A stretch of DNA of 64,000 bases from Candidatus Bathyarchaeia archaeon (GTDB lineage Archaea > Thermoproteota > Bathyarchaeia > Bathyarchaeales > Bathycorpusculaceae), in NCBI GenBank assembly GCA_049521795.1, contig JBEKOM010000003.1:128001-192000 (forward strand), written 5' to 3'. The first letter of the stretch is position 1; every line of letters starts with the position of its first letter. The translations under genes and the position numbers were made by a program. A model generated the notes under the pieces. It made no database searches and had not been told where the DNA came from. It saw only the letters and a list, made by a program, of their open reading frames with translations. Positions 1 through 64,000 of the stretch are shown here, piece by piece.

Positions 1-168
1 CACAATACTACGGCATCGTGCTTCTTGACACCCTCACCTTCGTAGCCACACAGGACTAGTCTGACCGAAAACCCGGGAAGCGTCCTCTGGTGCGCGTAAT
101 CATTTTTTACTCCCATTTCCCCGCTCAAAGACCTGCTTAAAGGCTTGAGCTTGTCGTCAATGTCCATT

Positions 169-465
169 TCAGACGATAAACAGTTGGAACACTGATGCAA
201 TTAGACAGAACAGTCCAACGAGGAACATCACTGCAGCGCTTGTCCAAAGTTTCTTCCGAGTCGGATAGATGCTGTAAAAGAATATGGAAAACGCTGACAG
301 GAGAAACGTCACTGCGCCCACTAGCAGCGTGTACTTTAACGTAGAGGGAATTTGCTCGCCGTGGAGACCTGTGACCTGCAAGACCGCTAGACTCAGTGCG
401 GCCAACGTTCCAGGGTAGGACGCATTAACGATCGGTTTTATGAATTTCTCCTCAAATTCTTCCAT
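169..465 (-). CDS. Small membrane protein (about 3 TM helices)
   Basis: 98-aa hydrophobic ORF with GAAGG upstream. Confidence 0.7.
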   Translation of the reverse strand: MEEFEEKFIKPIVNASYPGTLAALSLAVLQVTGLHGEQIPSTLKYTLLVGAVTFLLSAFSIFFYSIYPTRKKLWTSAAVMFLVGLFCLIASVFQLFIV

Positions 466-671
466 TATTTAGCCTTCTCTTCTCTTGTCGATTCAATTTA
501 GACCGATGAGTCCTTAAACTTTTTGTGAAAGCCCACCTGAAGGATCAATAGCGCGTGCTAGCTTTCTTGTCGGCAACTGGTAGCTCAGTTCTTCACCTTC
601 GTTTGAGCAACTCAGGAAGTAAGAGAATTCGTATAAGTGTCGCATTCTAGTATGGAGCAAGGTGTGAGTGA

Positions 672-1115
672 ATGTCAAGAATTCTTGTTCTGTATTACAG
701 CAGAACTGGAAACACTGAGAAAATGGCCTTGGCCGTTGCAGACGGAGCCAAAAGCGTGTCGGGAACTCAAGTGGAACTGAACTACTACGTGCCTCAAGAG
801 GAGCTCGTGGGTTTCGACGCTATACTTGTCGGAGCAGCAACCTATCATCATGACATGCCCGTTACCTTTAAAAACTATTTTGAAGAGGCGGCTGTGAAAA
901 ACGTAATGCTGAAAGGCAAAGTCGGAGCGGCGTTCGGTTCATACGGGTGGAGTGGCGAAGCTCCTCGACTGGTTCTTGAGATATTGAGGAACAGGTTTGG
1001 CATGGAAGTAACCGAGCCGCCGTTATCAGTGGCGTATACACCGGACCAAGCTAGTCTAGAGAAGTGCTTTGCTTTAGGTAAAAGGGTTGCCGAAAGCCTT
1101 ATTCATAAAGCTTGA
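672..1115 (+). CDS. Flavodoxin-domain protein (FprA C-terminal-like)
   Basis: YYSRTGNTEKMA FMN loop; AAFGSYGWSGEA. Confidence 0.9.
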   Translation: MSRILVLYYSRTGNTEKMALAVADGAKSVSGTQVELNYYVPQEELVGFDAILVGAATYHHDMPVTFKNYFEEAAVKNVMLKGKVGAAFGSYGWSGEAPRLVLEILRNRFGMEVTEPPLSVAYTPDQASLEKCFALGKRVAESLIHKA

Positions 1116-1143
1116 CATGTGCTTACGACTAGGAGGCGAAGGT

Positions 1144-1623
1144 TTGAGCTCGAAAGAAGAATTGATAAGATTCTTGAAGGACCAAATCAAAGTTGAGAAC
1201 AAAATTGTGGAATCGCTGAACAAGTCCTTGCCAGAAATTGGAAACCCCACGGTCAAAGGTGTTTTGAAAGGAGTATCCTTGGACTCTGTGAAACACGCTG
1301 AACTGTACGCCTCAGCAGTCATGCTGATGACCACTGTTTCGAAAGCTCTGACGCAAGAAAATCTTGACAAACAGAAGGATCTCGTGGAAAAGCACATTCA
1401 GATGGAGGCGGAGCTTATCGAGAAAATAGGCAACGTACTTCCCTCCGTCAAAGACAACAAGGTCAAGCTGTTGTTGAGCGCGATACTGGAGGATGAGAAG
1501 AGACATCATGCTCTATTGAAGCAAGTGCTGGAAATCCTTGTCAAAGGAGAGACCATAACAGAAGCAGACTGGTGGGACGTTCTCTGGAAAGACGTGCCAT
1601 TCCACGGAGCACCCGGAGGCTAA
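1144..1623 (+). CDS. Ferritin-like di-iron protein
   Basis: DSVKHA and EDEKRHH motifs; TTG at 1144 after AGGAGG (ORF track starts at 1087). Confidence 0.75.
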   Translation: MSSKEELIRFLKDQIKVENKIVESLNKSLPEIGNPTVKGVLKGVSLDSVKHAELYASAVMLMTTVSKALTQENLDKQKDLVEKHIQMEAELIEKIGNVLPSVKDNKVKLLLSAILEDEKRHHALLKQVLEILVKGETITEADWWDVLWKDVPFHGAPGG

Positions 1624-1752
1624 ACATCAACGCCGTCGTGAAACACACCTGCTTCCTCTCATTTTTAGCGGCTGCTAGCTCGAAACGATCGGTTTAAATG
1701 ATAAAATCATGAAGTGATTAGCAAAGAGACCTGAGTCATCAAAGGCGGAAAC

Positions 1753-1944
1753 ATGGCAAAGATCAAAGTCGATAACGCCAAGTGCCTGAGAGAAAAGGAA
1801 AAGATCTGTGTGGAGATATGCCCATTTTCAGTTTTCCGTGAAGGAAAAACAGAAAGAGTAGAGATTGTCAACGTGGAGAACTGTATAATGTGCAGAACCT
1901 GCGTCGTCAACTGTCCGGGTCAGGCAATAGACATTCTGGTTTGA
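1753..1944 (+). CDS. 4Fe-4S ferredoxin
   Basis: C-x7-CVEICP and CIMCRTCVVNCP. Confidence 0.85.
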   Translation: MAKIKVDNAKCLREKEKICVEICPFSVFREGKTERVEIVNVENCIMCRTCVVNCPGQAIDILV

Positions 1945-1950
1945 AAGGCT

Positions 1951-3360
1951 TTACAGAATTGTGAGCAGCTTGCCCCTGTGATTCTTTATTTCAACTCTTA
2001 GTTTCTCGCCAGTCGTTCTAGTGGCGCATTTTATGCAGGGGTCGTAAGCTCTGATCACCATTTCGATTCTGTTCAAGAGTCCTGGCTTGACCTCGCCGTT
2101 GTGTATGAACTCGGTTGCAGCGTCTTTCACGTTCAGGTTTATCGCCTGATTGTTGATCTGCGTGGGTATTATGAGCTTCAACTGTTCCAGCCGACCTTCG
2201 TTGGACAAAACGTATTCGTGTGCAAGCGTGCCTCTTGGTGCTTCGACTACTCCAATTCCTCTGCCGCCTTTCGGTTCGACCTTAACTCTGGTGTCTGATT
2301 GTGTGAGGGTCTTGTCCTCCAGGAGTTCCTTCGCTTTCTCAACCGCGTAAATCAGGTCAATCAGACGAGCGTAATCGAGGAGGATAGTGGTGTGAGCAGG
2401 GGTTCCGAATTTTCTTTTGAATTCATGTAGCTCCGCGTTGGCAAGTTCAGTTGTTGTTTTGCTGTTCACGTTGATTCTTGCTGTTGGACCCACCTGCACG
2501 ATGCCCTCAGGCCATCCTAAGGCTTTCAGGTACGCAAATTTTGCGAATGTCCAAGGATAGATTTTTTCTTCGACGTGGTCCATGTAGTCTTGGGCTGCAA
2601 ATTCTGCCATGTTTCCGCCTTCAGCATTGATGATTCGGATGTTTCCGCGGTAGAAGTTTATGGCGTCATCTTGCGTTAACGCCATGTAATGAGTCCTGTA
2701 GTCTCCAGCTCTCTTGAAGTCTTCCCAGTTTTTCTCGAAGAGCTCCTTGCCCGTGGCCAGAGCTTCTCCGGCAATGGGGAGCGAGTTTTCAGCCTCCTTG
2801 AGCAGCTCTTCGCGCTCTCTTTCCTTGAGAGGGTTGATTAGACCGCCAGGAATCACCGAGAGAATATGCACTTCACGTTTTCCAATGACGTCTAATATTT
2901 TGGCACCGAAGCTTCTGAGGGCTACAGCCCTTTTGCCCACGTCAGGTCTTTCTCGCATAATCTGGAATATGTTTCTCTTCGATGGGTCCTCCTCTAGGGG
3001 AAACCAGAAATCGGGCAACGTGAGAAAATAGATGACCAGAGAGTGATTGCTGATTATTTGTCCCATCAGCAGAAGTTCACGGAGTTTCCGGGCTGTTTCC
3101 GTTATCTCTGTTTGGTAAATGCTTTCTATGGCTTCCACAGACGCCATTATGTGAGCTGTTGAGCATACGCCGCATATCCTCGAGATTATGAATGGAAGCC
3201 TGTCCGCCTCCATCCCTCTCAGGAAATATTCGAAGCCACGAATTTCTGTGGCGTAGAAATGTGCGTCAGCAACGTTTCCAGACGCATCGAGCATTATCGT
3301 GACTTTGCCGTGCCCTTCAATCCTCGTTGTCGGCGATATCGTTATCTCTTTGCTGCTCAA
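1951..3360 (-). CDS. [NiFe]-hydrogenase large subunit, group 3 (MvhA/VhuA-like)
   Basis: TRIEGHG, RGFE, L1 motif RICGVC, EAPRGTL, L2 motif RAYDPCIKC. Confidence 0.92.
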   Translation of the reverse strand: MSSKEITISPTTRIEGHGKVTIMLDASGNVADAHFYATEIRGFEYFLRGMEADRLPFIISRICGVCSTAHIMASVEAIESIYQTEITETARKLRELLLMGQIISNHSLVIYFLTLPDFWFPLEEDPSKRNIFQIMRERPDVGKRAVALRSFGAKILDVIGKREVHILSVIPGGLINPLKEREREELLKEAENSLPIAGEALATGKELFEKNWEDFKRAGDYRTHYMALTQDDAINFYRGNIRIINAEGGNMAEFAAQDYMDHVEEKIYPWTFAKFAYLKALGWPEGIVQVGPTARINVNSKTTTELANAELHEFKRKFGTPAHTTILLDYARLIDLIYAVEKAKELLEDKTLTQSDTRVKVEPKGGRGIGVVEAPRGTLAHEYVLSNEGRLEQLKLIIPTQINNQAINLNVKDAATEFIHNGEVKPGLLNRIEMVIRAYDPCIKCATRTTGEKLRVEIKNHRGKLLTIL

Positions 3361-4220
3361 ATGACTTTGTCCCTCGCTTTGGCGCGTTCAAACTTTGAAA
3401 AGATGAAAGTGTGGAAGACGAAGGGGTTGCGGTAGAGTTCCTCCTTAATCGTTTCTTCAGGAATGCTCGTTCTGCTCGCTATGACTTTGATTAAAAAGGC
3501 GTACATGTCCCTTGACCTATACATCATCGAGTCAGGCGGACCTCTGCATCCGAAGCAGGTGAAGCCAGCTCTGGGGCATGGTGCTCCGCAACCCTCACGT
3601 GTTAGGGAACCCAGGCACACGAAGCCCTGACTGACCATGCAGAGTACGGGGTCTGCGGGTTTTTCGTATATGCCGTACAAACGGTCGAGCTTCGCTGCAA
3701 CTATTTTTCTGTGACATTCGGTGCACACGACGCTTTGGTGCCGTTCTGGCTGCTTACCGCTAACTACGCTTTTCAGCGTGTGAACTATCAGGAAAGGCAT
3801 TGGCGGGCAACCTGGAACATAGTAGTCAACATCGACAAAGTTGCATATCGGATACATAAGATCCTCAAGTTCCGGAAGCCTCGTCGTGTCGATCAAGGAA
3901 TACTCCTTCTCTAACAGGTTCTTGAGGGAAAGCATGTTTCCAAGGCTAGTAATTCCACCATGGGTCGCGCACAGTCCCAAACCTACGAGTATCCGACTCT
4001 TCGCTCTAACTTCCCTTATCAACGTCTCATCATCCTTGGTCCTGACTCCCCCTTCAACGATCGCCAAATCAACGTTTGGAATCTCTTTCAAGTCAATGAA
4101 GGTCGGTGAATAGACAATGTCGAAGTCTCCTGCGAGAATTTCAACCAGTGCGTCACCAGCATTCAAGAACGACGAGACGCACCCAGCACAACACGTCAAA
4201 GAAACAATGTTTACCTTCAA
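3357..4220 (-). CDS. [NiFe]-hydrogenase small subunit (MvhG/VhuG-like)
   Basis: CAGC, VEGGV, GLCATHGG, PGCPP, CLGSLTREGCGAPCP, CFGCRG; overlaps large-subunit start. Confidence 0.9.
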   Translation of the reverse strand: MKVNIVSLTCCAGCVSSFLNAGDALVEILAGDFDIVYSPTFIDLKEIPNVDLAIVEGGVRTKDDETLIREVRAKSRILVGLGLCATHGGITSLGNMLSLKNLLEKEYSLIDTTRLPELEDLMYPICNFVDVDYYVPGCPPMPFLIVHTLKSVVSGKQPERHQSVVCTECHRKIVAAKLDRLYGIYEKPADPVLCMVSQGFVCLGSLTREGCGAPCPRAGFTCFGCRGPPDSMMYRSRDMYAFLIKVIASRTSIPEETIKEELYRNPFVFHTFIFSKFERAKARDKVI

Positions 4221-4500
4221 ACGCTTCTCACTGTCGGTCCTGAAAGACTTCGAGGCACTTCTAAAGAGTATATGCTTGAAATTCCTTAAGCCTTTCTATC
4301 CAATGGGACACCGCAGGCAATGCGTTTTGCTACTCTTTCTTTAAGCGTGCGCTTTCCCAAGAACCACAACCCTTAGGCCTGTCAGTCAAAGGATAGGCAT
4401 CAAAGACTGGTTAGAAGAGGGGAAAAATGATTGCCGGGCCACGTTGCAAGAATTGTGACGTGAACGCATGAAAAACTGAAGATCCATTGGGATGAAGGGA

Positions 4501-5541
4501 CTAATGATTTCGAGTGTAGGGTGTACCCGTCAATGCTATGATTTCTTCGTCTTTCTTCTGTGCGAGATCGGTCTTTTGCGCTGGAGGCTGAGTCGTCTCC
4601 TCGTTTCTCAGAAGTTGTGCTGTTACTGCTTGGGTTTCATTTGCTAGGTTACGTATTGCTCTCAGCATCGTGGCTACTTCGGCACCCTTGGGGGTCAGAG
4701 AGTAGGCCAGCGGTTCTTTCCTCGTGAAGACCAGTTTCTTTCCCTTCAACTTTCTCAGATACTTGTACGTTCTTCTCAGTGAGATTCCTGTCTTATCCGA
4801 TAGTTTCTTTGCAGAGACCCCGTCCTCAGGAATGTTCTGGTACACTCTCGTCTCAGTCGGCGAGAACTTTTCCAGATTTGAATCTCTTCTTGTTTTGAAT
4901 ATGAATATGTAGTTTTTCTCCTTGCTCGTCTCGATTAGAGCTGTCCTCTGTAGTCTGCTTAGGACTCGTGCAACACTCTTGGCTGGAATTATCGTTCTCG
5001 AGTCTTGGTAGGTTCTAGGTCTTTCTAGGAGAGCATCCAACATTGTTTCTTCGTAGCATTCGGAGTGGGGAGGCAGAACGTTTTCCAAACCCTGAGAACT
5101 CTTTGCAAACTCGTTGACTTTGCAGCCAAGCACAGTTGCGTGAAAGGGATTCTGGGCTTCCTGTACAAGTCCGACCTCGATCAACGGGTTGATGTATTCC
5201 TCGACTATAGTTTGCTGACTGTGGTGATAGCCAAGTGATGTCAGCTTTTCCTGAAGTTGAGATAGGGAATAACCCTGTCTTGAAATCAGGTCAAGTATCT
5301 GCAGCCGTCTGCCATTCTTCAGCGTGTTCAGCAACTGTTCCACAAAATTTGGCCTCTGCATTTTTCCGTTTATCTTTCTGAGCTGGTTTTTCAGCTTCCA
5401 AGTCTTACAATCTGTGATGCATGTGATGGGGCTGATAGGGTTACAGCTCTTGCACTTCTCTTCCAGACTCTTCAGGATGTCTACTAGGCTTGCATGCTTT
5501 TCCGCATTCAAAGCCGGGCTTGAGTGATTTTGGGTTTCCAT
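4501..5541 (-). CDS. Multi-winged-helix DNA-binding protein with N-terminal Cys cluster
   Basis: CKSC...CITDC; repeated wHTH patterns such as SAKKLSDKTGISLRRTYKYLRKL...YSLTPKG. Confidence 0.65.
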   Translation of the reverse strand: METQNHSSPALNAEKHASLVDILKSLEEKCKSCNPISPITCITDCKTWKLKNQLRKINGKMQRPNFVEQLLNTLKNGRRLQILDLISRQGYSLSQLQEKLTSLGYHHSQQTIVEEYINPLIEVGLVQEAQNPFHATVLGCKVNEFAKSSQGLENVLPPHSECYEETMLDALLERPRTYQDSRTIIPAKSVARVLSRLQRTALIETSKEKNYIFIFKTRRDSNLEKFSPTETRVYQNIPEDGVSAKKLSDKTGISLRRTYKYLRKLKGKKLVFTRKEPLAYSLTPKGAEVATMLRAIRNLANETQAVTAQLLRNEETTQPPAQKTDLAQKKDEEIIALTGTPYTRNH

Positions 5542-5632
5542 TCGTTGATTACCTTCAGGCGTAAGTCATGGCAGGCCGAGAAAGGAGTCGGATTTGCGCT
5601 TAAAACCAGATTTCGGGGATGCTAAGCCTGTC

Positions 5633-5676
5633 ATGACATACGTCATAAACAGTATGACATACGTCATGTTTATATA
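5633..5676 (+). promoter_or_regulatory. Tandem palindromic operator (2x ATGACATACGTCAT) abutting TATA box TTTATATA
   Basis: Identical 14-mers at 5633-5646 and 5654-5667; TATA at 5669-5676. Confidence 0.75.
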
Positions 5677-5709
5677 CTTTTCCACAATCCTAAATCAAAC
5701 GGTGAATAC

Positions 5710-6114
5710 TTGTTGATACTTCCGTGCGAAGTCGCAGTAAAATCAGTCGTGCCGGCAGTGAAGGCGTTAATGGCACAACAACTGGTCGAAGAGCATGGTA
5801 TGAACCAGGAACAAGTTGCAGAAATCCTTGGGATATCGCAGTCCGCAGTGAGCAAGTACTCTAGAAAGGTCAGGGGACACGTCATAGAAGTTGACAAAGT
5901 GCAGGAAGCCCGACCTCTTATTGCCAGCATGGTCGTGATGCTCGTGAATGGAGAGCACCAGAGGGCAGAGTTCCTGCAGCTCTTCTGCGAGACGTGTGGA
6001 ACCATACGGAAAACGGGTATGGTCTGCCGATTCTGCAAGAAGTCAGACCAGAAAATCAAAATAGAAGAGTGCGGCTTCTGCATGGAGCTGAGGTCAGGCA
6101 AAAACAGAAGGTAG
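5710..6114 (+). CDS. XRE/HTH transcriptional regulator with Cys-rich C-terminus
   Basis: MNQEQVAEILGISQSAVSKY HTH; PCE N-terminus; three CxxC motifs. Confidence 0.85.
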   Translation: MLILPCEVAVKSVVPAVKALMAQQLVEEHGMNQEQVAEILGISQSAVSKYSRKVRGHVIEVDKVQEARPLIASMVVMLVNGEHQRAEFLQLFCETCGTIRKTGMVCRFCKKSDQKIKIEECGFCMELRSGKNRR

Positions 6115-6118
6115 AAGG

Positions 6119-7054
6119 ATGTCTTCCTTCGATGAGAAGGCTGTTCTTGATGTTCTGGAAAGAGTAAGCAAAAGCGTTGTGAACATAAGCACCGTTAAGC
6201 TTGTCAGTCGGATGTTCTACCAAGCGGTCCCCGTGGAGGGCATGGGTTCTGGGACGATAATAGACACGAAAGGGGACATATTGACTAACAACCATGTCGT
6301 CGGAGGCGCTGAGAAGATAGGCGTGACCCTGTGGAATGGAGAAGTATTGGAGGGGGCGATAGTGGGGGCCTGCGCCGTGCACGACACTGCAATCGTGCGA
6401 GTCAAAAAACAAGGCTTGGAAGCCGCGCAGCTAGGGGATTCTGAAAAGCTGAGGGTTGGCCAGAGAGTCTATGCAATCGGAAACCCGTTCGGACTAGCTG
6501 GGGGACCCACAGTTACGTCTGGAGTGATCAGCGCAACCAAGAGAACGATAGAATCTCAGAGGGGGCTAGTGGAAAACCTGGTCCAAACTGACGCGGCGAT
6601 AAACCCTGGAAACAGCGGCGGCCCTCTCTTGGACCTTGAGGGAAAGGTCATCGCCATAAACACCGCGATAATTCCGTATGCCCAAGGAATAGGGTTTGCC
6701 ATTCCGATAAACATGGCGAAGAAGTGCACGGGCGAAATGATAAGGGACGGGGTTTCAGTCAGACCTTGGCTCGGGATATTGGGCCTAAGCCTTAACGAGG
6801 ACATAGCTCAATACTACAACCTGCCGTGCGAGCATGGTGTTCTCATATCCAAGGTCACTGACGGAAGCCCGGCACAGCACGCAGGCCTGATTATGGGCGA
6901 CATAATCCTGAGAATGGACAACGTGAAGATCGACACCATCGAGGACCTCTTGAACGACATTCACAAGAGAGGGATCGGCGAAAAGGTGAGAATTTCAGTC
7001 TTCCGCAGAGGTTTCGAACAGTTCTTCGAAGTGACTTTGAGCAAAGCGCCCTAG
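6119..7054 (+). CDS. htrA: HtrA/DegP-like serine protease with PDZ domain
   Basis: LTNNHVV, QTDAAINPGNSGGPL, C-terminal PDZ. Confidence 0.93.
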   Translation: MSSFDEKAVLDVLERVSKSVVNISTVKLVSRMFYQAVPVEGMGSGTIIDTKGDILTNNHVVGGAEKIGVTLWNGEVLEGAIVGACAVHDTAIVRVKKQGLEAAQLGDSEKLRVGQRVYAIGNPFGLAGGPTVTSGVISATKRTIESQRGLVENLVQTDAAINPGNSGGPLLDLEGKVIAINTAIIPYAQGIGFAIPINMAKKCTGEMIRDGVSVRPWLGILGLSLNEDIAQYYNLPCEHGVLISKVTDGSPAQHAGLIMGDIILRMDNVKIDTIEDLLNDIHKRGIGEKVRISVFRRGFEQFFEVTLSKAP

Positions 7055-7095
7055 TCATTCCTTGTACTTCGGGTCTGGTTTTCCGCCTCTTGCTT

Positions 7096-7251
7096 TCACT
7101 TCTCTCCTACGAAGGAGTAGAAGCTGCATTCACCCCAGAAAGGCTTTCCCTTCACGCAGCCGCAGCCATTGACATTCTTCTTGTAAGAGTTACACTCGAC
7201 ACAGTTGCTACCGCACGGGGAGGCTAGATCAAGATCAACTTGCTCGTGCAA
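7096..7251 (-). pseudogene. Truncated DUF3795-like Cys-rich protein (51 aa)
   Basis: Own translation MHEQVDLDLASPCGSNCVEC...GCGCVKGKPFWGECSFYSF; ends early and some Cys are missing. Confidence 0.5.
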
Positions 7252-7356
7252 CTTCTGGGCTCAGATTGGCTTACGCGGTGAAGATACATATATACGTGCT
7301 CTGGCTTCTCTTTAAACGACGCAGCGCAGAAGATTTAGGTGGAAGTGTAACGACAA

Positions 7357-7902
7357 ATGGTTAGAGAAATGACTGAAACGAACCTTCGAAGCGCGTACGC
7401 GGGTGAAAGCCAAGCGCACATGAGGTACAAGGTCTTTGCAGAGAGAGCCAAGAAACTGGGCTTTCCCAACATAGCTAGACTTTTTGATGCCGTGGCCTTC
7501 GCTGAGAGAATTCATGCTGGTAACCATTTCAGACACATACTCACCAAGGGCGGGGCAACAACGGTTTCAGCCGCAGTTTTCGGGTCCACAAGCACTTCAG
7601 AAGATCTGCAGGCAGGCATCGATGGGGAAAGCTTTGAAATCAGTGAGATGTACCCGGCATACAAGGCTGTGGCCCAGTTTCAAGGCGAGAAGTCAGCTGA
7701 GACAAGCTTCACGTGGGCCTTAGAAGCTGAAAAGATTCACTTGAGCCTGTACAAGAAAGCGAAGGAAGCAGCAGATCAGAAAAAAGACGTGACATTGCAA
7801 CCTGTGCAGGTGTGCACTGTATGCGGCTACACCGTTGAGGGCGATGCGCCGGAAAAATGTCCAATCTGCAACGCCTTAAGAGACAAGTTCAGAACTTTCT
7901 AA
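7357..7902 (+). CDS. rbr: Rubrerythrin
   Basis: AYAGESQA, AERIHA, AEKIH, C-terminal CTVCGY...CPIC. Confidence 0.93.
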   Translation: MVREMTETNLRSAYAGESQAHMRYKVFAERAKKLGFPNIARLFDAVAFAERIHAGNHFRHILTKGGATTVSAAVFGSTSTSEDLQAGIDGESFEISEMYPAYKAVAQFQGEKSAETSFTWALEAEKIHLSLYKKAKEAADQKKDVTLQPVQVCTVCGYTVEGDAPEKCPICNALRDKFRTF

Positions 7903-7939
7903 CATGAACAAGAGTGCTGATAAGACAATTTGACGACCA

Positions 7940-8626
7940 TTGTCGTACGATCAGTGTGAACCGTGCCCTCATAAGGATGGCAGGAGTGTACAGAAGATCA
8001 TGGTAGAAATGGAGAAGATAGAGAGACGGCCTGACCTCTCCGTCGTTGCCTTGGTATCCTTTGCCCTCTCATTTGCTGCGGCCAGAACGTTCACGGCTCT
8101 GAGCCCGAAGGTGATTCTTTCTCCTTCTGGTCTCCACGTTCACCATTTTTGGTTCGGCATAGTCATGCTCGCTGTAGGCGGTTGGCTGGGCATCAGCTAC
8201 AATGATCCTCGGGTTAATCGATTTGCAGCGGTAATCTTCGGGGCTGGAGGTGGCTTGATTGGTGATGAAGCGGGAGTGTTGCTGACACTTGAGAGTAATA
8301 ACTACTGGGCTGGGGCAAGCTACACGTTCGTAATAATATTCTTGGCATCAGCATCGATACTGGTTCTACTGAGCAAATATTCAAGGGAGGTCCTGAAAGA
8401 GTTCAAGGGATTCTCAGGCAGTCGAGGCGGCTTCTATCTGGCTGTTTTTCTTGCGGCAATTTCAACAGCCTTCTTGATAGACACTGACGACCCCAGGGTG
8501 ATCGCTGTCACGAGCCTGCTTACGATAGTCGCATGGGTCACAATACTTGCATACTTGATTCAACGAATCCGAGGAAGACTGAGGCGGCGCCAAGAAGTCG
8601 AAACTTCACCTATGGTTTCTAGCTGA
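7940..8626 (+). CDS. Integral membrane protein
   Basis: HVHHFWFG...GLIGDE motif; several TM segments; true start may lie downstream. Confidence 0.7.
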   Translation: MSYDQCEPCPHKDGRSVQKIMVEMEKIERRPDLSVVALVSFALSFAAARTFTALSPKVILSPSGLHVHHFWFGIVMLAVGGWLGISYNDPRVNRFAAVIFGAGGGLIGDEAGVLLTLESNNYWAGASYTFVIIFLASASILVLLSKYSREVLKEFKGFSGSRGGFYLAVFLAAISTAFLIDTDDPRVIAVTSLLTIVAWVTILAYLIQRIRGRLRRRQEVETSPMVSS

Positions 8627-8663
8627 AACATTTAATACACCTTTTTTCGCAGTTATCCAAGGC

Positions 8664-9059
8664 GTGATTGTCATGGAGACTTCGGACGTGGATGCGAGCA
8701 ACTGGGAACCGGAAATCTCGAAGTCCACAATTTTGACGATTGTCTACTTCTGGCATGAACAATGTCCATGGTGTTTCAGGTTCACCCCTATACTTGAGGA
8801 GGTCGCAGAAGAGTATAGAGGGAAGATCAAGTTTGCGAAGCTGAACGTGCTTGCAAACCCAACTAATCAGGAGATAGCGAACAACTTCGGCGTGATGAGC
8901 ACTCCCACGTTGCTGTTCCTGTGCAAGGGAAGACCAGTAGGACAGGCTGTCGGCCTAATGTTTAAAGAAGACTTGGAGAGGGGACTAAACGACATGCTTA
9001 CAAGGTACAAAGGCTGTCTAAGTCAGAGCACAGAGCTGAGGCCAGCCTACATCGTGTGA
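8664..9059 (+). CDS. Thioredoxin family protein
   Basis: CPWC, GVMSTPT. Confidence 0.9.
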   Translation: MIVMETSDVDASNWEPEISKSTILTIVYFWHEQCPWCFRFTPILEEVAEEYRGKIKFAKLNVLANPTNQEIANNFGVMSTPTLLFLCKGRPVGQAVGLMFKEDLERGLNDMLTRYKGCLSQSTELRPAYIV

Positions 9060-9144
9060 AAACCGGTTGAGAATCAGACTTTGGCCCTCACGCCCACAAA
9101 CGCTTGAAAGCCGTGTCAGCTCTGGAATTTTCTGGCTAAGTCGA

Positions 9145-10032
9145 CTAGGAACCGCCGTGTTCCTCAAGCTCTTTTCTGTTGACGTTTTCGGTGTCTTCGG
9201 GGAGGGGTTCACGGAGCGTCGGATGATGATGCTGAATGCCCACGTACATCTTCATCCTGAAGAACTGTCTGCCCAATACGTCTAGTCGAACAGAGCGAGG
9301 GAAATCGAAGAGCCTCTTCCTAGCCTCATCGGCCACTATGACGATCATCGCGATGGTCGCGCCGAGAAGACCTGTAACAGCAAGAATGGACAGCAGGGGA
9401 ACGGCTATTAGAAGGGAGCTCAACGCAAAGAACACCCATGCTGCACCGGCGCAAGCCAGCAAGAATATGGTTAAGAGGTACGGAACCGCAAATGCAGAGG
9501 CGAAAAACACTGCTGCCAAGACCAGATGGTACAGGCTCAGCTTCGGCAACGTTTTCCTAATCACAAACAAAACTCGCAGGTCGCCCACACCTAGACCAGT
9601 CCCACCTCTGATCGCTTTGACGAAGATGCCCGCATTCTTGTTCAACTCCTGAGTCTCATCAACCATCAGCAGCCCGGCACTGACTAGGAAAACAACGCTG
9701 GCCAGCAAGCCTCCAGCCGCAAGAGTCGTGACAACACCGATAGTGACAACAAGCCAAGAACCGTAGATAGCAAGAAAAACAACCAGCCCCGTGTGACTGT
9801 TTATTATCCTCCTACGCTCCATGTTCGGGTCAAAAACGTTGAAAGTCTTGCTGAAAACTCCAACAGAGAAGTTCTTCGAAAACCTTCCAAGAGCACGCGA
9901 TTTCCTGCGAAGCGCCAACGAAAAGACCAGCGCCGCACAACCCATCGCAACTAGAACCAAGGATGACGCGAACAGTGAAACGTCCTCCGGGAAAACGTTG
10001 AACACCCGTCCCACCAGCTTCAACAATAACAT
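9145..10032 (-). CDS. Hypothetical membrane protein
   Basis: 295-aa ORF with several hydrophobic helices. Confidence 0.6.
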   Translation of the reverse strand: MLLLKLVGRVFNVFPEDVSLFASSLVLVAMGCAALVFSLALRRKSRALGRFSKNFSVGVFSKTFNVFDPNMERRRIINSHTGLVVFLAIYGSWLVVTIGVVTTLAAGGLLASVVFLVSAGLLMVDETQELNKNAGIFVKAIRGGTGLGVGDLRVLFVIRKTLPKLSLYHLVLAAVFFASAFAVPYLLTIFLLACAGAAWVFFALSSLLIAVPLLSILAVTGLLGATIAMIVIVADEARKRLFDFPRSVRLDVLGRQFFRMKMYVGIQHHHPTLREPLPEDTENVNRKELEEHGGS

Positions 10033-10146
10033 AGAAGAAGACCAAACTTAAATCCTTGACTAACCTCACACTCAACCTTGGCTACCCTTACCCAGAAAAA
10101 AAAGTAATGCATTTGGCTGCATGAAACTAGCCAACGGCGACCGAAC

Positions 10147-10944
10147 ATGTCAAAAAGGCTGAACCCTGGCAAGCTGCAAGAAGGTTCAAGAACCAGACTC
10201 TTGGGCAAAAGCATCCTCTTCTCAAAGGAAGTCGCCTCAACAAACCAGTGGGCCAAGAAGCTGGCGAGCCAAGGCGCCCCAGAGGGCTGGATCACGATCG
10301 CAGAAACTCAAACCCACGGGCGGGGAAGACTCGACCGCGAATGGATCTCACCGCTTGGGGGGCTGTGGTTCTCGTTGATTCTCAGGCCTAAACAAGGCTT
10401 GGCGAAGACTGCCGAACTCACATTCGTGGCCGGGGTCGCGGTTGCCGAGACTCTGCATGAACAGTACGGCCTGAGGACTCAGACAAAGTGGCCAAACGAC
10501 GTACTCGTGAACGGACGAAAGATCTGCGGCATTCTCGGGGAGGCGACCACGAAGGGCAAAGAAATCGGCGCTGTCGTCTTGGGAATCGGGATAAACGCCA
10601 ACTTCGATGCGGAACGAGTCTTGCCAGAATCGATCAGAGCAAGGACCACGTCGTTGGAAACCGAACTCAACCGAACAATTCAGCTGGAAGAACTCTTCAG
10701 CAGACTGCTCGAGAAGCTGGAAACGATATATGCACTTTACTCGAGAAGAGGCTTCAGCTCGATTCTTAGAAGATGGAAAAGGTATGCTGGCTTCCTTGGC
10801 CAAGAGGTCGAAGTGACGGAAAGAAACGAGAAGGTCAGAGGCTTGGCCTACGACGTGGACAAGGACGGATCCCTGATTCTCAAGCTTGAGAACGGAACCT
10901 TCAAACATGTTTTCGCCGGAGACGTGTCCCTGCGGACAAAGTGA
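10147..10944 (+). CDS. birA: Biotin--protein ligase
   Basis: STN, QTHGRGR, KWPND, KICGIL, GIGIN. Confidence 0.93.
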   Translation: MSKRLNPGKLQEGSRTRLLGKSILFSKEVASTNQWAKKLASQGAPEGWITIAETQTHGRGRLDREWISPLGGLWFSLILRPKQGLAKTAELTFVAGVAVAETLHEQYGLRTQTKWPNDVLVNGRKICGILGEATTKGKEIGAVVLGIGINANFDAERVLPESIRARTTSLETELNRTIQLEELFSRLLEKLETIYALYSRRGFSSILRRWKRYAGFLGQEVEVTERNEKVRGLAYDVDKDGSLILKLENGTFKHVFAGDVSLRTK

Positions 10945-11091
10945 AAACGGTCTACCAAGACGACTCTCACTCATCGGAAACACGTGAAAAACGCTCCACG
11001 AGGCCTCTGCATCAGAAGCCAGACTCAACTACGTCTTGGGATCAAACAAAAATGGAAGTATGTCTGCAATTGGGCTGCCGTTAAAAAAATC

Positions 11092-11310
11092 CTAGGCCAA
11101 GGCTTTGAGCTTTGCGATCAGTTCCTTCTTCAGCCTTTCGTTTCCCTGAATCTGGGTTCTGGCCTTTCGCCAGTCTGTGGAGCAATTTCCGTAGCTCGAC
11201 TGCTCACCGATGTACTTGTGGATGACCTCGTCAACTTTGCCCTTGTTCTTGTCGGTCACTTTGACACCGGCCTCTTTCAGCACGTCGTTAAACCACTTCC
11301 AGCAAGCCAA
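11092..11310 (-). CDS. Small hypothetical protein
   Basis: 72 aa, AGGTGA upstream, co-oriented with the isc genes. Confidence 0.65.
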   Translation of the reverse strand: MACWKWFNDVLKEAGVKVTDKNKGKVDEVIHKYIGEQSSYGNCSTDWRKARTQIQGNERLKKELIAKLKALA

Positions 11311-11372
11311 CGCACATCACCTTTCAACACGCAAGTTTTACGCGTTCCATGCTTAAAACTTTCTGTCCTCAG

Positions 11373-11534
11373 CTATTTTGCCTTTGCTTTCTTCTGCTCG
11401 TACCGCTCAGCGCATCTGACGCAGCAGAAGGCGTACTCTTTTCCGTCTATCGTAGTCGTGTAAGCCGCGAGCCTGCACGTTTCTAACGGTATCTCAGCGT
11501 TGCAGTATTCGCATTTGACGAACTTGGGCTTCAT
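11373..11534 (-). CDS. TRASH/YHS metal-binding protein (53 aa, not in ORF track)
   Basis: MKPKFVKCEYC...IDGKEYAFCCVRC; ATGA overlap with the iscU stop. Confidence 0.8.
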   Translation of the reverse strand: MKPKFVKCEYCNAEIPLETCRLAAYTTTIDGKEYAFCCVRCAERYEQKKAKAK

Positions 11535-11917
11535 CCTTTCACCTCTTTGGCCTTCTGTCTCTTGTAATAGTCCTCTATAGCAGCGTGCAGCGCGTCAGCT
11601 GCGAGGTTTGAGCAGTGCATCTTGACTGGGGGCAAACCGCCGAGAGAGTCCGCGACGTTGGCGCGGGTGATCTTCATTCCCTCTTCCAATGTTTTTCCTT
11701 TGGCCAGCTCCGTGATCATGCTGCTCGTCGCGATCGCTGACCCGCAGCCGAAAGTCTTGAACTTGATGTCTTCGAGACGATTGTCCTTGACCTTTATGTA
11801 GATGGTCATGAGGTCTCCGCAGACAGGGTTACCAACCGTGCCCACACCGTCCGCATCCGGGATCTCGCCCATGTTCCGTGGGTTTCTGAAGTGTTCCATC
11901 ACTTTCTCAGTGTACAT
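11531..11917 (-). CDS. iscU: Fe-S cluster scaffold IscU/NifU
   Basis: HFRNPRN, GNPVCGD, FGCGSAIA, LPPVKMHCSNL. Confidence 0.95.
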   Translation of the reverse strand: MYTEKVMEHFRNPRNMGEIPDADGVGTVGNPVCGDLMTIYIKVKDNRLEDIKFKTFGCGSAIATSSMITELAKGKTLEEGMKITRANVADSLGGLPPVKMHCSNLAADALHAAIEDYYKRQKAKEVKG

Positions 11918-13101
11918 CAGGCGTTCAGCTCCTTCGGAGTTAACGGCGATATCGCTCTTAACCTTTTTACTATGCCTGGCATCAAGCCTATCACGTAATC
12001 AACCTGCTGCTCAGTGTTTTCCTTCCCCAGAGTGAACATCAGGGAACCATGTGCTTCCTCATGCTTGAGTCCAATCGCTAGCAACACGTGCGAGGGTTCC
12101 AAGGTCTTTGCTGTGCAGGCTGAACCTGACGACGCATAGACACCCATCAGGTCAAGGCTCAGCAGCATTGATTCACCCTCTATGAAACTGTATCTGACTG
12201 AAACGTTGTCAGGCAGTCGTTCGGTCGGATGCCCATTCAGGAATGAGTATGGAATTGGCTTCAACAAACCCTCAATGAGTCTGTCCCTCAACCTCGTCAG
12301 CTGGGCGCAATTAGTCTGCATTTCCTTCTTGGCTATTTCGGCAGCTTTTCCGAAACCAACTATGCCGGGCACATTTTCTGTTCCTGACCTTAACCCCCGT
12401 TCCTGTCCGCCGCCGTGTAACAATGGTTCGACGGGCACTCCTGTCTTTATGTAAAGGGCACCGACACCCTTAGGGCCGCACATGTCGTTGGAGGAGATCG
12501 TGAGCAGGTCTATGTTCTCGTTTTTCACGTCTATCGGAACCTGCCCGCAGGCGGCTGTGGCATCTACATGGAGGTAAGCATTCTTGCTGTGCACGATTTT
12601 GCTGATTTCCCTTATGTGTTCAACTGTTCCTATTTCGCCGTTTGCGTACACGATGGAAACGAGGATTGTCTTGTCGGTCAACACCTTTTCCAGGTTTTCG
12701 AGAATCACAAAACCGTACTTGTCAACTGGGACGTAGACGGATTCGAATCCTCTTGTGGTCAGGAATTTGAACGAGTTGACCACTGACATGTGCTCAATCG
12801 CTGACGTTATTATTCGTGTTCCATGATCCTTGTTCCGGTTTGCAACTCCTTTTATTGCCATGTTGTTGCTCTCAGTGGCTCCTGAAGTGAAAATTACAGA
12901 CTCCCTTTTTTCAGCGTTAATCAATTCAGCAACTTTTGCCCTTGCGTCTTCAAGGCCGCGCTTAGCTTCTTGTCCGAACGCGTGCAAGGATGAAGCGTTG
13001 CCGAAAGACGATTCCATATACGGGAGCATGGCCTCTGTGACCCGAGGGTCTACAGGTTTTCCAGCCGAATGGTCCATGTAAACTCGCTGCGTCGCCGACA
13101 T
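11917..13101 (-). CDS. iscS: Cysteine desulfurase IscS/NifS
   Basis: FTSGATESNN, GGGQERGLRSGT, SSGSACT, PSHVL. Confidence 0.93.
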   Translation of the reverse strand: MSATQRVYMDHSAGKPVDPRVTEAMLPYMESSFGNASSLHAFGQEAKRGLEDARAKVAELINAEKRESVIFTSGATESNNMAIKGVANRNKDHGTRIITSAIEHMSVVNSFKFLTTRGFESVYVPVDKYGFVILENLEKVLTDKTILVSIVYANGEIGTVEHIREISKIVHSKNAYLHVDATAACGQVPIDVKNENIDLLTISSNDMCGPKGVGALYIKTGVPVEPLLHGGGQERGLRSGTENVPGIVGFGKAAEIAKKEMQTNCAQLTRLRDRLIEGLLKPIPYSFLNGHPTERLPDNVSVRYSFIEGESMLLSLDLMGVYASSGSACTAKTLEPSHVLLAIGLKHEEAHGSLMFTLGKENTEQQVDYVIGLMPGIVKRLRAISPLTPKELNA

Positions 13102-13135
13102 GCATCATTCACTCGAACACGCGTTCAGTTGCTTC

Positions 13136-13372
13136 TCATTTAACCTTTCTAATCACTATATGAACTTCGTTTCCTCTCTTGGTCACGCTTACAAGTTCTT
13201 GCTCCAAGTTTTTCACGAGGCTCTTGATGTCTGACTCTGCGGCCGGGTCATCTGCCAAGACCTCCAGCGTCTCGCCGACCTTCAACTCGTCTAGTTCCAT
13301 TCTCGTCTTGAAAACAGGTTCGGGACAGTATAAACCTAAGCAATCCAACGTTCTGTCAGCCTTTTCTTTCAT
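13136..13372 (-). CDS. tusA: Sulfurtransferase TusA family
   Basis: LDCLGLYCPEP, ADDPAA. Confidence 0.9.
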   Translation of the reverse strand: MKEKADRTLDCLGLYCPEPVFKTRMELDELKVGETLEVLADDPAAESDIKSLVKNLEQELVSVTKRGNEVHIVIRKVK

Positions 13373-13469
13373 GACGTCCCCTCATGCACTACAGCTTAGA
13401 GAGAAAAGTAAAAGCCTTTCGCATAATCATCAGTTTTCAACGTGGCCTGTGTCTGCTCTTGTTCCTTGT

Positions 13470-13781
13470 TCACTGAGTTATTTTTATCGCTTGAGTGGGA
13501 CATTGAGTTTCGCATGCCATGCATTTTATGCAGTCTTGTTCTCTCGCAGGATCAGACTTCTTCTCAGAAATAGGGTGTCCAGGCGCGTCCCCCCAATCGA
13601 ACAATGCCACGGGGCAGACTTCCAAGCAGACCCCGTCTCCAGTGCAAACGTCCCAATCTACAGCAACGGTTGTTCCATGCACACCGAGCTTCTTAGGAGG
13701 TTCAACAGGCCCCCAAACGTTGTGACCATTATGTTGACTGACGACACTGCGTTTCTTCTGAAAATCTGGGTCTATCGGCAA
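13470..13781 (-). CDS. zfx: Zinc-containing 7Fe-type ferredoxin
   Basis: N-terminal extension PIDPDF...[18 protein letters not shown]; CTGDGVC..VCP and CIKCMAC..QCP. Confidence 0.85.
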
Positions 13782-13920
13782 GACGGTTTCACCATTCAAC
13801 AGCACAGCCGATGGAAATATAACCCTTTTGCTGCATCAGTTGAGCAGTCGGCGTTGGCTCAACAGCGAAAGATTTAAAGATTTGCAGGAAAGCAAGTGTT
13901 GTAACAAAGGAGAAACGCGC

Positions 13921-14535
13921 ATGGAACAGGACAAGTTTTACACTTTGCCAAAACTGCCTTACGATTACGCGGACCTCGTACCGCACATGTCCAAGGAGCA
14001 GTTAACGATACACCACGACAAGCATCATCAGGCGTACGTTAACGGCGCAAACGCGATACTTCAGAAGCTTGACAAGGCGAGGAAAGAGAACGTCGACTTG
14101 GACGTCAAGTCAACTCTGAAAGAGTTGTCATGGAACATAGGGGGACACCTGTTGCATTCCCTGTTCTGGGGCAACCTAGCGCCGCCGAGCAAGGCAGGAG
14201 GAAAACCAGGCGGCAAATTAGGCGATTGGTTGGATGGAGAGTTCGGAAGCTTCGACCGATTCAAGAAGGAGTTTACGCAGGCGGCGACCAGCGTGGAAGG
14301 CTCCGGATGGGCGGCTCTTTCAAGGTGCACGCAGACCAGCAGGCCGCTGATCATGCAGGTAGAGAAACACAACACCAACGTTTATCCTACGTACAAGGTT
14401 CTCATGGTTCTCGACGTGTTCGAGCACGCATATTACATCGACTACAAGAACGACAGAGCCAAATTCGTAGAGGCATTCTGGAACCTCGTCAACTGGAACG
14501 AAGTGAACAAGAGATTCGAAGCAGCTCTGAAGTGA
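13921..14535 (+). CDS. sod: Fe/Mn superoxide dismutase
   Basis: [27 protein letters not shown]; ATG at 13921 after AGGAG. Confidence 0.95.
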
Positions 14536-14664
14536 GACAACCGTTGCGGTTTCACTGTCTAAGCAGGAAAACTGAACCCGGATGGTTCAAACTTGAAACG
14601 GAGACCGAACCGTCAAAAATATTAGTTGAAACCGAATGACTATGTCATGAAAAGGGGTCAAGAA

Positions 14665-15036
14665 ATGAGTACCAAACGTTCAATGAACATCGTATACATC
14701 GTGGGAATCATAGTCCTGGTAGCCTTTGGAATATTCACGTGGTGGGTACGACAAGACATCTATCAACAAGTGGCTGGCGTCGACCAATTGGCTGCACTCA
14801 TGTACATCGTGTTGGGATATGGAGCTGTTATTCTTGCTCTGAGTGCGTTGGGATTTAAAGTCAGAGCGGGCTTGAAGTATGTCGCAGGCATCATAGTCTT
14901 AACGGGTTTCGGGGCATTCACATGGTATGCAGAAGCATACGTTTCCCCGCAATTAGGTATCTTCTTTGGTTTCGCGTTGGCGTATATGAGTGCTGTTTTT
15001 GTGCTCTTCTACCTCCTGGGGCGTTACGGAGGCTGA
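14665..15036 (+). CDS. Small membrane protein (about 4 TM)
   Basis: Hydrophobic ORF. Confidence 0.65.
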   Translation: MSTKRSMNIVYIVGIIVLVAFGIFTWWVRQDIYQQVAGVDQLAALMYIVLGYGAVILALSALGFKVRAGLKYVAGIIVLTGFGAFTWYAEAYVSPQLGIFFGFALAYMSAVFVLFYLLGRYGG

Positions 15037-15222
15037 TAACGCCTCTGGGCTTTGGCCAAGGAAACAAACATTTTCTCTAAAACCGTTTTGCCGAAATGGT
15101 CTATGCTCTCTCAATTTAACTTTTCCAGAATGCATTCTTACGCCGGAATACTCTGATTGCAGAGAAATGAAGCGCTTGCGTGCGAAGCGCGTTCCAACTC
15201 TGAGCTGCTCGCTTCTCACGGC

Positions 15223-16185
15223 TCACTTTACAATGAGGATCGGATGCCTCGTATAATGTAAAACATGGTTGGCTACACTGCCAAGCAGTGATCGACTTTC
15301 ACCGCCGTTACCCTTGCCACCCATGACTATGATGTCAAAGTCTTCTTTCTCGGCGATCTCTGAGATTTTTTTAGCCGGGTCTCCTGCCTCAAGTTTCTGT
15401 TCAAAACTCATCCCACTGAGCTTTCCAGCAGCGTCCGCCAGAATGCCTCTTCCAATCGCCATGGAAACTTCAGGCCGCATACTGAACAGGTGCGATTCCT
15501 GGACGTGAAGTAACGTTAGCTTCGCATTGAGTTTTTTGGATAAGGCAGCAGCGCACATCAGTGCCTTTTCGGAATCCTTTGAGCCGTCGATTGGAACAAG
15601 CACCTTTGAAATTTCCTGTTTTTCTCCCCCGACCAGCACGGGTATATCTGCTTGGCGTGACACCTTGTAAGCTACACTTCCCAAGTGCGCTTCCTTCTCT
15701 TTTTGCCCGTTCCGTCCCATGACTATCAAGTCGTAATCTTCCCTGTCAACTTCCTCCATCACAGCTTCGGCCACGCTCTTATGCTCTACAACCTTCTGTT
15801 CAGCGTGTACACCATCCTCTTTGAACGTAATCGCAGCGTCAGCAACGATTTCTTCTCCATGCTGACGATAAAGGCTGGTAAGCTCATCTTCGATTCTTTC
15901 CGAATAGTGTGCACCAGGGGACGTGGGTTCTGGTCCCTCCTCTTGAACCATCACACTGTCAGCCACGGCAGCAGATTCTGTGTCGCCAGAGTCTGTGAGA
16001 CCGCGGCCTACCATCAAGAAGTCTTTGAAGCGACTTCTCATCAGTTCATGAGTAACGACGTGAAAAACCGTTACTTCTGAATTCAGCTTCTTAGCCAGTA
16101 GAATCGCCAATTCCTGACCAGAGAGCGCTCGATCCGAACCATCTGTTAGAAAGAGTATCTTCTTGAAAACCTGTTCACGTTCCAT
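15223..16185 (-). CDS. Tandem universal stress protein
   Basis: Two USP domains with DLIVMG...LGSVA motifs. Confidence 0.9.
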   Translation of the reverse strand: MEREQVFKKILFLTDGSDRALSGQELAILLAKKLNSEVTVFHVVTHELMRSRFKDFLMVGRGLTDSGDTESAAVADSVMVQEEGPEPTSPGAHYSERIEDELTSLYRQHGEEIVADAAITFKEDGVHAEQKVVEHKSVAEAVMEEVDREDYDLIVMGRNGQKEKEAHLGSVAYKVSRQADIPVLVGGEKQEISKVLVPIDGSKDSEKALMCAAALSKKLNAKLTLLHVQESHLFSMRPEVSMAIGRGILADAAGKLSGMSFEQKLEAGDPAKKISEIAEKEDFDIIVMGGKGNGGESRSLLGSVANHVLHYTRHPILIVK

Positions 16186-16381
16186 ACGCCTTCAACCTGC
16201 GTTTCTGTTTAATGTTCATCGTTTTATAAAGTCTTTTCGGAAACGCTGTTCTTTCCCTAGTTACACCGAACACTGTTCCTGTGCACTCTTTCTTTAGTCC
16301 CGTCCCTCGCCGTGTGGACTCGGAGAAACCTTAAGAACGGCTATTACACTGAATCCTTTCGTGCGTGGTTTGAGAATTTTT

Positions 16382-16531
16382 ATGGAAAAGTTTGACTTTC
16401 TGGTAATCGGTGCAGGCTCTGGAATAACAGTGGCCGCGAACGCTGTTGCCAGTGGTCTGAAAACAAGCTTCCAAGAATCTTGTGTGAAGCGACGACGCTT
16501 CGTTCAAGGGAAGCTAAATCGTTATATCTAG
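16382..16531 (+). pseudogene. N-terminal remnant of an FAD-dependent disulfide oxidoreductase
   Basis: MEKFDFLVIGAGSG...ASGLK Rossmann start, then unrelated sequence and a stop after 49 aa. Confidence 0.6.
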
Positions 16532-16555
16532 GGCAACGATAACGCTCAATGCAAA

Positions 16556-16855
16556 ATGGTAAGTGATAGCTTGAACAGGGTCAAGGTTGCAGGCAATAAC
16601 AATAAGCACAAGGTGTTGATGTACGCGATAAGCACCTGTGCCTGGTGTAAGATGACGAAGAGATTCCTGAATGAAAACAACGTGGAGTACGAGTACGTTG
16701 ACGTTGACCTGACCACTGACGAGGACCACGAGAAGATCAGAGAAGACATCATCAGCAGGGGAGGAGAGCCTAGCTTTCCAACGCTGATCATTGACAACGA
16801 GACTGTGATCACCGGTTTTCGCAAAGACAAGATAAAAGAGGCCCTGGATCTTTGA
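16556..16855 (+). CDS. Glutaredoxin family protein
   Basis: CAWC, SFPT, ITGF. Confidence 0.88.
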   Translation: MVSDSLNRVKVAGNNNKHKVLMYAISTCAWCKMTKRFLNENNVEYEYVDVDLTTDEDHEKIREDIISRGGEPSFPTLIIDNETVITGFRKDKIKEALDL

Positions 16856-17406
16856 TTTCCATAGAGAGAGTGCGGCAGAGAGCCGAGGCTGACGCTAAGA
16901 CATACGGTTACTATCTAAACCCTGACCCAGAGTTTCTCAAAGACCTGCTGGAAGGGTTGAAGCGAAACGAGGAGAGATACGGATACCCATCGTGCCCCTG
17001 CAGACGCGCGTCCGGAAAGTTCGAGTTAGACAGAGACATATTCTGTCCATGCGACTATCGAGACCCAGACGTTGCAGAACACGGATGCTGCTACTGCGCG
17101 CTCTTTGTTCGAAAGGACTTGTACGAAGGCAAGACCCCTATCCTTCCGATTCCAGAACGTAGACCCGCGGACAAGCAGGCCAGAGCCTATGCTGCAACTG
17201 CAACTGGAGAGGCAGCTGCTGGAACAGCGGATGAAAAACCGCCTGTAGTGAAGGCTGAGGGCAAGTCTGCTGAAGTGAAGAAGAAACTATGGTACTGCAA
17301 GCAATGCGGTTACGTTGTGTTTCGCGAAGACCCACCGTACGTTTGCCCGATATGCAAGGCCAAGAGAGAAATGTTTGCAGAAATAGAGATCAGCCCAAGC
17401 GGGTAG
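16852..17406 (+). CDS. Ferredoxin:thioredoxin(disulfide) reductase catalytic subunit fused to a rubredoxin-like domain
   Basis: CPCR, CPCDY, CYC, then CKQCGY...CPIC. Confidence 0.88.
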   Translation: MISIERVRQRAEADAKTYGYYLNPDPEFLKDLLEGLKRNEERYGYPSCPCRRASGKFELDRDIFCPCDYRDPDVAEHGCCYCALFVRKDLYEGKTPILPIPERRPADKQARAYAATATGEAAAGTADEKPPVVKAEGKSAEVKKKLWYCKQCGYVVFREDPPYVCPICKAKREMFAEIEISPSG

Positions 17407-17427
17407 GACGAAAAAAGAGATCCCCCT

Positions 17428-17577
17428 TCACTTTGTGACTCTTATTTCGATTCTCTTCCAAGTCTTGTTTATCCCCCGCAGGGACGTAACTGCGCCCACA
17501 ACGGTTCCGCCGAGAATCTTATCGACGAATTCGTTCAGGGGGATCTCTTCACCGTCAACCGAGAGTTTGGTTTCCAG
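17428..17577 (-). CDS. Small protein resembling the MobB C-terminal domain (49 aa, CTG start)
   Basis: ETKLSVDGEEIPLNEFVDKILGGTVVGAVTSLRG; GAGGTGA upstream. Confidence 0.55.
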   Translation of the reverse strand: METKLSVDGEEIPLNEFVDKILGGTVVGAVTSLRGINKTWKRIEIRVTK

Positions 17578-17653
17578 AAGTCATCACCTCTAAACTAAGT
17601 TAGCGAGTTAAGTGTAAAAGTTTTCTGTAAACCTTTTAGGCAGAGGCAGACCA

Positions 17654-18337
17654 TTGAAAAGTGGCAAGAGAATGAAGGATAAGACGAAGTTTACGGAGAA
17701 GGAAAACAGGAGCAGAGTGTTGAGGATAATCGGTGTTCTGGAGAAGGAGTTTCCCGACGCTAAGATAGCTCTGAACTACACTAGTCCTCTTGAGCTTCTG
17801 GTCGCTACGATTCTTTCCGCACAGTGCACGGATGAAAGGGTTAACATTGTGACAGAGTCGCTTTTCAAGAAGTACAGGAAGGCAGAGGACTATGCAAAAG
17901 CCGACCTTGCTGAGCTTGAAGGGGAGGTAAGGTCAACGGGCTTCTACAGGAACAAGGCGAGAAACATCAGGAACGCTGGGGAAATGCTCGTTGAAAAGTT
18001 TAATTCTCACGTTCCGAAGACGATGGAGGAGATTCTACAGCTGCCCGGCGTTGCTAGGAAAACGGCTAACATAGTTCTTCAGAACGCGTACGGCGTTGTT
18101 GAAGGAATAGCCGTTGACACCCACGTGCAAAGAGTCGCAGCAAGACTTGGACTCACGGCAAATGAGGACCCGGACAAGATAGAACAGGACTTGATGACCA
18201 TTGTGCCAAGGGATAAGTGGATGAGGATAACAGACCTGCTTATCTTTCTTGGAAGAAGAGTCTGCACAGCAAAGAAGCCTAAGTGTGAAGTGTGCGTTTT
18301 AAACAAGCTGTGTCCATCTGCCTTCACCTTCGCCTGA
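17654..18337 (+). CDS. nth: Endonuclease III
   Basis: LSAQCTD, LPGVARKTAN, AVDTHV, C-terminal Fe-S Cys cluster. Confidence 0.95.
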   Translation: MKSGKRMKDKTKFTEKENRSRVLRIIGVLEKEFPDAKIALNYTSPLELLVATILSAQCTDERVNIVTESLFKKYRKAEDYAKADLAELEGEVRSTGFYRNKARNIRNAGEMLVEKFNSHVPKTMEEILQLPGVARKTANIVLQNAYGVVEGIAVDTHVQRVAARLGLTANEDPDKIEQDLMTIVPRDKWMRITDLLIFLGRRVCTAKKPKCEVCVLNKLCPSAFTFA

Positions 18338-18415
18338 CAGGTTTAGCGTCGATTTATAAGGTGCAGAGCACGTATCCTTTTAGATTGAAAGGTCGTTTAT
18401 GAAAAGTGGAGGGGG

Positions 18416-19378
18416 TTGAGGTTGGCAACTCAGCATGTTGATGGTCCGAAAATCGTGGTTGTAGGCGCGGGTTTCGTAGGATCAACGTTTGCCTACTCCC
18501 TGCTGATTCGAGGGTTGGCTTCTCAAATCGCGATCATAGACGTTAACAGGGAGCGAGCAGAGGGGGAGGTCATGGATCTGAACCATGGTCTGCCCTTCGC
18601 GTACCCGACTAGAATTTGGGCAGGCGATTACTCTGACTGTGAAGGCGCTGACATAGTGGTCATCGCGGTGGACAAGGGACAGAGGATTGAGCAGTCACGG
18701 TTAGAACTGGCCGACGGCAACTTTCAGGTTATGAAGCAGATAATTCCAAACGTCACCAGGTACAACAAGGAGTGCATACTGCTCGTGGTGACCAACCCGC
18801 TGGACGTCATGACTTACGCGGCTCTCAAACTGTCCGGACTGCCGAAGAACAGGGTGATCGGGTCTGGAACGATCTTGGACACGGCGCGGCTTCGTTACCT
18901 GCTCGGCGAGTACCTTCAAGTCGACCCTAGGAACGTGCACGCGTACATCATCGGCGAACACGGAGACAGCGAAGTGCCCGTGTGGAGCCTCGCAAACGTT
19001 GCCGGAATCAGGCTGAAAGACTATTGCCCAATATGCAAGGTTCCGTACAACATGGAAGATTTCAACAATCTCTTCTTGAAGGTGCGAAGCGCCGGAGTCG
19101 AGATCATAAGGCGAAAGGGCAGAACGTTCTACGCAGTCGCCCTGGGAATGACGAAGATCGTGGAAAGCATACTTCGAAACGAGAACGCGGTGGTGACTGT
19201 GTCCTGTTTGCTGGAAGACTATCACGGCGTCAGCGACGTGTGCCTAAGCGTCCCAGTGGTCCTAGGCCGAGAAGGCGTTAAGGAGATCATAGAGCTCCCC
19301 TTAGACGAGAAGGAGAAAGCAGAATTCCAAGAATCGGCAGCAATCATTAAGAACGTTGTGAATTCCCTAGGGTTTTAG
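18416..19378 (+). CDS. ldh: L-lactate dehydrogenase
   Basis: GAGFVG, VTNPLD, SGTILDTARLR, GEHGDS; Gln at the specificity position. Confidence 0.85.
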   Translation: MRLATQHVDGPKIVVVGAGFVGSTFAYSLLIRGLASQIAIIDVNRERAEGEVMDLNHGLPFAYPTRIWAGDYSDCEGADIVVIAVDKGQRIEQSRLELADGNFQVMKQIIPNVTRYNKECILLVVTNPLDVMTYAALKLSGLPKNRVIGSGTILDTARLRYLLGEYLQVDPRNVHAYIIGEHGDSEVPVWSLANVAGIRLKDYCPICKVPYNMEDFNNLFLKVRSAGVEIIRRKGRTFYAVALGMTKIVESILRNENAVVTVSCLLEDYHGVSDVCLSVPVVLGREGVKEIIELPLDEKEKAEFQESAAIIKNVVNSLGF

Positions 19379-19434
19379 AGGCGCCGAAGACGGGCTGGCT
19401 AGTCTCAAAATTCGCAGAAAACACGTTTTCAAAA

Positions 19435-19486
19435 GCTTATACATTTTGCTTATACGTTTTGCTTATACACTTTGCACATACGCTTA
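19435..19486. repeat. Four tandem 13-bp repeats (consensus GCTTATACRTTTT)
   Basis: Units start at 19435, 19448, 19461 and 19474. Confidence 0.8.
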
Positions 19487-19514
19487 GCAGGCATTGTTGA
19501 AAACGGACGCTGCG

Positions 19515-19745
19515 CTATCTTCCATAGATTCTGACTTGCTTCTCTACTTTTCGCATAAAATCTTGAATCATCGGTTGCATAGCTTCAGGGTATCGAGAGA
19601 TGCACGTGGCCTTTTCGTTTGGCTTTAGGAAGCATTGCATTAGCTTCTTTTGCAGGATTTCCTGCTGGACTTGCCTTCCGACTTTCCAGCTGAGCTTCAT
19701 GTTGTCGATGGTTTCACCGTTGAGCAGTGTACTCTTTTTCTTCAT
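19515..19745 (-). CDS. Hypothetical protein
   Basis: 76-aa ORF with AGGTG upstream. Confidence 0.45.
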   Translation of the reverse strand: MKKKSTLLNGETIDNMKLSWKVGRQVQQEILQKKLMQCFLKPNEKATCISRYPEAMQPMIQDFMRKVEKQVRIYGR

Positions 19746-19944
19746 GTCTTCGGCACCTGTTTGATCATGGTTTATATCATGAATCTTAAGATAACATTTC
19801 TTTCAGATCCCGATACGTATCGAAAAGCGGAATATTCCGGCCTTCATAAGTTGAAAACCATTTCTGATTCCTCATGGGTGGTGGCCATTTTTTTCCACAA
19901 CGCTATTGAGCACTGACCACTGTCTGATTTATCGGTGGAGCAGG

Positions 19945-20913
19945 TTGCCGCAGTGTTGCATTGAGACTAGCGAGCTGACGATGCGTTATGGTAGCTTGGT
20001 TGCTGTTGACCACGTTTCTTTCAGCGTTGAGAAGGGTGAGGTTTTCGGTTTTCTGGGTCCAAACGGTGCGGGCAAATCGACGACTATTAAGATGTTGACG
20101 ACGCTCTTGCGGCCGACGAGCGGCAAGGCGACGGTTCTTGGGTTTGACGTTGTGTCTGAAGGAGGCAAGATCAGGCCTAGGATAGGCGTCGTGCAGCAGG
20201 AGCCGAGCTACGAGCATGCGCTGAGTGTGGAAGGAAATCTTGACATGTACGGGCTTCTGTGGAACGTGCCCAAGAAGGAGAGAAAGGAGAGGATCGAGCT
20301 TCTTCTCGACAAGTTCGGTTTGAAGGAAGCGCGGAAGACGAAGGCGCCTGAACTGTCAATTGGGCAGAGAAGGCGTCTGCAGGTTGCGAGAGAGTTCATG
20401 CATGATTCTGAGCTCATGTTTCTGGACGAACCCACGACTGGCTTGGACCCTCAGGCCAGAAGAGTGACCTTGGATTATGTGCGCGAGAAGGTGAAAAACG
20501 GTGTGACCGTTTTTTTCACGACGCACATAATGGAGGAAGCTGAGTACGTTTGTGACAGAATCGCCATAATCAACCATGGGCAGATCTTGGCCTTGGACAC
20601 CATACAGAATGTGAAGCACAGGTTTGGAGCCGTGAGCGTTATTCACGTCCGTTTTGCAGAGTACACTAGCGACTTAGACCGGAGACTGCAGAGTTTGCCT
20701 GGCGTTCAGAAAATTGTCCCTCCGCAGCAGACGGACGAGCCGTTGAAGTTGTATGCAGAAGATGCGAACGTGGTGATGCCCAGAATAATCGACGTGGCAA
20801 CGGCGCTCGGAGCGCGCATAACAGAGCTGAGAATAGAGGAACCATCACTGGATGACGTGTTCGTTCAGATGGTTAATTCGAAGGGAGAGAAGCGCAGTGA
20901 ACAGTTTTCTTAG
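19945..20913 (+). CDS. ABC-2 type exporter ATP-binding subunit (DrrA-like)
   Basis: GPNGAGKST, LSIGQRRR, FLDEPTTGLD. Confidence 0.93.
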   Translation: MPQCCIETSELTMRYGSLVAVDHVSFSVEKGEVFGFLGPNGAGKSTTIKMLTTLLRPTSGKATVLGFDVVSEGGKIRPRIGVVQQEPSYEHALSVEGNLDMYGLLWNVPKKERKERIELLLDKFGLKEARKTKAPELSIGQRRRLQVAREFMHDSELMFLDEPTTGLDPQARRVTLDYVREKVKNGVTVFFTTHIMEEAEYVCDRIAIINHGQILALDTIQNVKHRFGAVSVIHVRFAEYTSDLDRRLQSLPGVQKIVPPQQTDEPLKLYAEDANVVMPRIIDVATALGARITELRIEEPSLDDVFVQMVNSKGEKRSEQFS

Positions 20914-21664
20914 GCTGTTGTACAGGGACCTGAGGGCTGGACTTTGGTCAACCAAATCCATCATGGCCGTCCAGCTCATAACCCCGCTGTTCTACATCTT
21001 CGTCGCCGGTTTCGTCTATGCAGCCATCATCGACCCAAAAACAATTGCTGCCACCGGAGCGATCAACTACGTCCTCTTTCTCGCCCCGGGAGTGGTGGTC
21101 ATGCAGATAATGTTCGCAGCATCTATGGCCGGAGCGATGCTTTGGGTTGACAAGAGGCTGGCGATGTTCTCACAGATAGTCGTAGGCCCGTTCACCAGGT
21201 GGCAGTACATACTCAGCAAGCTGGTTTCCATCATGCTTCAGGGAATGCTGAACGCGTTCCTGGTTTTTCTCATCGCCTCTCCCTTGCTTGCAGGGCTAAA
21301 AATCACCTTCGAAGGCGCGCTCTACATTGCCGGCTCGCTTCTGCTGGGAGCGCTCTTCTTCGGTTCCCTAACGATGGCCATCTCTGTGTTCATAAAATCC
21401 AACGAGGCGTTCAACGCGATCCTCAACGTGCTGTTCACGCCTCTGATGTTTCTGAGCTCAGTCTACTACCCCCTGGAAAAAGCGCCGCTCGCGATTCAAG
21501 CCATTTCATTAGCTAATCCCCTGACCTACTCTGCAGACATGCTGAGAGCCGGACTTCTGCAGGTCTACGTCCCCCTCCTACCGTTCGAGATAGCAGCACT
21601 CATAGTTGAGAGTCTCATCGCCTTCGCAGCCGCAACAGTCGCCTTCAGACGAGTCAAACCTTAA
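20897..21664 (+). CDS. ABC-2 type exporter permease
   Basis: YVLFLAPG, FLSSVYYP, NPLTY; about 6 TM. Confidence 0.9.
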   Translation: MNSFLRLLYRDLRAGLWSTKSIMAVQLITPLFYIFVAGFVYAAIIDPKTIAATGAINYVLFLAPGVVVMQIMFAASMAGAMLWVDKRLAMFSQIVVGPFTRWQYILSKLVSIMLQGMLNAFLVFLIASPLLAGLKITFEGALYIAGSLLLGALFFGSLTMAISVFIKSNEAFNAILNVLFTPLMFLSSVYYPLEKAPLAIQAISLANPLTYSADMLRAGLLQVYVPLLPFEIAALIVESLIAFAAATVAFRRVKP

Positions 21665-21910
21665 CCGTCAATTCGAACCGATGCCACCGAATTCGAGAAG
21701 AGCGCACGCTAAGTGCGTATGGAACATTCTTTCACAAGGGTTAAGTAGACGTGACCACAACACCGTCATGAAGGGTGTGTTTTCAACTTTCAGCGCGCGC
21801 TAGCGTTACTTCGTTAACCTCTCTGAACCTCTTCGATTCAATCCTTTGGAGCGCCAAGTCGGGGCGTGATGAGAGTAAATGCCCAAGCTGAAAAGGAGAA
21901 AGGAGTGAAA

Positions 21911-24283
21911 GTGAAAAGCAAAACTGTGTTCACCATAGCTCTATCAGCGTTGTTGTTCGTCATGATGTTCACAGCATTGCACGTCCCGCCCGCTAAAGCG
22001 CAGCCGACTCCAGTGTTTCCCTTGAGTCCACTGCCAGTGGTCTATGTCGATCCATCGGCAATAACAGCAGACGCAGGGCAGCAATTTAACGTCAGCATCT
22101 ACGTTAATTCCACGGTGGAGCTAGACCTGTATGCTTTCCAAATGAACGTGACGTGGACCAACGACATCCTGAACTATGAATCGGCTACATGGGGCGATGA
22201 AGGCGCAAATATGACAAAAAGCGGTGCAATGATAAGCATAAGCAGCGATGGGACAGGACAACTACAATATGCTGGAGGCCCAGCTGATTTGTATGTGGCG
22301 GTCACTTCGGTCAATTCGCCCTTAAAACTGTTCACGGTCACTTTCAAAGGCATCAGCGCGGGGACTAGCCCGATAAAACTCATCAACGTTGAGTTATTCG
22401 GCATAAGTGACGATGGCAACGGCTGGCCACCGAGTACTTCAGTGTTCAACGGTATCCCAGAGTTCACACAGTACGACAGATGGCCCGACGTGAATCATGA
22501 TGGAATGATTCAGATCTTTGACGCTTTAATAGTGTCGAATGCCGCGTGGACGTCACCAGGCCAAAAGAACTGGAATCCCGCTTGCGACTTCAATGGAGAC
22601 AACGTTGTGGACTTTTTCGATTGGCTTATACTCTCAGCCGACTTTGGCAAGACCAATGGTGAGCCAACCTGGCCCAGTCCAGCTTATCCGCTTGGTCTCA
22701 CAAACACCATATACGAGTTTAATGAAACCGTCCAGGACGGCATCGCCTACGTAACGGACGAATGGCCCATGTTTCACCACGACCTGACGCACACCGCATA
22801 TTCCACTTCAACAGCGCCGAACACAAACCAAACTCTCTGGAGCGCGCACGCGCTAACTACAACCGGCAACTACGTGACTTCTTCTCCTGCTGTTGCTGGT
22901 GGTATCGTCTATGTGGGCTCAAACGACTACCATGTTTACGCTTTGAACGCCACAACGGGCACACAGGTGTGGAGCTACGCAACACGCGGTATGGTGCGTT
23001 CTTCTCCCGCTGTTGCTGGTGGTGTCGTCTATGTGGGCTCAGACGACAACAATGTTTACGCTTTGAACGCTACGACGGGCACGCTCGTATGGAGCTACAC
23101 AAAAGGCGACTCCGTGCATTCTCCTGCTGTTGCTGGCGACGTCGTCTACGTAGGCTCAGTTGACGGCAATGTTTACGCTTTGAACGCCTCAAACGGCGCT
23201 CTCATATGGAGCTACACAACAGGCAATTATGTGGATTCTTCTCCCGCTGTTGCTGGTGGTGTCATCTACGTGGGCTCAGACGACAATAAGACGTACGCTT
23301 TGAACGCCACAACGGGCACACCAGTATGGATCTACACAACCGGCGATTGGGTGTGGTCTTCTCCTGCTGTTGCTGGTGGTGTTGTCTACGTGGGCTCACA
23401 GGACGGCGAGGTTTACGCTTTGAACGCTGCGACGGGCGCATTCGTATGGGCCTACATGACCGGCAGTGCGGTGGATTCTTCTCCTGCTGTTGTCGGTGGT
23501 GTCGTCTATGTAGCCTCAGACGACAATAATGTTTATGCTTTGAACGCCGTGACGGGCGCGCTGGTATGGAACTACACAACAGGCAGTTGGGTGTCTTCTT
23601 CTCCTGCTGTTGCTGGTGGTATCGTCTACGTAGGCTCAAGTGACCATAATGTTTATGCTTTGAACGCCTCAAACGGCGCTCTCATATGGAGCTACACAAC
23701 AGGCAATTATGTGTTTTCTTCTCCTGCTGTTGCTGGTGGTGTCGTCTTCGTGGGCTCATTAGACGGCGAGGTTTACGCTTTTGGTGTTCATTATGACGTA
23801 GCCGTCACCAATGTTGCGCCTTCTAAGACTGTGGTTGGTCAAGGCTTCAGCGCCACTATCAACGTCACAGTGGCAGATCAAGGCGACTTCACAGAAACCT
23901 TCAACGTCACAGCATTCGCCAACGCAACCATCATAGGATCAGAAAACGTCACCTTACCAGGCGGCAGCTCTACGACAGTCACGTTCACATGGAACACTAC
24001 CGGCTTTGCCTACGGCAACTACACCATAAGCGCTTACGCTTGGCCAGTTCCAGGCGAAACCAACACGGCAGACAACAACCTCACAGGCGGAACTGTTGAA
24101 GTAACTATTCCAGGCGACGTCGACGGCAACGGAAGAGTCAACATTTTGGACGCTATACTAGTGAGTAACGCCTTCTTAGCCACGCCCAGCAGCTCAAACT
24201 GGAACCCCAACGCAGACATAAACGGCGACGGCGTCGTAAACATCTTGGACTCAATAATACAGTCAAACAATTGGACTGGCTAA
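21911..24283 (+). CDS. Secreted surface protein: cohesin, dockerin, PQQ-type beta-propeller, CARDB, dockerin
   Basis: Signal peptide; DVNHDGMIQIFD; 8x SPAVAGGVVYVGS...VYAL; GDVDGNGRVNILD/ADINGDGVVNILD. Confidence 0.88.
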   Translation: MKSKTVFTIALSALLFVMMFTALHVPPAKAQPTPVFPLSPLPVVYVDPSAITADAGQQFNVSIYVNSTVELDLYAFQMNVTWTNDILNYESATWGDEGANMTKSGAMISISSDGTGQLQYAGGPADLYVAVTSVNSPLKLFTVTFKGISAGTSPIKLINVELFGISDDGNGWPPSTSVFNGIPEFTQYDRWPDVNHDGMIQIFDALIVSNAAWTSPGQKNWNPACDFNGDNVVDFFDWLILSADFGKTNGEPTWPSPAYPLGLTNTIYEFNETVQDGIAYVTDEWPMFHHDLTHTAYSTSTAPNTNQTLWSAHALTTTGNYVTSSPAVAGGIVYVGSNDYHVYALNATTGTQVWSYATRGMVRSSPAVAGGVVYVGSDDNNVYALNATTGTLVWSYTKGDSVHSPAVAGDVVYVGSVDGNVYALNASNGALIWSYTTGNYVDSSPAVAGGVIYVGSDDNKTYALNATTGTPVWIYTTGDWVWSSPAVAGGVVYVGSQDGEVYALNAATGAFVWAYMTGSAVDSSPAVVGGVVYVASDDNNVYALNAVTGALVWNYTTGSWVSSSPAVAGGIVYVGSSDHNVYALNASNGALIWSYTTGNYVFSSPAVAGGVVFVGSLDGEVYAFGVHYDVAVTNVAPSKTVVGQGFSATINVTVADQGDFTETFNVTAFANATIIGSENVTLPGGSSTTVTFTWNTTGFAYGNYTISAYAWPVPGETNTADNNLTGGTVEVTIPGDVDGNGRVNILDAILVSNAFLATPSSSNWNPNADINGDGVVNILDSIIQSNNWTG
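22855..23783 (+). repeat. Eight intragenic tandem repeats of about 120 bp (propeller blades)
   Basis: TCTCC(T/C)GCTGTTG recurs at a period of about 120 bp. Confidence 0.85.
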
Positions 24284-24365
24284 TGCACGGCTGCTATCGA
24301 GCCTCAGCGACCTTCAATCCCCTTTTTTGAACTTCGTCTTCACAGCAAACACATTTGGAGCGCGT

Positions 24366-24422
24366 GTAAAAATCCAGGACGCAATAGCCCTCGGAAACCG
24401 CTTCCAAGAGCGCTACCCATAG
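24366..24422 (+). pseudogene. Orphan dockerin C-terminal remnant
   Basis: VKIQDAIALGNRFQERYP* resembles the VNILDAI dockerin tail just upstream. Confidence 0.45.
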
Positions 24423-24450
24423 ATCAAACGGTCGCCATGAAGCACGCGCA

Positions 24451-24702
24451 CTAACCGTCGAGGGGGAAAAGTCTGTTACATGTGCGATTATGCGTTAAGA
24501 ACTCGCGTCCTCTTTCCGTGATGCTTGCTTTGAAGCGTTTCCTACCTTTCGATTCGAGACTTACTAATCCGTTCTCAAGCATTGCTTGGAGGAAGTGATA
24601 AGACGCTCCGACTTTGCCGAATATCCTTGTTGGGGCAGTGTCAGGTTTCTGAATGACTACTTCAAGTACTTATGCTGCGATGTCCTTCCTGCCGCTGACC
24701 AA
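24451..24702 (-). pseudogene. Winged-helix regulator with an in-frame TAA
   Basis: MVSGRKDIAA*VLEVV...PTRIFGKVGASY...MLENGLV...SITERGREFL; TAA at 24670-24672. Confidence 0.6.
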
Positions 24703-25114
24703 AATGATCACCATGACTGGCGGACGCCATCATTTATTCCTTTTATTGATTCTTGATATCTAGAAACGAACAGTAATGTTCTTTTTGCAGATGTGACCCA
24801 GATCTGAACGGATTGCTGGTTTTGCCGCCGTTGAGTGGCGTTTAGGGTTACCTGTTCATGGTGCATAGAAGAAGTGAGGATGGTCTTCAAGGCGCCAGAC
24901 TCGAGTTCTGATATTCGCAAACTGTTACCAAGATCTAAACTGATGTGAAACTGTTTGCAGCATCGTGTTCATCGTAGCCAGAGTGTTTTCGAGACCACTC
25001 TCGCCTTGATCGTAGTGTCTGTATTCTTAGTCTGTTCGTGCATATCGGTGTCTATAAGGAGCTTTAATGTTGCTGTCGCTATTCTTATAAATTGAGAACT
25101 GAGAATGAATTCTT

Positions 25115-25900
25115 ATGCGGGCAGAGATCGGAATCATCGGCGGAACGGGCTTCTACGACCCGAAACTCCTCAGGGACGTTGAGGAAATTAGGGTGCGCAC
25201 GCCTTATGGTTCGCCTTCTGATTCGATTGCGGTTGGAGAGTTGAAAGGTAGACGCGTAGCGTTTCTGCCGAGGCACTCAAGGAAACACACGATAAGACCC
25301 ACTGACGTCAATTCGAGAGCAAACATTTTCGCTTTGAAAAAGCTTGGTGTTGAAAGGATACTTGCGCCTTCAACGGTTGGTTCTCTGAGGGAAGAGTTCA
25401 AGCCTGGAGACGTGGTGTTCATCGACCAGTTCATAGATAGAACGACCAAACGAGAGCAGTCATTCTACACGCGAAAGCGCGTGTGCCACATATCAGTAGC
25501 CGAACCGATGTGTCCAGAGTTAATGCGAACTCTGATAGAAGCAGCTGACAACATGGACGTCAGCACTCACAACGTTGGCACGTATGTTTGTATTGAAGGG
25601 CCAAGATTCTCGACGAAAGCTGAATCCAGACTGTTCAGGACGTGGGGCGCAGACGTCGTAGGCATGACGCTCGTGCCAGAGTGTGTTCTTGCCCGAGAAG
25701 CGGAGATGTGCTATTCTTCAATTGCGACTGTTACTGATTACGACGCGTGGAAAGACCAGCCTGTGACGGCGAATGAAGTTTTGAAGACTATGAGGGCGAA
25801 CGTGGAAAAGGTCAAGAGCATAATTGCTGAAGCAGTTCCAAACATACCGAGAGAAAGAAGATGCGAATGTAAGAACGCGTTGAAAAGTGCTCTAATCTGA
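25115..25900 (+). CDS. mtnP: S-methyl-5'-thioadenosine phosphorylase
   Basis: IGIIGGTG, TPYG, EGPRFSTKAE, VGMT, VTDYD. Confidence 0.93.
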   Translation: MRAEIGIIGGTGFYDPKLLRDVEEIRVRTPYGSPSDSIAVGELKGRRVAFLPRHSRKHTIRPTDVNSRANIFALKKLGVERILAPSTVGSLREEFKPGDVVFIDQFIDRTTKREQSFYTRKRVCHISVAEPMCPELMRTLIEAADNMDVSTHNVGTYVCIEGPRFSTKAESRLFRTWGADVVGMTLVPECVLAREAEMCYSSIATVTDYDAWKDQPVTANEVLKTMRANVEKVKSIIAEAVPNIPRERRCECKNALKSALI

Positions 25901-25920
25901 ACGGGCTTCGTGACGATGGA

Positions 25921-26460
25921 ATGAAGAATGAAAATATGGATCTCAGGTCGAAGATAAGGCGAATACCGGAATTCAAGGGCGTGGTTTTCTGGGACATAAC
26001 TCCGCTTTTGAGAGATAAGCACGCTTTTCGAGAGTGCATCAAACGTTTGGCTGACCATTTTCGGGACAAGAAAGTGGACGTTGTAGTATCGAGCGAGGCC
26101 AGAGGCTTCATATTTGGGGCAGCGGTAGCCTATGAACTTGAAGCCGGTTTTGTTCCCATCAGAAAGAGAGGAAAACTGCCTTCAAAAACCGTGAACCTCA
26201 CGTACCAGAAGGAATATGAGCCCGACACCATCGAGATCCATGAAGATGCCGTCGAACCTGGCCAGAACGTTCTGCTCGTTGATGACCTGCTTGCGACAGG
26301 TGGCACGATCAAGGCAAACGTTGAATTAGTTGAAAAACTGGGCGGAAGAATCGTTGGCATGGGCTTTCTGATTGAACTCAAGTATCTTCACGGGCGAGAG
26401 ACCCTTGGAGACAAGTATGAAGTATTTTCGGTAATAAGCTACGAGACCTCCAAAGAGTAA
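25921..26460 (+). CDS. apt: Adenine phosphoribosyltransferase
   Basis: EARGFIFG, RKRGKLP, VDDLLATGGT. Confidence 0.93.
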   Translation: MKNENMDLRSKIRRIPEFKGVVFWDITPLLRDKHAFRECIKRLADHFRDKKVDVVVSSEARGFIFGAAVAYELEAGFVPIRKRGKLPSKTVNLTYQKEYEPDTIEIHEDAVEPGQNVLLVDDLLATGGTIKANVELVEKLGGRIVGMGFLIELKYLHGRETLGDKYEVFSVISYETSKE

Positions 26461-26532
26461 TTCCGCGGCGAAATTGGCTAGGTACATCATGTTGTTTAGA
26501 CGTAGCGCAGGAGATGTGGGTTTGAGCCTTCA

Positions 26533-26554
26533 AGCGAACGGCGATGTCTCCTAC
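26533..26554 (+). repeat. 22-bp direct repeat, copy 1 (AGCGAACGGCGATGTCTCCTAC)
   Basis: Identical to 28251-28272. Confidence 0.85.
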
Positions 26555-26736
26555 AAATTCCAGTTAATTCTAATCGGCGTTCACGGACCCTGGGATAATT
26601 TGGGTCGATGCGCATCGTTCGTTATGGAAGGATGAGGTCTGTTTCCAGAAGCACCTTGATAGAATCATGTTCCATAATCTTTAAATCGTATGAGTGCGGC
26701 GATAATGATCAAACTGAAGGAAAGGAGAGAATAAGA

Positions 26737-28137
26737 GTGAAGATTGCTTCAGCGAGAATTATCTGTGGACTGATGATTGTAACAGCACTTCTCGGCTTCG
26801 CAGGAGTTTTCAGAGCAGACGTGGCGAAGGCGGCGGCAGGGCCACTGTTGTTCGTTGATCCCCAAAGCAGCATCTTTTCCAGTACGCCGGTTGGAACCAC
26901 GTTCTTGGTGAACGTTTCAATCGCGAACATAACGTTGCTAGCAGGCATACAGTTCACGCTTACTTGGAACCATAATCTCCTAAAGTGTAACAGCATGACC
27001 GAGGTGTTCTTCAGCGACACGCTCATAACGGCGCCCGATGACAATCCGAGCAACATTAACGTCATCAAAAGAACCTTCAACAACACTGCAGGAACCGCAA
27101 CCTACGGCGTCACATGGGTTGACAATGGTCTGGCACAAGCAGATGGATACGACCCAGCAAACGTAACAACCACCGGCAGCGCAGTCGGCATACCAGGCTA
27201 CTCATGGCCACAAGGAGAACACGGAGTTGCCACACTCAACTTCACCGTGCTTCAAGCACCAAACTCCACGGTGCCAGTCCTCAACAGCGCCTTAAGCATA
27301 AGCAACGACGTACTAGGTGACTACAACGGCCTCCCGATCACGCACACGAACGTGAACGGGCTGTACCAGAATACCTTCCCTGTGCCACCACTAGCACTAC
27401 CGTACTTCTCAATGACCACTCAGGGACCAGGCGCATCAGGGACAAACTACACTGCAGCAAGCGTAGGCGAGACCTTCAACGTAACAGTGAGCATCAACAA
27501 CGTGTCTGATACACTCAAGGCAGTCGGGTATGAGTTCAAACTAGGCTACAATGGCACTCTGCTGCAAGTGTTGAGCGTTACTTACGAAGGCCCATGGCTG
27601 CCACCGTTCGGAGTTTCACCAAACCAGGGCACGCTGTTCACGCAGGCCTTCGGCTTCAACGCCACAATCAACGAGAACTACACACAGATTGGAGATGCCG
27701 TTCTACCAGACGCTAACGGCACGTGGCACGCGCCGTTCCCAAGCGGCTCAGGAGTACTAGCGATAATCAACTTCAACTGCACCCTGCAAGATAAATCCCC
27801 AGCACCAGACCTAACATGTCCTCTCACATTATTCGACACGATCGTAACCAACACGAGCGCAGGCGTCATACAACAGAGCCAAGCTCCAGTTTCGGGCACG
27901 TACATCATGAAAAGCTTCCTCAAGTCAATTCCTGGAGATTTGAACCATGATGGTATAGTGGATATCAAAGACGCGATAGCATTTGCTAATGCCTTCGGTT
28001 CACACCGCGCCAATTATGATTATCAAGGAGAACCTGCTTCGCCAAACTGGAACCCAGAGGCCGATTTGAAGGGCGACGGAACGATCAACATCCTCGACCT
28101 AATACTGCTTGCTGCCAACTTCGGACGCACGGCATAA
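26737..28137 (+). CDS. Secreted double-cohesin plus dockerin protein
   Basis: Signal peptide; two cohesin-like beta domains; GDLNHDGIVDIKD and ADLKGDGTINILD. Confidence 0.82.
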   Translation: MKIASARIICGLMIVTALLGFAGVFRADVAKAAAGPLLFVDPQSSIFSSTPVGTTFLVNVSIANITLLAGIQFTLTWNHNLLKCNSMTEVFFSDTLITAPDDNPSNINVIKRTFNNTAGTATYGVTWVDNGLAQADGYDPANVTTTGSAVGIPGYSWPQGEHGVATLNFTVLQAPNSTVPVLNSALSISNDVLGDYNGLPITHTNVNGLYQNTFPVPPLALPYFSMTTQGPGASGTNYTAASVGETFNVTVSINNVSDTLKAVGYEFKLGYNGTLLQVLSVTYEGPWLPPFGVSPNQGTLFTQAFGFNATINENYTQIGDAVLPDANGTWHAPFPSGSGVLAIINFNCTLQDKSPAPDLTCPLTLFDTIVTNTSAGVIQQSQAPVSGTYIMKSFLKSIPGDLNHDGIVDIKDAIAFANAFGSHRANYDYQGEPASPNWNPEADLKGDGTINILDLILLAANFGRTA

Positions 28138-28250
28138 CTCTCTTCCCATTTTTTTAATCCGATTTCTATCAGGTCTCAGTTCACTGATATTCTCGATTCG
28201 TGCCGGATTACTAACGCCTCGTAGGTGCGGGGACGGGATTCGTAGCCTGT

Positions 28251-28272
28251 AGCGAACGGCGATGTCTCCTAC
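28251..28272 (+). repeat. 22-bp direct repeat, copy 2
   Basis: Identical to 26533-26554. Confidence 0.85.
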
Positions 28273-28314
28273 GAATTTTCTCCTCGGTTCTACTCTTGAA
28301 TATGCGAGCGAGCT

Positions 28315-29370
28315 CTATTCCGTTAGTCCTCGGTTGTGCAGGCGTTCGTGTTCCCATGTTGCGAAGTCTTGCGGCGGGTTGATGATTTGATCTTCAGGTT
28401 TGCGTGTGAGTCGCGCTGCGTTGTTTGGGCAGCCGGTTGCGCATAGTCCGCAGCCGATGCATCTTTTCTTATCCACAACGGAAACGCCGCCATGTTCGGC
28501 TATTGCGTGCACTTGGCACCTGGTTCTGCACGTTCCGCAGTTTAGGCATTCGTTTGGGTCTATGGCGGCGTAGTAGTTTGCGCGGGCAACGGAGTTTTCT
28601 ATTCCCCACTCGTTGATGCCTCTGAGTATGCCGCAGCAGCATCCGCAGCAGTTGCACACGTAGCCCACACCTTTCATGACGTTGCTGACGGTGTGAACCA
28701 AGCCTATTTCCTCAGCCTTGTCCAGGAAAGCCAAAGCCTCCTCTTTGGAGACGGTGTATCTGTGTGGAGTGCGCTCGTAGGACGAGAAGAACAGGCAAGT
28801 CGTTAGTGGAAACGTGCATTCGTGGCCGAGGTGCTTCTGCTGTACTCTGCAGACGCAGTCTCGCAGGCCGAACGATTTGGAGTTTGACAGTATTGATTTG
28901 ACATCGTCGTATGGAAGAATCAGTTCAGATCTTACGGCTTTGTTGGCGGGGACGACGCGGTGAAGGGCCGGCTGAGGCTTCATTATGCCGACCGCACCTC
29001 CATTCGCAAAGTATTCCTCGACGAGGTGAGCCAGTTCGTGGTCCATTGTTTCCAGCTGTGACTCGTAGATTCCGACGAAGAAGGGGGCAAGTCTGAAGGT
29101 TGGTCTTCCCTCTTCGTCATCATACCACAAGAGCCCCCGCCTGGCCATTTTGGCCAGCTTTTCTTCAGCCTCTTTAACAGAGAGCCCAACCCTCTTGGCG
29201 ATCGATTCGACTGGTTCTTGGGAACCGCTCAGCTGACCTGCGACCGTTGCCTCTTCACGTGAGAATATCTTCTTCAGGATTCGAATCTCAACGTTTGAGG
29301 GTGTTCTGGGAAAACCGTTCGGAAGGCGGTTCAAGGCTTGTGCAAGTTGATCATAAACCTGATCGACCAA
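28315..29370 (-). CDS. wHTH plus 4Fe-4S dicluster protein
   Basis: CVCR, VCNCCGCCCG, CLNCGTC..RC, CIGCGLC..GCP. Confidence 0.85.
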   Translation of the reverse strand: MVDQVYDQLAQALNRLPNGFPRTPSNVEIRILKKIFSREEATVAGQLSGSQEPVESIAKRVGLSVKEAEEKLAKMARRGLLWYDDEEGRPTFRLAPFFVGIYESQLETMDHELAHLVEEYFANGGAVGIMKPQPALHRVVPANKAVRSELILPYDDVKSILSNSKSFGLRDCVCRVQQKHLGHECTFPLTTCLFFSSYERTPHRYTVSKEEALAFLDKAEEIGLVHTVSNVMKGVGYVCNCCGCCCGILRGINEWGIENSVARANYYAAIDPNECLNCGTCRTRCQVHAIAEHGGVSVVDKKRCIGCGLCATGCPNNAARLTRKPEDQIINPPQDFATWEHERLHNRGLTE

Positions 29371-29533
29371 ACCTGTGTCCCTCCTTAGATGAGAATCTTT
29401 CTCACATGCTTATTTAACGATAGTGCGCTGTTTGGTAAGAAACAACAGTATGTAATCTGCCAGAACCGCGGTTTCTCTTTTTCTACCTTTCTCTGGAAAT
29501 CAGTTTGATGGTGAAGAACACAATTGGGAGCGC

Positions 29534-29851
29534 TTAGAGCGGTTTTCCACATTTGACACATTTAGGACCGAGCGGTGGCTGGATCGTGTGGCATTTCTTA
29601 CATTCTACCACGAGTTGATTTCCGCAGTTTTGACAGTAGTCACCGAAGAAAGTGGGCTTCCCACAATTCGGACAGTTGATCAGCAGTGAGAGTCCGCATG
29701 AACTGCATCTCGCCCAACCAGCCTGAATCGGGGCACGGCACTTCGGACACCTAGTCTCCAAAGGGTTCACTTTGCCACAGACTGGACAAACCTTTGCGTT
29801 GGGAGGAACTAGCTGACCGCAGTATTTGCATGGTTTCCTGTAGCTTGACAT
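29534..29851 (-). CDS. Multi zinc-ribbon protein
   Basis: Eight CxxC motifs. Confidence 0.8.
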   Translation of the reverse strand: MSSYRKPCKYCGQLVPPNAKVCPVCGKVNPLETRCPKCRAPIQAGWARCSSCGLSLLINCPNCGKPTFFGDYCQNCGNQLVVECKKCHTIQPPLGPKCVKCGKPL

Positions 29852-29977
29852 GAGCCTTCACTTAACAAGTTGCTAGACGTTTTGGTATTATACTTTTGTT
29901 GGGTCTGTGCCGCTGAACATAAGCTTCTTATAATCGCACATTCGATCCTAGTTTGTCACACGTCAGGAGTTGTTGTG

Positions 29978-30637
29978 ATGCCTTTCATTCCGTTTACGAG
30001 AAACTACGCGGACAACAGCACTGAAGCGGGGTTCGAATTCACGTTCTACTGCGACGTCTGCAACGACGGCTACAAGACCAGCTTCATGGAATCAAAAACC
30101 TACAAGAAAGCAGGGCTTCTAAGGGGATTGGGCAGAGCTGCTTCCATAGGAAGCTCAGTGCTGGGTCGTGGAGGCGGATACCAGGTCGAAAGCGGAACAG
30201 ACGTGATCTCCGAACGGTTCAGCGGCATGTCTCCTGCTTGGCACAAGGAACACGAAGAAGCCTTCAAACTCGCTCAGAACGAGGCCATGGGACACTTTCA
30301 CAAGTGTCCAAAGTGTGGAAAATGGGTTGACGACACGTGCTGGAACGACGAAGACGGTCTCTGCACTCAGGATGCTCCGAGAGCTGCAACGGAGATCGCA
30401 GCCGCAAGAGCCACTCAGAGGAAGGAACAGATATGGAAGAAGGCAGAAGAGACGCAGGTCTTCACCGGCGAAATCAAAGCCACACAGACCATTTGTCCAC
30501 AGTGCGGGAAACCGGCTGGAGCAGGCAAGTTCTGCACAAACTGCGGAGCCCCACTGGGCATGCTGAAGTGTTCAAAATGCGGAGCGCAGAACGTTCCAGG
30601 CACCAGATTCTGCGGAGAATGTGGAAACAAACTCTAG
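29978..30637 (+). CDS. Double zinc-ribbon domain protein
   Basis: FYCDVC, CPKC, CPQCG...FCTNCG, CSKCG...FCGECG; ATG after AGGAG. Confidence 0.8.
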   Translation: MPFIPFTRNYADNSTEAGFEFTFYCDVCNDGYKTSFMESKTYKKAGLLRGLGRAASIGSSVLGRGGGYQVESGTDVISERFSGMSPAWHKEHEEAFKLAQNEAMGHFHKCPKCGKWVDDTCWNDEDGLCTQDAPRAATEIAAARATQRKEQIWKKAEETQVFTGEIKATQTICPQCGKPAGAGKFCTNCGAPLGMLKCSKCGAQNVPGTRFCGECGNKL

Positions 30638-30664
30638 ACCAGTGCAACAACACCTAAGAACTTC

Positions 30665-32038
30665 GTGGTGCGGAGCGAAGGCCAGAAAGAGATACACTTG
30701 GCAAGCGAAGAAGAAAACAAGAGCGCAATCGAATGCCCGATGAGCTACACACTTCTCAATGAGAACGGTGAACAAACAGCCAGTGGCGACTGCAAAGGAA
30801 CGATAGACAAGGAGTATCTCACGTTATTCCCCAAATTCGGCGACATTCTGCCCGTCCATTTGAGAGACATAGACCAGGTTGAAACAGAAGACTATCGAAT
30901 CGTTCTCTCGCTCTCTTCAAAAGAAAAGCTCGCACTGTCAAGTCTAGGCTACTGTTTTGAAGATTTCCTCAGAGTCCTGACAGACCTTAGAAACGAAGTG
31001 ATAATCAAAGACCTGCTCATGAACGAACCTGTCCGAAAACCAGACGTCAACATGGAACTCACCTACCGCGACGACAGAGGAAATGAGAGACAAAACATCC
31101 CTGGAAAGGTTAGGCTGTACGAGACAGGCATGGTCATCATCCCGTACAAAGCCGAGATTCTGCGTGTGCCGTACAGCGACATCCTCAACGTTTCAGAGGA
31201 GAATCTAAGCGTCAAGGTCAGCACTGAACTCGGAGAACAATTCCTCTTTCAGAAGATGGGTTCAGAATTCGACCCATTCCTCAAAGAATTCTTAAGGGCC
31301 TACAATGAACTTCAATCCAAAGCGGTCAATTCACTCAAAACCCTCTTTCCAACCATAGATTCTCTGTCACTTAGAAAAATCGCCACGATCATGAAGGAAG
31401 GAAAAGCCGCCAAGAGGACTGACATAGAAGCTATCAATCCAAAACTGTGGCAGGAGCTGGAAAAGAGAATAGCCCTAGCGGGTTTGAATGAGTCCTACAC
31501 CTATCTGAAAGAATTGGCTCGACAACAGAAAATGGCCATAGGATTCAAACGCGGGCTGATGGGCGACCTGACCGGTGAGTACATCTGGTTCCTCGTGCCC
31601 ATTTACGATGCGGACGAAAAAGACTTTGGAAACGCGGTTGCAATGGAAGCAACAGAGCCAACTGGCGAAACGAGTTCTGGAAAAGCCACATACTTTTTCA
31701 GGATAATGAACAGGGAAGTCTATCCAAACTCAAGCCTCGAAGAGCGTGACAGGGAGACAGACAAACTCGTCAAAACGATAAACCGGTGCATGCTCGCGAT
31801 AAACTTTCGCAGAGAACCCATATACCTCGCAGACGAGAAGCTGGATGAAGCTGACTACTCCAAGTACAGAACAGCCGTGAAAAAAATCCCGCTGCTACAA
31901 GTGCTCAGAAGCCTGTACATCGGAAGAGTGATACACGCTTCGCCAGATCAGTGGAAAAGTGACGTGATAGACCTGCTCAGATTCAACTTGAAGACGCAGG
32001 ATGAACGAGCGAAATGGGAAAAGAAGGGAATCCGCTGA
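30665..32038 (+). CDS. Hypothetical protein with possible PH-like domains
   Basis: 457-aa ORF; two repeated beta-rich segments (VHLRDI..V and VPYSDI..V). Confidence 0.65.
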   Translation: MVRSEGQKEIHLASEEENKSAIECPMSYTLLNENGEQTASGDCKGTIDKEYLTLFPKFGDILPVHLRDIDQVETEDYRIVLSLSSKEKLALSSLGYCFEDFLRVLTDLRNEVIIKDLLMNEPVRKPDVNMELTYRDDRGNERQNIPGKVRLYETGMVIIPYKAEILRVPYSDILNVSEENLSVKVSTELGEQFLFQKMGSEFDPFLKEFLRAYNELQSKAVNSLKTLFPTIDSLSLRKIATIMKEGKAAKRTDIEAINPKLWQELEKRIALAGLNESYTYLKELARQQKMAIGFKRGLMGDLTGEYIWFLVPIYDADEKDFGNAVAMEATEPTGETSSGKATYFFRIMNREVYPNSSLEERDRETDKLVKTINRCMLAINFRREPIYLADEKLDEADYSKYRTAVKKIPLLQVLRSLYIGRVIHASPDQWKSDVIDLLRFNLKTQDERAKWEKKGIR

Positions 32039-32203
32039 GGACATGGGTTTCTAGAGGTCCGAGTCAAACGGTGTCCTGTTAAGGGTCAACACAATCTGTT
32101 GCGATGAATATTCACGGCTGCAAATGTTCTAGTTTACAATAAGCCTTTGGTCTTCGAGTATAGCGAGTTGTGTTGAGCAGAGGAAGGCGAGTTGACGTTT
32201 TCT

Positions 32204-32287
32204 TTACTTTCTTCTTACGTAACTCTTAACGTGTACTGTCTTGTGCTTATTTCCTGGTTTGGCTCTTTTGTAGGATTGTACTTTCAT
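32204..32287 (-). CDS. Putative 27-aa basic microprotein
   Basis: MKVQSYKRAKPGNKHKTVHVKSYVRRK; GTGAG upstream. Confidence 0.35.
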   Translation of the reverse strand: MKVQSYKRAKPGNKHKTVHVKSYVRRK

Positions 32288-32477
32288 TTTCTCACTTGTG
32301 CATAATCAGAACGCTTATGCTAGAAAAGAGTTATGAAGCGGCGATTCAGAGTTCAAATCTATGGTTTTGGCAACTACGATGGTTGTCGGGTACTGTTAAG
32401 TTAAGTTACCTACTTGTTTGCCCGTTTTTTGGTGGTTTTTGTTTCAAGATTTTGCGTGCGCGCTAAGCCTTGGTATG

Positions 32478-33266
32478 TTACCAATGTGACTTGATTCCTT
32501 TGCAAAAGATTGCCCCTGTGCCAAATCTCAAACCAACTGTTTTGATTTGTCTCACCATTTTGGCGTGAACAAGGCGAACTTCTTTTCTCTCTACCCCACC
32601 TTCTACAGCAAGCTCCCAGAGCGATTCTTTGCCATCGCCAAATAGGTTCTTCGTCGCCCATTCAAACGTCGGAACGTCAGTTACTACAGGCGGCTCCCTC
32701 ACCATGACCTCTACGTTTCCCAACCCAGCCTTGTGAAATAGAGCTCTTATGTTACGTTCGTTGAAAGGCACTCGACGTATAGTTGCATAAAAGGCCCTTT
32801 TGATTTGAATAGGAATGCCTAGAAGTCCTCCAGGCTCTGCGACCACGACCCTTCCACCGTGTTTTGCCACGCGCACCATTTCTCTCATCGCTTTTAATCT
32901 ATGATCTAGAGATGCAACCAAAGACTTACAGCATACGACATCGGCAAAATAATCTTTAACTGGAATACTGTAGACATCTCCAAATCTGGATTCAAGCGTT
33001 TGATACTGACTCTTTTTCGCAGCTCTCCGTCTTGCTTGCCGGATAGCAGACTTTGAAATATCTAGGCCTATGACTTTTCCACTTTCCCCAACTTTTTCTG
33101 CTAGTTTAAACCCGAGGAACCCTGCCCCTGTTCCAACATCAACTATCGTTTCCCCTGTCTTTGGTCCAATAAACTGCACTATACTATCAAGCAGTTGTTT
33201 GCTCTGTTCTGGGAACCTTCGGTACATTTTCTCAGGGATTTTGTATGCAGATTCGGTCGAAGACAT
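32478..33266 (-). CDS. Class I SAM-dependent methyltransferase
   Basis: VDVGTGAG, GLDIS, EMVRVAKHGG. Confidence 0.88.
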   Translation of the reverse strand: MSSTESAYKIPEKMYRRFPEQSKQLLDSIVQFIGPKTGETIVDVGTGAGFLGFKLAEKVGESGKVIGLDISKSAIRQARRRAAKKSQYQTLESRFGDVYSIPVKDYFADVVCCKSLVASLDHRLKAMREMVRVAKHGGRVVVAEPGGLLGIPIQIKRAFYATIRRVPFNERNIRALFHKAGLGNVEVMVREPPVVTDVPTFEWATKNLFGDGKESLWELAVEGGVERKEVRLVHAKMVRQIKTVGLRFGTGAIFCKGIKSHW

Positions 33267-33488
33267 TTAACTCCCTCTTCGAAAACCTATTGAGGGTTGG
33301 ATATTTAATTTTCACTCTTTCCATGATCCGCTTTCATATTCCGCTTGTGCCAAGATGTCTTTCTCCTCAAGTAACTCAACGGCTCGATAAGAAGAGATTT
33401 AAGAAGCATCTGGGCAAATCAGTGAAGCAGGTTGATTGTCCAGATCAATTGGCACTGATCCAGAGCTCCGATGAGGGATGGTGAAACA

Positions 33489-34274
33489 ATGTGTGGAATA
33501 TTCGGTTTTTCACTGAGAAAACCTGTGTCCATGAACAAAGTCTTCAAGGTTCTTCAAAAACTGGAGGTCAATCAGCTTCCGCAAGAGCCGCGGCCCGTCG
33601 GTGGTTATGGTGCTGGTGTTGCCGTGCTCTTGGAAGATGGCAACCTGCTAGTCGAGAAAGTTGGAAAGGTCGATGGGTCTCCTGCTTGTCACCTGCCTGA
33701 AATTGTCAAGGTCAAGGACGCCTCAGTCTTGCTTGGACATGTGAGGATGCCGAGTCCGGAGTTCATGAGCACGGCCAAGCTCAAGGAGACTGCGCAGCCC
33801 TACGTCGTTGAACGCGACCCAGGGTTAACCATAGCCTCGGTTCACAACGGGAAAATGGAGAATTATGAAGAGGTCAGAAAGAAGTTCGGGGCCGGACACG
33901 TTTTCGAGTCTGAGAAGGTTGAACTCATCGATTCAGAGGTCATTCCGCATTTTTTCGAAGAGATGCTCAGTGAAAAGGGAGACGTTACTGAAGCCTTGTA
34001 CGGGTTTTTCTGTGCTTTAGAGGGCTCAAACGCAGTGGCCATGCTGCAACTGGGAGAAGAGAACTCGTTCCTGCACCTTGTTCACAAAGGAAAATCAAGG
34101 GGACTAACGGTTTGGACCAGTGAAAAAGGCGAGGTGATCTTCTGCTCAAGGAAAACACCGTTAGTAGAGGAATTCGGGAAAACACTTGAAACAGGAAAGT
34201 TCAAAGAGACAATATCAATACCGTACCGCGAAAGCGCTGGCCTGATACTTTCTTACCCGTTGCCGGGAAGATAA
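33489..34274 (+). CDS. Stand-alone class II glutamine amidotransferase domain
   Basis: MCGIFG, GHVR, VHNG, DSE. Confidence 0.82.
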   Translation: MCGIFGFSLRKPVSMNKVFKVLQKLEVNQLPQEPRPVGGYGAGVAVLLEDGNLLVEKVGKVDGSPACHLPEIVKVKDASVLLGHVRMPSPEFMSTAKLKETAQPYVVERDPGLTIASVHNGKMENYEEVRKKFGAGHVFESEKVELIDSEVIPHFFEEMLSEKGDVTEALYGFFCALEGSNAVAMLQLGEENSFLHLVHKGKSRGLTVWTSEKGEVIFCSRKTPLVEEFGKTLETGKFKETISIPYRESAGLILSYPLPGR

Positions 34275-34309
34275 AGAATAAGACTTGCGATCACCCATCT
34301 TTTCGACTT

Positions 34310-37243
34310 GTGAGAATGCCTAAACCCAAGTTGAACCTAAAAGTCTTCAAACAGCTTGCGAAACCCATTCGTGACTCTTTGTCTGAACTGGGCTTCACTG
34401 AGCCCACTTTACCCCAGAAGATGGCCATTCCTCACGTAGCAAAGGGCGAAAACGTCCTCCTGATTGCTCCCACAGGAAGCGGCAAAACAGAGGCGGTTCT
34501 GCTCCCGATCTTCTCAGACTTGATTCAGCGGGAAAAAAGGAAGGGCATAACCCTGATCTACATCACACCTATGAGGGCCTTGAATCGTGACCTGCTGAAA
34601 CGACTGTCATTCTGGTCTTCAAGGTTGGGCCTTTCGATCGAGGTGAGACATGGAGACACCGAACAGAAGCTTCGGAGAAGGCAAGCCATTTTTCCGCCTG
34701 AAGTGCTTGTGACGACGCCTGAAACGCTTCAGGCCATTCTGCCAGGTTCGCGCATGAGACAGCACTTGGCCAATGTAAAGTATGTCATTGTTGACGAGGT
34801 GCACGAACTTGCGTCAAGCAAGCGTGGTGTTCAGCTTGCCGTAGCCTTAGAAAGGCTTCAGGAGATCGTTGGAAAAGAGTTTCAAAGGATAGGTTTGTCA
34901 GCCACTGTCGGCAACGCTGATGAGGTGGCCCAGTTCATCGCTGGCACAGGCAGAAGTGTCGAGGTGGTTGAAGCCTCATTCGTTAAGGGCTACAGATATC
35001 GTGTCGAAAACCCGAGTCCGATCGAGTCGGACTTCGACCTAGCTGCGAAGCTCAATACGGCGCCTGAAGCGGCTGCAAGAATAAGACGCATAACTGAGCT
35101 TGTTGACAGTCACAAGTCGACCTTGATTTTTGTGAACGCTCGAACGATTGCTGAGATGCTGGGCTACAGGTTTAATCAGCTCGGGCGCAGTGACGTTGCT
35201 GTTCATCACGGTTCCTTGTCCAAGGAGGAGCGAGCCCAGATTGAGGACGAGTTTAAAGCTGGTGTCTTGAAAGCGATTATCTGCACGAGCACGTTGGAGC
35301 TTGGCATAGACATTGGAAGCATTGACCTGGTTATTCAGTATCTTTCGCCCAGACAGGTCAGCAGCTTGATTCAGAGGGTTGGCCGAAGTGGCCACCGATT
35401 GGACATGCTTTCAGAAGGCGTCATCGTAACTGCCTTTCCGGATGACACTTTGGAGTCGATTGCAGCGGTTAGGAACGCTTGCAAGAACAAGCTTGAACCG
35501 GTCGTGATCCATGAATGTGCCTTGGATGTTTTGGCTCATCAAATCGTTGGAGCAGTGATGGATAAAGGCACGGTGGAGTCGAAGGAATTATTATCGATTT
35601 TGCGACGTGCTTATCCTTACAGGAAGATTTCAGAAGACACTTTTTATGAAGTGGTATACTTTTTAGAGCGTTTGGGAAACATAAGAATAGGAGAAGAAGG
35701 CACGGTTTTGAGAAAGGCTCGGAAGACTAGAAGCTACTATTATGAGAACCTATCTATGATTCCGGACGAGAGACGCTATCCGATCGTGAACGTGATTTCT
35801 GACAGAAAAATTGGAACCTTGGGCGACGAGTTCATGGCCTTGAAAGCCAGAGTAGGCTTGAACATCATCCTCAAGGGCAGAGTGTGGCGAATCGTCCAGA
35901 TCGAGCAGGAAACCGGCGTTGTCTACGTTGTTCCTTCAGAAGACCCTCTGGGCGCGATTCCAGGGTGGGACGGTGAGATGCTTCCCGTCCCTTTTGACCT
36001 CGCACAGGCAACGGGGACACTTCGAGAAGAAATTGCAGATCAGCTGAAGAAGACGAAAAACGCGGAAGCCGCATCGGAAACGCTTGCAAAAAGACTCTCA
36101 ACCGACAGATCCGCACTGCTTGCAACAGTCAAAGAGGTTGAAGAGCACGTGAAAACGGGCGCGCCGCTGCCCACGCACGATCACATCGTTGTCGAATCTT
36201 TCGACAAATACCTGATAATTCACGCATGCTTCGGTGAACTGGTGAATCGCACTTTAGGCTGCGTTTTTGACGCTGTGCTCTCTGACAGGGAAGTGATAGT
36301 CGGCTGGTGGAACGACGGTTACCGCATACTCATCGAGACGCCCAGAAAGCTGAATCCGAATGAGACTGAAAAACTGTCTAAAACGTTGTTTAGTTTGACA
36401 AGCAAAGAGGTTGACAAGGCTTTTGAGGATTATTTGGAAGCGAAGTTTCCCTTCGGTTACAAGATGAAGTTTGTTGCTGAAAGGTTCGGTGTTTTGCCAC
36501 GGGGAAAAACCATGAGTTACGAAAGGCAAAGCCAGCTTCCAAGCCGGTTCGGCAGAACCCCCATTTACGATGAAACACTGCGAGAGGCGATGATAGAGAA
36601 AGTCGATACGAAGAGAGCCAAGGAGATCATGCGGCGAGTTAAGAGCGGCATCATAAAGGTCAGCACTGTGTGCAGCTTGGAGAAACCAACACCGTTGGCT
36701 TATCACATCCTCGCGAAGTTTTCAGACATGTCAGAGCTGATGGCGCCCGAACAGGTCTTGCTGAACAACATAGACAGGATGAAAATGACGATAGAGGCTA
36801 GAACAGCAAGGATGCTCTGCATGTCCTGCGGCGAATTCGCAGGCGATCTGAAAATTAGAGAATTGCCTGAACAACCTTCATGCAGGAAATGCGGGTCGAA
36901 GCTTCTGACGGTTCTGTACAGAAGTCAAGACGCAAGCCATTTGGGCGAATTGCTTAAGAGAAGACGCGAAAGCAGCTCGCTTACGGAGGAAGAGCTGAAG
37001 GAGTTAACTCAGGCAAGACGAGCCGCGGACCTGGTGTTGAGCTACGGTAGAAAAGCGCTCATTGCCCTTGAAGTCAAAGGCGTAGGCCCTGAAACTGCAT
37101 CAAGAATTCTTGGGAAAATGCATCCGAAAGAAGCAGAGTTTTTCATGGACCTTCTGAAGGCGAAGATTCAGTACCTGCGAACCCGCGAATTCTGGGAAGA
37201 AAAAGAAAACCGCAAAGAATTCCGCAGTTTTGACAGCTCATAA
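34310..37243 (+). CDS. lhr: Lhr-like SF2 helicase with C-terminal Zn finger
   Basis: APTGSGKT, TTPE, DEVH, GLSAT, HHGSLS, QRVGRSGH. Confidence 0.92.
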   Translation: MRMPKPKLNLKVFKQLAKPIRDSLSELGFTEPTLPQKMAIPHVAKGENVLLIAPTGSGKTEAVLLPIFSDLIQREKRKGITLIYITPMRALNRDLLKRLSFWSSRLGLSIEVRHGDTEQKLRRRQAIFPPEVLVTTPETLQAILPGSRMRQHLANVKYVIVDEVHELASSKRGVQLAVALERLQEIVGKEFQRIGLSATVGNADEVAQFIAGTGRSVEVVEASFVKGYRYRVENPSPIESDFDLAAKLNTAPEAAARIRRITELVDSHKSTLIFVNARTIAEMLGYRFNQLGRSDVAVHHGSLSKEERAQIEDEFKAGVLKAIICTSTLELGIDIGSIDLVIQYLSPRQVSSLIQRVGRSGHRLDMLSEGVIVTAFPDDTLESIAAVRNACKNKLEPVVIHECALDVLAHQIVGAVMDKGTVESKELLSILRRAYPYRKISEDTFYEVVYFLERLGNIRIGEEGTVLRKARKTRSYYYENLSMIPDERRYPIVNVISDRKIGTLGDEFMALKARVGLNIILKGRVWRIVQIEQETGVVYVVPSEDPLGAIPGWDGEMLPVPFDLAQATGTLREEIADQLKKTKNAEAASETLAKRLSTDRSALLATVKEVEEHVKTGAPLPTHDHIVVESFDKYLIIHACFGELVNRTLGCVFDAVLSDREVIVGWWNDGYRILIETPRKLNPNETEKLSKTLFSLTSKEVDKAFEDYLEAKFPFGYKMKFVAERFGVLPRGKTMSYERQSQLPSRFGRTPIYDETLREAMIEKVDTKRAKEIMRRVKSGIIKVSTVCSLEKPTPLAYHILAKFSDMSELMAPEQVLLNNIDRMKMTIEARTARMLCMSCGEFAGDLKIRELPEQPSCRKCGSKLLTVLYRSQDASHLGELLKRRRESSSLTEEELKELTQARRAADLVLSYGRKALIALEVKGVGPETASRILGKMHPKEAEFFMDLLKAKIQYLRTREFWEEKENRKEFRSFDSS

Positions 37244-37982
37244 CAAGATGAACAGTTCCCAAGGTGAAAACTTGGCTGGTCTCACGGGGAAGCTCAAAGA
37301 TTTCGTCAAAAAGAAGGGAGCAACACTCGTGGGAGTAGCAACCACAAAAAGATTTTCAAGAGCGCCGAAAGGCCATCGTCCGAGAGACCTCTTGCCGAAC
37401 GCCAAAAGCGTCATCTCCATAGGACTACGCATAAACAAGTCTTCAATTCTTCAACTTCCAAAAACCATGAGAGAGTACAAGATAAACTATGACGTGGCAA
37501 ACCAGAAGCTTAACAGCCTAGCATGGGAGACAGCGCGATTTCTCGAAGACCTTGGATACGAAGCCTTAGCGATTCCAGCCAGCTCACCGTACGACAAAAA
37601 GAAGAATTTCGGGGATATGTCCCACAAGCACGCAGCCGTCGCAGCTGGCATGGGCAGGTTTGGAATGAACAATCTGGTCCTGACACCAGATTACGGGCCT
37701 TACGTACGTTTTGTCACAGTCATAACAAGCGCCGCGCTCAGACCTGATAGACCCTTGACCGAGGACATTTGCCTTCTGGAAAAGTGCCTAAAATGCGTCA
37801 AGGCTTGTCCTGCCGGAGCCTTGGAAAACCCAGTGTACGATGCTTCTGAAGGATGGCTGATAAACAAGGAGAAATGTCACGAATACATGCACATCGTCTC
37901 TGGCGGGACCGTATGCGGCCTGTGCATCAAAGCGTGCCCAATAACGAGACCACAAGACCCGCGATCAAAATCCAACGATTGA
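37230..37982 (+). CDS. QueG-like (epoxyqueuosine reductase family) Fe-S protein
   Basis: SHKHAAVAAGMG.FG.N.L, CLKCVKACP, CGLCIKACP. Confidence 0.82.
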   Translation: MTAHNKMNSSQGENLAGLTGKLKDFVKKKGATLVGVATTKRFSRAPKGHRPRDLLPNAKSVISIGLRINKSSILQLPKTMREYKINYDVANQKLNSLAWETARFLEDLGYEALAIPASSPYDKKKNFGDMSHKHAAVAAGMGRFGMNNLVLTPDYGPYVRFVTVITSAALRPDRPLTEDICLLEKCLKCVKACPAGALENPVYDASEGWLINKEKCHEYMHIVSGGTVCGLCIKACPITRPQDPRSKSND

Positions 37983-38122
37983 GGGCCATTAAGGATAGAG
38001 AACATGAGCAGAGATCCACGCTTAAGCCGACTTCTGGACTGCTCAGCGTCACGACCATAAGCATAGGCGCACGCGATGTAAGAACTGCCATTACATGCCG
38101 CAAGAGTTGATGTTTGGGTTTG

Positions 38123-38302
38123 AGGGTAAAGTTTTATCCAAACCAAACTGACGACGATGCTAGTGGTCTCAGAAGAGGCTAGTGAGACGGCAATATACAC
38201 GGTTCAGCACATAGCCTATGATCTCTGCAAAGGAGGGGATATAACGGAATTCAGGTCATAATGGGGTGCGTAAATAGGGGCTATCGGAATCGAGTATACG
38301 CC
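38123..38302 (+). repeat. Non-coding element: 17-bp motif, GTCATAAT box and TCGGAATCGAGTATACGCC; left edge of the island
   Basis: Same boxes in the same order at 56326-56516. Confidence 0.7.
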
Positions 38303-38409
38303 CTTTGCGTTTCCGAGCCAAAGGATTGCTTTCTTTCTTTGAAACCCATGCAGTTTGAATGCGAAGTTTTTTTATAGTGAAAATAAGAATTGCTCAAGAG
38401 ATGGTGTGA

Positions 38410-38850
38410 ATGAAGGAAGATCGTGTACGAGATTTTGTTGTAACTTGGCTCAGCAAAAATGACTATACCGATATAAAACTGACCGCCTCACGTGGCGCAC
38501 CTCGAAAACGCAGAGAAGGAAGGGGACGACCTCGATTGAATCCGACCGATCCTGATGTCAAAGCGAGAAAAGGATCGGCATATTACTTCATTGAAGTGAA
38601 GGGCGATCCACCATTGACTTGGAAAATCTACCAAGCTGTTGGGGAAATCTGCACTAAGCGAGCATCAACAACCCCAAAGATATGTGCCATTGCTTTTCCA
38701 AGGTCTTTTGCTAGAATTCTTTCAAAGACACTTCCCCTCAGAGCCTGGGAAAAGCTGAAGATAAGAATTCTCATAGTAGATAACTCGGGAAATGTGAGCG
38801 AGTTCCCACCGTCCAAAAGGAGTTTTGAAAAAATCCAAGGGCTATTGTGA
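38410..38850 (+). CDS. PD-(D/E)XK restriction-endonuclease-like protein
   Basis: DPDV...FIEVKG...QAVGEI. Confidence 0.65.
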   Translation: MKEDRVRDFVVTWLSKNDYTDIKLTASRGAPRKRREGRGRPRLNPTDPDVKARKGSAYYFIEVKGDPPLTWKIYQAVGEICTKRASTTPKICAIAFPRSFARILSKTLPLRAWEKLKIRILIVDNSGNVSEFPPSKRSFEKIQGLL

Positions 38851-38980
38851 AAAACATATCTACTTACTTGTCAAGAACTCCTATGGGTGAGTTCGCTTTA
38901 AGAACTGATTTGGCACATTGGCTCACCCAACGAATTCTCACAATGAAAAGACTGATTAGACATCAAATACGACAGATAGA

Positions 38981-40189
38981 ATGGGTATAAGAATGACAGA
39001 GAAAGCTTTGTACTATCCTGGGTCGAATGGCGAAGGGTCAATTAATGTCCCAAACCTTCATTTTCTTCCCTCTAGGACCATGGAGGGCTTTGATGGGTTC
39101 AGCCCGATAGTTATTCTTGGTGGAACAGTCGATTTTGTCCCGTTTCAGGAAAAAGAATACGAATGCGCCAGAATTGAAAGAGAGGCATTTAATTCTCTTC
39201 AGAAAGGGAATGTTGTTTGTCTGACTGCAAATGTGGACGGCCTGATGGGAAGCATTCTTGGAAGGATAGGTGCAGGATTTCTTTCTTCTTCTTCTTCACA
39301 GTTACGGGTTGACCATGTAGTGAAAAGATCAGAGTTCCTCCCGTTCTACCAAGGATTTGTCTCATTGCATGGTCACATTGTTGGCGGGCCTTTTGACGAC
39401 GTAATCTGCGAAGATGCAGACAAAGAGGTGATCGGTTTTGCCAAGAAAGTGGACAAGGGTGTTCTGATTGCTTTACCCTGCCTTATGCCTATCGACAAAT
39501 TCTCTGACTATTTCTACTTAGATAGATTTCTGAACTCACTGTTTGACGCTCTGGATAAATATGGCCCTAAAATCCAGTACAAACCACCGCTCTGGATTGA
39601 CTCATTTACGTTTCCTAAAGAAATCCCTGTATTGTCCACGGTTCAGAGGCTTCAGAACGAACTCGAATTGCAGAAAAAAGTGTTGGAAGGGTATCTGAGG
39701 CTTAAAGAAATCTTGTGGTTTAGAAATAACGAGTTGGTCGTTTCAGTTATCAAGTTCTTCGAGAGCATGGGATTGAGGACAAAGAGGGAAGAGAAATACG
39801 AGGAAGATTTTTGGATTTTGGATGGAAAAGATGAGGACATTATTGTGGAGGTAAAAGGGCTAGATAAAAACCTGACAAGGCAACACATAAGTCAGTTAGA
39901 CGAGCACAGAGCGGCAAGGGAAAAACCTGATGACTTCCCCGCATTACTAGTCGTCAACAGTTTTAACAGAGCTGTTTCCTTAAAGGAAAAGAACGAGGCT
40001 TTTGCTCCAAATGAAATAAAGAAGGCCGTTCAAACAAATGTTCTCTTGATGAGAACGTTTGATCTGTGTCAGGTGTTTTCCATGATCGAAGAAAGAAAAT
40101 TGAATGCTTCGAAACTGATTAGAATAATCAAGACTGAAAAAGGTTGGTTGAAAGCAATAGGTTCCGCCTTGGAAATCAAACATGAATGA
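38981..40189 (+). CDS. Hypothetical protein with C-terminal PD-(D/E)XK nuclease-like domain
   Basis: Coiled coil followed by EEDFWI...IIVEVKG...HISQL. Confidence 0.65.
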   Translation: MGIRMTEKALYYPGSNGEGSINVPNLHFLPSRTMEGFDGFSPIVILGGTVDFVPFQEKEYECARIEREAFNSLQKGNVVCLTANVDGLMGSILGRIGAGFLSSSSSQLRVDHVVKRSEFLPFYQGFVSLHGHIVGGPFDDVICEDADKEVIGFAKKVDKGVLIALPCLMPIDKFSDYFYLDRFLNSLFDALDKYGPKIQYKPPLWIDSFTFPKEIPVLSTVQRLQNELELQKKVLEGYLRLKEILWFRNNELVVSVIKFFESMGLRTKREEKYEEDFWILDGKDEDIIVEVKGLDKNLTRQHISQLDEHRAAREKPDDFPALLVVNSFNRAVSLKEKNEAFAPNEIKKAVQTNVLLMRTFDLCQVFSMIEERKLNASKLIRIIKTEKGWLKAIGSALEIKHE

Positions 40190-40410
40190 GAATAATACTC
40201 GAAGGCAGAAAGGTGGGCAACGGAGACGTCGCTGTCTACTTCCAAAATAGGGCTTGGTTCACGAAAAGAGGACTGAACAGACGCATAGTGCTGCATGAAT
40301 TGTATCATCACTTGATTTACGTAAATGGGACGGACATGCCTCAGAGAATGGAGGAAAAAAGTGCTGATGGTTATGCTAGAGATTTTCTAAACCAATGTTT
40401 TGCCTTTTGA
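40186..40410 (+). CDS. Small HEXXH zincin-like protein (possibly a fragment)
   Basis: VLHELYHH...EEKSADGYA. Confidence 0.55.
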   Translation: MRIILEGRKVGNGDVAVYFQNRAWFTKRGLNRRIVLHELYHHLIYVNGTDMPQRMEEKSADGYARDFLNQCFAF

Positions 40411-40485
40411 CATCCAAAAAGTGATGGAGGAGCTGATCGGATCGACCGCAAGTATTGACCTAGTGCATTCAACCCTGCGGAGAAA

Positions 40486-41607
40486 TCATGCTTTGACCAG
40501 TGTAGCTATCTTAGTAGAATAGTTTCTGATTATGCAAGCTCCCCTGAATGGTTGCGTCTTTATGCATTTGCCGCATTTGTTGCATTTCACTGAATCAACG
40601 GTGATAGACTGGCCATCCACCTTTAAAGCCCCTCTTCTGCACAAAGATGTACAAGCCCCGCAGGCTTTGCAGTTTATTGCCTTCTCAACAAGAACGTTGA
40701 GTCTTCTTCTGTCAATATCCTTGACTGTAATCCTCAGTTTGCTTCCAATATGGAAGTAGTTGTCTGTAATTATTGGTAATATCTTGACTAAGCGTCTTAT
40801 CTGTTCTTCGTTCTGGCCACTGAAAATCAGGTCAATCTGGTCTCTATCTGTCTGACAAGGAGAGTATAATCCTACTGAGATCTTCTTTATCGGACTAGCC
40901 CAAGCAGTCCATCCTCTTCCTGTTATGAACTTCTCTCTATCCATAACATTCATCTTCACAGCAAAATCAGCCAAGAGCCTTTCGAATGAGCATGCTCTTT
41001 CTGGAAATATCTTCTTGATTTTCTTCCAGTCGTCGTCTGTCCTGAAGGGGCAACACCAGCATCCTATTCGATCAAAATACTTGTACAATGGATTGATGGG
41101 AAGAGAGTTGTCTTTAATATAGGTCCAGACATCGTCGTCACTCCACTCAAGAATCGGGTTTATTTGTAGGACTGGAACGAGAGGGTTATTGTCAAGCATC
41201 TTGTATCGAGATCTCTTGTTAGATTCTTTCATCCTGAGCCCAGTGACGAATCCATATAGATCTTCACTTGCCGCGTAATTCGAAAGTGGCCCAAATTTGA
41301 AGACGTCACAACACCATCTTAGAATTCGCGAGGGAAATCCTACATGTTTTACCATCTCAAAAAATGTGATAGGTGCACGAACAACGTCAATATCCATACC
41401 GTAGAAGGCTCCCACTTGTTCCACGAATTCCTTCGTTTCATCAAACTCAACTGTGGTGTCACAAAAGACTGCTTTCCTTATTCCGACCCTATGTGCCAAA
41501 TCCAAGGTAACTAGACTGTCCTTTCCACCTGAAAAACTCACAGCTACTTTTTTCTCGGAAATGCTTGAGAGATAGGTCAAAGCGATTTTCTCTTTCTCGA
41601 CTAACAC
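40486..41607 (-). CDS. PAPS/APS reductase family (PP-loop) protein with C-terminal ferredoxin domain
   Basis: SFSGGKDS, RWCC, RIGCWCCP, CKACGAC..LC, CNKCGKC. Confidence 0.88.
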   Translation of the reverse strand: MLVEKEKIALTYLSSISEKKVAVSFSGGKDSLVTLDLAHRVGIRKAVFCDTTVEFDETKEFVEQVGAFYGMDIDVVRAPITFFEMVKHVGFPSRILRWCCDVFKFGPLSNYAASEDLYGFVTGLRMKESNKRSRYKMLDNNPLVPVLQINPILEWSDDDVWTYIKDNSLPINPLYKYFDRIGCWCCPFRTDDDWKKIKKIFPERACSFERLLADFAVKMNVMDREKFITGRGWTAWASPIKKISVGLYSPCQTDRDQIDLIFSGQNEEQIRRLVKILPIITDNYFHIGSKLRITVKDIDRRRLNVLVEKAINCKACGACTSLCRRGALKVDGQSITVDSVKCNKCGKCIKTQPFRGACIIRNYSTKIATLVKA

Positions 41608-41687
41608 AATAAGTGAATTGATTACCCGGCTATAAATATCCTTGGCTCAAGGATGTAACGTGTCTGTATGAGCAAAGCTCTTATAGA

Positions 41688-41730
41688 AGACGTGAGATAA
41701 GATACGTGATACAAGAGACGTGATACGTGA
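41688..41730 (+). promoter_or_regulatory. Four clustered ACGTGA direct repeats between a TATA-like box and the start codon
   Basis: agacgtgagataagatacgtgatacaagagacgtgatacgtga. Confidence 0.55.
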
Positions 41731-41733
41731 ACT

Positions 41734-42594
41734 ATGATCTGTATTAAATGCGGACTGAAGAAAAGCGGGAACCAAGATTTCTTTGAGTGTGATAACTGCA
41801 GAGATTTTTCGAAAATCGTCAGAACAGTTTTCGATGATATACATGAAAAAATGGAACGAGCAGGGAGTATCGATCCAGATACTCATCCTATCCTAAGGCT
41901 GCTCGCTGATAGCTCTTTTATCACGTCAAAGAATCCTCAAACAGCAATCTTCTACAAAATCAGCGACTACATAGTTTCGAAAGCTTTTGCTGGTGTCAAT
42001 GAAGTCACAGAAGATGAACTTAACCAGCATGTAACTACCACTAGGGGATGGAGTGGTGCTTTCAAGATTTTCGAGGAACTGAACCTTGTGCGTGTTCGGA
42101 CCGAGAAATTCCGACGTGTTCTTGTCCTGACGGACAAAACCCGAAAATTCGCAACTCAATATCTGGGAGCTGAGCACCTTAGCGATATAGGCCTCAGAAC
42201 AAGACTTGCTCATATCTACGGAGGATATGTTCTTCTTTTCATTCTATGCAAGATGGCGGATTTGTCCGTGGACAACATAGACAAAGCAACGCTTCCATAT
42301 AACCAGAGACCCAGGACTTTTTGGATTACATTGATGTTCTTATGGTCAAATGCCTACCTAGACAGTCGGACTTTCAGCGGGGAGGACCTGAGAGTATTCG
42401 TGTCGAAACGGCGCATACCTTCGACAACGAGAGGAAAAATACTAAATGCCCTTGAAGCGAAAGATGGACGCAGTACTCAAGGTCTCATAAAAGATGTGCG
42501 CATTGAAGACGGGGGCCTAACATTTGAGTTCGAGGATTATGTATTGCTGGAAATGCAAAGAATCAGAGAACTCGTGAGAGAAAGAGAACGTTAA
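41734..42594 (+). CDS. Hypothetical protein: N-terminal Zn ribbon and probable winged-helix domains
   Basis: CIKC...CDNC; FKIFEELNLVRV...LVLTDK wHTH-like pattern. Confidence 0.75.
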   Translation: MICIKCGLKKSGNQDFFECDNCRDFSKIVRTVFDDIHEKMERAGSIDPDTHPILRLLADSSFITSKNPQTAIFYKISDYIVSKAFAGVNEVTEDELNQHVTTTRGWSGAFKIFEELNLVRVRTEKFRRVLVLTDKTRKFATQYLGAEHLSDIGLRTRLAHIYGGYVLLFILCKMADLSVDNIDKATLPYNQRPRTFWITLMFLWSNAYLDSRTFSGEDLRVFVSKRRIPSTTRGKILNALEAKDGRSTQGLIKDVRIEDGGLTFEFEDYVLLEMQRIRELVRERER

Positions 42595-43367
42595 TGGAGA
42601 GTAGTCACATGTTTGAAACGAAAGAAGCAGAAGCTGTAAGCGGAGTGACACTTCCTGAAGTAAATCTACTGCCTGAGCTACTGCAAATCGAAGATCTAAT
42701 CTCGCGAACTTGTGAATACTTTTTCAAGAGTGGATCCCCTCTGCCCAATTCTCCTTTCAAAGGTTTTCTTTTGCAGGGACCTCCCGGAACCGGGAAGACT
42801 GAAATAGTGAAGCAGGTTGCGAGGAAGCTTGACAGAAGAATGGGAAATGTGTATTGGTTATTTATCGATGGGGCTTCGATTGCAGCTCCCAAATGGGGCG
42901 ATGCTGAGAAAGCGCTAAGGAATGTTTTCAAAACAGCGGAGCAATTGAGTAAGAATTACAGAAACCCGAGGTTACTTGTGCATTTCGATGACATAGAATG
43001 TCTAATGATGGCAAGAGGAGCAGAGTTGGCAAAAGAATGGCATTATTCGATTAACTCCATCCTATTTCATGAGATCGATAGACTTGACCCAATATCCACA
43101 ATAGTTTGTGGAACGACGAATAGGCCTGATTTGGTTGATGAGGCTCTTCGAGACCGGCTCTATGTGATTGAAGTTTCTCCTCCTCCTATTGAACAGCTAA
43201 AATTCGTCATAAGAGAGATTCTTGATTCGACTGGTGTGACCTCCAAGAAAGAGACAATGGAAGCGAGAGTCTTTTCCAAACTTAGAGACCTGCCCAAAGC
43301 CACAATCAGAGATGCTCGTCAGCTCACAGTTGTCGAATGTATCAAGGAGAGACTGTGGACCGTATGA
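42594..43367 (+). CDS. Minimal classical AAA+ ATPase
   Basis: GPPGTGKT, LVHFDDIE, TTNRPDLVDEALRDR. Confidence 0.88.
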   Translation: MESSHMFETKEAEAVSGVTLPEVNLLPELLQIEDLISRTCEYFFKSGSPLPNSPFKGFLLQGPPGTGKTEIVKQVARKLDRRMGNVYWLFIDGASIAAPKWGDAEKALRNVFKTAEQLSKNYRNPRLLVHFDDIECLMMARGAELAKEWHYSINSILFHEIDRLDPISTIVCGTTNRPDLVDEALRDRLYVIEVSPPPIEQLKFVIREILDSTGVTSKKETMEARVFSKLRDLPKATIRDARQLTVVECIKERLWTV

Positions 43368-43753
43368 TTCCTTTAGATGAAATACCAAGATCAGGCCAAC
43401 TAATCATAGCAGTTCACTTCAGCGGATATGGGCAATACTATGCCAATGAGACAAGGAAAGCACTAATGCATTTACCTGAGAGAGCGGACGTTAAAGAAAT
43501 TGGCATTGAATTCTATCCTCTAGACTACTGGCTAAAGAGGGCGATCGTGGGAAAGGAGAAGGATGAAGAACAGTATGCAACAGATGAGGCAACCTGGTAC
43601 AGCACTCGAGCAGGTGGAGGCTTGTACAAGATCGGCTTCGCTGATATGACGCCTGAGAAGTTTGAGAAACTGCATATCGTTTTGAAGAAAATGCAGAAAA
43701 CCTACTGGGAGAATTATGAGATACTTATTGCGAGTCAAGTTGAGGGATTTTAA
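43364..43753 (+). CDS. Hypothetical protein (129 aa)
   Basis: ATGA overlap with the ATPase stop; AAGGAG upstream. Confidence 0.75.
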   Translation: MIPLDEIPRSGQLIIAVHFSGYGQYYANETRKALMHLPERADVKEIGIEFYPLDYWLKRAIVGKEKDEEQYATDEATWYSTRAGGGLYKIGFADMTPEKFEKLHIVLKKMQKTYWENYEILIASQVEGF

Positions 43754-43884
43754 TGGCAAGATTGTCTAAAGAGTTCGTTGAAAAGATAGCACTTGAGAAA
43801 ACCACTACACAAAATCTCCAAGACCAAGTCGAACGAGAATTGAAAGGACTGGTAGAAGAGATTGCCACGAGGTTTGCCAAATGA
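43753..43884 (+). CDS. 43-aa helical microprotein (not in ORF track)
   Basis: MARLSKEFVEKIALEKTTTQNLQDQVERELKGLVEEIATRFAK; TAATG and ATGA overlaps. Confidence 0.7.
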   Translation: MARLSKEFVEKIALEKTTTQNLQDQVERELKGLVEEIATRFAK

Positions 43885-45845
43885 AGGCCACACTTAGACT
43901 GAAGAATATTGGGGGCCTGAAGGAAGGAGACTACATGTTCAGATCAGACAAGCTGAACATTATCGAATCTGCCAATTCTTCTGGAAAGACTTCAATCGTC
44001 AAAGCCCTAGCTGGAATATTATCAATACCTAAGAATGGTGCCCTTTCAGAGTCTATGTTTGATGAGGCAATTAAACTTGGCATCAAGACAGATCCTCACA
44101 ATCCCTTTGAAGGATTTGTGAATGTGCATGCAAGTCAAGGTCAGGCAGAGCTCGAACTTGATGGCACTAGGGAAAAGTACGTTGTTAAACAAAACGGAGA
44201 TGTTATTGCAGCTCCCGAACATGGTGATGAGAGATTTCTGTTGGCTGGAGTCTTGTGCAACAACTCTCGAGTACTCAGACAATTGAGAGGACTCGATCAG
44301 AGAGAGCCAGATGACTTCAGATGGGCAGTTGAAGAACTGTCTTTTGCTCGGAAGTATTCCGACGTGGCAGAGGTTCTGAAGACTTGGAAAGAAGACTTCA
44401 CTGAAAAAGAAGAGTTGATCAAGAAGAGCATTCAGGAAATGAAACCTCTTAATGAACGCCATTCCGCCCTTCAAAAAGAGATAGAGAAACTTGATTCAAG
44501 AGTCAACAAACTAACAACTGAGCTTGCAGACACTCGTGTGGAGATCGAGAGCATAGTGAAGGATAGGGAAGAATCACTGAGAGAGATCAACCGTCTGAAA
44601 AAGGAAATGCAGGATAGAGAAGTCTTGAAGACAAGAATCACAGTAACAGAGCTTGCACCAAAGCAACGTGAGTTGGAAAAGGCAAAGGCTGTCAAGAAGG
44701 AGAATGAATCAAAACTTCAGAAAACTCGTGAGGAGATTGAGGCGTTAGAGAACAAAGGAAGTAGAAAACAAGAGATTGAAATTGAAGTAAACAAGCTTAT
44801 GGATCAACGCAATACGTTGGACGGAATTCTTAATCTCTACATTGTTGCGGAAACTAGCTTACGGGAAAAAAGGGGTGACAAGGTGCCTTGTCCGCTTTGC
44901 GAGGTCGGGTACGTAACATATCGTGGAATAACACAGCACATCACGGAATGTCGCGGCCAACGCGAATCGCTGAACTCAAGAATCTTACAGCTCAACCAAG
45001 AGAAGCAGAATATTTCAATTCAATTGACAAAGGCTCAGGAACGTGCCCAGGAATTGCGCAGCAGAATCAGAGAGCAGAGTGATCGAATAGGTTTCATCGA
45101 GAAAGACCTCAAGAAACCTGAAGATGCTGTCAGACAGATTGACAGCGTCATCGCAGACTACAAGAGGAAATTGGAAAGTGAACAAAAGAGCTTCGGCGAG
45201 CTTGACAAGGAAGTGAGTTCCCATACAGGCAAGACGGCAAATGAGGAATTCAATGAATTGAACAAGACTCGTTCCCGAATGCATGAGGAATCGGGTCGCA
45301 TTCTTGAAAGATTAAGCGAGCTTTCAGTTTTTCCAATTATGGAAACGGTCTTCGATACAAAAGTGGCAGCGCTCGTGGCCAAAGATGTTGTCGAGATACT
45401 CAAAGATAGAATCAGTCACCTTGAACAAAGGGCTGAAGAGGAAAGGGAACAGGCTGCAAGAAGATTCAATGAGAGCATCAACATTCTGTTAGCGAACCTT
45501 GGCTTCAAGGAATTCAGAACAATGAAACTCGCAGGTTCGCCAAGTTATAGACTCTATGTAGAACGGTTTGACTCTCAGAAGAAGGACTACAAGAGCCAAG
45601 ATGTTGGAACTCTTAGCACTTCAGAGAAGCTGGCAATCTCATTGATACTGCAGATGGCTCTGAAGGAGACATACATGAGAAACACGCCTTTCCTCATAGT
45701 TGATGATGTGCTAGAGGATTTTGACCCTGAAAGACGAGAGCTAGTTGTTGAATATTTGAAAGACAAGATCTCCAAGGAAAACTGGTTCATAGTAGCAACG
45801 AAACTGGTGGAAAAACGTGGCCCTCCCACAGTCAAATATCTCTAG
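43881..45845 (+). CDS. Archaea-specific SMC-related ATPase (ClsN/Sph-like) with Zn hook
   Basis: LKNIGGL, Walker A ANSSGKTS, long coiled coil with central CPLC, signature LSTSE, Walker B LIVDD. Confidence 0.85.
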   Translation: MKATLRLKNIGGLKEGDYMFRSDKLNIIESANSSGKTSIVKALAGILSIPKNGALSESMFDEAIKLGIKTDPHNPFEGFVNVHASQGQAELELDGTREKYVVKQNGDVIAAPEHGDERFLLAGVLCNNSRVLRQLRGLDQREPDDFRWAVEELSFARKYSDVAEVLKTWKEDFTEKEELIKKSIQEMKPLNERHSALQKEIEKLDSRVNKLTTELADTRVEIESIVKDREESLREINRLKKEMQDREVLKTRITVTELAPKQRELEKAKAVKKENESKLQKTREEIEALENKGSRKQEIEIEVNKLMDQRNTLDGILNLYIVAETSLREKRGDKVPCPLCEVGYVTYRGITQHITECRGQRESLNSRILQLNQEKQNISIQLTKAQERAQELRSRIREQSDRIGFIEKDLKKPEDAVRQIDSVIADYKRKLESEQKSFGELDKEVSSHTGKTANEEFNELNKTRSRMHEESGRILERLSELSVFPIMETVFDTKVAALVAKDVVEILKDRISHLEQRAEEEREQAARRFNESINILLANLGFKEFRTMKLAGSPSYRLYVERFDSQKKDYKSQDVGTLSTSEKLAISLILQMALKETYMRNTPFLIVDDVLEDFDPERRELVVEYLKDKISKENWFIVATKLVEKRGPPTVKYL

Positions 45846-46704
45846 AACCTCAAATGCAGGTTATCCCCAGGCGGGCGCAGGACCGCACGATAAGTGGAAA
45901 CGCCAGCTATATGCTGGAAAGTGTAAGCTCTGCGGCAACAAATCGTACGGAGAACACTGCAAGCTGTGTGAATATACTCTCCTGCAAATGGATGAAATAA
46001 TCAAGCTGTATTTGGAAGGGGCTCCACCTGAGGACTTGGACAACGCAGTTGTAGAGTTCGATAGGATCTACTTTAGCAATCTGAGAATAAGGACGTTCTA
46101 TAATACGGCTTGCGAAGCGATCCGCTTTGTTATCGTGAATCCCAATTCGCCGCTCATACTGATGGAACCAAATTTCTCAAATATCCCAGAGCCCAAGATT
46201 CTGGCAATTCTGGAAGAAAGCAAAATAATCACAAAAAAAGAAGAGAATATATATGCCGGACCGTTGCTCGAGAAGCTTATCAGGTTAAGACTCACTAAGT
46301 ACGGAATCAGCTCCCCGGAGTTCGCAAAACAGCTCAGAATCATATATGCTGTTCTTACACTTGTAGTAACCAAGACATTGCTCAAACATGAAGAGTACAT
46401 TCCGCAGATCGTCGTTGGAGTTTTCCGCGTTATTTCCGCTCATGTCGCCCGGAATTTCGATTCTGCGATGATTCCAAAGGAAATCACACGTTCGACATGG
46501 GAGGCAGGTCTGAGAGGTATGAACCCGAGAGAAGAGGTCCATCTAGAATGGGATCTACTTGGACTGACTGCAAACACCAACCCCCGCATATTCGACGACT
46601 ATGATGCAGAGCTAGAGCAATTCATCTCAAAGCCTTGCATGCTCAACTACTATGAGTATGTCCGAAACATCATCAGGGAGAGACAACTTGAGAGGGACCG
46701 CTAA
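45817..46704 (+). CDS. Hypothetical protein: Zn ribbon and probable winged-helix domains
   Basis: CKLC...CKLC; ILAILEESKII...IYAG; C-terminus resembles that of 41734-42594. Confidence 0.75.
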   Translation: MALPQSNISRTSNAGYPQAGAGPHDKWKRQLYAGKCKLCGNKSYGEHCKLCEYTLLQMDEIIKLYLEGAPPEDLDNAVVEFDRIYFSNLRIRTFYNTACEAIRFVIVNPNSPLILMEPNFSNIPEPKILAILEESKIITKKEENIYAGPLLEKLIRLRLTKYGISSPEFAKQLRIIYAVLTLVVTKTLLKHEEYIPQIVVGVFRVISAHVARNFDSAMIPKEITRSTWEAGLRGMNPREEVHLEWDLLGLTANTNPRIFDDYDAELEQFISKPCMLNYYEYVRNIIRERQLERDR

Positions 46705-46838
46705 AGAGCGAGACTACGCGCGCACACACACAAGATGAAGTTAATTGTTTGGAGCCTTGCAGTTAGAGCAATTTGTGAGTCGTTTGGAACAAAACAGTTC
46801 CACAATACGCACGCGCTGGTTGGCTGACTGAAAAGGAC

Positions 46839-47456
46839 TCATGAATGAATGATGCGGCTGGCCACATCTGTGACGCCGTTTATCAAGAACTGTACAGCGA
46901 TTGCCAAGACGATGATGGCCATTATCCGTGTGACCACATGCAAGCCTTCAGTGCCTAACCGGCCGGCAAGTCGGCCCGCGTAAGTCATCCCCACGTACGA
47001 AAGCAACACGCTCACAAGAACTGCCACAAACACGAAAGGCCACTCAAGCAGGTCGTTGGTCTGAGACATGAGCAACATCACCGTCGTGATCGAACCGGGT
47101 CCCGCAGTCAAAGGAAACGCCAGGGGTACGATCGCAACGTCCTCCAACTCCTCTCGCGTGTACTCATCCTTCCTGGGATGCAGCATCCTCATAGCGACAT
47201 CAACCAACAGAATCCCGCCTGCGATCTGAAAAGCTGAAATAGTAATGTTGAAGACTGAAAACACAAGCTGCCCCGCCAGGGCAAAAAAAGCCAACACCAC
47301 AAAAGAAATCTTCATGGCCTTGCCCACGATTCGCCGTTTCTCTTCAGTACTCTAGCCCTCGGTCAAACTGAGATAGATCGCAATGTTGCTGCCAGGCTCA
47401 ACAACTGCGACCACAGATGTTACGGCGAGCAAAGCAAAACCTATAACCTCAAGCAC
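46839..47456 (-). pseudogene. marC: MarC family membrane protein with an in-frame TAG
   Basis: EPGSNIAIYLSLTEG*STEEKRRI; AIVPLAFPLTAGPGSIT; TAG at 47352-47354. Confidence 0.8.
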
Positions 47457-47941
47457 CCAGACCACGTCAGATAATCTCCATACTAAAAATTTTAAGCTTT
47501 CCTCACTCGCGCGCTAACCAGACAGACGGCTCGCCACTATGAACTTTGTTCCCACTTTACAGACCCAAGATATGAGAGCGCGCGCTACACACCTGTCTGC
47601 TTCTTCAAGACCTGTTACCACACAACATTACCACTGACGTTACTTCTGAACAAAAGGGGGTCAACCTCGAAATAATCCGACCTCACGAAGTCTAGCGAGC
47701 GCTATGTTTTGTGCTGGCGCAGATTCGGTTGACAGTTCTGGTTGGAGAACAAAAGCGGCGCGCTGCCTTGTCCCATTATTATGCGTGCGCACTTGAACAG
47801 CCACGTGGCCCCGCATCCAACCTGAACAGCCTCACCGTTTTCAACGATGCTTGCCAACTGGATATGCAAAGTGTATTTGCAAAACGTATATGCTCACAAT
47901 TACGCACTATTCACAAATTTAGGGACAAGCCAACGCGCTGG

Positions 47942-48436
47942 TTAGGGTTGCATTGTTCGGCGGGGCATGATTCGTTGTTGTTGCGTTGTCGTGTCAGGAA
48001 ACCTGGAGTAGTGTTCGTGGACCACTTTCCATGTTGAATCTTGTTTGTTGAGGACGGATGTGACGCGTGAAGTCACGTCGAACGTCCTGTTTCTCATCAC
48101 TGCCTGATAATGTATGATGAACGTGGCGATCGCTGTGTTGCCGAGAATGTTCGCTTGAAAATCCCTCAACTCGTAACTGTAGCTGGACATCACCTTGAAC
48201 GCTCCGAACTCGTTCTCCAAGGCTTTCGAGCCTTCCTGCCTCTCAAAGGGCGGCCAGTCGTCAAACTTGTTGTAGTGCTCATCAACGAGAGCTTTCACCG
48301 CACCCTCATCCCTGTTCTTCATAGCGTCAAACCGACTAACTATAACACTTCTGACTTCATCCTGCGCGGATGATCCGACTGCAGTCTGTGCCATTTTGAC
48401 ACTCTCACCATAAGGCGCTTGTTCTTCTCTCTTCAA
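47942..48436 (-). CDS. SnoaL/NTF2-like protein
   Basis: RVTSVL...WKVVHEHYS. Confidence 0.85.
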   Translation of the reverse strand: MKREEQAPYGESVKMAQTAVGSSAQDEVRSVIVSRFDAMKNRDEGAVKALVDEHYNKFDDWPPFERQEGSKALENEFGAFKVMSSYSYELRDFQANILGNTAIATFIIHYQAVMRNRTFDVTSRVTSVLNKQDSTWKVVHEHYSRFPDTTTQQQRIMPRRTMQP

Positions 48437-48745
48437 AACGCGCTGGTATCTTATGTTCCTTTCTCAAACTGGTTCTGTGAAGTCTTCGGTTGATATGGGG
48501 TTCATGTGAAAATTCGGTTGATGAATCAGAATATGTTGTAGAAACTGGAACCCTAAGAGTTTATTAAAATGAAATATGCTTGAGCGCGCGCGAGGTCGCA
48601 AGAAATTGGGTCCGCCCCCTTTTGGGTTCGATTCCGTAGAGGCCTGAGCCCCTTAGGGTTCTAGTCCGACCGGAATTTTGCGCATTCTCCTCCGAACCCT
48701 TAATAGATAATAGATCTGCAGAATGGATATCATTCTTATTTCTCG

Positions 48746-48822
48746 GCTCTGAACCAGTTGGCCTAAGACAAAGAGAATGCTGATTACAGAATATTTGAAG
48801 TAGCGGACTCGAACCCGTTTGG
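48746..48822 (+). repeat. 77-bp direct repeat, copy 1
   Basis: 69/77 identical to 55083-55159 by manual alignment. Confidence 0.85.
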
Positions 48823-48950
48823 GTCTAAGTCCGCTAGAAGCCTGAACGCGTTCAGGTGCTGGTCCGGGCAGTATGCTGTATGTGAGGTTTTCAGGTTTTG
48901 AAAATGTTCATGGAGTGTTGATACAGTTCGTCAGGCTCTTCCTCGCGCGC

Positions 48951-49056
48951 TTCGTTCCTTTGATTGGGCTAGCATCAGTTGTGTATCAAAGTAAGGCTCT
49001 CAGCACATATGGTCGCCGTTGGAAACCAGCCGCCTTTATTGCGTCTCGAATCGCTT
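48951..49056 (-). pseudogene. Frameshifted fragment of a probable archaeal tyrosine integrase
   Basis: EAIRDAIKAAGFQRRPYVLRA(+1)YFDTQLMLAQSK. Confidence 0.6.
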
Positions 49057-49099
49057 CGCGCGCGCTAATCGCCTGGGTTAAGAGATTAGTGTGTTGGTG

Positions 49100-49609
49100 C
49101 TAGTGAAAGAATTTCTTAAGTACAAACTTGAGATTGTAGTTGTAATATTCCTGTTTGCCAATGTAAGTGACATTTGTCGCTCTGTTCTTTATCTGTTCTT
49201 TCTTGAGGCCATACGCTTTGATGCATTTTCCAATATCCTCAAGATCTCTATCATCAAGTCTTCCAATTTTCGTTACGACAATGTCAACTGGGTGGAGAGC
49301 TCTCAATGATATGCGTTCCAGATTGGCTATTTCTGTACTATTGGCTAAATAGTCATCTGGAAGGTTCTGACTGAAGATGCACCCATCCAGAAATATATCA
49401 ATCTTATGACCGTGCGGTACATTTTTCTCGGCCCTCTTGTACTCAGGAAAGTCACTGCTAGGAATTGTGAAGTCGATGTCTATTGTTGATGGTTTTAGAT
49501 CAAGTAGTGTCATTGCTGTTCCACCAACGGCTATGAGAGTGATTTTTCTGCCAAGCTCCTTATTCAACTCTTCTAGAAAGTTGAGTAATTCGCTCTTATC
49601 AAGTGGCAT
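49100..49609 (-). CDS. DUF6036/AbiEii-like nucleotidyltransferase
   Basis: AVGGTAM...STIDIDF...VVTKIGR...DLEDI. Confidence 0.8.
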   Translation of the reverse strand: MPLDKSELLNFLEELNKELGRKITLIAVGGTAMTLLDLKPSTIDIDFTIPSSDFPEYKRAEKNVPHGHKIDIFLDGCIFSQNLPDDYLANSTEIANLERISLRALHPVDIVVTKIGRLDDRDLEDIGKCIKAYGLKKEQIKNRATNVTYIGKQEYYNYNLKFVLKKFFH

Positions 49610-50651
49610 TGTATAATCTCATTTTCTGCAGAATGCTTTGCTCATCGGTCGGTGTTTCTTCCAAATTGAAGATCTTCAGAATATCTAGTGTCTCACCTGT
49701 TTCACTCGACGATTTTATCTTTTGCAGGATTCTCAACAAACCTAAGAGTTTTCCAGTTGTTCCGAATTTCTGACTTAAGAATGCCAACAGGTTGCTTCTA
49801 AAACTGTTTTTTGCCAGAACTATTGGTACAGCTTCCAGTCGCCTCGGATCGTCTAGAAGTAATAGGGCCGTGATTAAGTATTCGATGCAAAATTTCTTGC
49901 CTTGTTCTATCTTGAGCCCAAATTCTTTGTATCCAAATCTGCCAAGATTGTAGACGATATCCAAATCTGAGATGCTAGCTGGTTTTGTTTCTGTCTTAAT
50001 AAATTTGATTTCGGTCTTTTCTGCAACTTCTCTGATTTCACTCCAGAACGCTTGAGGACAGAAAAAGACGGTCTTTCTGAATAGGGCTTCTCTGAGGGGA
50101 TTGATCTCATCCGACCTTATCAGATCAGAAAAATCATCTTCATCTAGGATAAGACTGTCAACTCTCAAGTTATACTTGTTCTGCAGTTTCAACATTTCGC
50201 TGTAAAGCCTAACAGTCTCATTATGATAATCAGATGTTTTCCTTAAGAGAAAGAGCAACTCAACCCTGTTGAGTTTGATGTTTTTTACGAGATTTATGGA
50301 ACTAATCGATTTTATTGCGCACGTTTCATTCAGAGACTTGTCCATTTCTGTTAAGAATATCAGCAAGTCATTTCTATTCTTTAAGAGTTCCATCTTTTTC
50401 TCCATTTCCATCTCCGACAGGAGATCGATCAATAAGTAATTCTGAAAGTTTAGTTTAATAATGGAAGATCTTCCCAGGTTGTCGAGAGTAAGCACATTTT
50501 CTTTCTTTAGTTTCTGCAATTTTTGGTAGATGTTCGCATAATATGCACTGCCATATGTATCTTTGATTCTCTCAGTAAGCTGATTAATCGACAAACTTTC
50601 ACCTAAATTAGATGATACCGTATCTAAGATTCGAAGCGTGGGTGTATCCAT
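49599..50651 (-). CDS. wHTH-containing putative antitoxin/regulator
   Basis: SINQL...YANIYQKLQKL wHTH; overlaps the NTase start. Confidence 0.65.
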   Translation of the reverse strand: MDTPTLRILDTVSSNLGESLSINQLTERIKDTYGSAYYANIYQKLQKLKKENVLTLDNLGRSSIIKLNFQNYLLIDLLSEMEMEKKMELLKNRNDLLIFLTEMDKSLNETCAIKSISSINLVKNIKLNRVELLFLLRKTSDYHNETVRLYSEMLKLQNKYNLRVDSLILDEDDFSDLIRSDEINPLREALFRKTVFFCPQAFWSEIREVAEKTEIKFIKTETKPASISDLDIVYNLGRFGYKEFGLKIEQGKKFCIEYLITALLLLDDPRRLEAVPIVLAKNSFRSNLLAFLSQKFGTTGKLLGLLRILQKIKSSSETGETLDILKIFNLEETPTDEQSILQKMRLYNAT

Positions 50652-51137
50652 TTTGTATTTTTCTCCTAAGTCATCATTATAGCCAATTGACTATATACTA
50701 ACTAACTATAACATTATAGTAAACAAACTATAAAAAGACTACTGCCAACCACTCGACATTCCAACAATTCGAGAATCAGACTTTTCTGAACATTCTCGAC
50801 AAGAAAAAGCAAATTCTCCTTACATCCAACCGAATTGAAAATCGGAAGCGCGCGCGCTGCAAGGAGTTCCCATGTCAATCACATTATGACCAAAAAGACG
50901 GAGTTTACTCCAGACAATCTCTGAATAATTGGAAAGACTTGATGAGTAGAGGCTTTACTCCATTCCAGTAGCATGGCTCAGCCTTTACACATGATATGGT
51001 TGTTGGATAAGCTTTACCACCAAACCCACACAAAAAGGGGAGAAGAGGGGAGGCATCGAACGCGCGTTTTATCCCTGCGTGTCTTCGACAAACATAAGTC
51101 CTAGTTCTTTCTACTGTGGTATCTTGCGTGCGCTTGA

Positions 51138-51479
51138 ATGACTGTTCAGATTGAGGTCTACGTGAGAAAAAAGAGGCAGATAGTCCGGCAGTACGTTACT
51201 CCTCCTGTGTCGGATGGCATCCAACACCATGCTTGCATGTCTAAGCAAGTAACAGAATTCGAGGAAGTCCTTCCTGACGCCGACAACCAAGCGTTGAGAA
51301 TTGTGGATCAACTGGCGACTGAATTCGCGGTGCCCTTCAAGGTCTACAACATTGCAACCTTTGCGGGAAAACTAAAAGCAAAATCAAAAGGCATCACGAA
51401 GACTCCGACCGTAATCCTGAACGGAGAAAAGATAGAGAGCATCAGTGTCGAGGTTCTCAGAAGCAAAATACATATCTAG
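51138..51479 (+). CDS. Hypothetical protein with partial thioredoxin-like fold
   Basis: GITKTPTVILNGEK. Confidence 0.6.
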   Translation: MTVQIEVYVRKKRQIVRQYVTPPVSDGIQHHACMSKQVTEFEEVLPDADNQALRIVDQLATEFAVPFKVYNIATFAGKLKAKSKGITKTPTVILNGEKIESISVEVLRSKIHI

Positions 51480-51671
51480 CATGTGTCAGAACATAGCCAC
51501 AACTTTGAAAGGTCGTTAACGCTAGCTCCCTGTCTGGATCATCAAAACTTCGACAATGCATTCACATTGTCGTTGTGGGCACCAGTTTGGTTGGGTGGAT
51601 AAAACTTTGCCCCACGCACAAAAATTCTGGAAATGTCGAATGCCTCTGCAAGCAAAGTTGCCTCTTTGGCG

Positions 51672-52163
51672 TTATGAGAGAAATTTGCTGTAGATTATCA
51701 TGTCCAATCCTCTTGTGTGTTTTCTCAAGAAGCCTTCGGGCAAGAATCCATTGTTGACGTACAGCCTTATTGCTGGCACGAGGTGTGGTGATGTGTGCAG
51801 CCAGATCTTGTGGGCTTTTCTTTTCCTTCCCTCTTTGATGAACCTGTTCAGAAGTCTTGACCCAACACCTCTGCCTCGGCACTCCTTTGTTACCGCCAGA
51901 AATCCGAGACTGCACACTCCCGCTGCTTCTCGGCCCAAAGCCATACCTACAATCTGACGGTTTTCCACAGCAACTAAAAGAATCTCGCTCTTGTTTTCTA
52001 TTCTCTCCCTGAGCTTCTTGATGTACTCAGGTTCATGCATGCTCTTGATTTCAGGGTCAACGAAAGAAGCAGGCAACCACTCACGAAGACTCTCAAAGGT
52101 TCTAATCAGACAATTGTCCAGGTTTTCGCAATCCTCAACAACAGCAAAACGAACCTTGAACAT
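51672..52163 (-). CDS. GNAT acetyltransferase
   Basis: LAV...RGRGVGSRLL, AIRLY..NGF. Confidence 0.9.
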   Translation of the reverse strand: MFKVRFAVVEDCENLDNCLIRTFESLREWLPASFVDPEIKSMHEPEYIKKLRERIENKSEILLVAVENRQIVGMALGREAAGVCSLGFLAVTKECRGRGVGSRLLNRFIKEGRKRKAHKIWLHTSPHLVPAIRLYVNNGFLPEGFLRKHTRGLDMIIYSKFLS

Positions 52164-52315
52164 TTTTCCTCATCAACATCTTCAGAATCGTTTCGTTGTG
52201 TTTTAAGAATTTTCCTACTGACGTTCACCTTTGAGTTTGGGATAAAACTTTGCCCGTGCGCGTGTGCGCGCTATAACACCTTGCCTTTAAGCTTCGGACG
52301 GAATTTCTAACGCGC

Positions 52316-52497
52316 CTATTTTCTTCTCAGAAGCACCATGTTCAAGCTGTTCGGAGATTTGGCTTTCTCAAGAGGCTTGTCGAGGTACCACGTACTTTCA
52401 TTTCCCTGCCACCATCCCAGAAACTCAAATCTGCCGTTGAGTTCCACCAAGGCCTTGAACTCTTGGGGAAAAATGAACTTCAAATTCTCGCTGCTCT
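52316..52497 (-). pseudogene. 3' fragment of a probable methyltransferase gene
   Basis: NLKFIFPQEFKALVELNGRFEFLGWW...MVLLRRK*; begins at the (GC)n site 52498-52506. Confidence 0.45.
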
Positions 52498-52612
52498 CGC
52501 GCGCGCTCAAGTGTAAAGAAAACATGTAGATCTGTCTGCTCACAGCAAAGTCTTTAATTGTGTATGCGACCAAGAGCGTCGGTCGTTGCCGAACTGGGAG
52601 AGGCGCAAGGGA

Positions 52613-53461
52613 TTGATTAAGCGAGTTAGTATCGTTTTTGCGAATTATTGTCCACACTGTGTACCGTTTTCTCTGCGTAATGCTAACAAAATGTCCGAAG
52701 ACCTTGGGGTTCCGCTTCTTACTCTTGACATAGAGATCCCTGAGCAGCTTGAGGCAGCTGACAGGCTCGTCGAAGAACATGGCGATTGGTCGGAGGATTA
52801 TCTTATCCCTCAAGTCTTTGTTGAACACATGGACGGGAGAGTTAATCACGTATTAACTGGTTTTTCAGAGGCAGTTTCGGTGACAGAAGGTTCTTGGAAA
52901 GCGCTGTTTTCGAGTAGTTACTATCAAAGCCTCGTACATGAACAACCGGCTATCTCGTATCCTCACTCATCATCACATCGTAAGTCGTTGAAGGAGTTTG
53001 TAGAGGCATACCTAACGTTCGATGGACAATGTTACAGGCACTGCGATAGCCCTTCCTCCTTCGTAGATCTGCGATCCGACTCGGATAATGTCATCGGAGC
53101 ATACGTCTGCCCCGGCGGATACGTGTCCAGGGTCGTCTACTTCAGTGTTCACCCAGATATCAAGCAATTCAAAAGCTTTCTTAACTCCCAAGTCGGTAAG
53201 GAAATTGTTACCGATCGCGATATCCGTCCAGCCACTAGGCACGGGTGGGAATTGGAAAGCGATGCCATGGCTGAGATTGGCGAGGTGAGCCCCACCGGTG
53301 TCATAAAGGAGATTTATTGGACAGTCTATGCCAAAACCGAAGACGAAAGAAGACGGGGAGTTTTTGTCTGCTCACATCCTGGGAAAGGAAGGGGATGCAA
53401 CAGACTATTCGTTCAAGACAGGAAGTCAAGAAACAGATTGTGCCCAAAGTGTAAACAGTGA
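52613..53461 (+). CDS. Thioredoxin/glutaredoxin-like CPHC domain plus Cys-rich domains
   Basis: YCPHC, IPQVF, C-terminal C...C...CPKC. Confidence 0.7.
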   Translation: MIKRVSIVFANYCPHCVPFSLRNANKMSEDLGVPLLTLDIEIPEQLEAADRLVEEHGDWSEDYLIPQVFVEHMDGRVNHVLTGFSEAVSVTEGSWKALFSSSYYQSLVHEQPAISYPHSSSHRKSLKEFVEAYLTFDGQCYRHCDSPSSFVDLRSDSDNVIGAYVCPGGYVSRVVYFSVHPDIKQFKSFLNSQVGKEIVTDRDIRPATRHGWELESDAMAEIGEVSPTGVIKEIYWTVYAKTEDERRRGVFVCSHPGKGRGCNRLFVQDRKSRNRLCPKCKQ

Positions 53462-53644
53462 ACCTTAGCGCGCGCTATAAAGGCGTGAATTTCGCGGCAT
53501 CCAGCAACGTGCTGAGCGCGCGCGCACGAACCGCAAGTCTTCCAGCAGAGCGTTAAGGCGCGATTGAGCCCAAACCAAATCGCATGCAATGAAACGAAGA
53601 ACTGATAGGGTAGAAACAAGAAGTGTCAACGTTAGGGAAAGGTC

Positions 53645-55042
53645 ATGAAGATAAAGTTCTTGGGCGCAACGCGTCAAGTGACGGGGTCAAGCTACTTTCT
53701 GGACGCTGGCGGAGTGAAGATCCTTGTCGATTGCGGCCTGTTTCAGGAAAGAGACTATTCCCACAGAAACTGGGAGGCCTTCCCCGTTCCTCCAGACCAG
53801 ATCCAACATCTCCTCCTAACCCACGTTCACCTAGACCACTCGGGGCTTATTCCCAAACTTGTCAAGGATGGGTTTAACGGAGACATCCTGCTCACCCCCG
53901 CATCCAAACTGTTGTTTCCGATAGTCATTCTGGATTCTGCCCGAATGCAAGAAGAAGATGCCGCCTACAAGAAAAGACGCCACGAAAAGGAAGGCCGAAA
54001 GGGACCCTACTCCGAAATCCCTCTGTACACAGTCCAAGATGCCCAGAAGTGCTTTCCCCTCCTGAAGGATGTTCCCTACGAAGAATTTCTCTCCCTGAAC
54101 GACAGAGTCAAAGTTTGCTTCCACGATGCCGGCCACATTCTCGGCTCCGCCATGATCGAGATCACTGTCCAAGAACAGAACGAACCGCGGAACATCATCT
54201 TCTCCGGGGATGTCGGCCAGTGGGACAACCCTCTTCTTGCTAACCCCTCCGTCTTTGACCATGCAGATTACGTGGTCATGGAGTCCACCTACGGAGACCG
54301 CAACCATGACAACCCCCAAGACATCGATGACAAACTCGGCAAGATCGTCAACGACACCATAAAGTCCGGCGGAAACGTCCTCATCCCGACCTTCGTCATC
54401 GAACGCGCCCAAGACCTGCTGTACCACTTCAGCCGCTTAGCGCGTGCCAAAAGAATCCCTTACGTCCCGATCTTCCTCGACAGCCCAATGGCCGTCGAAG
54501 TCACAAAGGTCTTCGAACAATGCAAAAAGTATCTTGACAAAGAGACACTGGACCTCTTCAAAGATGGCCAATTCCCCTTCGACTTTCCAGGATTGAAACT
54601 CGTAGACTCCATTGAGGCATCCAAAGCCATCAACCAGATCAAAGAGTCAGCCATCATAATGGCCGGTTCGGGGATGATCACAGGAGGACGAATCAAACAT
54701 CACCTAGTCAGGGAGATAACTCGCTCAGAATCTACGCTCCTCTTTGTAGGATACCAAGCGGCTGGGACGCTGGGACGGCAAATCCTGGACGGGGACTCTC
54801 CCGTCAGAATCCTCGGACAATCCTACCCAGTTAAGATGAAGATCGAGAAGATCGACGGCTTCTCCGCCCACGCCGGCATGAACGACCTGCAACGCTGGCT
54901 CAGCAACTTCAAATCCCCGCCCAAGCATGTTTTCCTAACACACGGCGAAGAAACATCGATTCTGAGCCTAGAAAACTATCTCCAATCCAAGGGTGGATGG
55001 CAAGTAAGTGCACCAATATACATGGAAGAATACAACCTCTAA
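53645..55042 (+). CDS. MBL-fold beta-CASP ribonuclease
   Basis: VDCGLFQ, THVHLDHSG, AGHILGS, FSGD, MESTYG, FSAHA, HGE. Confidence 0.92.
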   Translation: MKIKFLGATRQVTGSSYFLDAGGVKILVDCGLFQERDYSHRNWEAFPVPPDQIQHLLLTHVHLDHSGLIPKLVKDGFNGDILLTPASKLLFPIVILDSARMQEEDAAYKKRRHEKEGRKGPYSEIPLYTVQDAQKCFPLLKDVPYEEFLSLNDRVKVCFHDAGHILGSAMIEITVQEQNEPRNIIFSGDVGQWDNPLLANPSVFDHADYVVMESTYGDRNHDNPQDIDDKLGKIVNDTIKSGGNVLIPTFVIERAQDLLYHFSRLARAKRIPYVPIFLDSPMAVEVTKVFEQCKKYLDKETLDLFKDGQFPFDFPGLKLVDSIEASKAINQIKESAIIMAGSGMITGGRIKHHLVREITRSESTLLFVGYQAAGTLGRQILDGDSPVRILGQSYPVKMKIEKIDGFSAHAGMNDLQRWLSNFKSPPKHVFLTHGEETSILSLENYLQSKGGWQVSAPIYMEEYNL

Positions 55043-55082
55043 CCTCTCCAAAAGACTGCATCCCCTAGTCTATGCGCGCGCA

Positions 55083-55159
55083 GCTCTGAACCAGTTGGCC
55101 TAGGACAAAGAGAATGCTGGTTGCAGGATGTTTGAAGCAGTGGACTCGAACCCATTTGG
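55083..55159 (+). repeat. 77-bp direct repeat, copy 2, bracketed by (GC)n sites
   Basis: (GC)n at 55074-55081 and 55159-55168. Confidence 0.85.
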
Positions 55160-55226
55160 CGCGCGCGCCTCAAAACCAAAAACTGGCTTAGAAGAACTGA
55201 TAGAAGTGTTTTCTATTCTACATGAC

Positions 55227-55985
55227 TCAGATATCAACTTGTTTTCGGACAAAGTCTACCATTTTCTCTGCCCAACGCTCCAGATACTCTTCTCCTTGAC
55301 CAGCTTTAGCTTTGCGAGGATCACCAAGCACACCATTCTTCGAGACGGCTTTGATGCCTTGACTATACATTAGACCCATCAACTTATCATCGAAACTTCC
55401 CACAAAACCTGTTTCAGCATTCTTCATGTCAACCAGATCTTTGCGTATCGCTAAAACCATTGACGTTTCGGATTCACCTGCATGAGCCCCTGACTCACCA
55501 GCCGTAATTCCATATTTAGATGAAAACTCGGTAAGGAATCCAAGAAGACCTTTCAGATCCGCGTAAGATACGACCTTAGTTCCTTCAAGACTTTGGTTGA
55601 GCTCATCGGTCACCTCTCGCACAGCATTGAAATTTCCGCCATGAGATGGAAGTATAACGATGTTCTTGAATCCCTGCTTTGCCAAACTAGCACAGTAGTC
55701 GCGGATCAAACTTTTCAGCGTTTCCGGTCTAAGACTGATGGCTCCGGGGAACACCATGTGAGCATCGGAGCATCCTACATTTATAGAAGGCGCTTGAAGA
55801 GCCCTACCAAGTTTCAAAGTCACTTTATTGGCCAAAACATCACCTTCCAACGTGTCCGTACAGGTAGGCAGATGAGGCCCATGCTGTTCATTTGAGCCCA
55901 CAGCGAATACAACCGTGCTAAAACCTCTGTCCAGGGCTTTCTGGATATCAAGCCGAGTCATCTCGGACATGCGAACCTTAACCAT
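55227..55985 (-). CDS. Creatininase family amidohydrolase (MftE-like)
   Basis: GSNEQHGPHLP..TD, SHGGN, HAGESETS, NGVLGDP. Confidence 0.9.
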   Translation of the reverse strand: MVKVRMSEMTRLDIQKALDRGFSTVVFAVGSNEQHGPHLPTCTDTLEGDVLANKVTLKLGRALQAPSINVGCSDAHMVFPGAISLRPETLKSLIRDYCASLAKQGFKNIVILPSHGGNFNAVREVTDELNQSLEGTKVVSYADLKGLLGFLTEFSSKYGITAGESGAHAGESETSMVLAIRKDLVDMKNAETGFVGSFDDKLMGLMYSQGIKAVSKNGVLGDPRKAKAGQGEEYLERWAEKMVDFVRKQVDI

Positions 55986-56224
55986 TTGTGTTTCCTCGTC
56001 TTGTTGATCTAACGTGCCATACTCAAGCGACTTAGTGTTCACAATTTTGTTTCGGTTCGGTTATATCTTTTCCGCAAAAGTAAAAAATGGTTGGTTAGAC
56101 CAAAGTCTTATCCCAGTATGAAAATCGAAGGAATTTAGTAGTTCCTTCATTCGATATGGTAATGTGGTTACGATGGTGCAAAAGACACTTCTCGAAGAAG
56201 AGAAAATCGAACGAACTACCCGTC

Positions 56225-56516
56225 GCGCGCGCTTTTTTTTGTTTTTGTTTTTTTGTTTGTGTCAAGGTGTAGAAAGTAAGAGAGATAATTAATAGTAATA
56301 AGAGAAGAAAGGAAGAAGAAGAAAAAGGGTAAAGTTTTATCCAACCAAACCAAGATTCAATGGCTTCAGCATGATTCTGGGAAGACAGGATGAGTCAGGC
56401 GTATACCAGATTCAGGATATACATGGAGCTCTCATGGCATGGAAAAGAAGGCTAGTACCAAAAATCAAGTCATAATAGGGTTAAGATATAGGTATAGTCG
56501 GAATCGAGTATACGCC
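56225..56516 (+). repeat. Non-coding element: (GC)4, low-complexity linker, 17-bp motif, conserved boxes
   Basis: GCGCGCGC at 56225; AGGGTAAAGTTTTATCC at 56326; 19-mer at 56498 shared with 38284. Confidence 0.7.
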
Positions 56517-56620
56517 TGCTCTAAATGATATCACTAAACGAGCGCCCATTGGTTAAAAATGGGACAAAACTCCTATATGTTAGGTATTAGCTTGAACTTC
56601 TTAGGATGTGGTGAGAGAGC

Positions 56621-56848
56621 ATGGAACTCCATTGTCTGAAATGTGGTCATCTACTACCAAAAGATGAGAGCGCAAAATCCTTGTTCCCGTTTGAAGTTTA
56701 CCGCTGTCGGAATTGCGGGGACGGTTTGCTTTTTGATATGGCTACAAAAGAAGCTTTTCTGATTCCTAAAAGTCTAGGACTTTTCGAGATGACACTTGAA
56801 AAAATCAAAAAAGCAATCAACAAAATTCCGTACGATGAAGATTATTAA
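56621..56848 (+). CDS. Small Zn-ribbon protein
   Basis: CLKCG...CRNCG; GGTGAG upstream. Confidence 0.7.
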   Translation: MELHCLKCGHLLPKDESAKSLFPFEVYRCRNCGDGLLFDMATKEAFLIPKSLGLFEMTLEKIKKAINKIPYDEDY

Positions 56849-56956
56849 ATTTCTAGCAAGCCTTTGGCAATTAAATACAAACCAAGGCCCCTTACCAAAT
56901 GCGCGCGCGCAAGTGCTTGAAGCATAGTCCAAACATTTAATCTTTCTACGATCATA

Positions 56957-57093
56957 GCGCGCGCTTGCTGTGCCGATTTAAGATTTCTGTCTGTCTTTTT
57001 TGTCTGTCTGGGAGAGAGAGTAAGTGAGTGGTTGAGTAGTAGAAGGGTTTGGGTTTGGGGTTAAAATTTAATCCAACCAACCAACCAACCAAC
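56957..57093 (+). repeat. (GC)4, low-complexity linker, 17-bp motif, (CCAA)n
   Basis: GGGTTAAAATTTAATCC at 57058. Confidence 0.7.
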
Positions 57094-57096
57094 ATT

Positions 57097-57750
57097 CTAA
57101 ACCTGCAATTCCTCGTCTTCTTTCAGTGCCACAACCCTTGTTTTTGAGTTGGTTTCCACCTTCTCTTTGAAGTCATCAATGTCTTTTCCCTGATTGTGCA
57201 TCGGTATCACGATTTTGGGTTTTATTGCTAGAGAAGCCTCGGCGGCATCGACATTGTCCATAGTGTACGTATCCCCAGTGGGAAGCAACGCAACGTCCAC
57301 CTTTCCAAGTTGCTTCATCTCAGGGACAAAATCCGTATCTCCAGCATGATAGATAGTCTTTCCTTCAGCTGTTATCAGATACCCGACACCGAGACCCTTT
57401 GGGTGCCAAGGATTTCCAGGAGACTTGAAACGCTTAAGGTTGTAGGCTTCAACAGCCGTCACGGCTATGTCTCCGATGATTGCCTGTTCTCCAGGTTTGA
57501 GTTTTCTGACAGCGCCGCCGATTTTCTTGACGCAGGAAAGGAAGAGAGGAAAAGGAGCAATTATCACGGTGTCAACTTTGTGAGCTTTGTTGATTTTCAA
57601 TGTGTCACAATGGTCAAAATGTGCATGCGTAACCAGAATCAAATCTGCTTTCTGATTGTATTCACCTTTGTAGGGGTCTATGTAAATCGTTTTCCCTTTA
57701 GTCTTGATTCGAAAACTAGCATGCCCCAGCCACTTTATAACCACGGTCAT
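57097..57750 (-). CDS. MBL-fold metallohydrolase (UlaG-like)
   Basis: WLGHASF, IDP, THAHFDH, YHAGDT, IPMH. Confidence 0.9.
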   Translation of the reverse strand: MTVVIKWLGHASFRIKTKGKTIYIDPYKGEYNQKADLILVTHAHFDHCDTLKINKAHKVDTVIIAPFPLFLSCVKKIGGAVRKLKPGEQAIIGDIAVTAVEAYNLKRFKSPGNPWHPKGLGVGYLITAEGKTIYHAGDTDFVPEMKQLGKVDVALLPTGDTYTMDNVDAAEASLAIKPKIVIPMHNQGKDIDDFKEKVETNSKTRVVALKEDEELQV

Positions 57751-57807
57751 TCTGACATCGCCTTTCTCGTCCAATCATCGCCGCTTTTCTAATCATTATG
57801 GTGGTTT

Positions 57808-58143
57808 GGATAAAACTTTACCCCAACCAACCAACACGGACGACGGACGACGACGACCACGACGGACGACGGAGACGTGAGACGACGACGAAGGATGGAA
57901 GGAAGGATGGAACAAAAGTGCTTTTCAACGTTAAGAAATGTATGTCTTAAGCTCTTCGTAAGACGTACATTAGCGCGCGCGCGCTAAAAATGTCAATATA
58001 AATAATTTAGCAACAAACTGGCGCGCGCACCGTTTCCGTCTTCCGTCGTGGTTTTCCGTCGTGGTCGTCCGTCGTTCGTGGTCTTTTAGGAAATCCGTCC
58101 GTCGTCCGTGGTTTGGTTGGTTGGTTGGGTTAAAATTTAATCC
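57808..58143. repeat. Two inverted copies of the 17-bp motif/(CCAA)n/(GACG)n element around a (GC)6 core
   Basis: Motifs at 57808-57824 (-) and 58127-58143 (+); (GC)n at 57973 and 58021. Confidence 0.75.
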
Positions 58144-58249
58144 CGACACATACCTAGCATTTTCGGGCTTCTGCTCAATTACTCGCTAACAATTACTGAT
58201 CGTACATACAAAAAATAATATAAATGCTATTTCAACTATTTTGTAAATT

Positions 58250-59197
58250 ATGAAAATAGCTGTCGTCGGGATTGGAGGTGAAGGCGGCTTCTTCGGAGCG
58301 GTTCTCGCAAATGCTGGAAACGATGTGACCCTAATCGCTAGGGGGCAAACCCTGGATGCCCTGAGGACTAATGGCCTATTCGTCAAATCCAACTCACTCG
58401 GAGACATCAAACTATCTGTGAAAGCAACTGATAGGCCCGCCGAAGTTGACCCCGTTGACCTAATCATGTTCTGCGTGAAGACCTACGACCTTGACTCCGC
58501 CGCGCAGCAGATGTCACCACTTATCAGTGAAGGAACCGTCATAATCCCAGTTCAGAACGGAGTAGAGGCCGCTGACCGCATAGGGAATATAGTCGGATTA
58601 GAGCATGTCCTCGGAGGAGTCTCCTGGGTGAACGCCAGAGTTGAGAAACCAGGCGTGATCATACACGGAGGTTCGACGAGGCTAATATTCGGGGAACTCG
58701 CAGGAGGTGTGACGAGGCGCACAGAAGAGATCTCTAAGGTTCTCAAAGAAGCCAATATCGCCGCCGAACTTCACCCAGATATCCGCCACGCGTTGTGGGA
58801 GAAGCTTGTCTCCAACTCAGCATTCAACGGGGTCTTTTCATTGATTAGGCTCCCAGCAGGGCCTGTCCGAGATTGCCCTGATTCTATGCAGTTGCTACGC
58901 GACACGATGAAGGAGAACGTCATGGTGGCAAAGGCGTGTGGAGTCGCAATACCTGAAAGATTTGTCGATGATAGTATGAAGATGTTAGAGGGGTACGCGA
59001 GTTGGGCTAGGCCGTCTATGCAGGTCGACCTCATGGCGGGTCATCGGCTGGAACTTGACGCTATGATCGGCACCATTGTTCGATTGGGTCGAGAGAAGGG
59101 GGTGGAGACCCCTATCAATTCCACAATTTACAGGGCGCTCCTACCTCATTTAAACGGGGCACCCCCAAATCCGACTCCTCCTGAAGATCGAATGTAA
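58250..59197 (+). CDS. panE: 2-dehydropantoate 2-reductase family protein
   Basis: GIGGEGG, CVKTYD, QNG, WEKL..N, SMQVD...LELD. Confidence 0.88.
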   Translation: MKIAVVGIGGEGGFFGAVLANAGNDVTLIARGQTLDALRTNGLFVKSNSLGDIKLSVKATDRPAEVDPVDLIMFCVKTYDLDSAAQQMSPLISEGTVIIPVQNGVEAADRIGNIVGLEHVLGGVSWVNARVEKPGVIIHGGSTRLIFGELAGGVTRRTEEISKVLKEANIAAELHPDIRHALWEKLVSNSAFNGVFSLIRLPAGPVRDCPDSMQLLRDTMKENVMVAKACGVAIPERFVDDSMKMLEGYASWARPSMQVDLMAGHRLELDAMIGTIVRLGREKGVETPINSTIYRALLPHLNGAPPNPTPPEDRM

Positions 59198-59305
59198 CGC
59201 CGATTTATGCGGTCTGTATGTACGTAGCGCGCGCTATTACCAGACTTGACATAAAGAGTCGCAGTTATTTGGAATTAAAAAAAGAAGAAGGTTTTGGGTT
59301 TGAGG

Positions 59306-59620
59306 CTATTTGGCTTTTAGCATTTTCATGGCTTCTTCCATGCCCGTCGCCAATTTGACTTCGGCTGTTTCGTACTTGCCTAGTGCCAGAGCTTCTGGTT
59401 CCATATTGGCTTTTTGGAAAGCTTCTAGACTTGGGGCTTCGATTATAAAGACGCTCAGATGTTCTGAAATGACACCTCCACCCCAAAGCATCTTCATTTT
59501 GTATTTCTTCGATATTTTGTCCATGTTGCTAAACCAGTCCACGTAGGTCTTTCTTGTTTTTTCATTGAACAGCGGGCAGTTTTCGGGCGCATGCCTTGTA
59601 ATCATCAAGAATGTAGGCAT
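59306..59620 (-). CDS. Hypothetical protein
   Basis: MPTFLMITRHAPENCP...EH...IIEAPS; GGAG upstream. Confidence 0.65.
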   Translation of the reverse strand: MPTFLMITRHAPENCPLFNEKTRKTYVDWFSNMDKISKKYKMKMLWGGGVISEHLSVFIIEAPSLEAFQKANMEPEALALGKYETAEVKLATGMEEAMKMLKAK

Positions 59621-59729
59621 ATCAAAACGCTCCAAATTATCATTTCTACAAACTATATAAAAGACTTTGCTTTTTTCAAAAAAAGTCTCAGCTTTATGGA
59701 ATTTTACTTAAATGAAAAATAATCCCTTT

Positions 59730-59884
59730 TTGCCTGTCTGTGTGTTTGTCTGTTTGTGTGTGTCTGTCTGTGTGTGTCTGTCTGTTGGTGTCAGTAGGTA
59801 GTAGTAAGTAGAAGTGGGAAGGAGAGGGAAAGGGAAGAAAGGGGAAGTAGAAGGAAGTTTGTGTGTGTGGGTAAAGTTTTATCC
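59730..59884 (+). repeat. Low-complexity (TGTY)n/(GAAG)n tract ending in the 17-bp motif
   Basis: TGGGTAAAGTTTTATCC at 59868. Confidence 0.75.
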
Positions 59885-60480
59885 CAGACACTAGACCCTT
59901 GACTCAACCATTTTCATGACTTCTAAGTGTCTTGAGTTCTCGAGTTGGACTATCTGCTTAGCGCGCGTCGCCGTTTTGATCGCGCGGTTGCTGGACTTGA
60001 ACCCGTTTGGGTTCGAATCCCCTAGAGGTCAATCCCAGAAACGGTACGAATCCTTATAGTTCTGCTTTTGTTTCGCATGCGCGAAATTAGCGCACGCACT
60101 TCAATTTGTTACACTTGATGGTTCTTTCTACATTCTGCAAAACTTCTCGATATCACAATTTGTTACAGTCCGGTCGTCAAAAGAATTTCGCGGTCAGTAT
60201 GCAAATAGCGGCGCGGCCTTTATGCACGAGCACGCGCGCCTAGGTCTGGAGACAAACTATGCGCGCACTAACGTTGGCTATGATCGTCGGCTTATGTACT
60301 TGCCTGACGAACGCTTGAAGCATCCCAGTGCCCAAGTGCATTCTTGTTGGACAGATAAACAATAAGATTTATTAAGATATAAGATATCTCCCTCACTAAA
60401 CCGTACGGACAAGCCTGACTCTAAACCCGGGAGATCAACACTTGAAAGGCCACGATTCCAGCAGAAGATTCTTCTCAGTA

Positions 60481-62409
60481 ATGAATGCAAGCGCATTCTG
60501 GATTCTCACAGTTCTAGCCATCTTGACTCTGGTTTCCTCAGCGATCACGCGTCCCGCCTACGGAGGATCAATGGGGCTTGGGAACCTTCCAGGACCGTTT
60601 GTCTCCTCTGACGGAACTATGAACTGCACTGCTGTTGTCGCTTCAAGTGTTGGGCATGGGCCTTGTGGTGGTGCTAACACGATGGACGTGATGGGCGCCA
60701 TACTCGTGGGAGGCGAATTTGGCTTGAAAACCAACAACGGCAACGGCACATTGGAGGCAACGATGGATGACTATGTTTCAACCTACAACTTTACTACTGC
60801 GAAAGTTCAACTTGGGGATCTTTCGTCGAATCTGATCGTGATCGGCGGTCCGGGTGTCAACCAGATAACGTGGTACTACAACAACCTGAGGAACAGTAGC
60901 GGCGACAGAGTGTTACCCGTCTACTTCGACAAGTTCCCAAACGGAACCGACTACATCTACGCGGTTGCTACCAGCAATTCCTACACGATCGAGCGCGATG
61001 GTCTGGGCAGGGTGTCAGCCGACTACGGTGTCATTTTGATGTTTCAGGATGGGCCACGTTTTGTTCTTATCCTCGCCGGACTGGGTGGGTCTGGCACAGC
61101 AGCTGCTTGCCAAATCATCTCGTCGTATGGCAGTTGGAACCTACAGGGAGCCGCGGCAATCGTGAAGTACAGCGACACGAACGGTGACGGATTGCTAGAC
61201 ACTCTTTCTGTCGTGGAAGAGGCTTCAGGGCCGATAAGCACGTTTAATGTAGCTAGCTTCCTGTCGTTCGGACTGTTTTCAGCCGCGCTGTTGCCCAAGT
61301 TGAAGGCTCAGAGACGGAGGTTTCCATCCAGGCGTCAACTGTTAAGGCTTTCAATAGTTCTGCTCCTCTTGTTGGCAGTCTCGCAAATCGCATTAATCGC
61401 TTTCTCAGATAGTCCGGGCCCTGATTTATACACCTTTAAGGATTTCTCGCATCCATTTGTCTCCTCTGGTGGTTTATTTAACTGCACCGCTGTTGTTGCT
61501 TCAAGTGTTGGACATGGTCCTTGTGGCGGTGCTAACACGATGGACGTGATGGGCGCCATCATGGTCGGCGCTCGGTTCGGGATGGATGCAACCGGAGGGT
61601 CTTTGTGTTCAACTCTGGACGATTACATTTCATCATACGATATGAACACGGGACAAATGAACCTCTCTTCTTTGACAAGCAACCTCGTGGTTGTTGGCGG
61701 TCCGGGTGTCAACCAGATAACGTGGTACTACAACAACCTGAGGAACAGTAGCGGCGACAGAGTGTTACCCGTCTACTTCGACAAGTTCCCAAACGGAACC
61801 GACTACATCTACGTGCCTTCAAGCGGTCATTACTACACCGTTGAACATGACTCTCAGGGAAGAGTGAGCGCAGACTACGGAGTGGTAACCCTTTTTCAAG
61901 ACACCACGCATGGCTGGTGGGTGCTCATTGCTGCAGGTCTAGGAGGGGCAGGAACGCTTGCAGCATTGAGGCTATTGACAACCTATAGAAGCTGGAGCCT
62001 TTTTGGCCAGGGTGTTGTGGTCAAGGATTCTGACACCAATGGAGACGGGTACTTGGACACGATAAGCGTTCCGGAGCTCGTGGGGGTTGGAAATAGTATG
62101 GACGTTTTCTGCGATGTTAATTGCCGAAACGCGATTCGATCAATAGATTGGGGAGCCCTCACTCCGGGGGAGACAAAAAACGTGACAGTTTACGTTAGAA
62201 ATGAAGGGCAAGGAGGCATCGTTCTTGCGTTGAACATCTCTGATTGGACTCCGCCAACGGCTTCAAACTACCTGAGCATAGGATGGAACTATTCAGGAGG
62301 TGTCGTCCAGTCTGGGCAGACTGTGCCGATCATGCTCACGTTGAACGTGAACTCAAGCGTTACAGGTGTTACTGACTTCGGAGTTAACATCACGATTAGT
62401 TCCGATTGA
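60481..62409 (+). CDS. S-layer-like surface protein with internal duplication
   Basis: Two copies of NL.V.GGPGVNQIT...ADYGV...AGLGG.GT; signal peptide. Confidence 0.75.
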   Translation: MNASAFWILTVLAILTLVSSAITRPAYGGSMGLGNLPGPFVSSDGTMNCTAVVASSVGHGPCGGANTMDVMGAILVGGEFGLKTNNGNGTLEATMDDYVSTYNFTTAKVQLGDLSSNLIVIGGPGVNQITWYYNNLRNSSGDRVLPVYFDKFPNGTDYIYAVATSNSYTIERDGLGRVSADYGVILMFQDGPRFVLILAGLGGSGTAAACQIISSYGSWNLQGAAAIVKYSDTNGDGLLDTLSVVEEASGPISTFNVASFLSFGLFSAALLPKLKAQRRRFPSRRQLLRLSIVLLLLLAVSQIALIAFSDSPGPDLYTFKDFSHPFVSSGGLFNCTAVVASSVGHGPCGGANTMDVMGAIMVGARFGMDATGGSLCSTLDDYISSYDMNTGQMNLSSLTSNLVVVGGPGVNQITWYYNNLRNSSGDRVLPVYFDKFPNGTDYIYVPSSGHYYTVEHDSQGRVSADYGVVTLFQDTTHGWWVLIAAGLGGAGTLAALRLLTTYRSWSLFGQGVVVKDSDTNGDGYLDTISVPELVGVGNSMDVFCDVNCRNAIRSIDWGALTPGETKNVTVYVRNEGQGGIVLALNISDWTPPTASNYLSIGWNYSGGVVQSGQTVPIMLTLNVNSSVTGVTDFGVNITISSD

Positions 62410-62510
62410 GACGCGTTAGAATTGGTATCATGATTCGCAATACATAATACTTAATACTTCTCCAGATGAAAAAACGTTAATGGACAGATAGAACCTGCGG
62501 CTTGATTCTC

Positions 62511-63854
62511 ATGTTTCAACTGCGTCGTTTAGCAATCAGTATTCCGAAGCGAGGCTACTTTGTGGCAGGATTGCTGCTTCGACTGGTTCTTGCGCCCTTT
62601 CTGAGTCATCCGTTTGACATGCGGGTCTTCATGGCGGTCGGTGTCGCAGTGTCCAAGGGGATAACCCCTTACGGTCAGTATGTCCTTCAGAACATGTTTG
62701 CCGCAACACCGCAGTTGCATCTTTATGGGACGTTTCAAGGCATAGGGTATCCGCCACTTTGGGGTCTGATGACCGGATGCATGTACGCGCTGTCTTCGGT
62801 CTTTGCTCCGAACAATTTGTATGCGTACGTTCTTGCTCTGAAGCTTCCTGTGATCGTGGGAGAAATGGCGCTTGCCATCTTGGTCTACAACATTTTGAAG
62901 GCTCAGGCCAACGAGAAGATTGCCAAGGCGGCCTTTCTCCTGTTCATCTTCTGCCCTTTCATAATGGTTGTGGGCACCGTGTGGGGCATGTTTGACGTCA
63001 TTGCACTCGTCTTTGCTTTACTGTCTGCCTATGTTCTTCTTCGCGATTGGAAACTGTCTGCGGTTTTCTTGTCAGTGTCCTCTCTCCTCAAGCTCTTTCC
63101 CCTCGTCCTCGCTCCATTGTATTCCATTTTTCTCTACAAATCCACCCGGAGCCTGAAGCTTGCCGTTAGTTTCCTTGTATCTACAGTTGCTGTCACAGCT
63201 GTTTTTACTTTTCTTCCGATGATCTTGTTCAACTGGCCGATTTCTAATATGTACAATGCTCTCACTTATCAATTCACGACAGCCAATCCTTCGTATGACA
63301 ACGCCGCCTCTTTTCCCTACGGGGCTGCGAGTCCCTTTAACGCTTTCACTCTTCTGAATAATCTGGCACACAGCAGCATACAACCGGTCGCGCTGTCTGT
63401 CTACATTTGGATCCCGGCATGCGTTGCGGTCTACGTGCTTCTTCTCCGTGGCCGGACGTCTGTCACGGTTAAGGAAGTGGGCGCCAGCACAGATTTTGCC
63501 CTCATTGTGCAGTGGTCGCTGCTTCTCTTTCTAACGTTGTTTACCACGCGGGCCTGGGTTTCTGAGCAGAACCTCATCTTTCTCTTTGTTTTTTTCTCTC
63601 TAAGCGTGTTTCTACAGTATCGTAAGGAGTTGTACAAAGTGCAATTGTTATGGTTGCTTCTGTTCATTTTTGTGTTGGTGCATGTGCCCGCGATATCGTT
63701 CTTGTGGCTTCCGTTACCGTGGACACTCAACGTAGCCAGCGCTTTTGCCGACGGTCCATTCGGATGGACTAGGCTGCTGCTTATGACCGGGTTGACCTTA
63801 AGCTGGCTTGCCTTGTGCTGGCACTACGTTGCCAGAAAGCTGAGGTGGTGGTGA
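62511..63854 (+). CDS. GT-C fold membrane glycosyltransferase (GT87/PIG-M-like)
   Basis: LRL.LAP...HPFD, GYPPLW, KLP, VWGMFD, KLFP; many TM segments. Confidence 0.8.
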   Translation: MFQLRRLAISIPKRGYFVAGLLLRLVLAPFLSHPFDMRVFMAVGVAVSKGITPYGQYVLQNMFAATPQLHLYGTFQGIGYPPLWGLMTGCMYALSSVFAPNNLYAYVLALKLPVIVGEMALAILVYNILKAQANEKIAKAAFLLFIFCPFIMVVGTVWGMFDVIALVFALLSAYVLLRDWKLSAVFLSVSSLLKLFPLVLAPLYSIFLYKSTRSLKLAVSFLVSTVAVTAVFTFLPMILFNWPISNMYNALTYQFTTANPSYDNAASFPYGAASPFNAFTLLNNLAHSSIQPVALSVYIWIPACVAVYVLLLRGRTSVTVKEVGASTDFALIVQWSLLLFLTLFTTRAWVSEQNLIFLFVFFSLSVFLQYRKELYKVQLLWLLLFIFVLVHVPAISFLWLPLPWTLNVASAFADGPFGWTRLLLMTGLTLSWLALCWHYVARKLRWW

Positions 63855-64000
63855 CGAAGGTACTAACGCTTCTTTTGCACGATGAGCGTTTCAGCGGATG
63901 GACGCCACGAGACAAGCTTGTTCGCCAGCACTTTTCAACGCAGTACCTGCGTTTTTACAGGCATAAAGGCGCAGACCCGATGCTGTACACTTTTCACGAG
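63851..64000 (+). CDS. Partial ORF running off the window edge (possibly a glycosyltransferase)
   Basis: GTGA overlap with the upstream stop; 50 open codons. Confidence 0.5.
   Translation, partial: MTKVLTLLLHDERFSGWTPRDKLVRQHFSTQYLRFYRHKGADPMLYTFHE

Follow-up and report, generated by a model that had tools for sequence, protein, structure and literature searches.

The window analysed here, a 64,000-nt stretch of the genome of a Candidatus Bathyarchaeia archaeon from peat, holds a variable island of approximately 22 kb at a conserved locus. The right part of the island, 46.7-60.3 kb, is an array of genes for MarC, SnoaL/DUF4440, a DUF6036 nucleotidyltransferase and its partner, GNAT, beta-CASP, creatininase, MBL and PanE in mixed orientation, and both gene content and orientation agree with a previous sequence-only reading of this DNA (Table 1). 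At the left edge, synteny ends at window position 38075 with the genome G001 and at 37955 with G002, and at the right edge synteny with G002 is back at 60321. The same left flank opens in G001 into a 61-kb island of other content, and the locus is a conserved hot spot whose content differs from genome to genome. The cassette-like mobility proposed for the array is also borne out, in that its single-gene modules are found at other places and in other orders and orientations in relatives. Two modules, the creatininase and a run-bounded gene of another family, are far closer between genomes than the backbone is. Modules bordered by alternating-GC runs or by boxes move between contexts and between species. 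It had been supposed that (GC)n forms the border throughout; the 5' border of several modules is instead a different element, a TATA-like box. Island spacers are also rich in other low-complexity tracts, and many islands reach contig ends.

Table 1. Features of the island, the array and their surroundings, in window coordinates
Feature	Position	Strand	Remarks
Variable island	38100..60320	.	~22 kb, at conserved locus
SnoaL/DUF4440 module	47934..48467	-	92-93% identity to island copies in G001, G002
GNAT module	51598..52255	-	box to box; 95% identity to G002:C21:28379-29040
ORF291 module	52521..53461	+	no Pfam family; 94-96% identity to run-bordered copies in G001 (two) and G002
Creatininase module	55227..56115	-	91-92% identity to two inverted G009 copies; G009 backbone 66-76%
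PanE module	58125..59234	+	box, leader, gene 58250-59197, run; 94% identity to G001:2270684-2271807, different context
TATA-like box	58131..58143	+	one of eight; core TAAARTTTWATCC within GGGTAAAGTTTTATCCC
Other seven TATA-like boxes	starts 38127, 51596, 52240, 56330, 57062, 57808, 59872
MITE	47758..47939	+	182 bp; terminal inverted repeats GCGCGYTGSCTTGTCCC; inserted at GC-run-like site
Segment missing in G001	9112..9745	.	634 nt of a gene; G001 joint GCGCGCT; kept in G002
Segment missing in G001	14653..14947	.	295 nt; G001 joint GCGCGCG; kept in G002
Segment missing in G002	29497..31894	.	2396 nt; G002 joint GTCGCGCGCGCT
GC run	21793..21800	.	8 nt; 91 nt inside 3.3-kb stretch, unrelated DNA there in G001
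GC run	46717..46723	.	7 nt; 13 nt past stop of ORF 45817-46704
GC run	47508..47514	.	7 nt
GC run	47578..47585	.	8 nt
GC run	48584..48592	.	9 nt
GC run	48944..48950	.	7 nt
GC run	49057..49065	.	9 nt; 35 nt past DUF6036 gene 3' end
GC run	50848..50857	.	10 nt
GC run	52498..52506	.	9 nt; directly upstream of ORF291 module; 224-nt match to G008 (93%) stops within it
GC run	53468..53475	.	8 nt (TAGCGCGCGCTA); 7 nt past ORF291 stop; G001 run at same joint, but junction bases differ
GC run	53516..53525	.	10 nt
GC run	55074..55081	.	8 nt; left border of truncated 77-nt repeat
GC run	55159..55168	.	10 nt; cut-off point of 77-nt repeat
GC run	56224..56232	.	9 nt; then C-poor tract and box
GC run	56901..56910	.	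10 nt
GC run	56957..56964	.	8 nt
GC run	57973..57984	.	12 nt; longest in window
GC run	58021..58028	.	8 nt
GC run	59227..59234	.	8 nt; exact 3' end of PanE module common to G001
GC run	59961..59967	.	7 nt
GC run	60233..60239	.	7 nt; near right edge of island

With runs scored as maximal stretches of alternating G and C of 7 nt or more, 20 lie within 46717-60239 and one in the rest of the window, while the genome average leads to an expectation of 3.22 in 13.55 kb (Poisson P(>=20) = 2.8e-10). Among the 21 array positions listed by the sequence-only reading, 20 are runs of at least 7 nt and 60261 is a 6-mer. Long runs are indeed rare in the first 46 kb; of the two outliers named there, 21793 is a true run, the sole one outside the array to reach at least 7 nt, and at 32454 the run is interrupted, GCGTGCGCGC. 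The sequence TAGCGCGCGCTA occurs at 53466 and 59225. All 20 array runs are intergenic, as claimed, in the sense that they lie outside ORFs with a Pfam match; four of them (48944, 49057, 50848 and 52498) touch ORFs, all of which are small or unsupported. As for the concern that the junctions were made by the assembly, independent public contigs pass over the runs without difference (X2, covering 49004-50741 and 58620-59728, and X3, covering 51750-52765). A single population variant carries an additional CGCGCG after 59197.

The runs are not special to the array, and occur genome-wide and in several families. A(GC)4T is about 11-fold over-represented in the genome and about 77% intergenic, GC 8-mer words number 625 against 57 expected, and intergenic DNA holds 292/380 runs of at least 8 nt, the coding share of the genome being 84% according to a crude ORF caller. 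Exactly GCGCGCGC is read in 189/380 runs, with the consensus A-GCGCGCGC-T, A before or T after the run at 69% of run ends; the flank on one side is statistically independent of that on the other. Run lengths peak at 8 nt and stop after 10, with 210, 107 and 56 runs of 8, 9 and 10 nt followed by 3, 3 and 1. Every one of the 11 genomes of the genus that were searched has the motif, and so do three other families within the class. Counted against the reversed control, it stands at 92 versus 1; motif-rich genomes make up 5/5 in family f32 and 6/7 in f26, and most relatives in the family are without the runs. Rather than being uniformly common in intergenic DNA, runs are clustered in about 10 flexible islands: aligned syntenic DNA has 3 in 95.5 kb, and unalignable gaps have 5 over 19.3 kb and 10 over 28.8 kb. 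The islands are chains of unrelated 30-250-nt pieces and single-gene modules with runs between them. Chance, plain microsatellite slippage or an assembly artefact is hardly credible as their origin. The low-complexity tracts of the spacers and the contact of many islands with contig ends would suit it, whereas the lengths are peaked and cut off instead of geometric, the Poisson probability is the one given above, runs are seen in a single-contig genome and in contigs obtained in independent runs, and 8-10 nt is well below assembler word sizes.

Runs are also biased towards the 3' ends of genes, where 34/312 distances are at most 10 nt versus 6/256 at 5' ends, and they are densest in convergent spacers (1.14 per kb, against 0.82 in tandem and 0.56 in divergent ones). 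This bias, together with the conservation between G000 and G001 of 2/3 runs in aligned core DNA, counts against reading the runs as joints and favours a functional element acting in cis where genes end, whether as an aid to termination, as an insulator, or as a site of binding or of Z-DNA; T tracts follow some runs, for example 56224. The look of a breakpoint would then arise because the run is the last conserved base of every gene unit ahead of fast-evolving spacer. Such an element is nevertheless unlikely, as the runs are under-represented in conserved syntenic DNA and gather in flexible islands, many are chained with 30-250 nt of unrelated DNA between them, most relatives in the family manage without them, and they replace deleted coding DNA in broken genes, where there is no gene end.

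Whether genomes or repeats are compared, homology stops at runs, and breakpoints between related genomes coincide with them. HSP ends lie 3 nt or less from a run in 10/180 cases for G000 (p = 3.7e-4) and 19/180 for G001 (p = 3.4e-11), whereas 1.5% of intergenic positions drawn at random come as close. Repeat ends within the genome do so in 64/1084 cases (p = 3.8e-20), and 7/13 runs inside HSPs sit 0-2 nt from the HSP edge. Fragments were said to end exactly at runs, and they do: the 77-nt repeat at 55083-55159 stops at run 55159 while its copy at 48746 continues, and the PanE homology to G001 stops at the last base of 59227-59234. At C3:119447, two runs have collapsed to one. In family f26, a run-bounded 1.1-kb gene is 96-99% identical between G099 and G105, genomes otherwise about 75% identical; the surroundings of this run-to-run segment are 60-86% identical, and the step in identity falls exactly at both runs, which implies precise re-cutting or re-use of runs.

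This step is more simply accounted for by a dedicated run-specific enzyme. It is possible, if doubtful, that a sequence-specific recombinase, or a rare-cutting nuclease with a ligase, recognises A(GC)4T, cuts it and rejoins compatible palindromic ends. Besides the identity step and the collapse of two runs to one, such an enzyme would fit the defined 10-bp palindrome with its exact copies and A/T flanks, the mixed orientation of genes, the patchy yet family-consistent spread expected of an accessory gene (f32 5/5, f26 6/7), and the ORF291 module, which is bordered by runs in G000 and G001 and which the copies of G002 and the second of G001 match as far as the runs. On the other side, G000 is without a run at either end where G001 has run scars, the bases at module-run junctions vary between copies, 10 bp is short for known site-specific recombinases, and no candidate gene emerged: there is no integrase on the contig and no recombinase or transposase among 81 island proteins scanned, and a C5 methylase does not track the motif (3/13 motif-rich genomes, one a weak match).

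In three species of the genus, DNA deleted at indel junctions has a run in its place. A run is the filler in 12/49 large indels (random 64-nt windows, 2.7%; p = 4.7e-9), at 5/9 sites where G001 is short, 5/11 where G002 is short, and 0/17 and 2/12 where G000 is short; the missing DNA is often coding, and the run sometimes comes with a few extra bases. The 37/49 large indels without a run, and the absence of runs from the 17 G000-short sites in the G001 comparison, count against the runs being joints. Full reading of four G001 cases shows that coding sequence which continues into the flank is part of what was lost, and there is no flanking run. The extra filler bases are unique within G001, some joints use 2-3 nt of flank microhomology, and flanking target duplications around runs are at chance level. 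The long form is kept in the third genome in 3/3 checkable cases, and polarity is established for no more than 3 of the 12 scars. G002 has three deletions next to one another, with fragments of about 350 nt left between the runs, which is the island pattern in the making. As runs replace deleted parts of ordinary genes outside islands, they are joints generally, not cassette borders alone.

The MITE of the array has about 20 copies in the genome, and G001 and one X5 contig lack it at this site. The runs might be footprints or duplicated targets of a cut-and-paste transposon with GCGC termini, that is, of this MITE and its 1.1-kb parent IS: the MITE ends read GCGCG...CGCGC, often with A and T outside, two joined ends of 4-5 nt would give 8-10 nt, and the MITE occupies a GC-run-like site. 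Such an origin is highly improbable, since the runs are without target duplication, other IS elements in the genus end differently and have duplications of 8-9 bp, G126 has 40 terminal-repeat matches without motif enrichment (16 vs control 14), and 8/13 motif-rich genomes have 0 terminal-repeat matches. This phyletic test contradicts the MITE or a GCGC-ended IS as the source.

It is also quite unlikely that the motif is an iterated palindrome of the HIP1 or uptake-sequence kind, spread by molecular drive through methylation-linked biased repair or preferred uptake and recombination of motif-bearing DNA. Like HIP1 of cyanobacteria (GCGATCGC), from which it differs in the central two bases only, it is an 8-bp GC-rich palindrome, strongly over-represented (92 vs 1) and lineage-specific; exchange tracts stop at runs, and the coding site C11:88631 is set apart from G001 by two substitutions, each of which brings it closer to the palindrome. 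However, the motif here lies 77% in intergenic DNA, forms clusters in islands and comes into being at indel joints, where runs arise as insertions in place of unrelated DNA and not by substitution, and no link to a C5 methylase was found (3/13 motif-rich genomes), whereas HIP1 exceeds one per gene in some genomes and is quasi-periodic, according to parts of PMC5861425 and PMC13756078. In sections of PMC5861425, PMC4390886 and PMC13756078, HIP1 is described as having no settled function, and a part in the transfer of genes is hinted at; GCGCGCGC is not mentioned in PMC4390886, a HIP1 paper.

Integrons likewise present arrays of single unrelated genes at a conserved locus, with content that varies from one close relative to another; every unit has a short palindrome at its 3' border, and the units recur in other arrays. 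They differ in their IntI/attI/attC system, while here the contig has no integrase, and in border elements of 55-140 bp, compared with 8-10 bp here; moreover, the units here point both ways, several have their own promoter-like box, and the border element is found at simple deletions in ordinary genes as well. Pairs of R''/R' of the attC type are at chance level, in line with the predicted absence of attC, and the description of the array as integron-like therefore holds for its behaviour and fails for membership. REP/BIME elements with RAYT transposases are palindromes present between genes in hundreds of copies, often close to the 3' ends of genes and often paired, and are sites of rearrangement, all traits matched by the GC runs. 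REPs, in contrast, are 20-40-nt hairpin-forming units with a GTAG head, and the runs, at 8-10 nt, cannot fold alone; neither a Y1 transposase nor a reverse transcriptase or Prim-Pol was found in the genome under study.

The closeness to end-joining filler DNA, from Ku-LigD NHEJ in bacteria and a few archaea or from microhomology joining, lies in a few inserted bases at deletion joints, the 2-3 nt of flank microhomology at some joints here without target duplication, and a LigD-PrimPol/Ku/ligase-PE operon in the genus. The filler here differs in having a defined sequence, (GC)4-5 with A/T outside; we know of no such end-joining filler, and a literature search found no case of a (GC)4-5 one. Moreover, over the class as a whole Ku and the motif do not go together: Ku is present in 3/13 motif-rich genomes, yet in 34 motif-poor ones, and G016 has a Pol-Ku-ligase operon but a GCGCGCGC count of just 7. 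The distribution of PolX does not follow the motif either.

The preferred interpretation is of a cut-and-join process, blind to orientation, that leaves the runs as scars and uses them again as crossover points; that the runs are joints, left and later re-used when the DNA of the lineage is cut and rejoined without long homology, has in our judgement an even chance of being right. A broken end would gain a short tail, first a few bases of no fixed sequence, often an A, followed by alternating GC, two tailed ends would pair, and ligation would take place at about 8-10 paired bp. Because (GC)n is self-complementary, any two ends could pair in either orientation, which would explain the sharp length limit and the mixed gene orientation, as well as one run per deletion as against two per inserted piece. 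An old run exposed at a later break would offer the same 8-10-bp sticky microhomology, and exchange tracts would therefore end at runs. Candidate enzymes are those of host end joining, such as the LigD-PrimPol/Ku/ligase-PE operon of the genus, which is present in the genome under study, or alternatively those of a primase-driven microhomology joining, as reported for Saccharolobus. It speaks against this reading that, to our knowledge, no end-joining polymerase makes alternating GC de novo at breaks. An archaeal primase is described in parts of PMC12019639 as carrying out terminal transfer and annealing at microhomology, which speaks for it.

Of the recombination system that had been proposed to accrete cassettes, the breakpoints and the mobility of modules stand; the process is not confined to cassettes, and the system itself stays an inference because no enzyme was identified. 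Should a dedicated enzyme be responsible, run-to-run segments would be true mobile cassettes, excisable, insertable either way and swappable between cells, and the whole would be a functional analogue of the integron. The joining process at the runs would be one so far undescribed. The palindromes sit exactly where DNA was excised, swapped or inserted, and the array is therefore a fast-changing island stitched at its runs, best read as a flexible genomic island in which joining events are tolerated and accumulate.

The sequence-only reading had listed 21 alternating-GC runs across the array (window 46.7-60.3 kb), and when all maximal alternating G/C runs in the window were listed, 20 of these, 7-12 nt long, were recovered between 46717 and 60239, the last one, at 60261, being a place of alternating GC that amounts only to a 6-mer. 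Of its two outliers, that at 21793 is real and is the only other run of at least 7 nt in the window, and that at 32454 is an interrupted run. The crowding it described holds statistically, with 20 runs in 13.55 kb where 3.22 are expected at the genome-wide rate (Poisson P(>=20) = 2.8e-10). All array runs lie outside every ORF with a Pfam match, consistent with the intergenic position claimed for them, and the genes, which occupy both strands, are identical to those that had been named (MarC, SnoaL, a TA pair, GNAT, beta-CASP, creatininase, MBL and PanE). The proposal that the runs are the footprint of cassette accretion agrees with their behaviour, but the name integron does not fit, and the runs are not confined to this array.

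Genome statistics of the source genome, G000, were drawn from 46 main contigs (2.36 Mb), excluding 23 of the 69 contigs, with G+C of 0.53 or more, which are mostly 2.5-7 kb long and probably foreign to the bin. The genes for TFIIB, TFE-alpha and Alba on its contig C2 show that the organism is an archaeon. For the main contigs, dinucleotide frequencies predict 57 GC 8-mer words, whereas 625 are present, and runs of 7, 8, 9 and 10 nt number 181, 210, 107 and 56, followed by 3, 3 and 1 for longer ones, with no smooth decay. The exact sequence GCGCGCGC makes up 189 runs, half of those of at least 8 nt, and 69% of run ends are bordered by A (5' side) or T (3' side). The left and right flanks vary independently of each other, and a search for target duplication around the runs found direct and inverted flank matches at permutation expectation for k = 1-7. 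By approximate shares from a crude greedy ORF picker (>=80 aa; 84% of the genome coding), 292 of the 380 runs of at least 8 nt (77%) are intergenic, compared with 15% of 4-nt runs. The runs gather in about 10 stretches with 5-9 runs per 5 kb, several of these stretches being at contig ends, and 50 runs lie in 43.5 kb of contig C13, which is a glycosyltransferase/polysaccharide island.

The array belongs to a flexible island at a conserved locus. The left flank is common to G000 and two relatives, G001 and G002, and the content and length of the island differ among the three. In G001, a single 2.35-Mb contig, the same left flank is followed by a 61-kb island, the far side of which matches another part of C3, the contig that contains the window. 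Matches to single modules are found at scattered places in relatives, with 94-96% identity for ORF291 (three copies), 95% for GNAT and 92-93% for SnoaL, and the PanE module has a match of 94% identity elsewhere in a relative; the backbone identity of G000 to G001 and G002 is ~86-94%. The creatininase module is 91-92% identical to matches in relatives, and because the backbone of one relative, G009, is only 66-76% identical to that of G000, this module must have moved between species recently.

Several features of the island and its relatives deserve description in their own right, and their coordinates are collected in the table. In G009, the creatininase module forms a 3.5-kb inverted duplication, the arms of which carry the creatininase gene, a box and a membrane protein, with two GC runs around a small palindrome in the centre. 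The left part of the island is low in G+C (41-44%), has no match in five relatives, and encodes a PAPS-reductase-domain protein (DndC-like), an AAA ATPase and a 654-aa SMC/Rad50-like ATPase in addition to unknowns, a module likely devoted to DNA modification or defence. The MarC gene matches its profile at positions 42-201 only and has an interrupted reading frame upstream, and is probably truncated or broken beside the run at 47508. The quasi-palindromic TATA-like box GGGTAAAGTTTTATCCC, with ~25 sites genome-wide, has (GGTTT)n or (GGTT)n next to it on one side and the complementary repeat on the opposite side. Conserved across the genus, it constitutes the 5' border of several modules, while some copies have no gene downstream. 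Tracts of 100-150 nt that lead from runs to boxes use only three of the four bases, being C-poor on the strand towards the box, with one pair T-free and A-free, and are TG-rich and then AG-rich, with loose motifs in common such as GAAGAGAGTAAG ... GTAGTAGAAGG. Repeat pieces resembling tRNA T-arm/acceptor halves (GGGTTCGAATCC-like), in many cases truncated at GC runs, may be integration-site remnants or a SINE-like repeat; ARAGORN called no tRNA in the window, tRNA-like fragments being visible nonetheless, and a search with Rfam found no match, either in the window at gathering scores or in 46-61 kb with E <=1. G001 has IS elements of 1.4-1.5 kb that end in terminal repeats GRTACTGTTAAGTT... 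or GGTTCCGTTAAC... and are surrounded by 8-9-bp target duplications, and the same sites in G000 are without IS. In addition, an 826-nt insertion in G002, encoding a flavodoxin/FMN-reductase-like gene, has a short direct repeat (GTCGAC-like) at its flanks and no GC run, and exemplifies single-gene insertion of another type.

Coordinates of features in the window (plain numbers) and in other contigs and genomes
Feature	Location	Remark
Left end of island, synteny reaches	38075; 37955	with G001; with G002
Right end of island, synteny restarts	60321	in G002
DndC-like/ATPase module	38981-46704	
Stretch with no match in five relatives searched	44001-46700	
MarC gene	46839-47460	
MITE	47758-47939	182 bp
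PanE module	58125 to run 59227-59234	box start to last base of run
TATA-like boxes	38127, 51596, 52240, 56330, 57062, 57808, 58131, 59872	
Run-to-box tracts	56233-56329, 56965-57060, 57836-57972, 58029-58124, 59720-59868	
tRNA-half-like pieces	48600-48850, 55083-55159, 59993-60026	
Further tRNA-half-like pieces	C2:5800-6300, C2:9577-9716, C9:3781-3990	
End-joining operon	G000:C5:41155-44209 (L050:7155-10209)	
Inverted duplication with creatininase	L089 (G009:C10:110501-116800) 1400-4880	
IS elements of G001	G001:C1:2251983-2253520, 2007252-2008764, 2116194-2117634	
826-nt insertion	G002:C5 (L024) vs window ~9140-9150	

The decisive result is that runs substitute for deleted DNA. Indel events were defined by 100-bp HSPs (local alignment matches between genomes) on both sides, a short side of at most 40 nt and a difference of at least 40 nt. 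In the collinear core of C3, 556, 634 and 295 nt of G000 are missing in G001, which has CTCCCAGCGCGCGCG, GCGCGCT and GCGCGCG instead, and two further G001 deletions with a run at the joint are found on contig C7. In each of the four G001 deletions that were read completely, part of the missing DNA is coding sequence that extends into the flank, and G000 is without a run at either end. Both deleted segments within the window are retained in G002, so the deletions are derived in G001. Between G000 and G001, a run is present at 5 of the 9 sites where G001 is short and at 0 of the 17 where G000 is short, several of the latter being IS insertions in G001 with 8-9-bp duplications; in the comparison with 400 kb of G002, the corresponding figures are 5/11 for G002-short and 2/12 for G000-short sites. 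Over all large indels, 12 of 49 have a run, compared with 2.7% of random 64-nt windows (p = 4.7e-9). After three adjacent deletions in G002, all that remains of 7.3 kb is two fragments of ~350 nt with runs between them, the pattern of the island mosaics. Templated filler was considered and rejected, since the two longest fillers do not recur in G001 when up to 1 mismatch is allowed. Among public Logan contigs, one carried six extra bases, CGCGCG, directly after the PanE stop, and apparent "joints" between 56348 and 578xx proved to be box-repeat copies matching each other and not deletions.

Homology between genomes likewise ends at runs, and the comparison of relatives for breakpoints that the sequence-only reading had suggested comes out in its favour, with both HSP ends and indel joints coinciding with runs. 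The PanE module starts at the TATA-like box GGGTAAAATTTAATCCC and ends with a run, and outside both ends G000 and G001 are unrelated. ORF291 has a run before and after it in both genomes, with differences in the few bases that separate the module from the run. After removal of HSPs shorter than 300 bp or below 78% identity, HSP ends within 3 nt of a run number 10 of 180 on the G000 side (p = 3.7e-4) and 19 of 180 on the G001 side (p = 3.4e-11), against a baseline of 1.5% of random intergenic positions. Of the 13 runs of at least 8 nt inside HSPs between G001 (447 kb) and G000, 7 sit 0-2 nt from the HSP edge, and 64 of 1084 within-genome repeat ends lie within 3 nt of a run. Two genomes of another family of the class, f26, provide an exchanged segment: over 9.5 kb, the identity between G099 and G105 is 60-86% (~75% for the pair), and it rises to 96-99% in a run-to-run segment of 1.12 kb, with the step in identity exactly at both runs. 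From its sequence, this segment reads as a complete isopropylmalate-dehydrogenase-like gene between two halves of a broken paralog.

These facts fit one picture, in which runs arise where DNA is joined and can be used as joints again. DNA ends could be joined via self-complementary GC tails regardless of orientation, and such joining would account for the 8-10-nt limit, the independent flanks, the mixed orientation, and the presence of a single run at each deletion and of two at each inserted piece. The main rival to GC-tail joining is a dedicated run-specific enzyme, which would explain the precise re-use of runs in f26 at least as well.

Known systems share only some of these properties. The array resembles an integron in that its content is variable among relatives at a fixed site. 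However, integron cassettes are mostly promoterless and co-oriented, whereas the array uses both strands and has TATA-like boxes 5' of the PanE, MBL and GNAT units. The integron integrase family PF00589 has 10 matches in G000, none of them on C3; the scanned window ORFs include no recombinase, and the 81 island proteins that were scanned include neither a recombinase nor a transposase. In 46001-60400 there are 4 attC-type R''/R' pairs (RYYYAAC ... GTTRRRY), compared with 2.7 +/- 2.5 in shuffles, and a search for a shared inverted-repeat family at cassette borders found none. REP/RAYT units are 20-40 nt long and form a hairpin on their own, whereas the runs are 8-10 nt long with independent flanks, and the Y1 (RAYT) transposase PF01797 has no match in G000 (98.75% complete). 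HIP1-like elements are also short palindromes with strong genome-wide over-representation, but they are spread through genes in a roughly even or periodic manner, whereas the runs are largely intergenic, concentrated in islands and depleted in conserved DNA. DNA uptake sequences, by contrast, are enriched in the core genome, and runs are scarce in aligned core DNA, with 3 in 95.5 kb.

Several candidate agents were considered. G000 possesses a complete end-joining operon of bacterial type, in an archaeon, which consists of LigD_Prim-Pol, Ku and a ligase fused to LigD_N (the 3'-phosphoesterase domain), followed by DUF72. Ku occurs in 8 of the 11 genomes of the genus and in 37 of 151 genomes of the class; as an agent it was rejected, since only 3 of the 13 genomes enriched in the motif have it, but 34 of the 138 others do, and G016 has the operon yet few runs. 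The PolX palm domain was likewise discarded, being absent from G000 and found mainly in the motif-poor family f24, as was, among possible cognate orphan methyltransferases of the HIP1-like kind, C5 methylase (PF00145; C5 class only), which is present in 3 of the 13 motif-rich genomes, one with a weak match, and shows no association with the motif. Reverse transcriptase RVT_1 and Prim-Pol PF09250 have no match in G000. The MITE within the array has GCGCG termini and is located in a run-like site, but MITE/IS elements with GCGC ends do not qualify as the source of runs, as their terminal-repeat counts do not follow motif counts over 151 genomes; the terminal repeat of the MITE belongs to a 1.1-kb IS that is abundant in motif-poor genomes and missing from 8 of the 13 motif-rich ones. 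A 5.6-kb stretch between two GCGC ends on contig C15 encodes no transposase.

The motif extends to several lineages of the class. Within the genus, each of the 11 genomes searched, G000 among them, has 29-464 copies of GCGCGCGC, compared with 0-14 in 8 genomes from other genera of the same family. Genome-wide, AGCGCGCGCT occurs 92 times, compared with once for the reversed control, and it is strongly enriched over that control in 13 of 151 genomes of the class, namely G000, G090, G058, all five of family f32 and five of f26, the sixth f26 genome having 4 versus 0. No description of A(GC)4T runs was found in the literature on Bathyarchaeia, archaeal palindromes, gene cassettes and deletion filler DNA, represented mainly by abstracts.

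It is possible, although we hold it to be rather doubtful, that A(GC)4T is the joint of an undescribed enzyme-driven cut-and-join system, present in at least four families of Bathyarchaeia, that both removes DNA and carries single-gene cassettes with promoters from one species to another. If true, this would amount to a counterpart of integrons in archaea that has neither attC nor integrase, similar to natural restriction-and-ligation cloning with a 10-bp palindromic linker. In practice, the motif can be used as a cheap marker when metagenome bins of these lineages are searched for variable islands and recent transfers. If the runs are joints, they would point to a chemistry of repair or recombination whose product has a defined sequence; to our knowledge, such a joint product is without precedent in prokaryotes. 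They would also provide a concrete mechanism for building flexible islands, including those for glycosylation, defence and small-enzyme cassettes, in archaea without classical integrons. Each run would then date one break-and-join event, and gene loss, gain and shuffling would become legible in the sequence of archaea that are abundant worldwide but uncultured.
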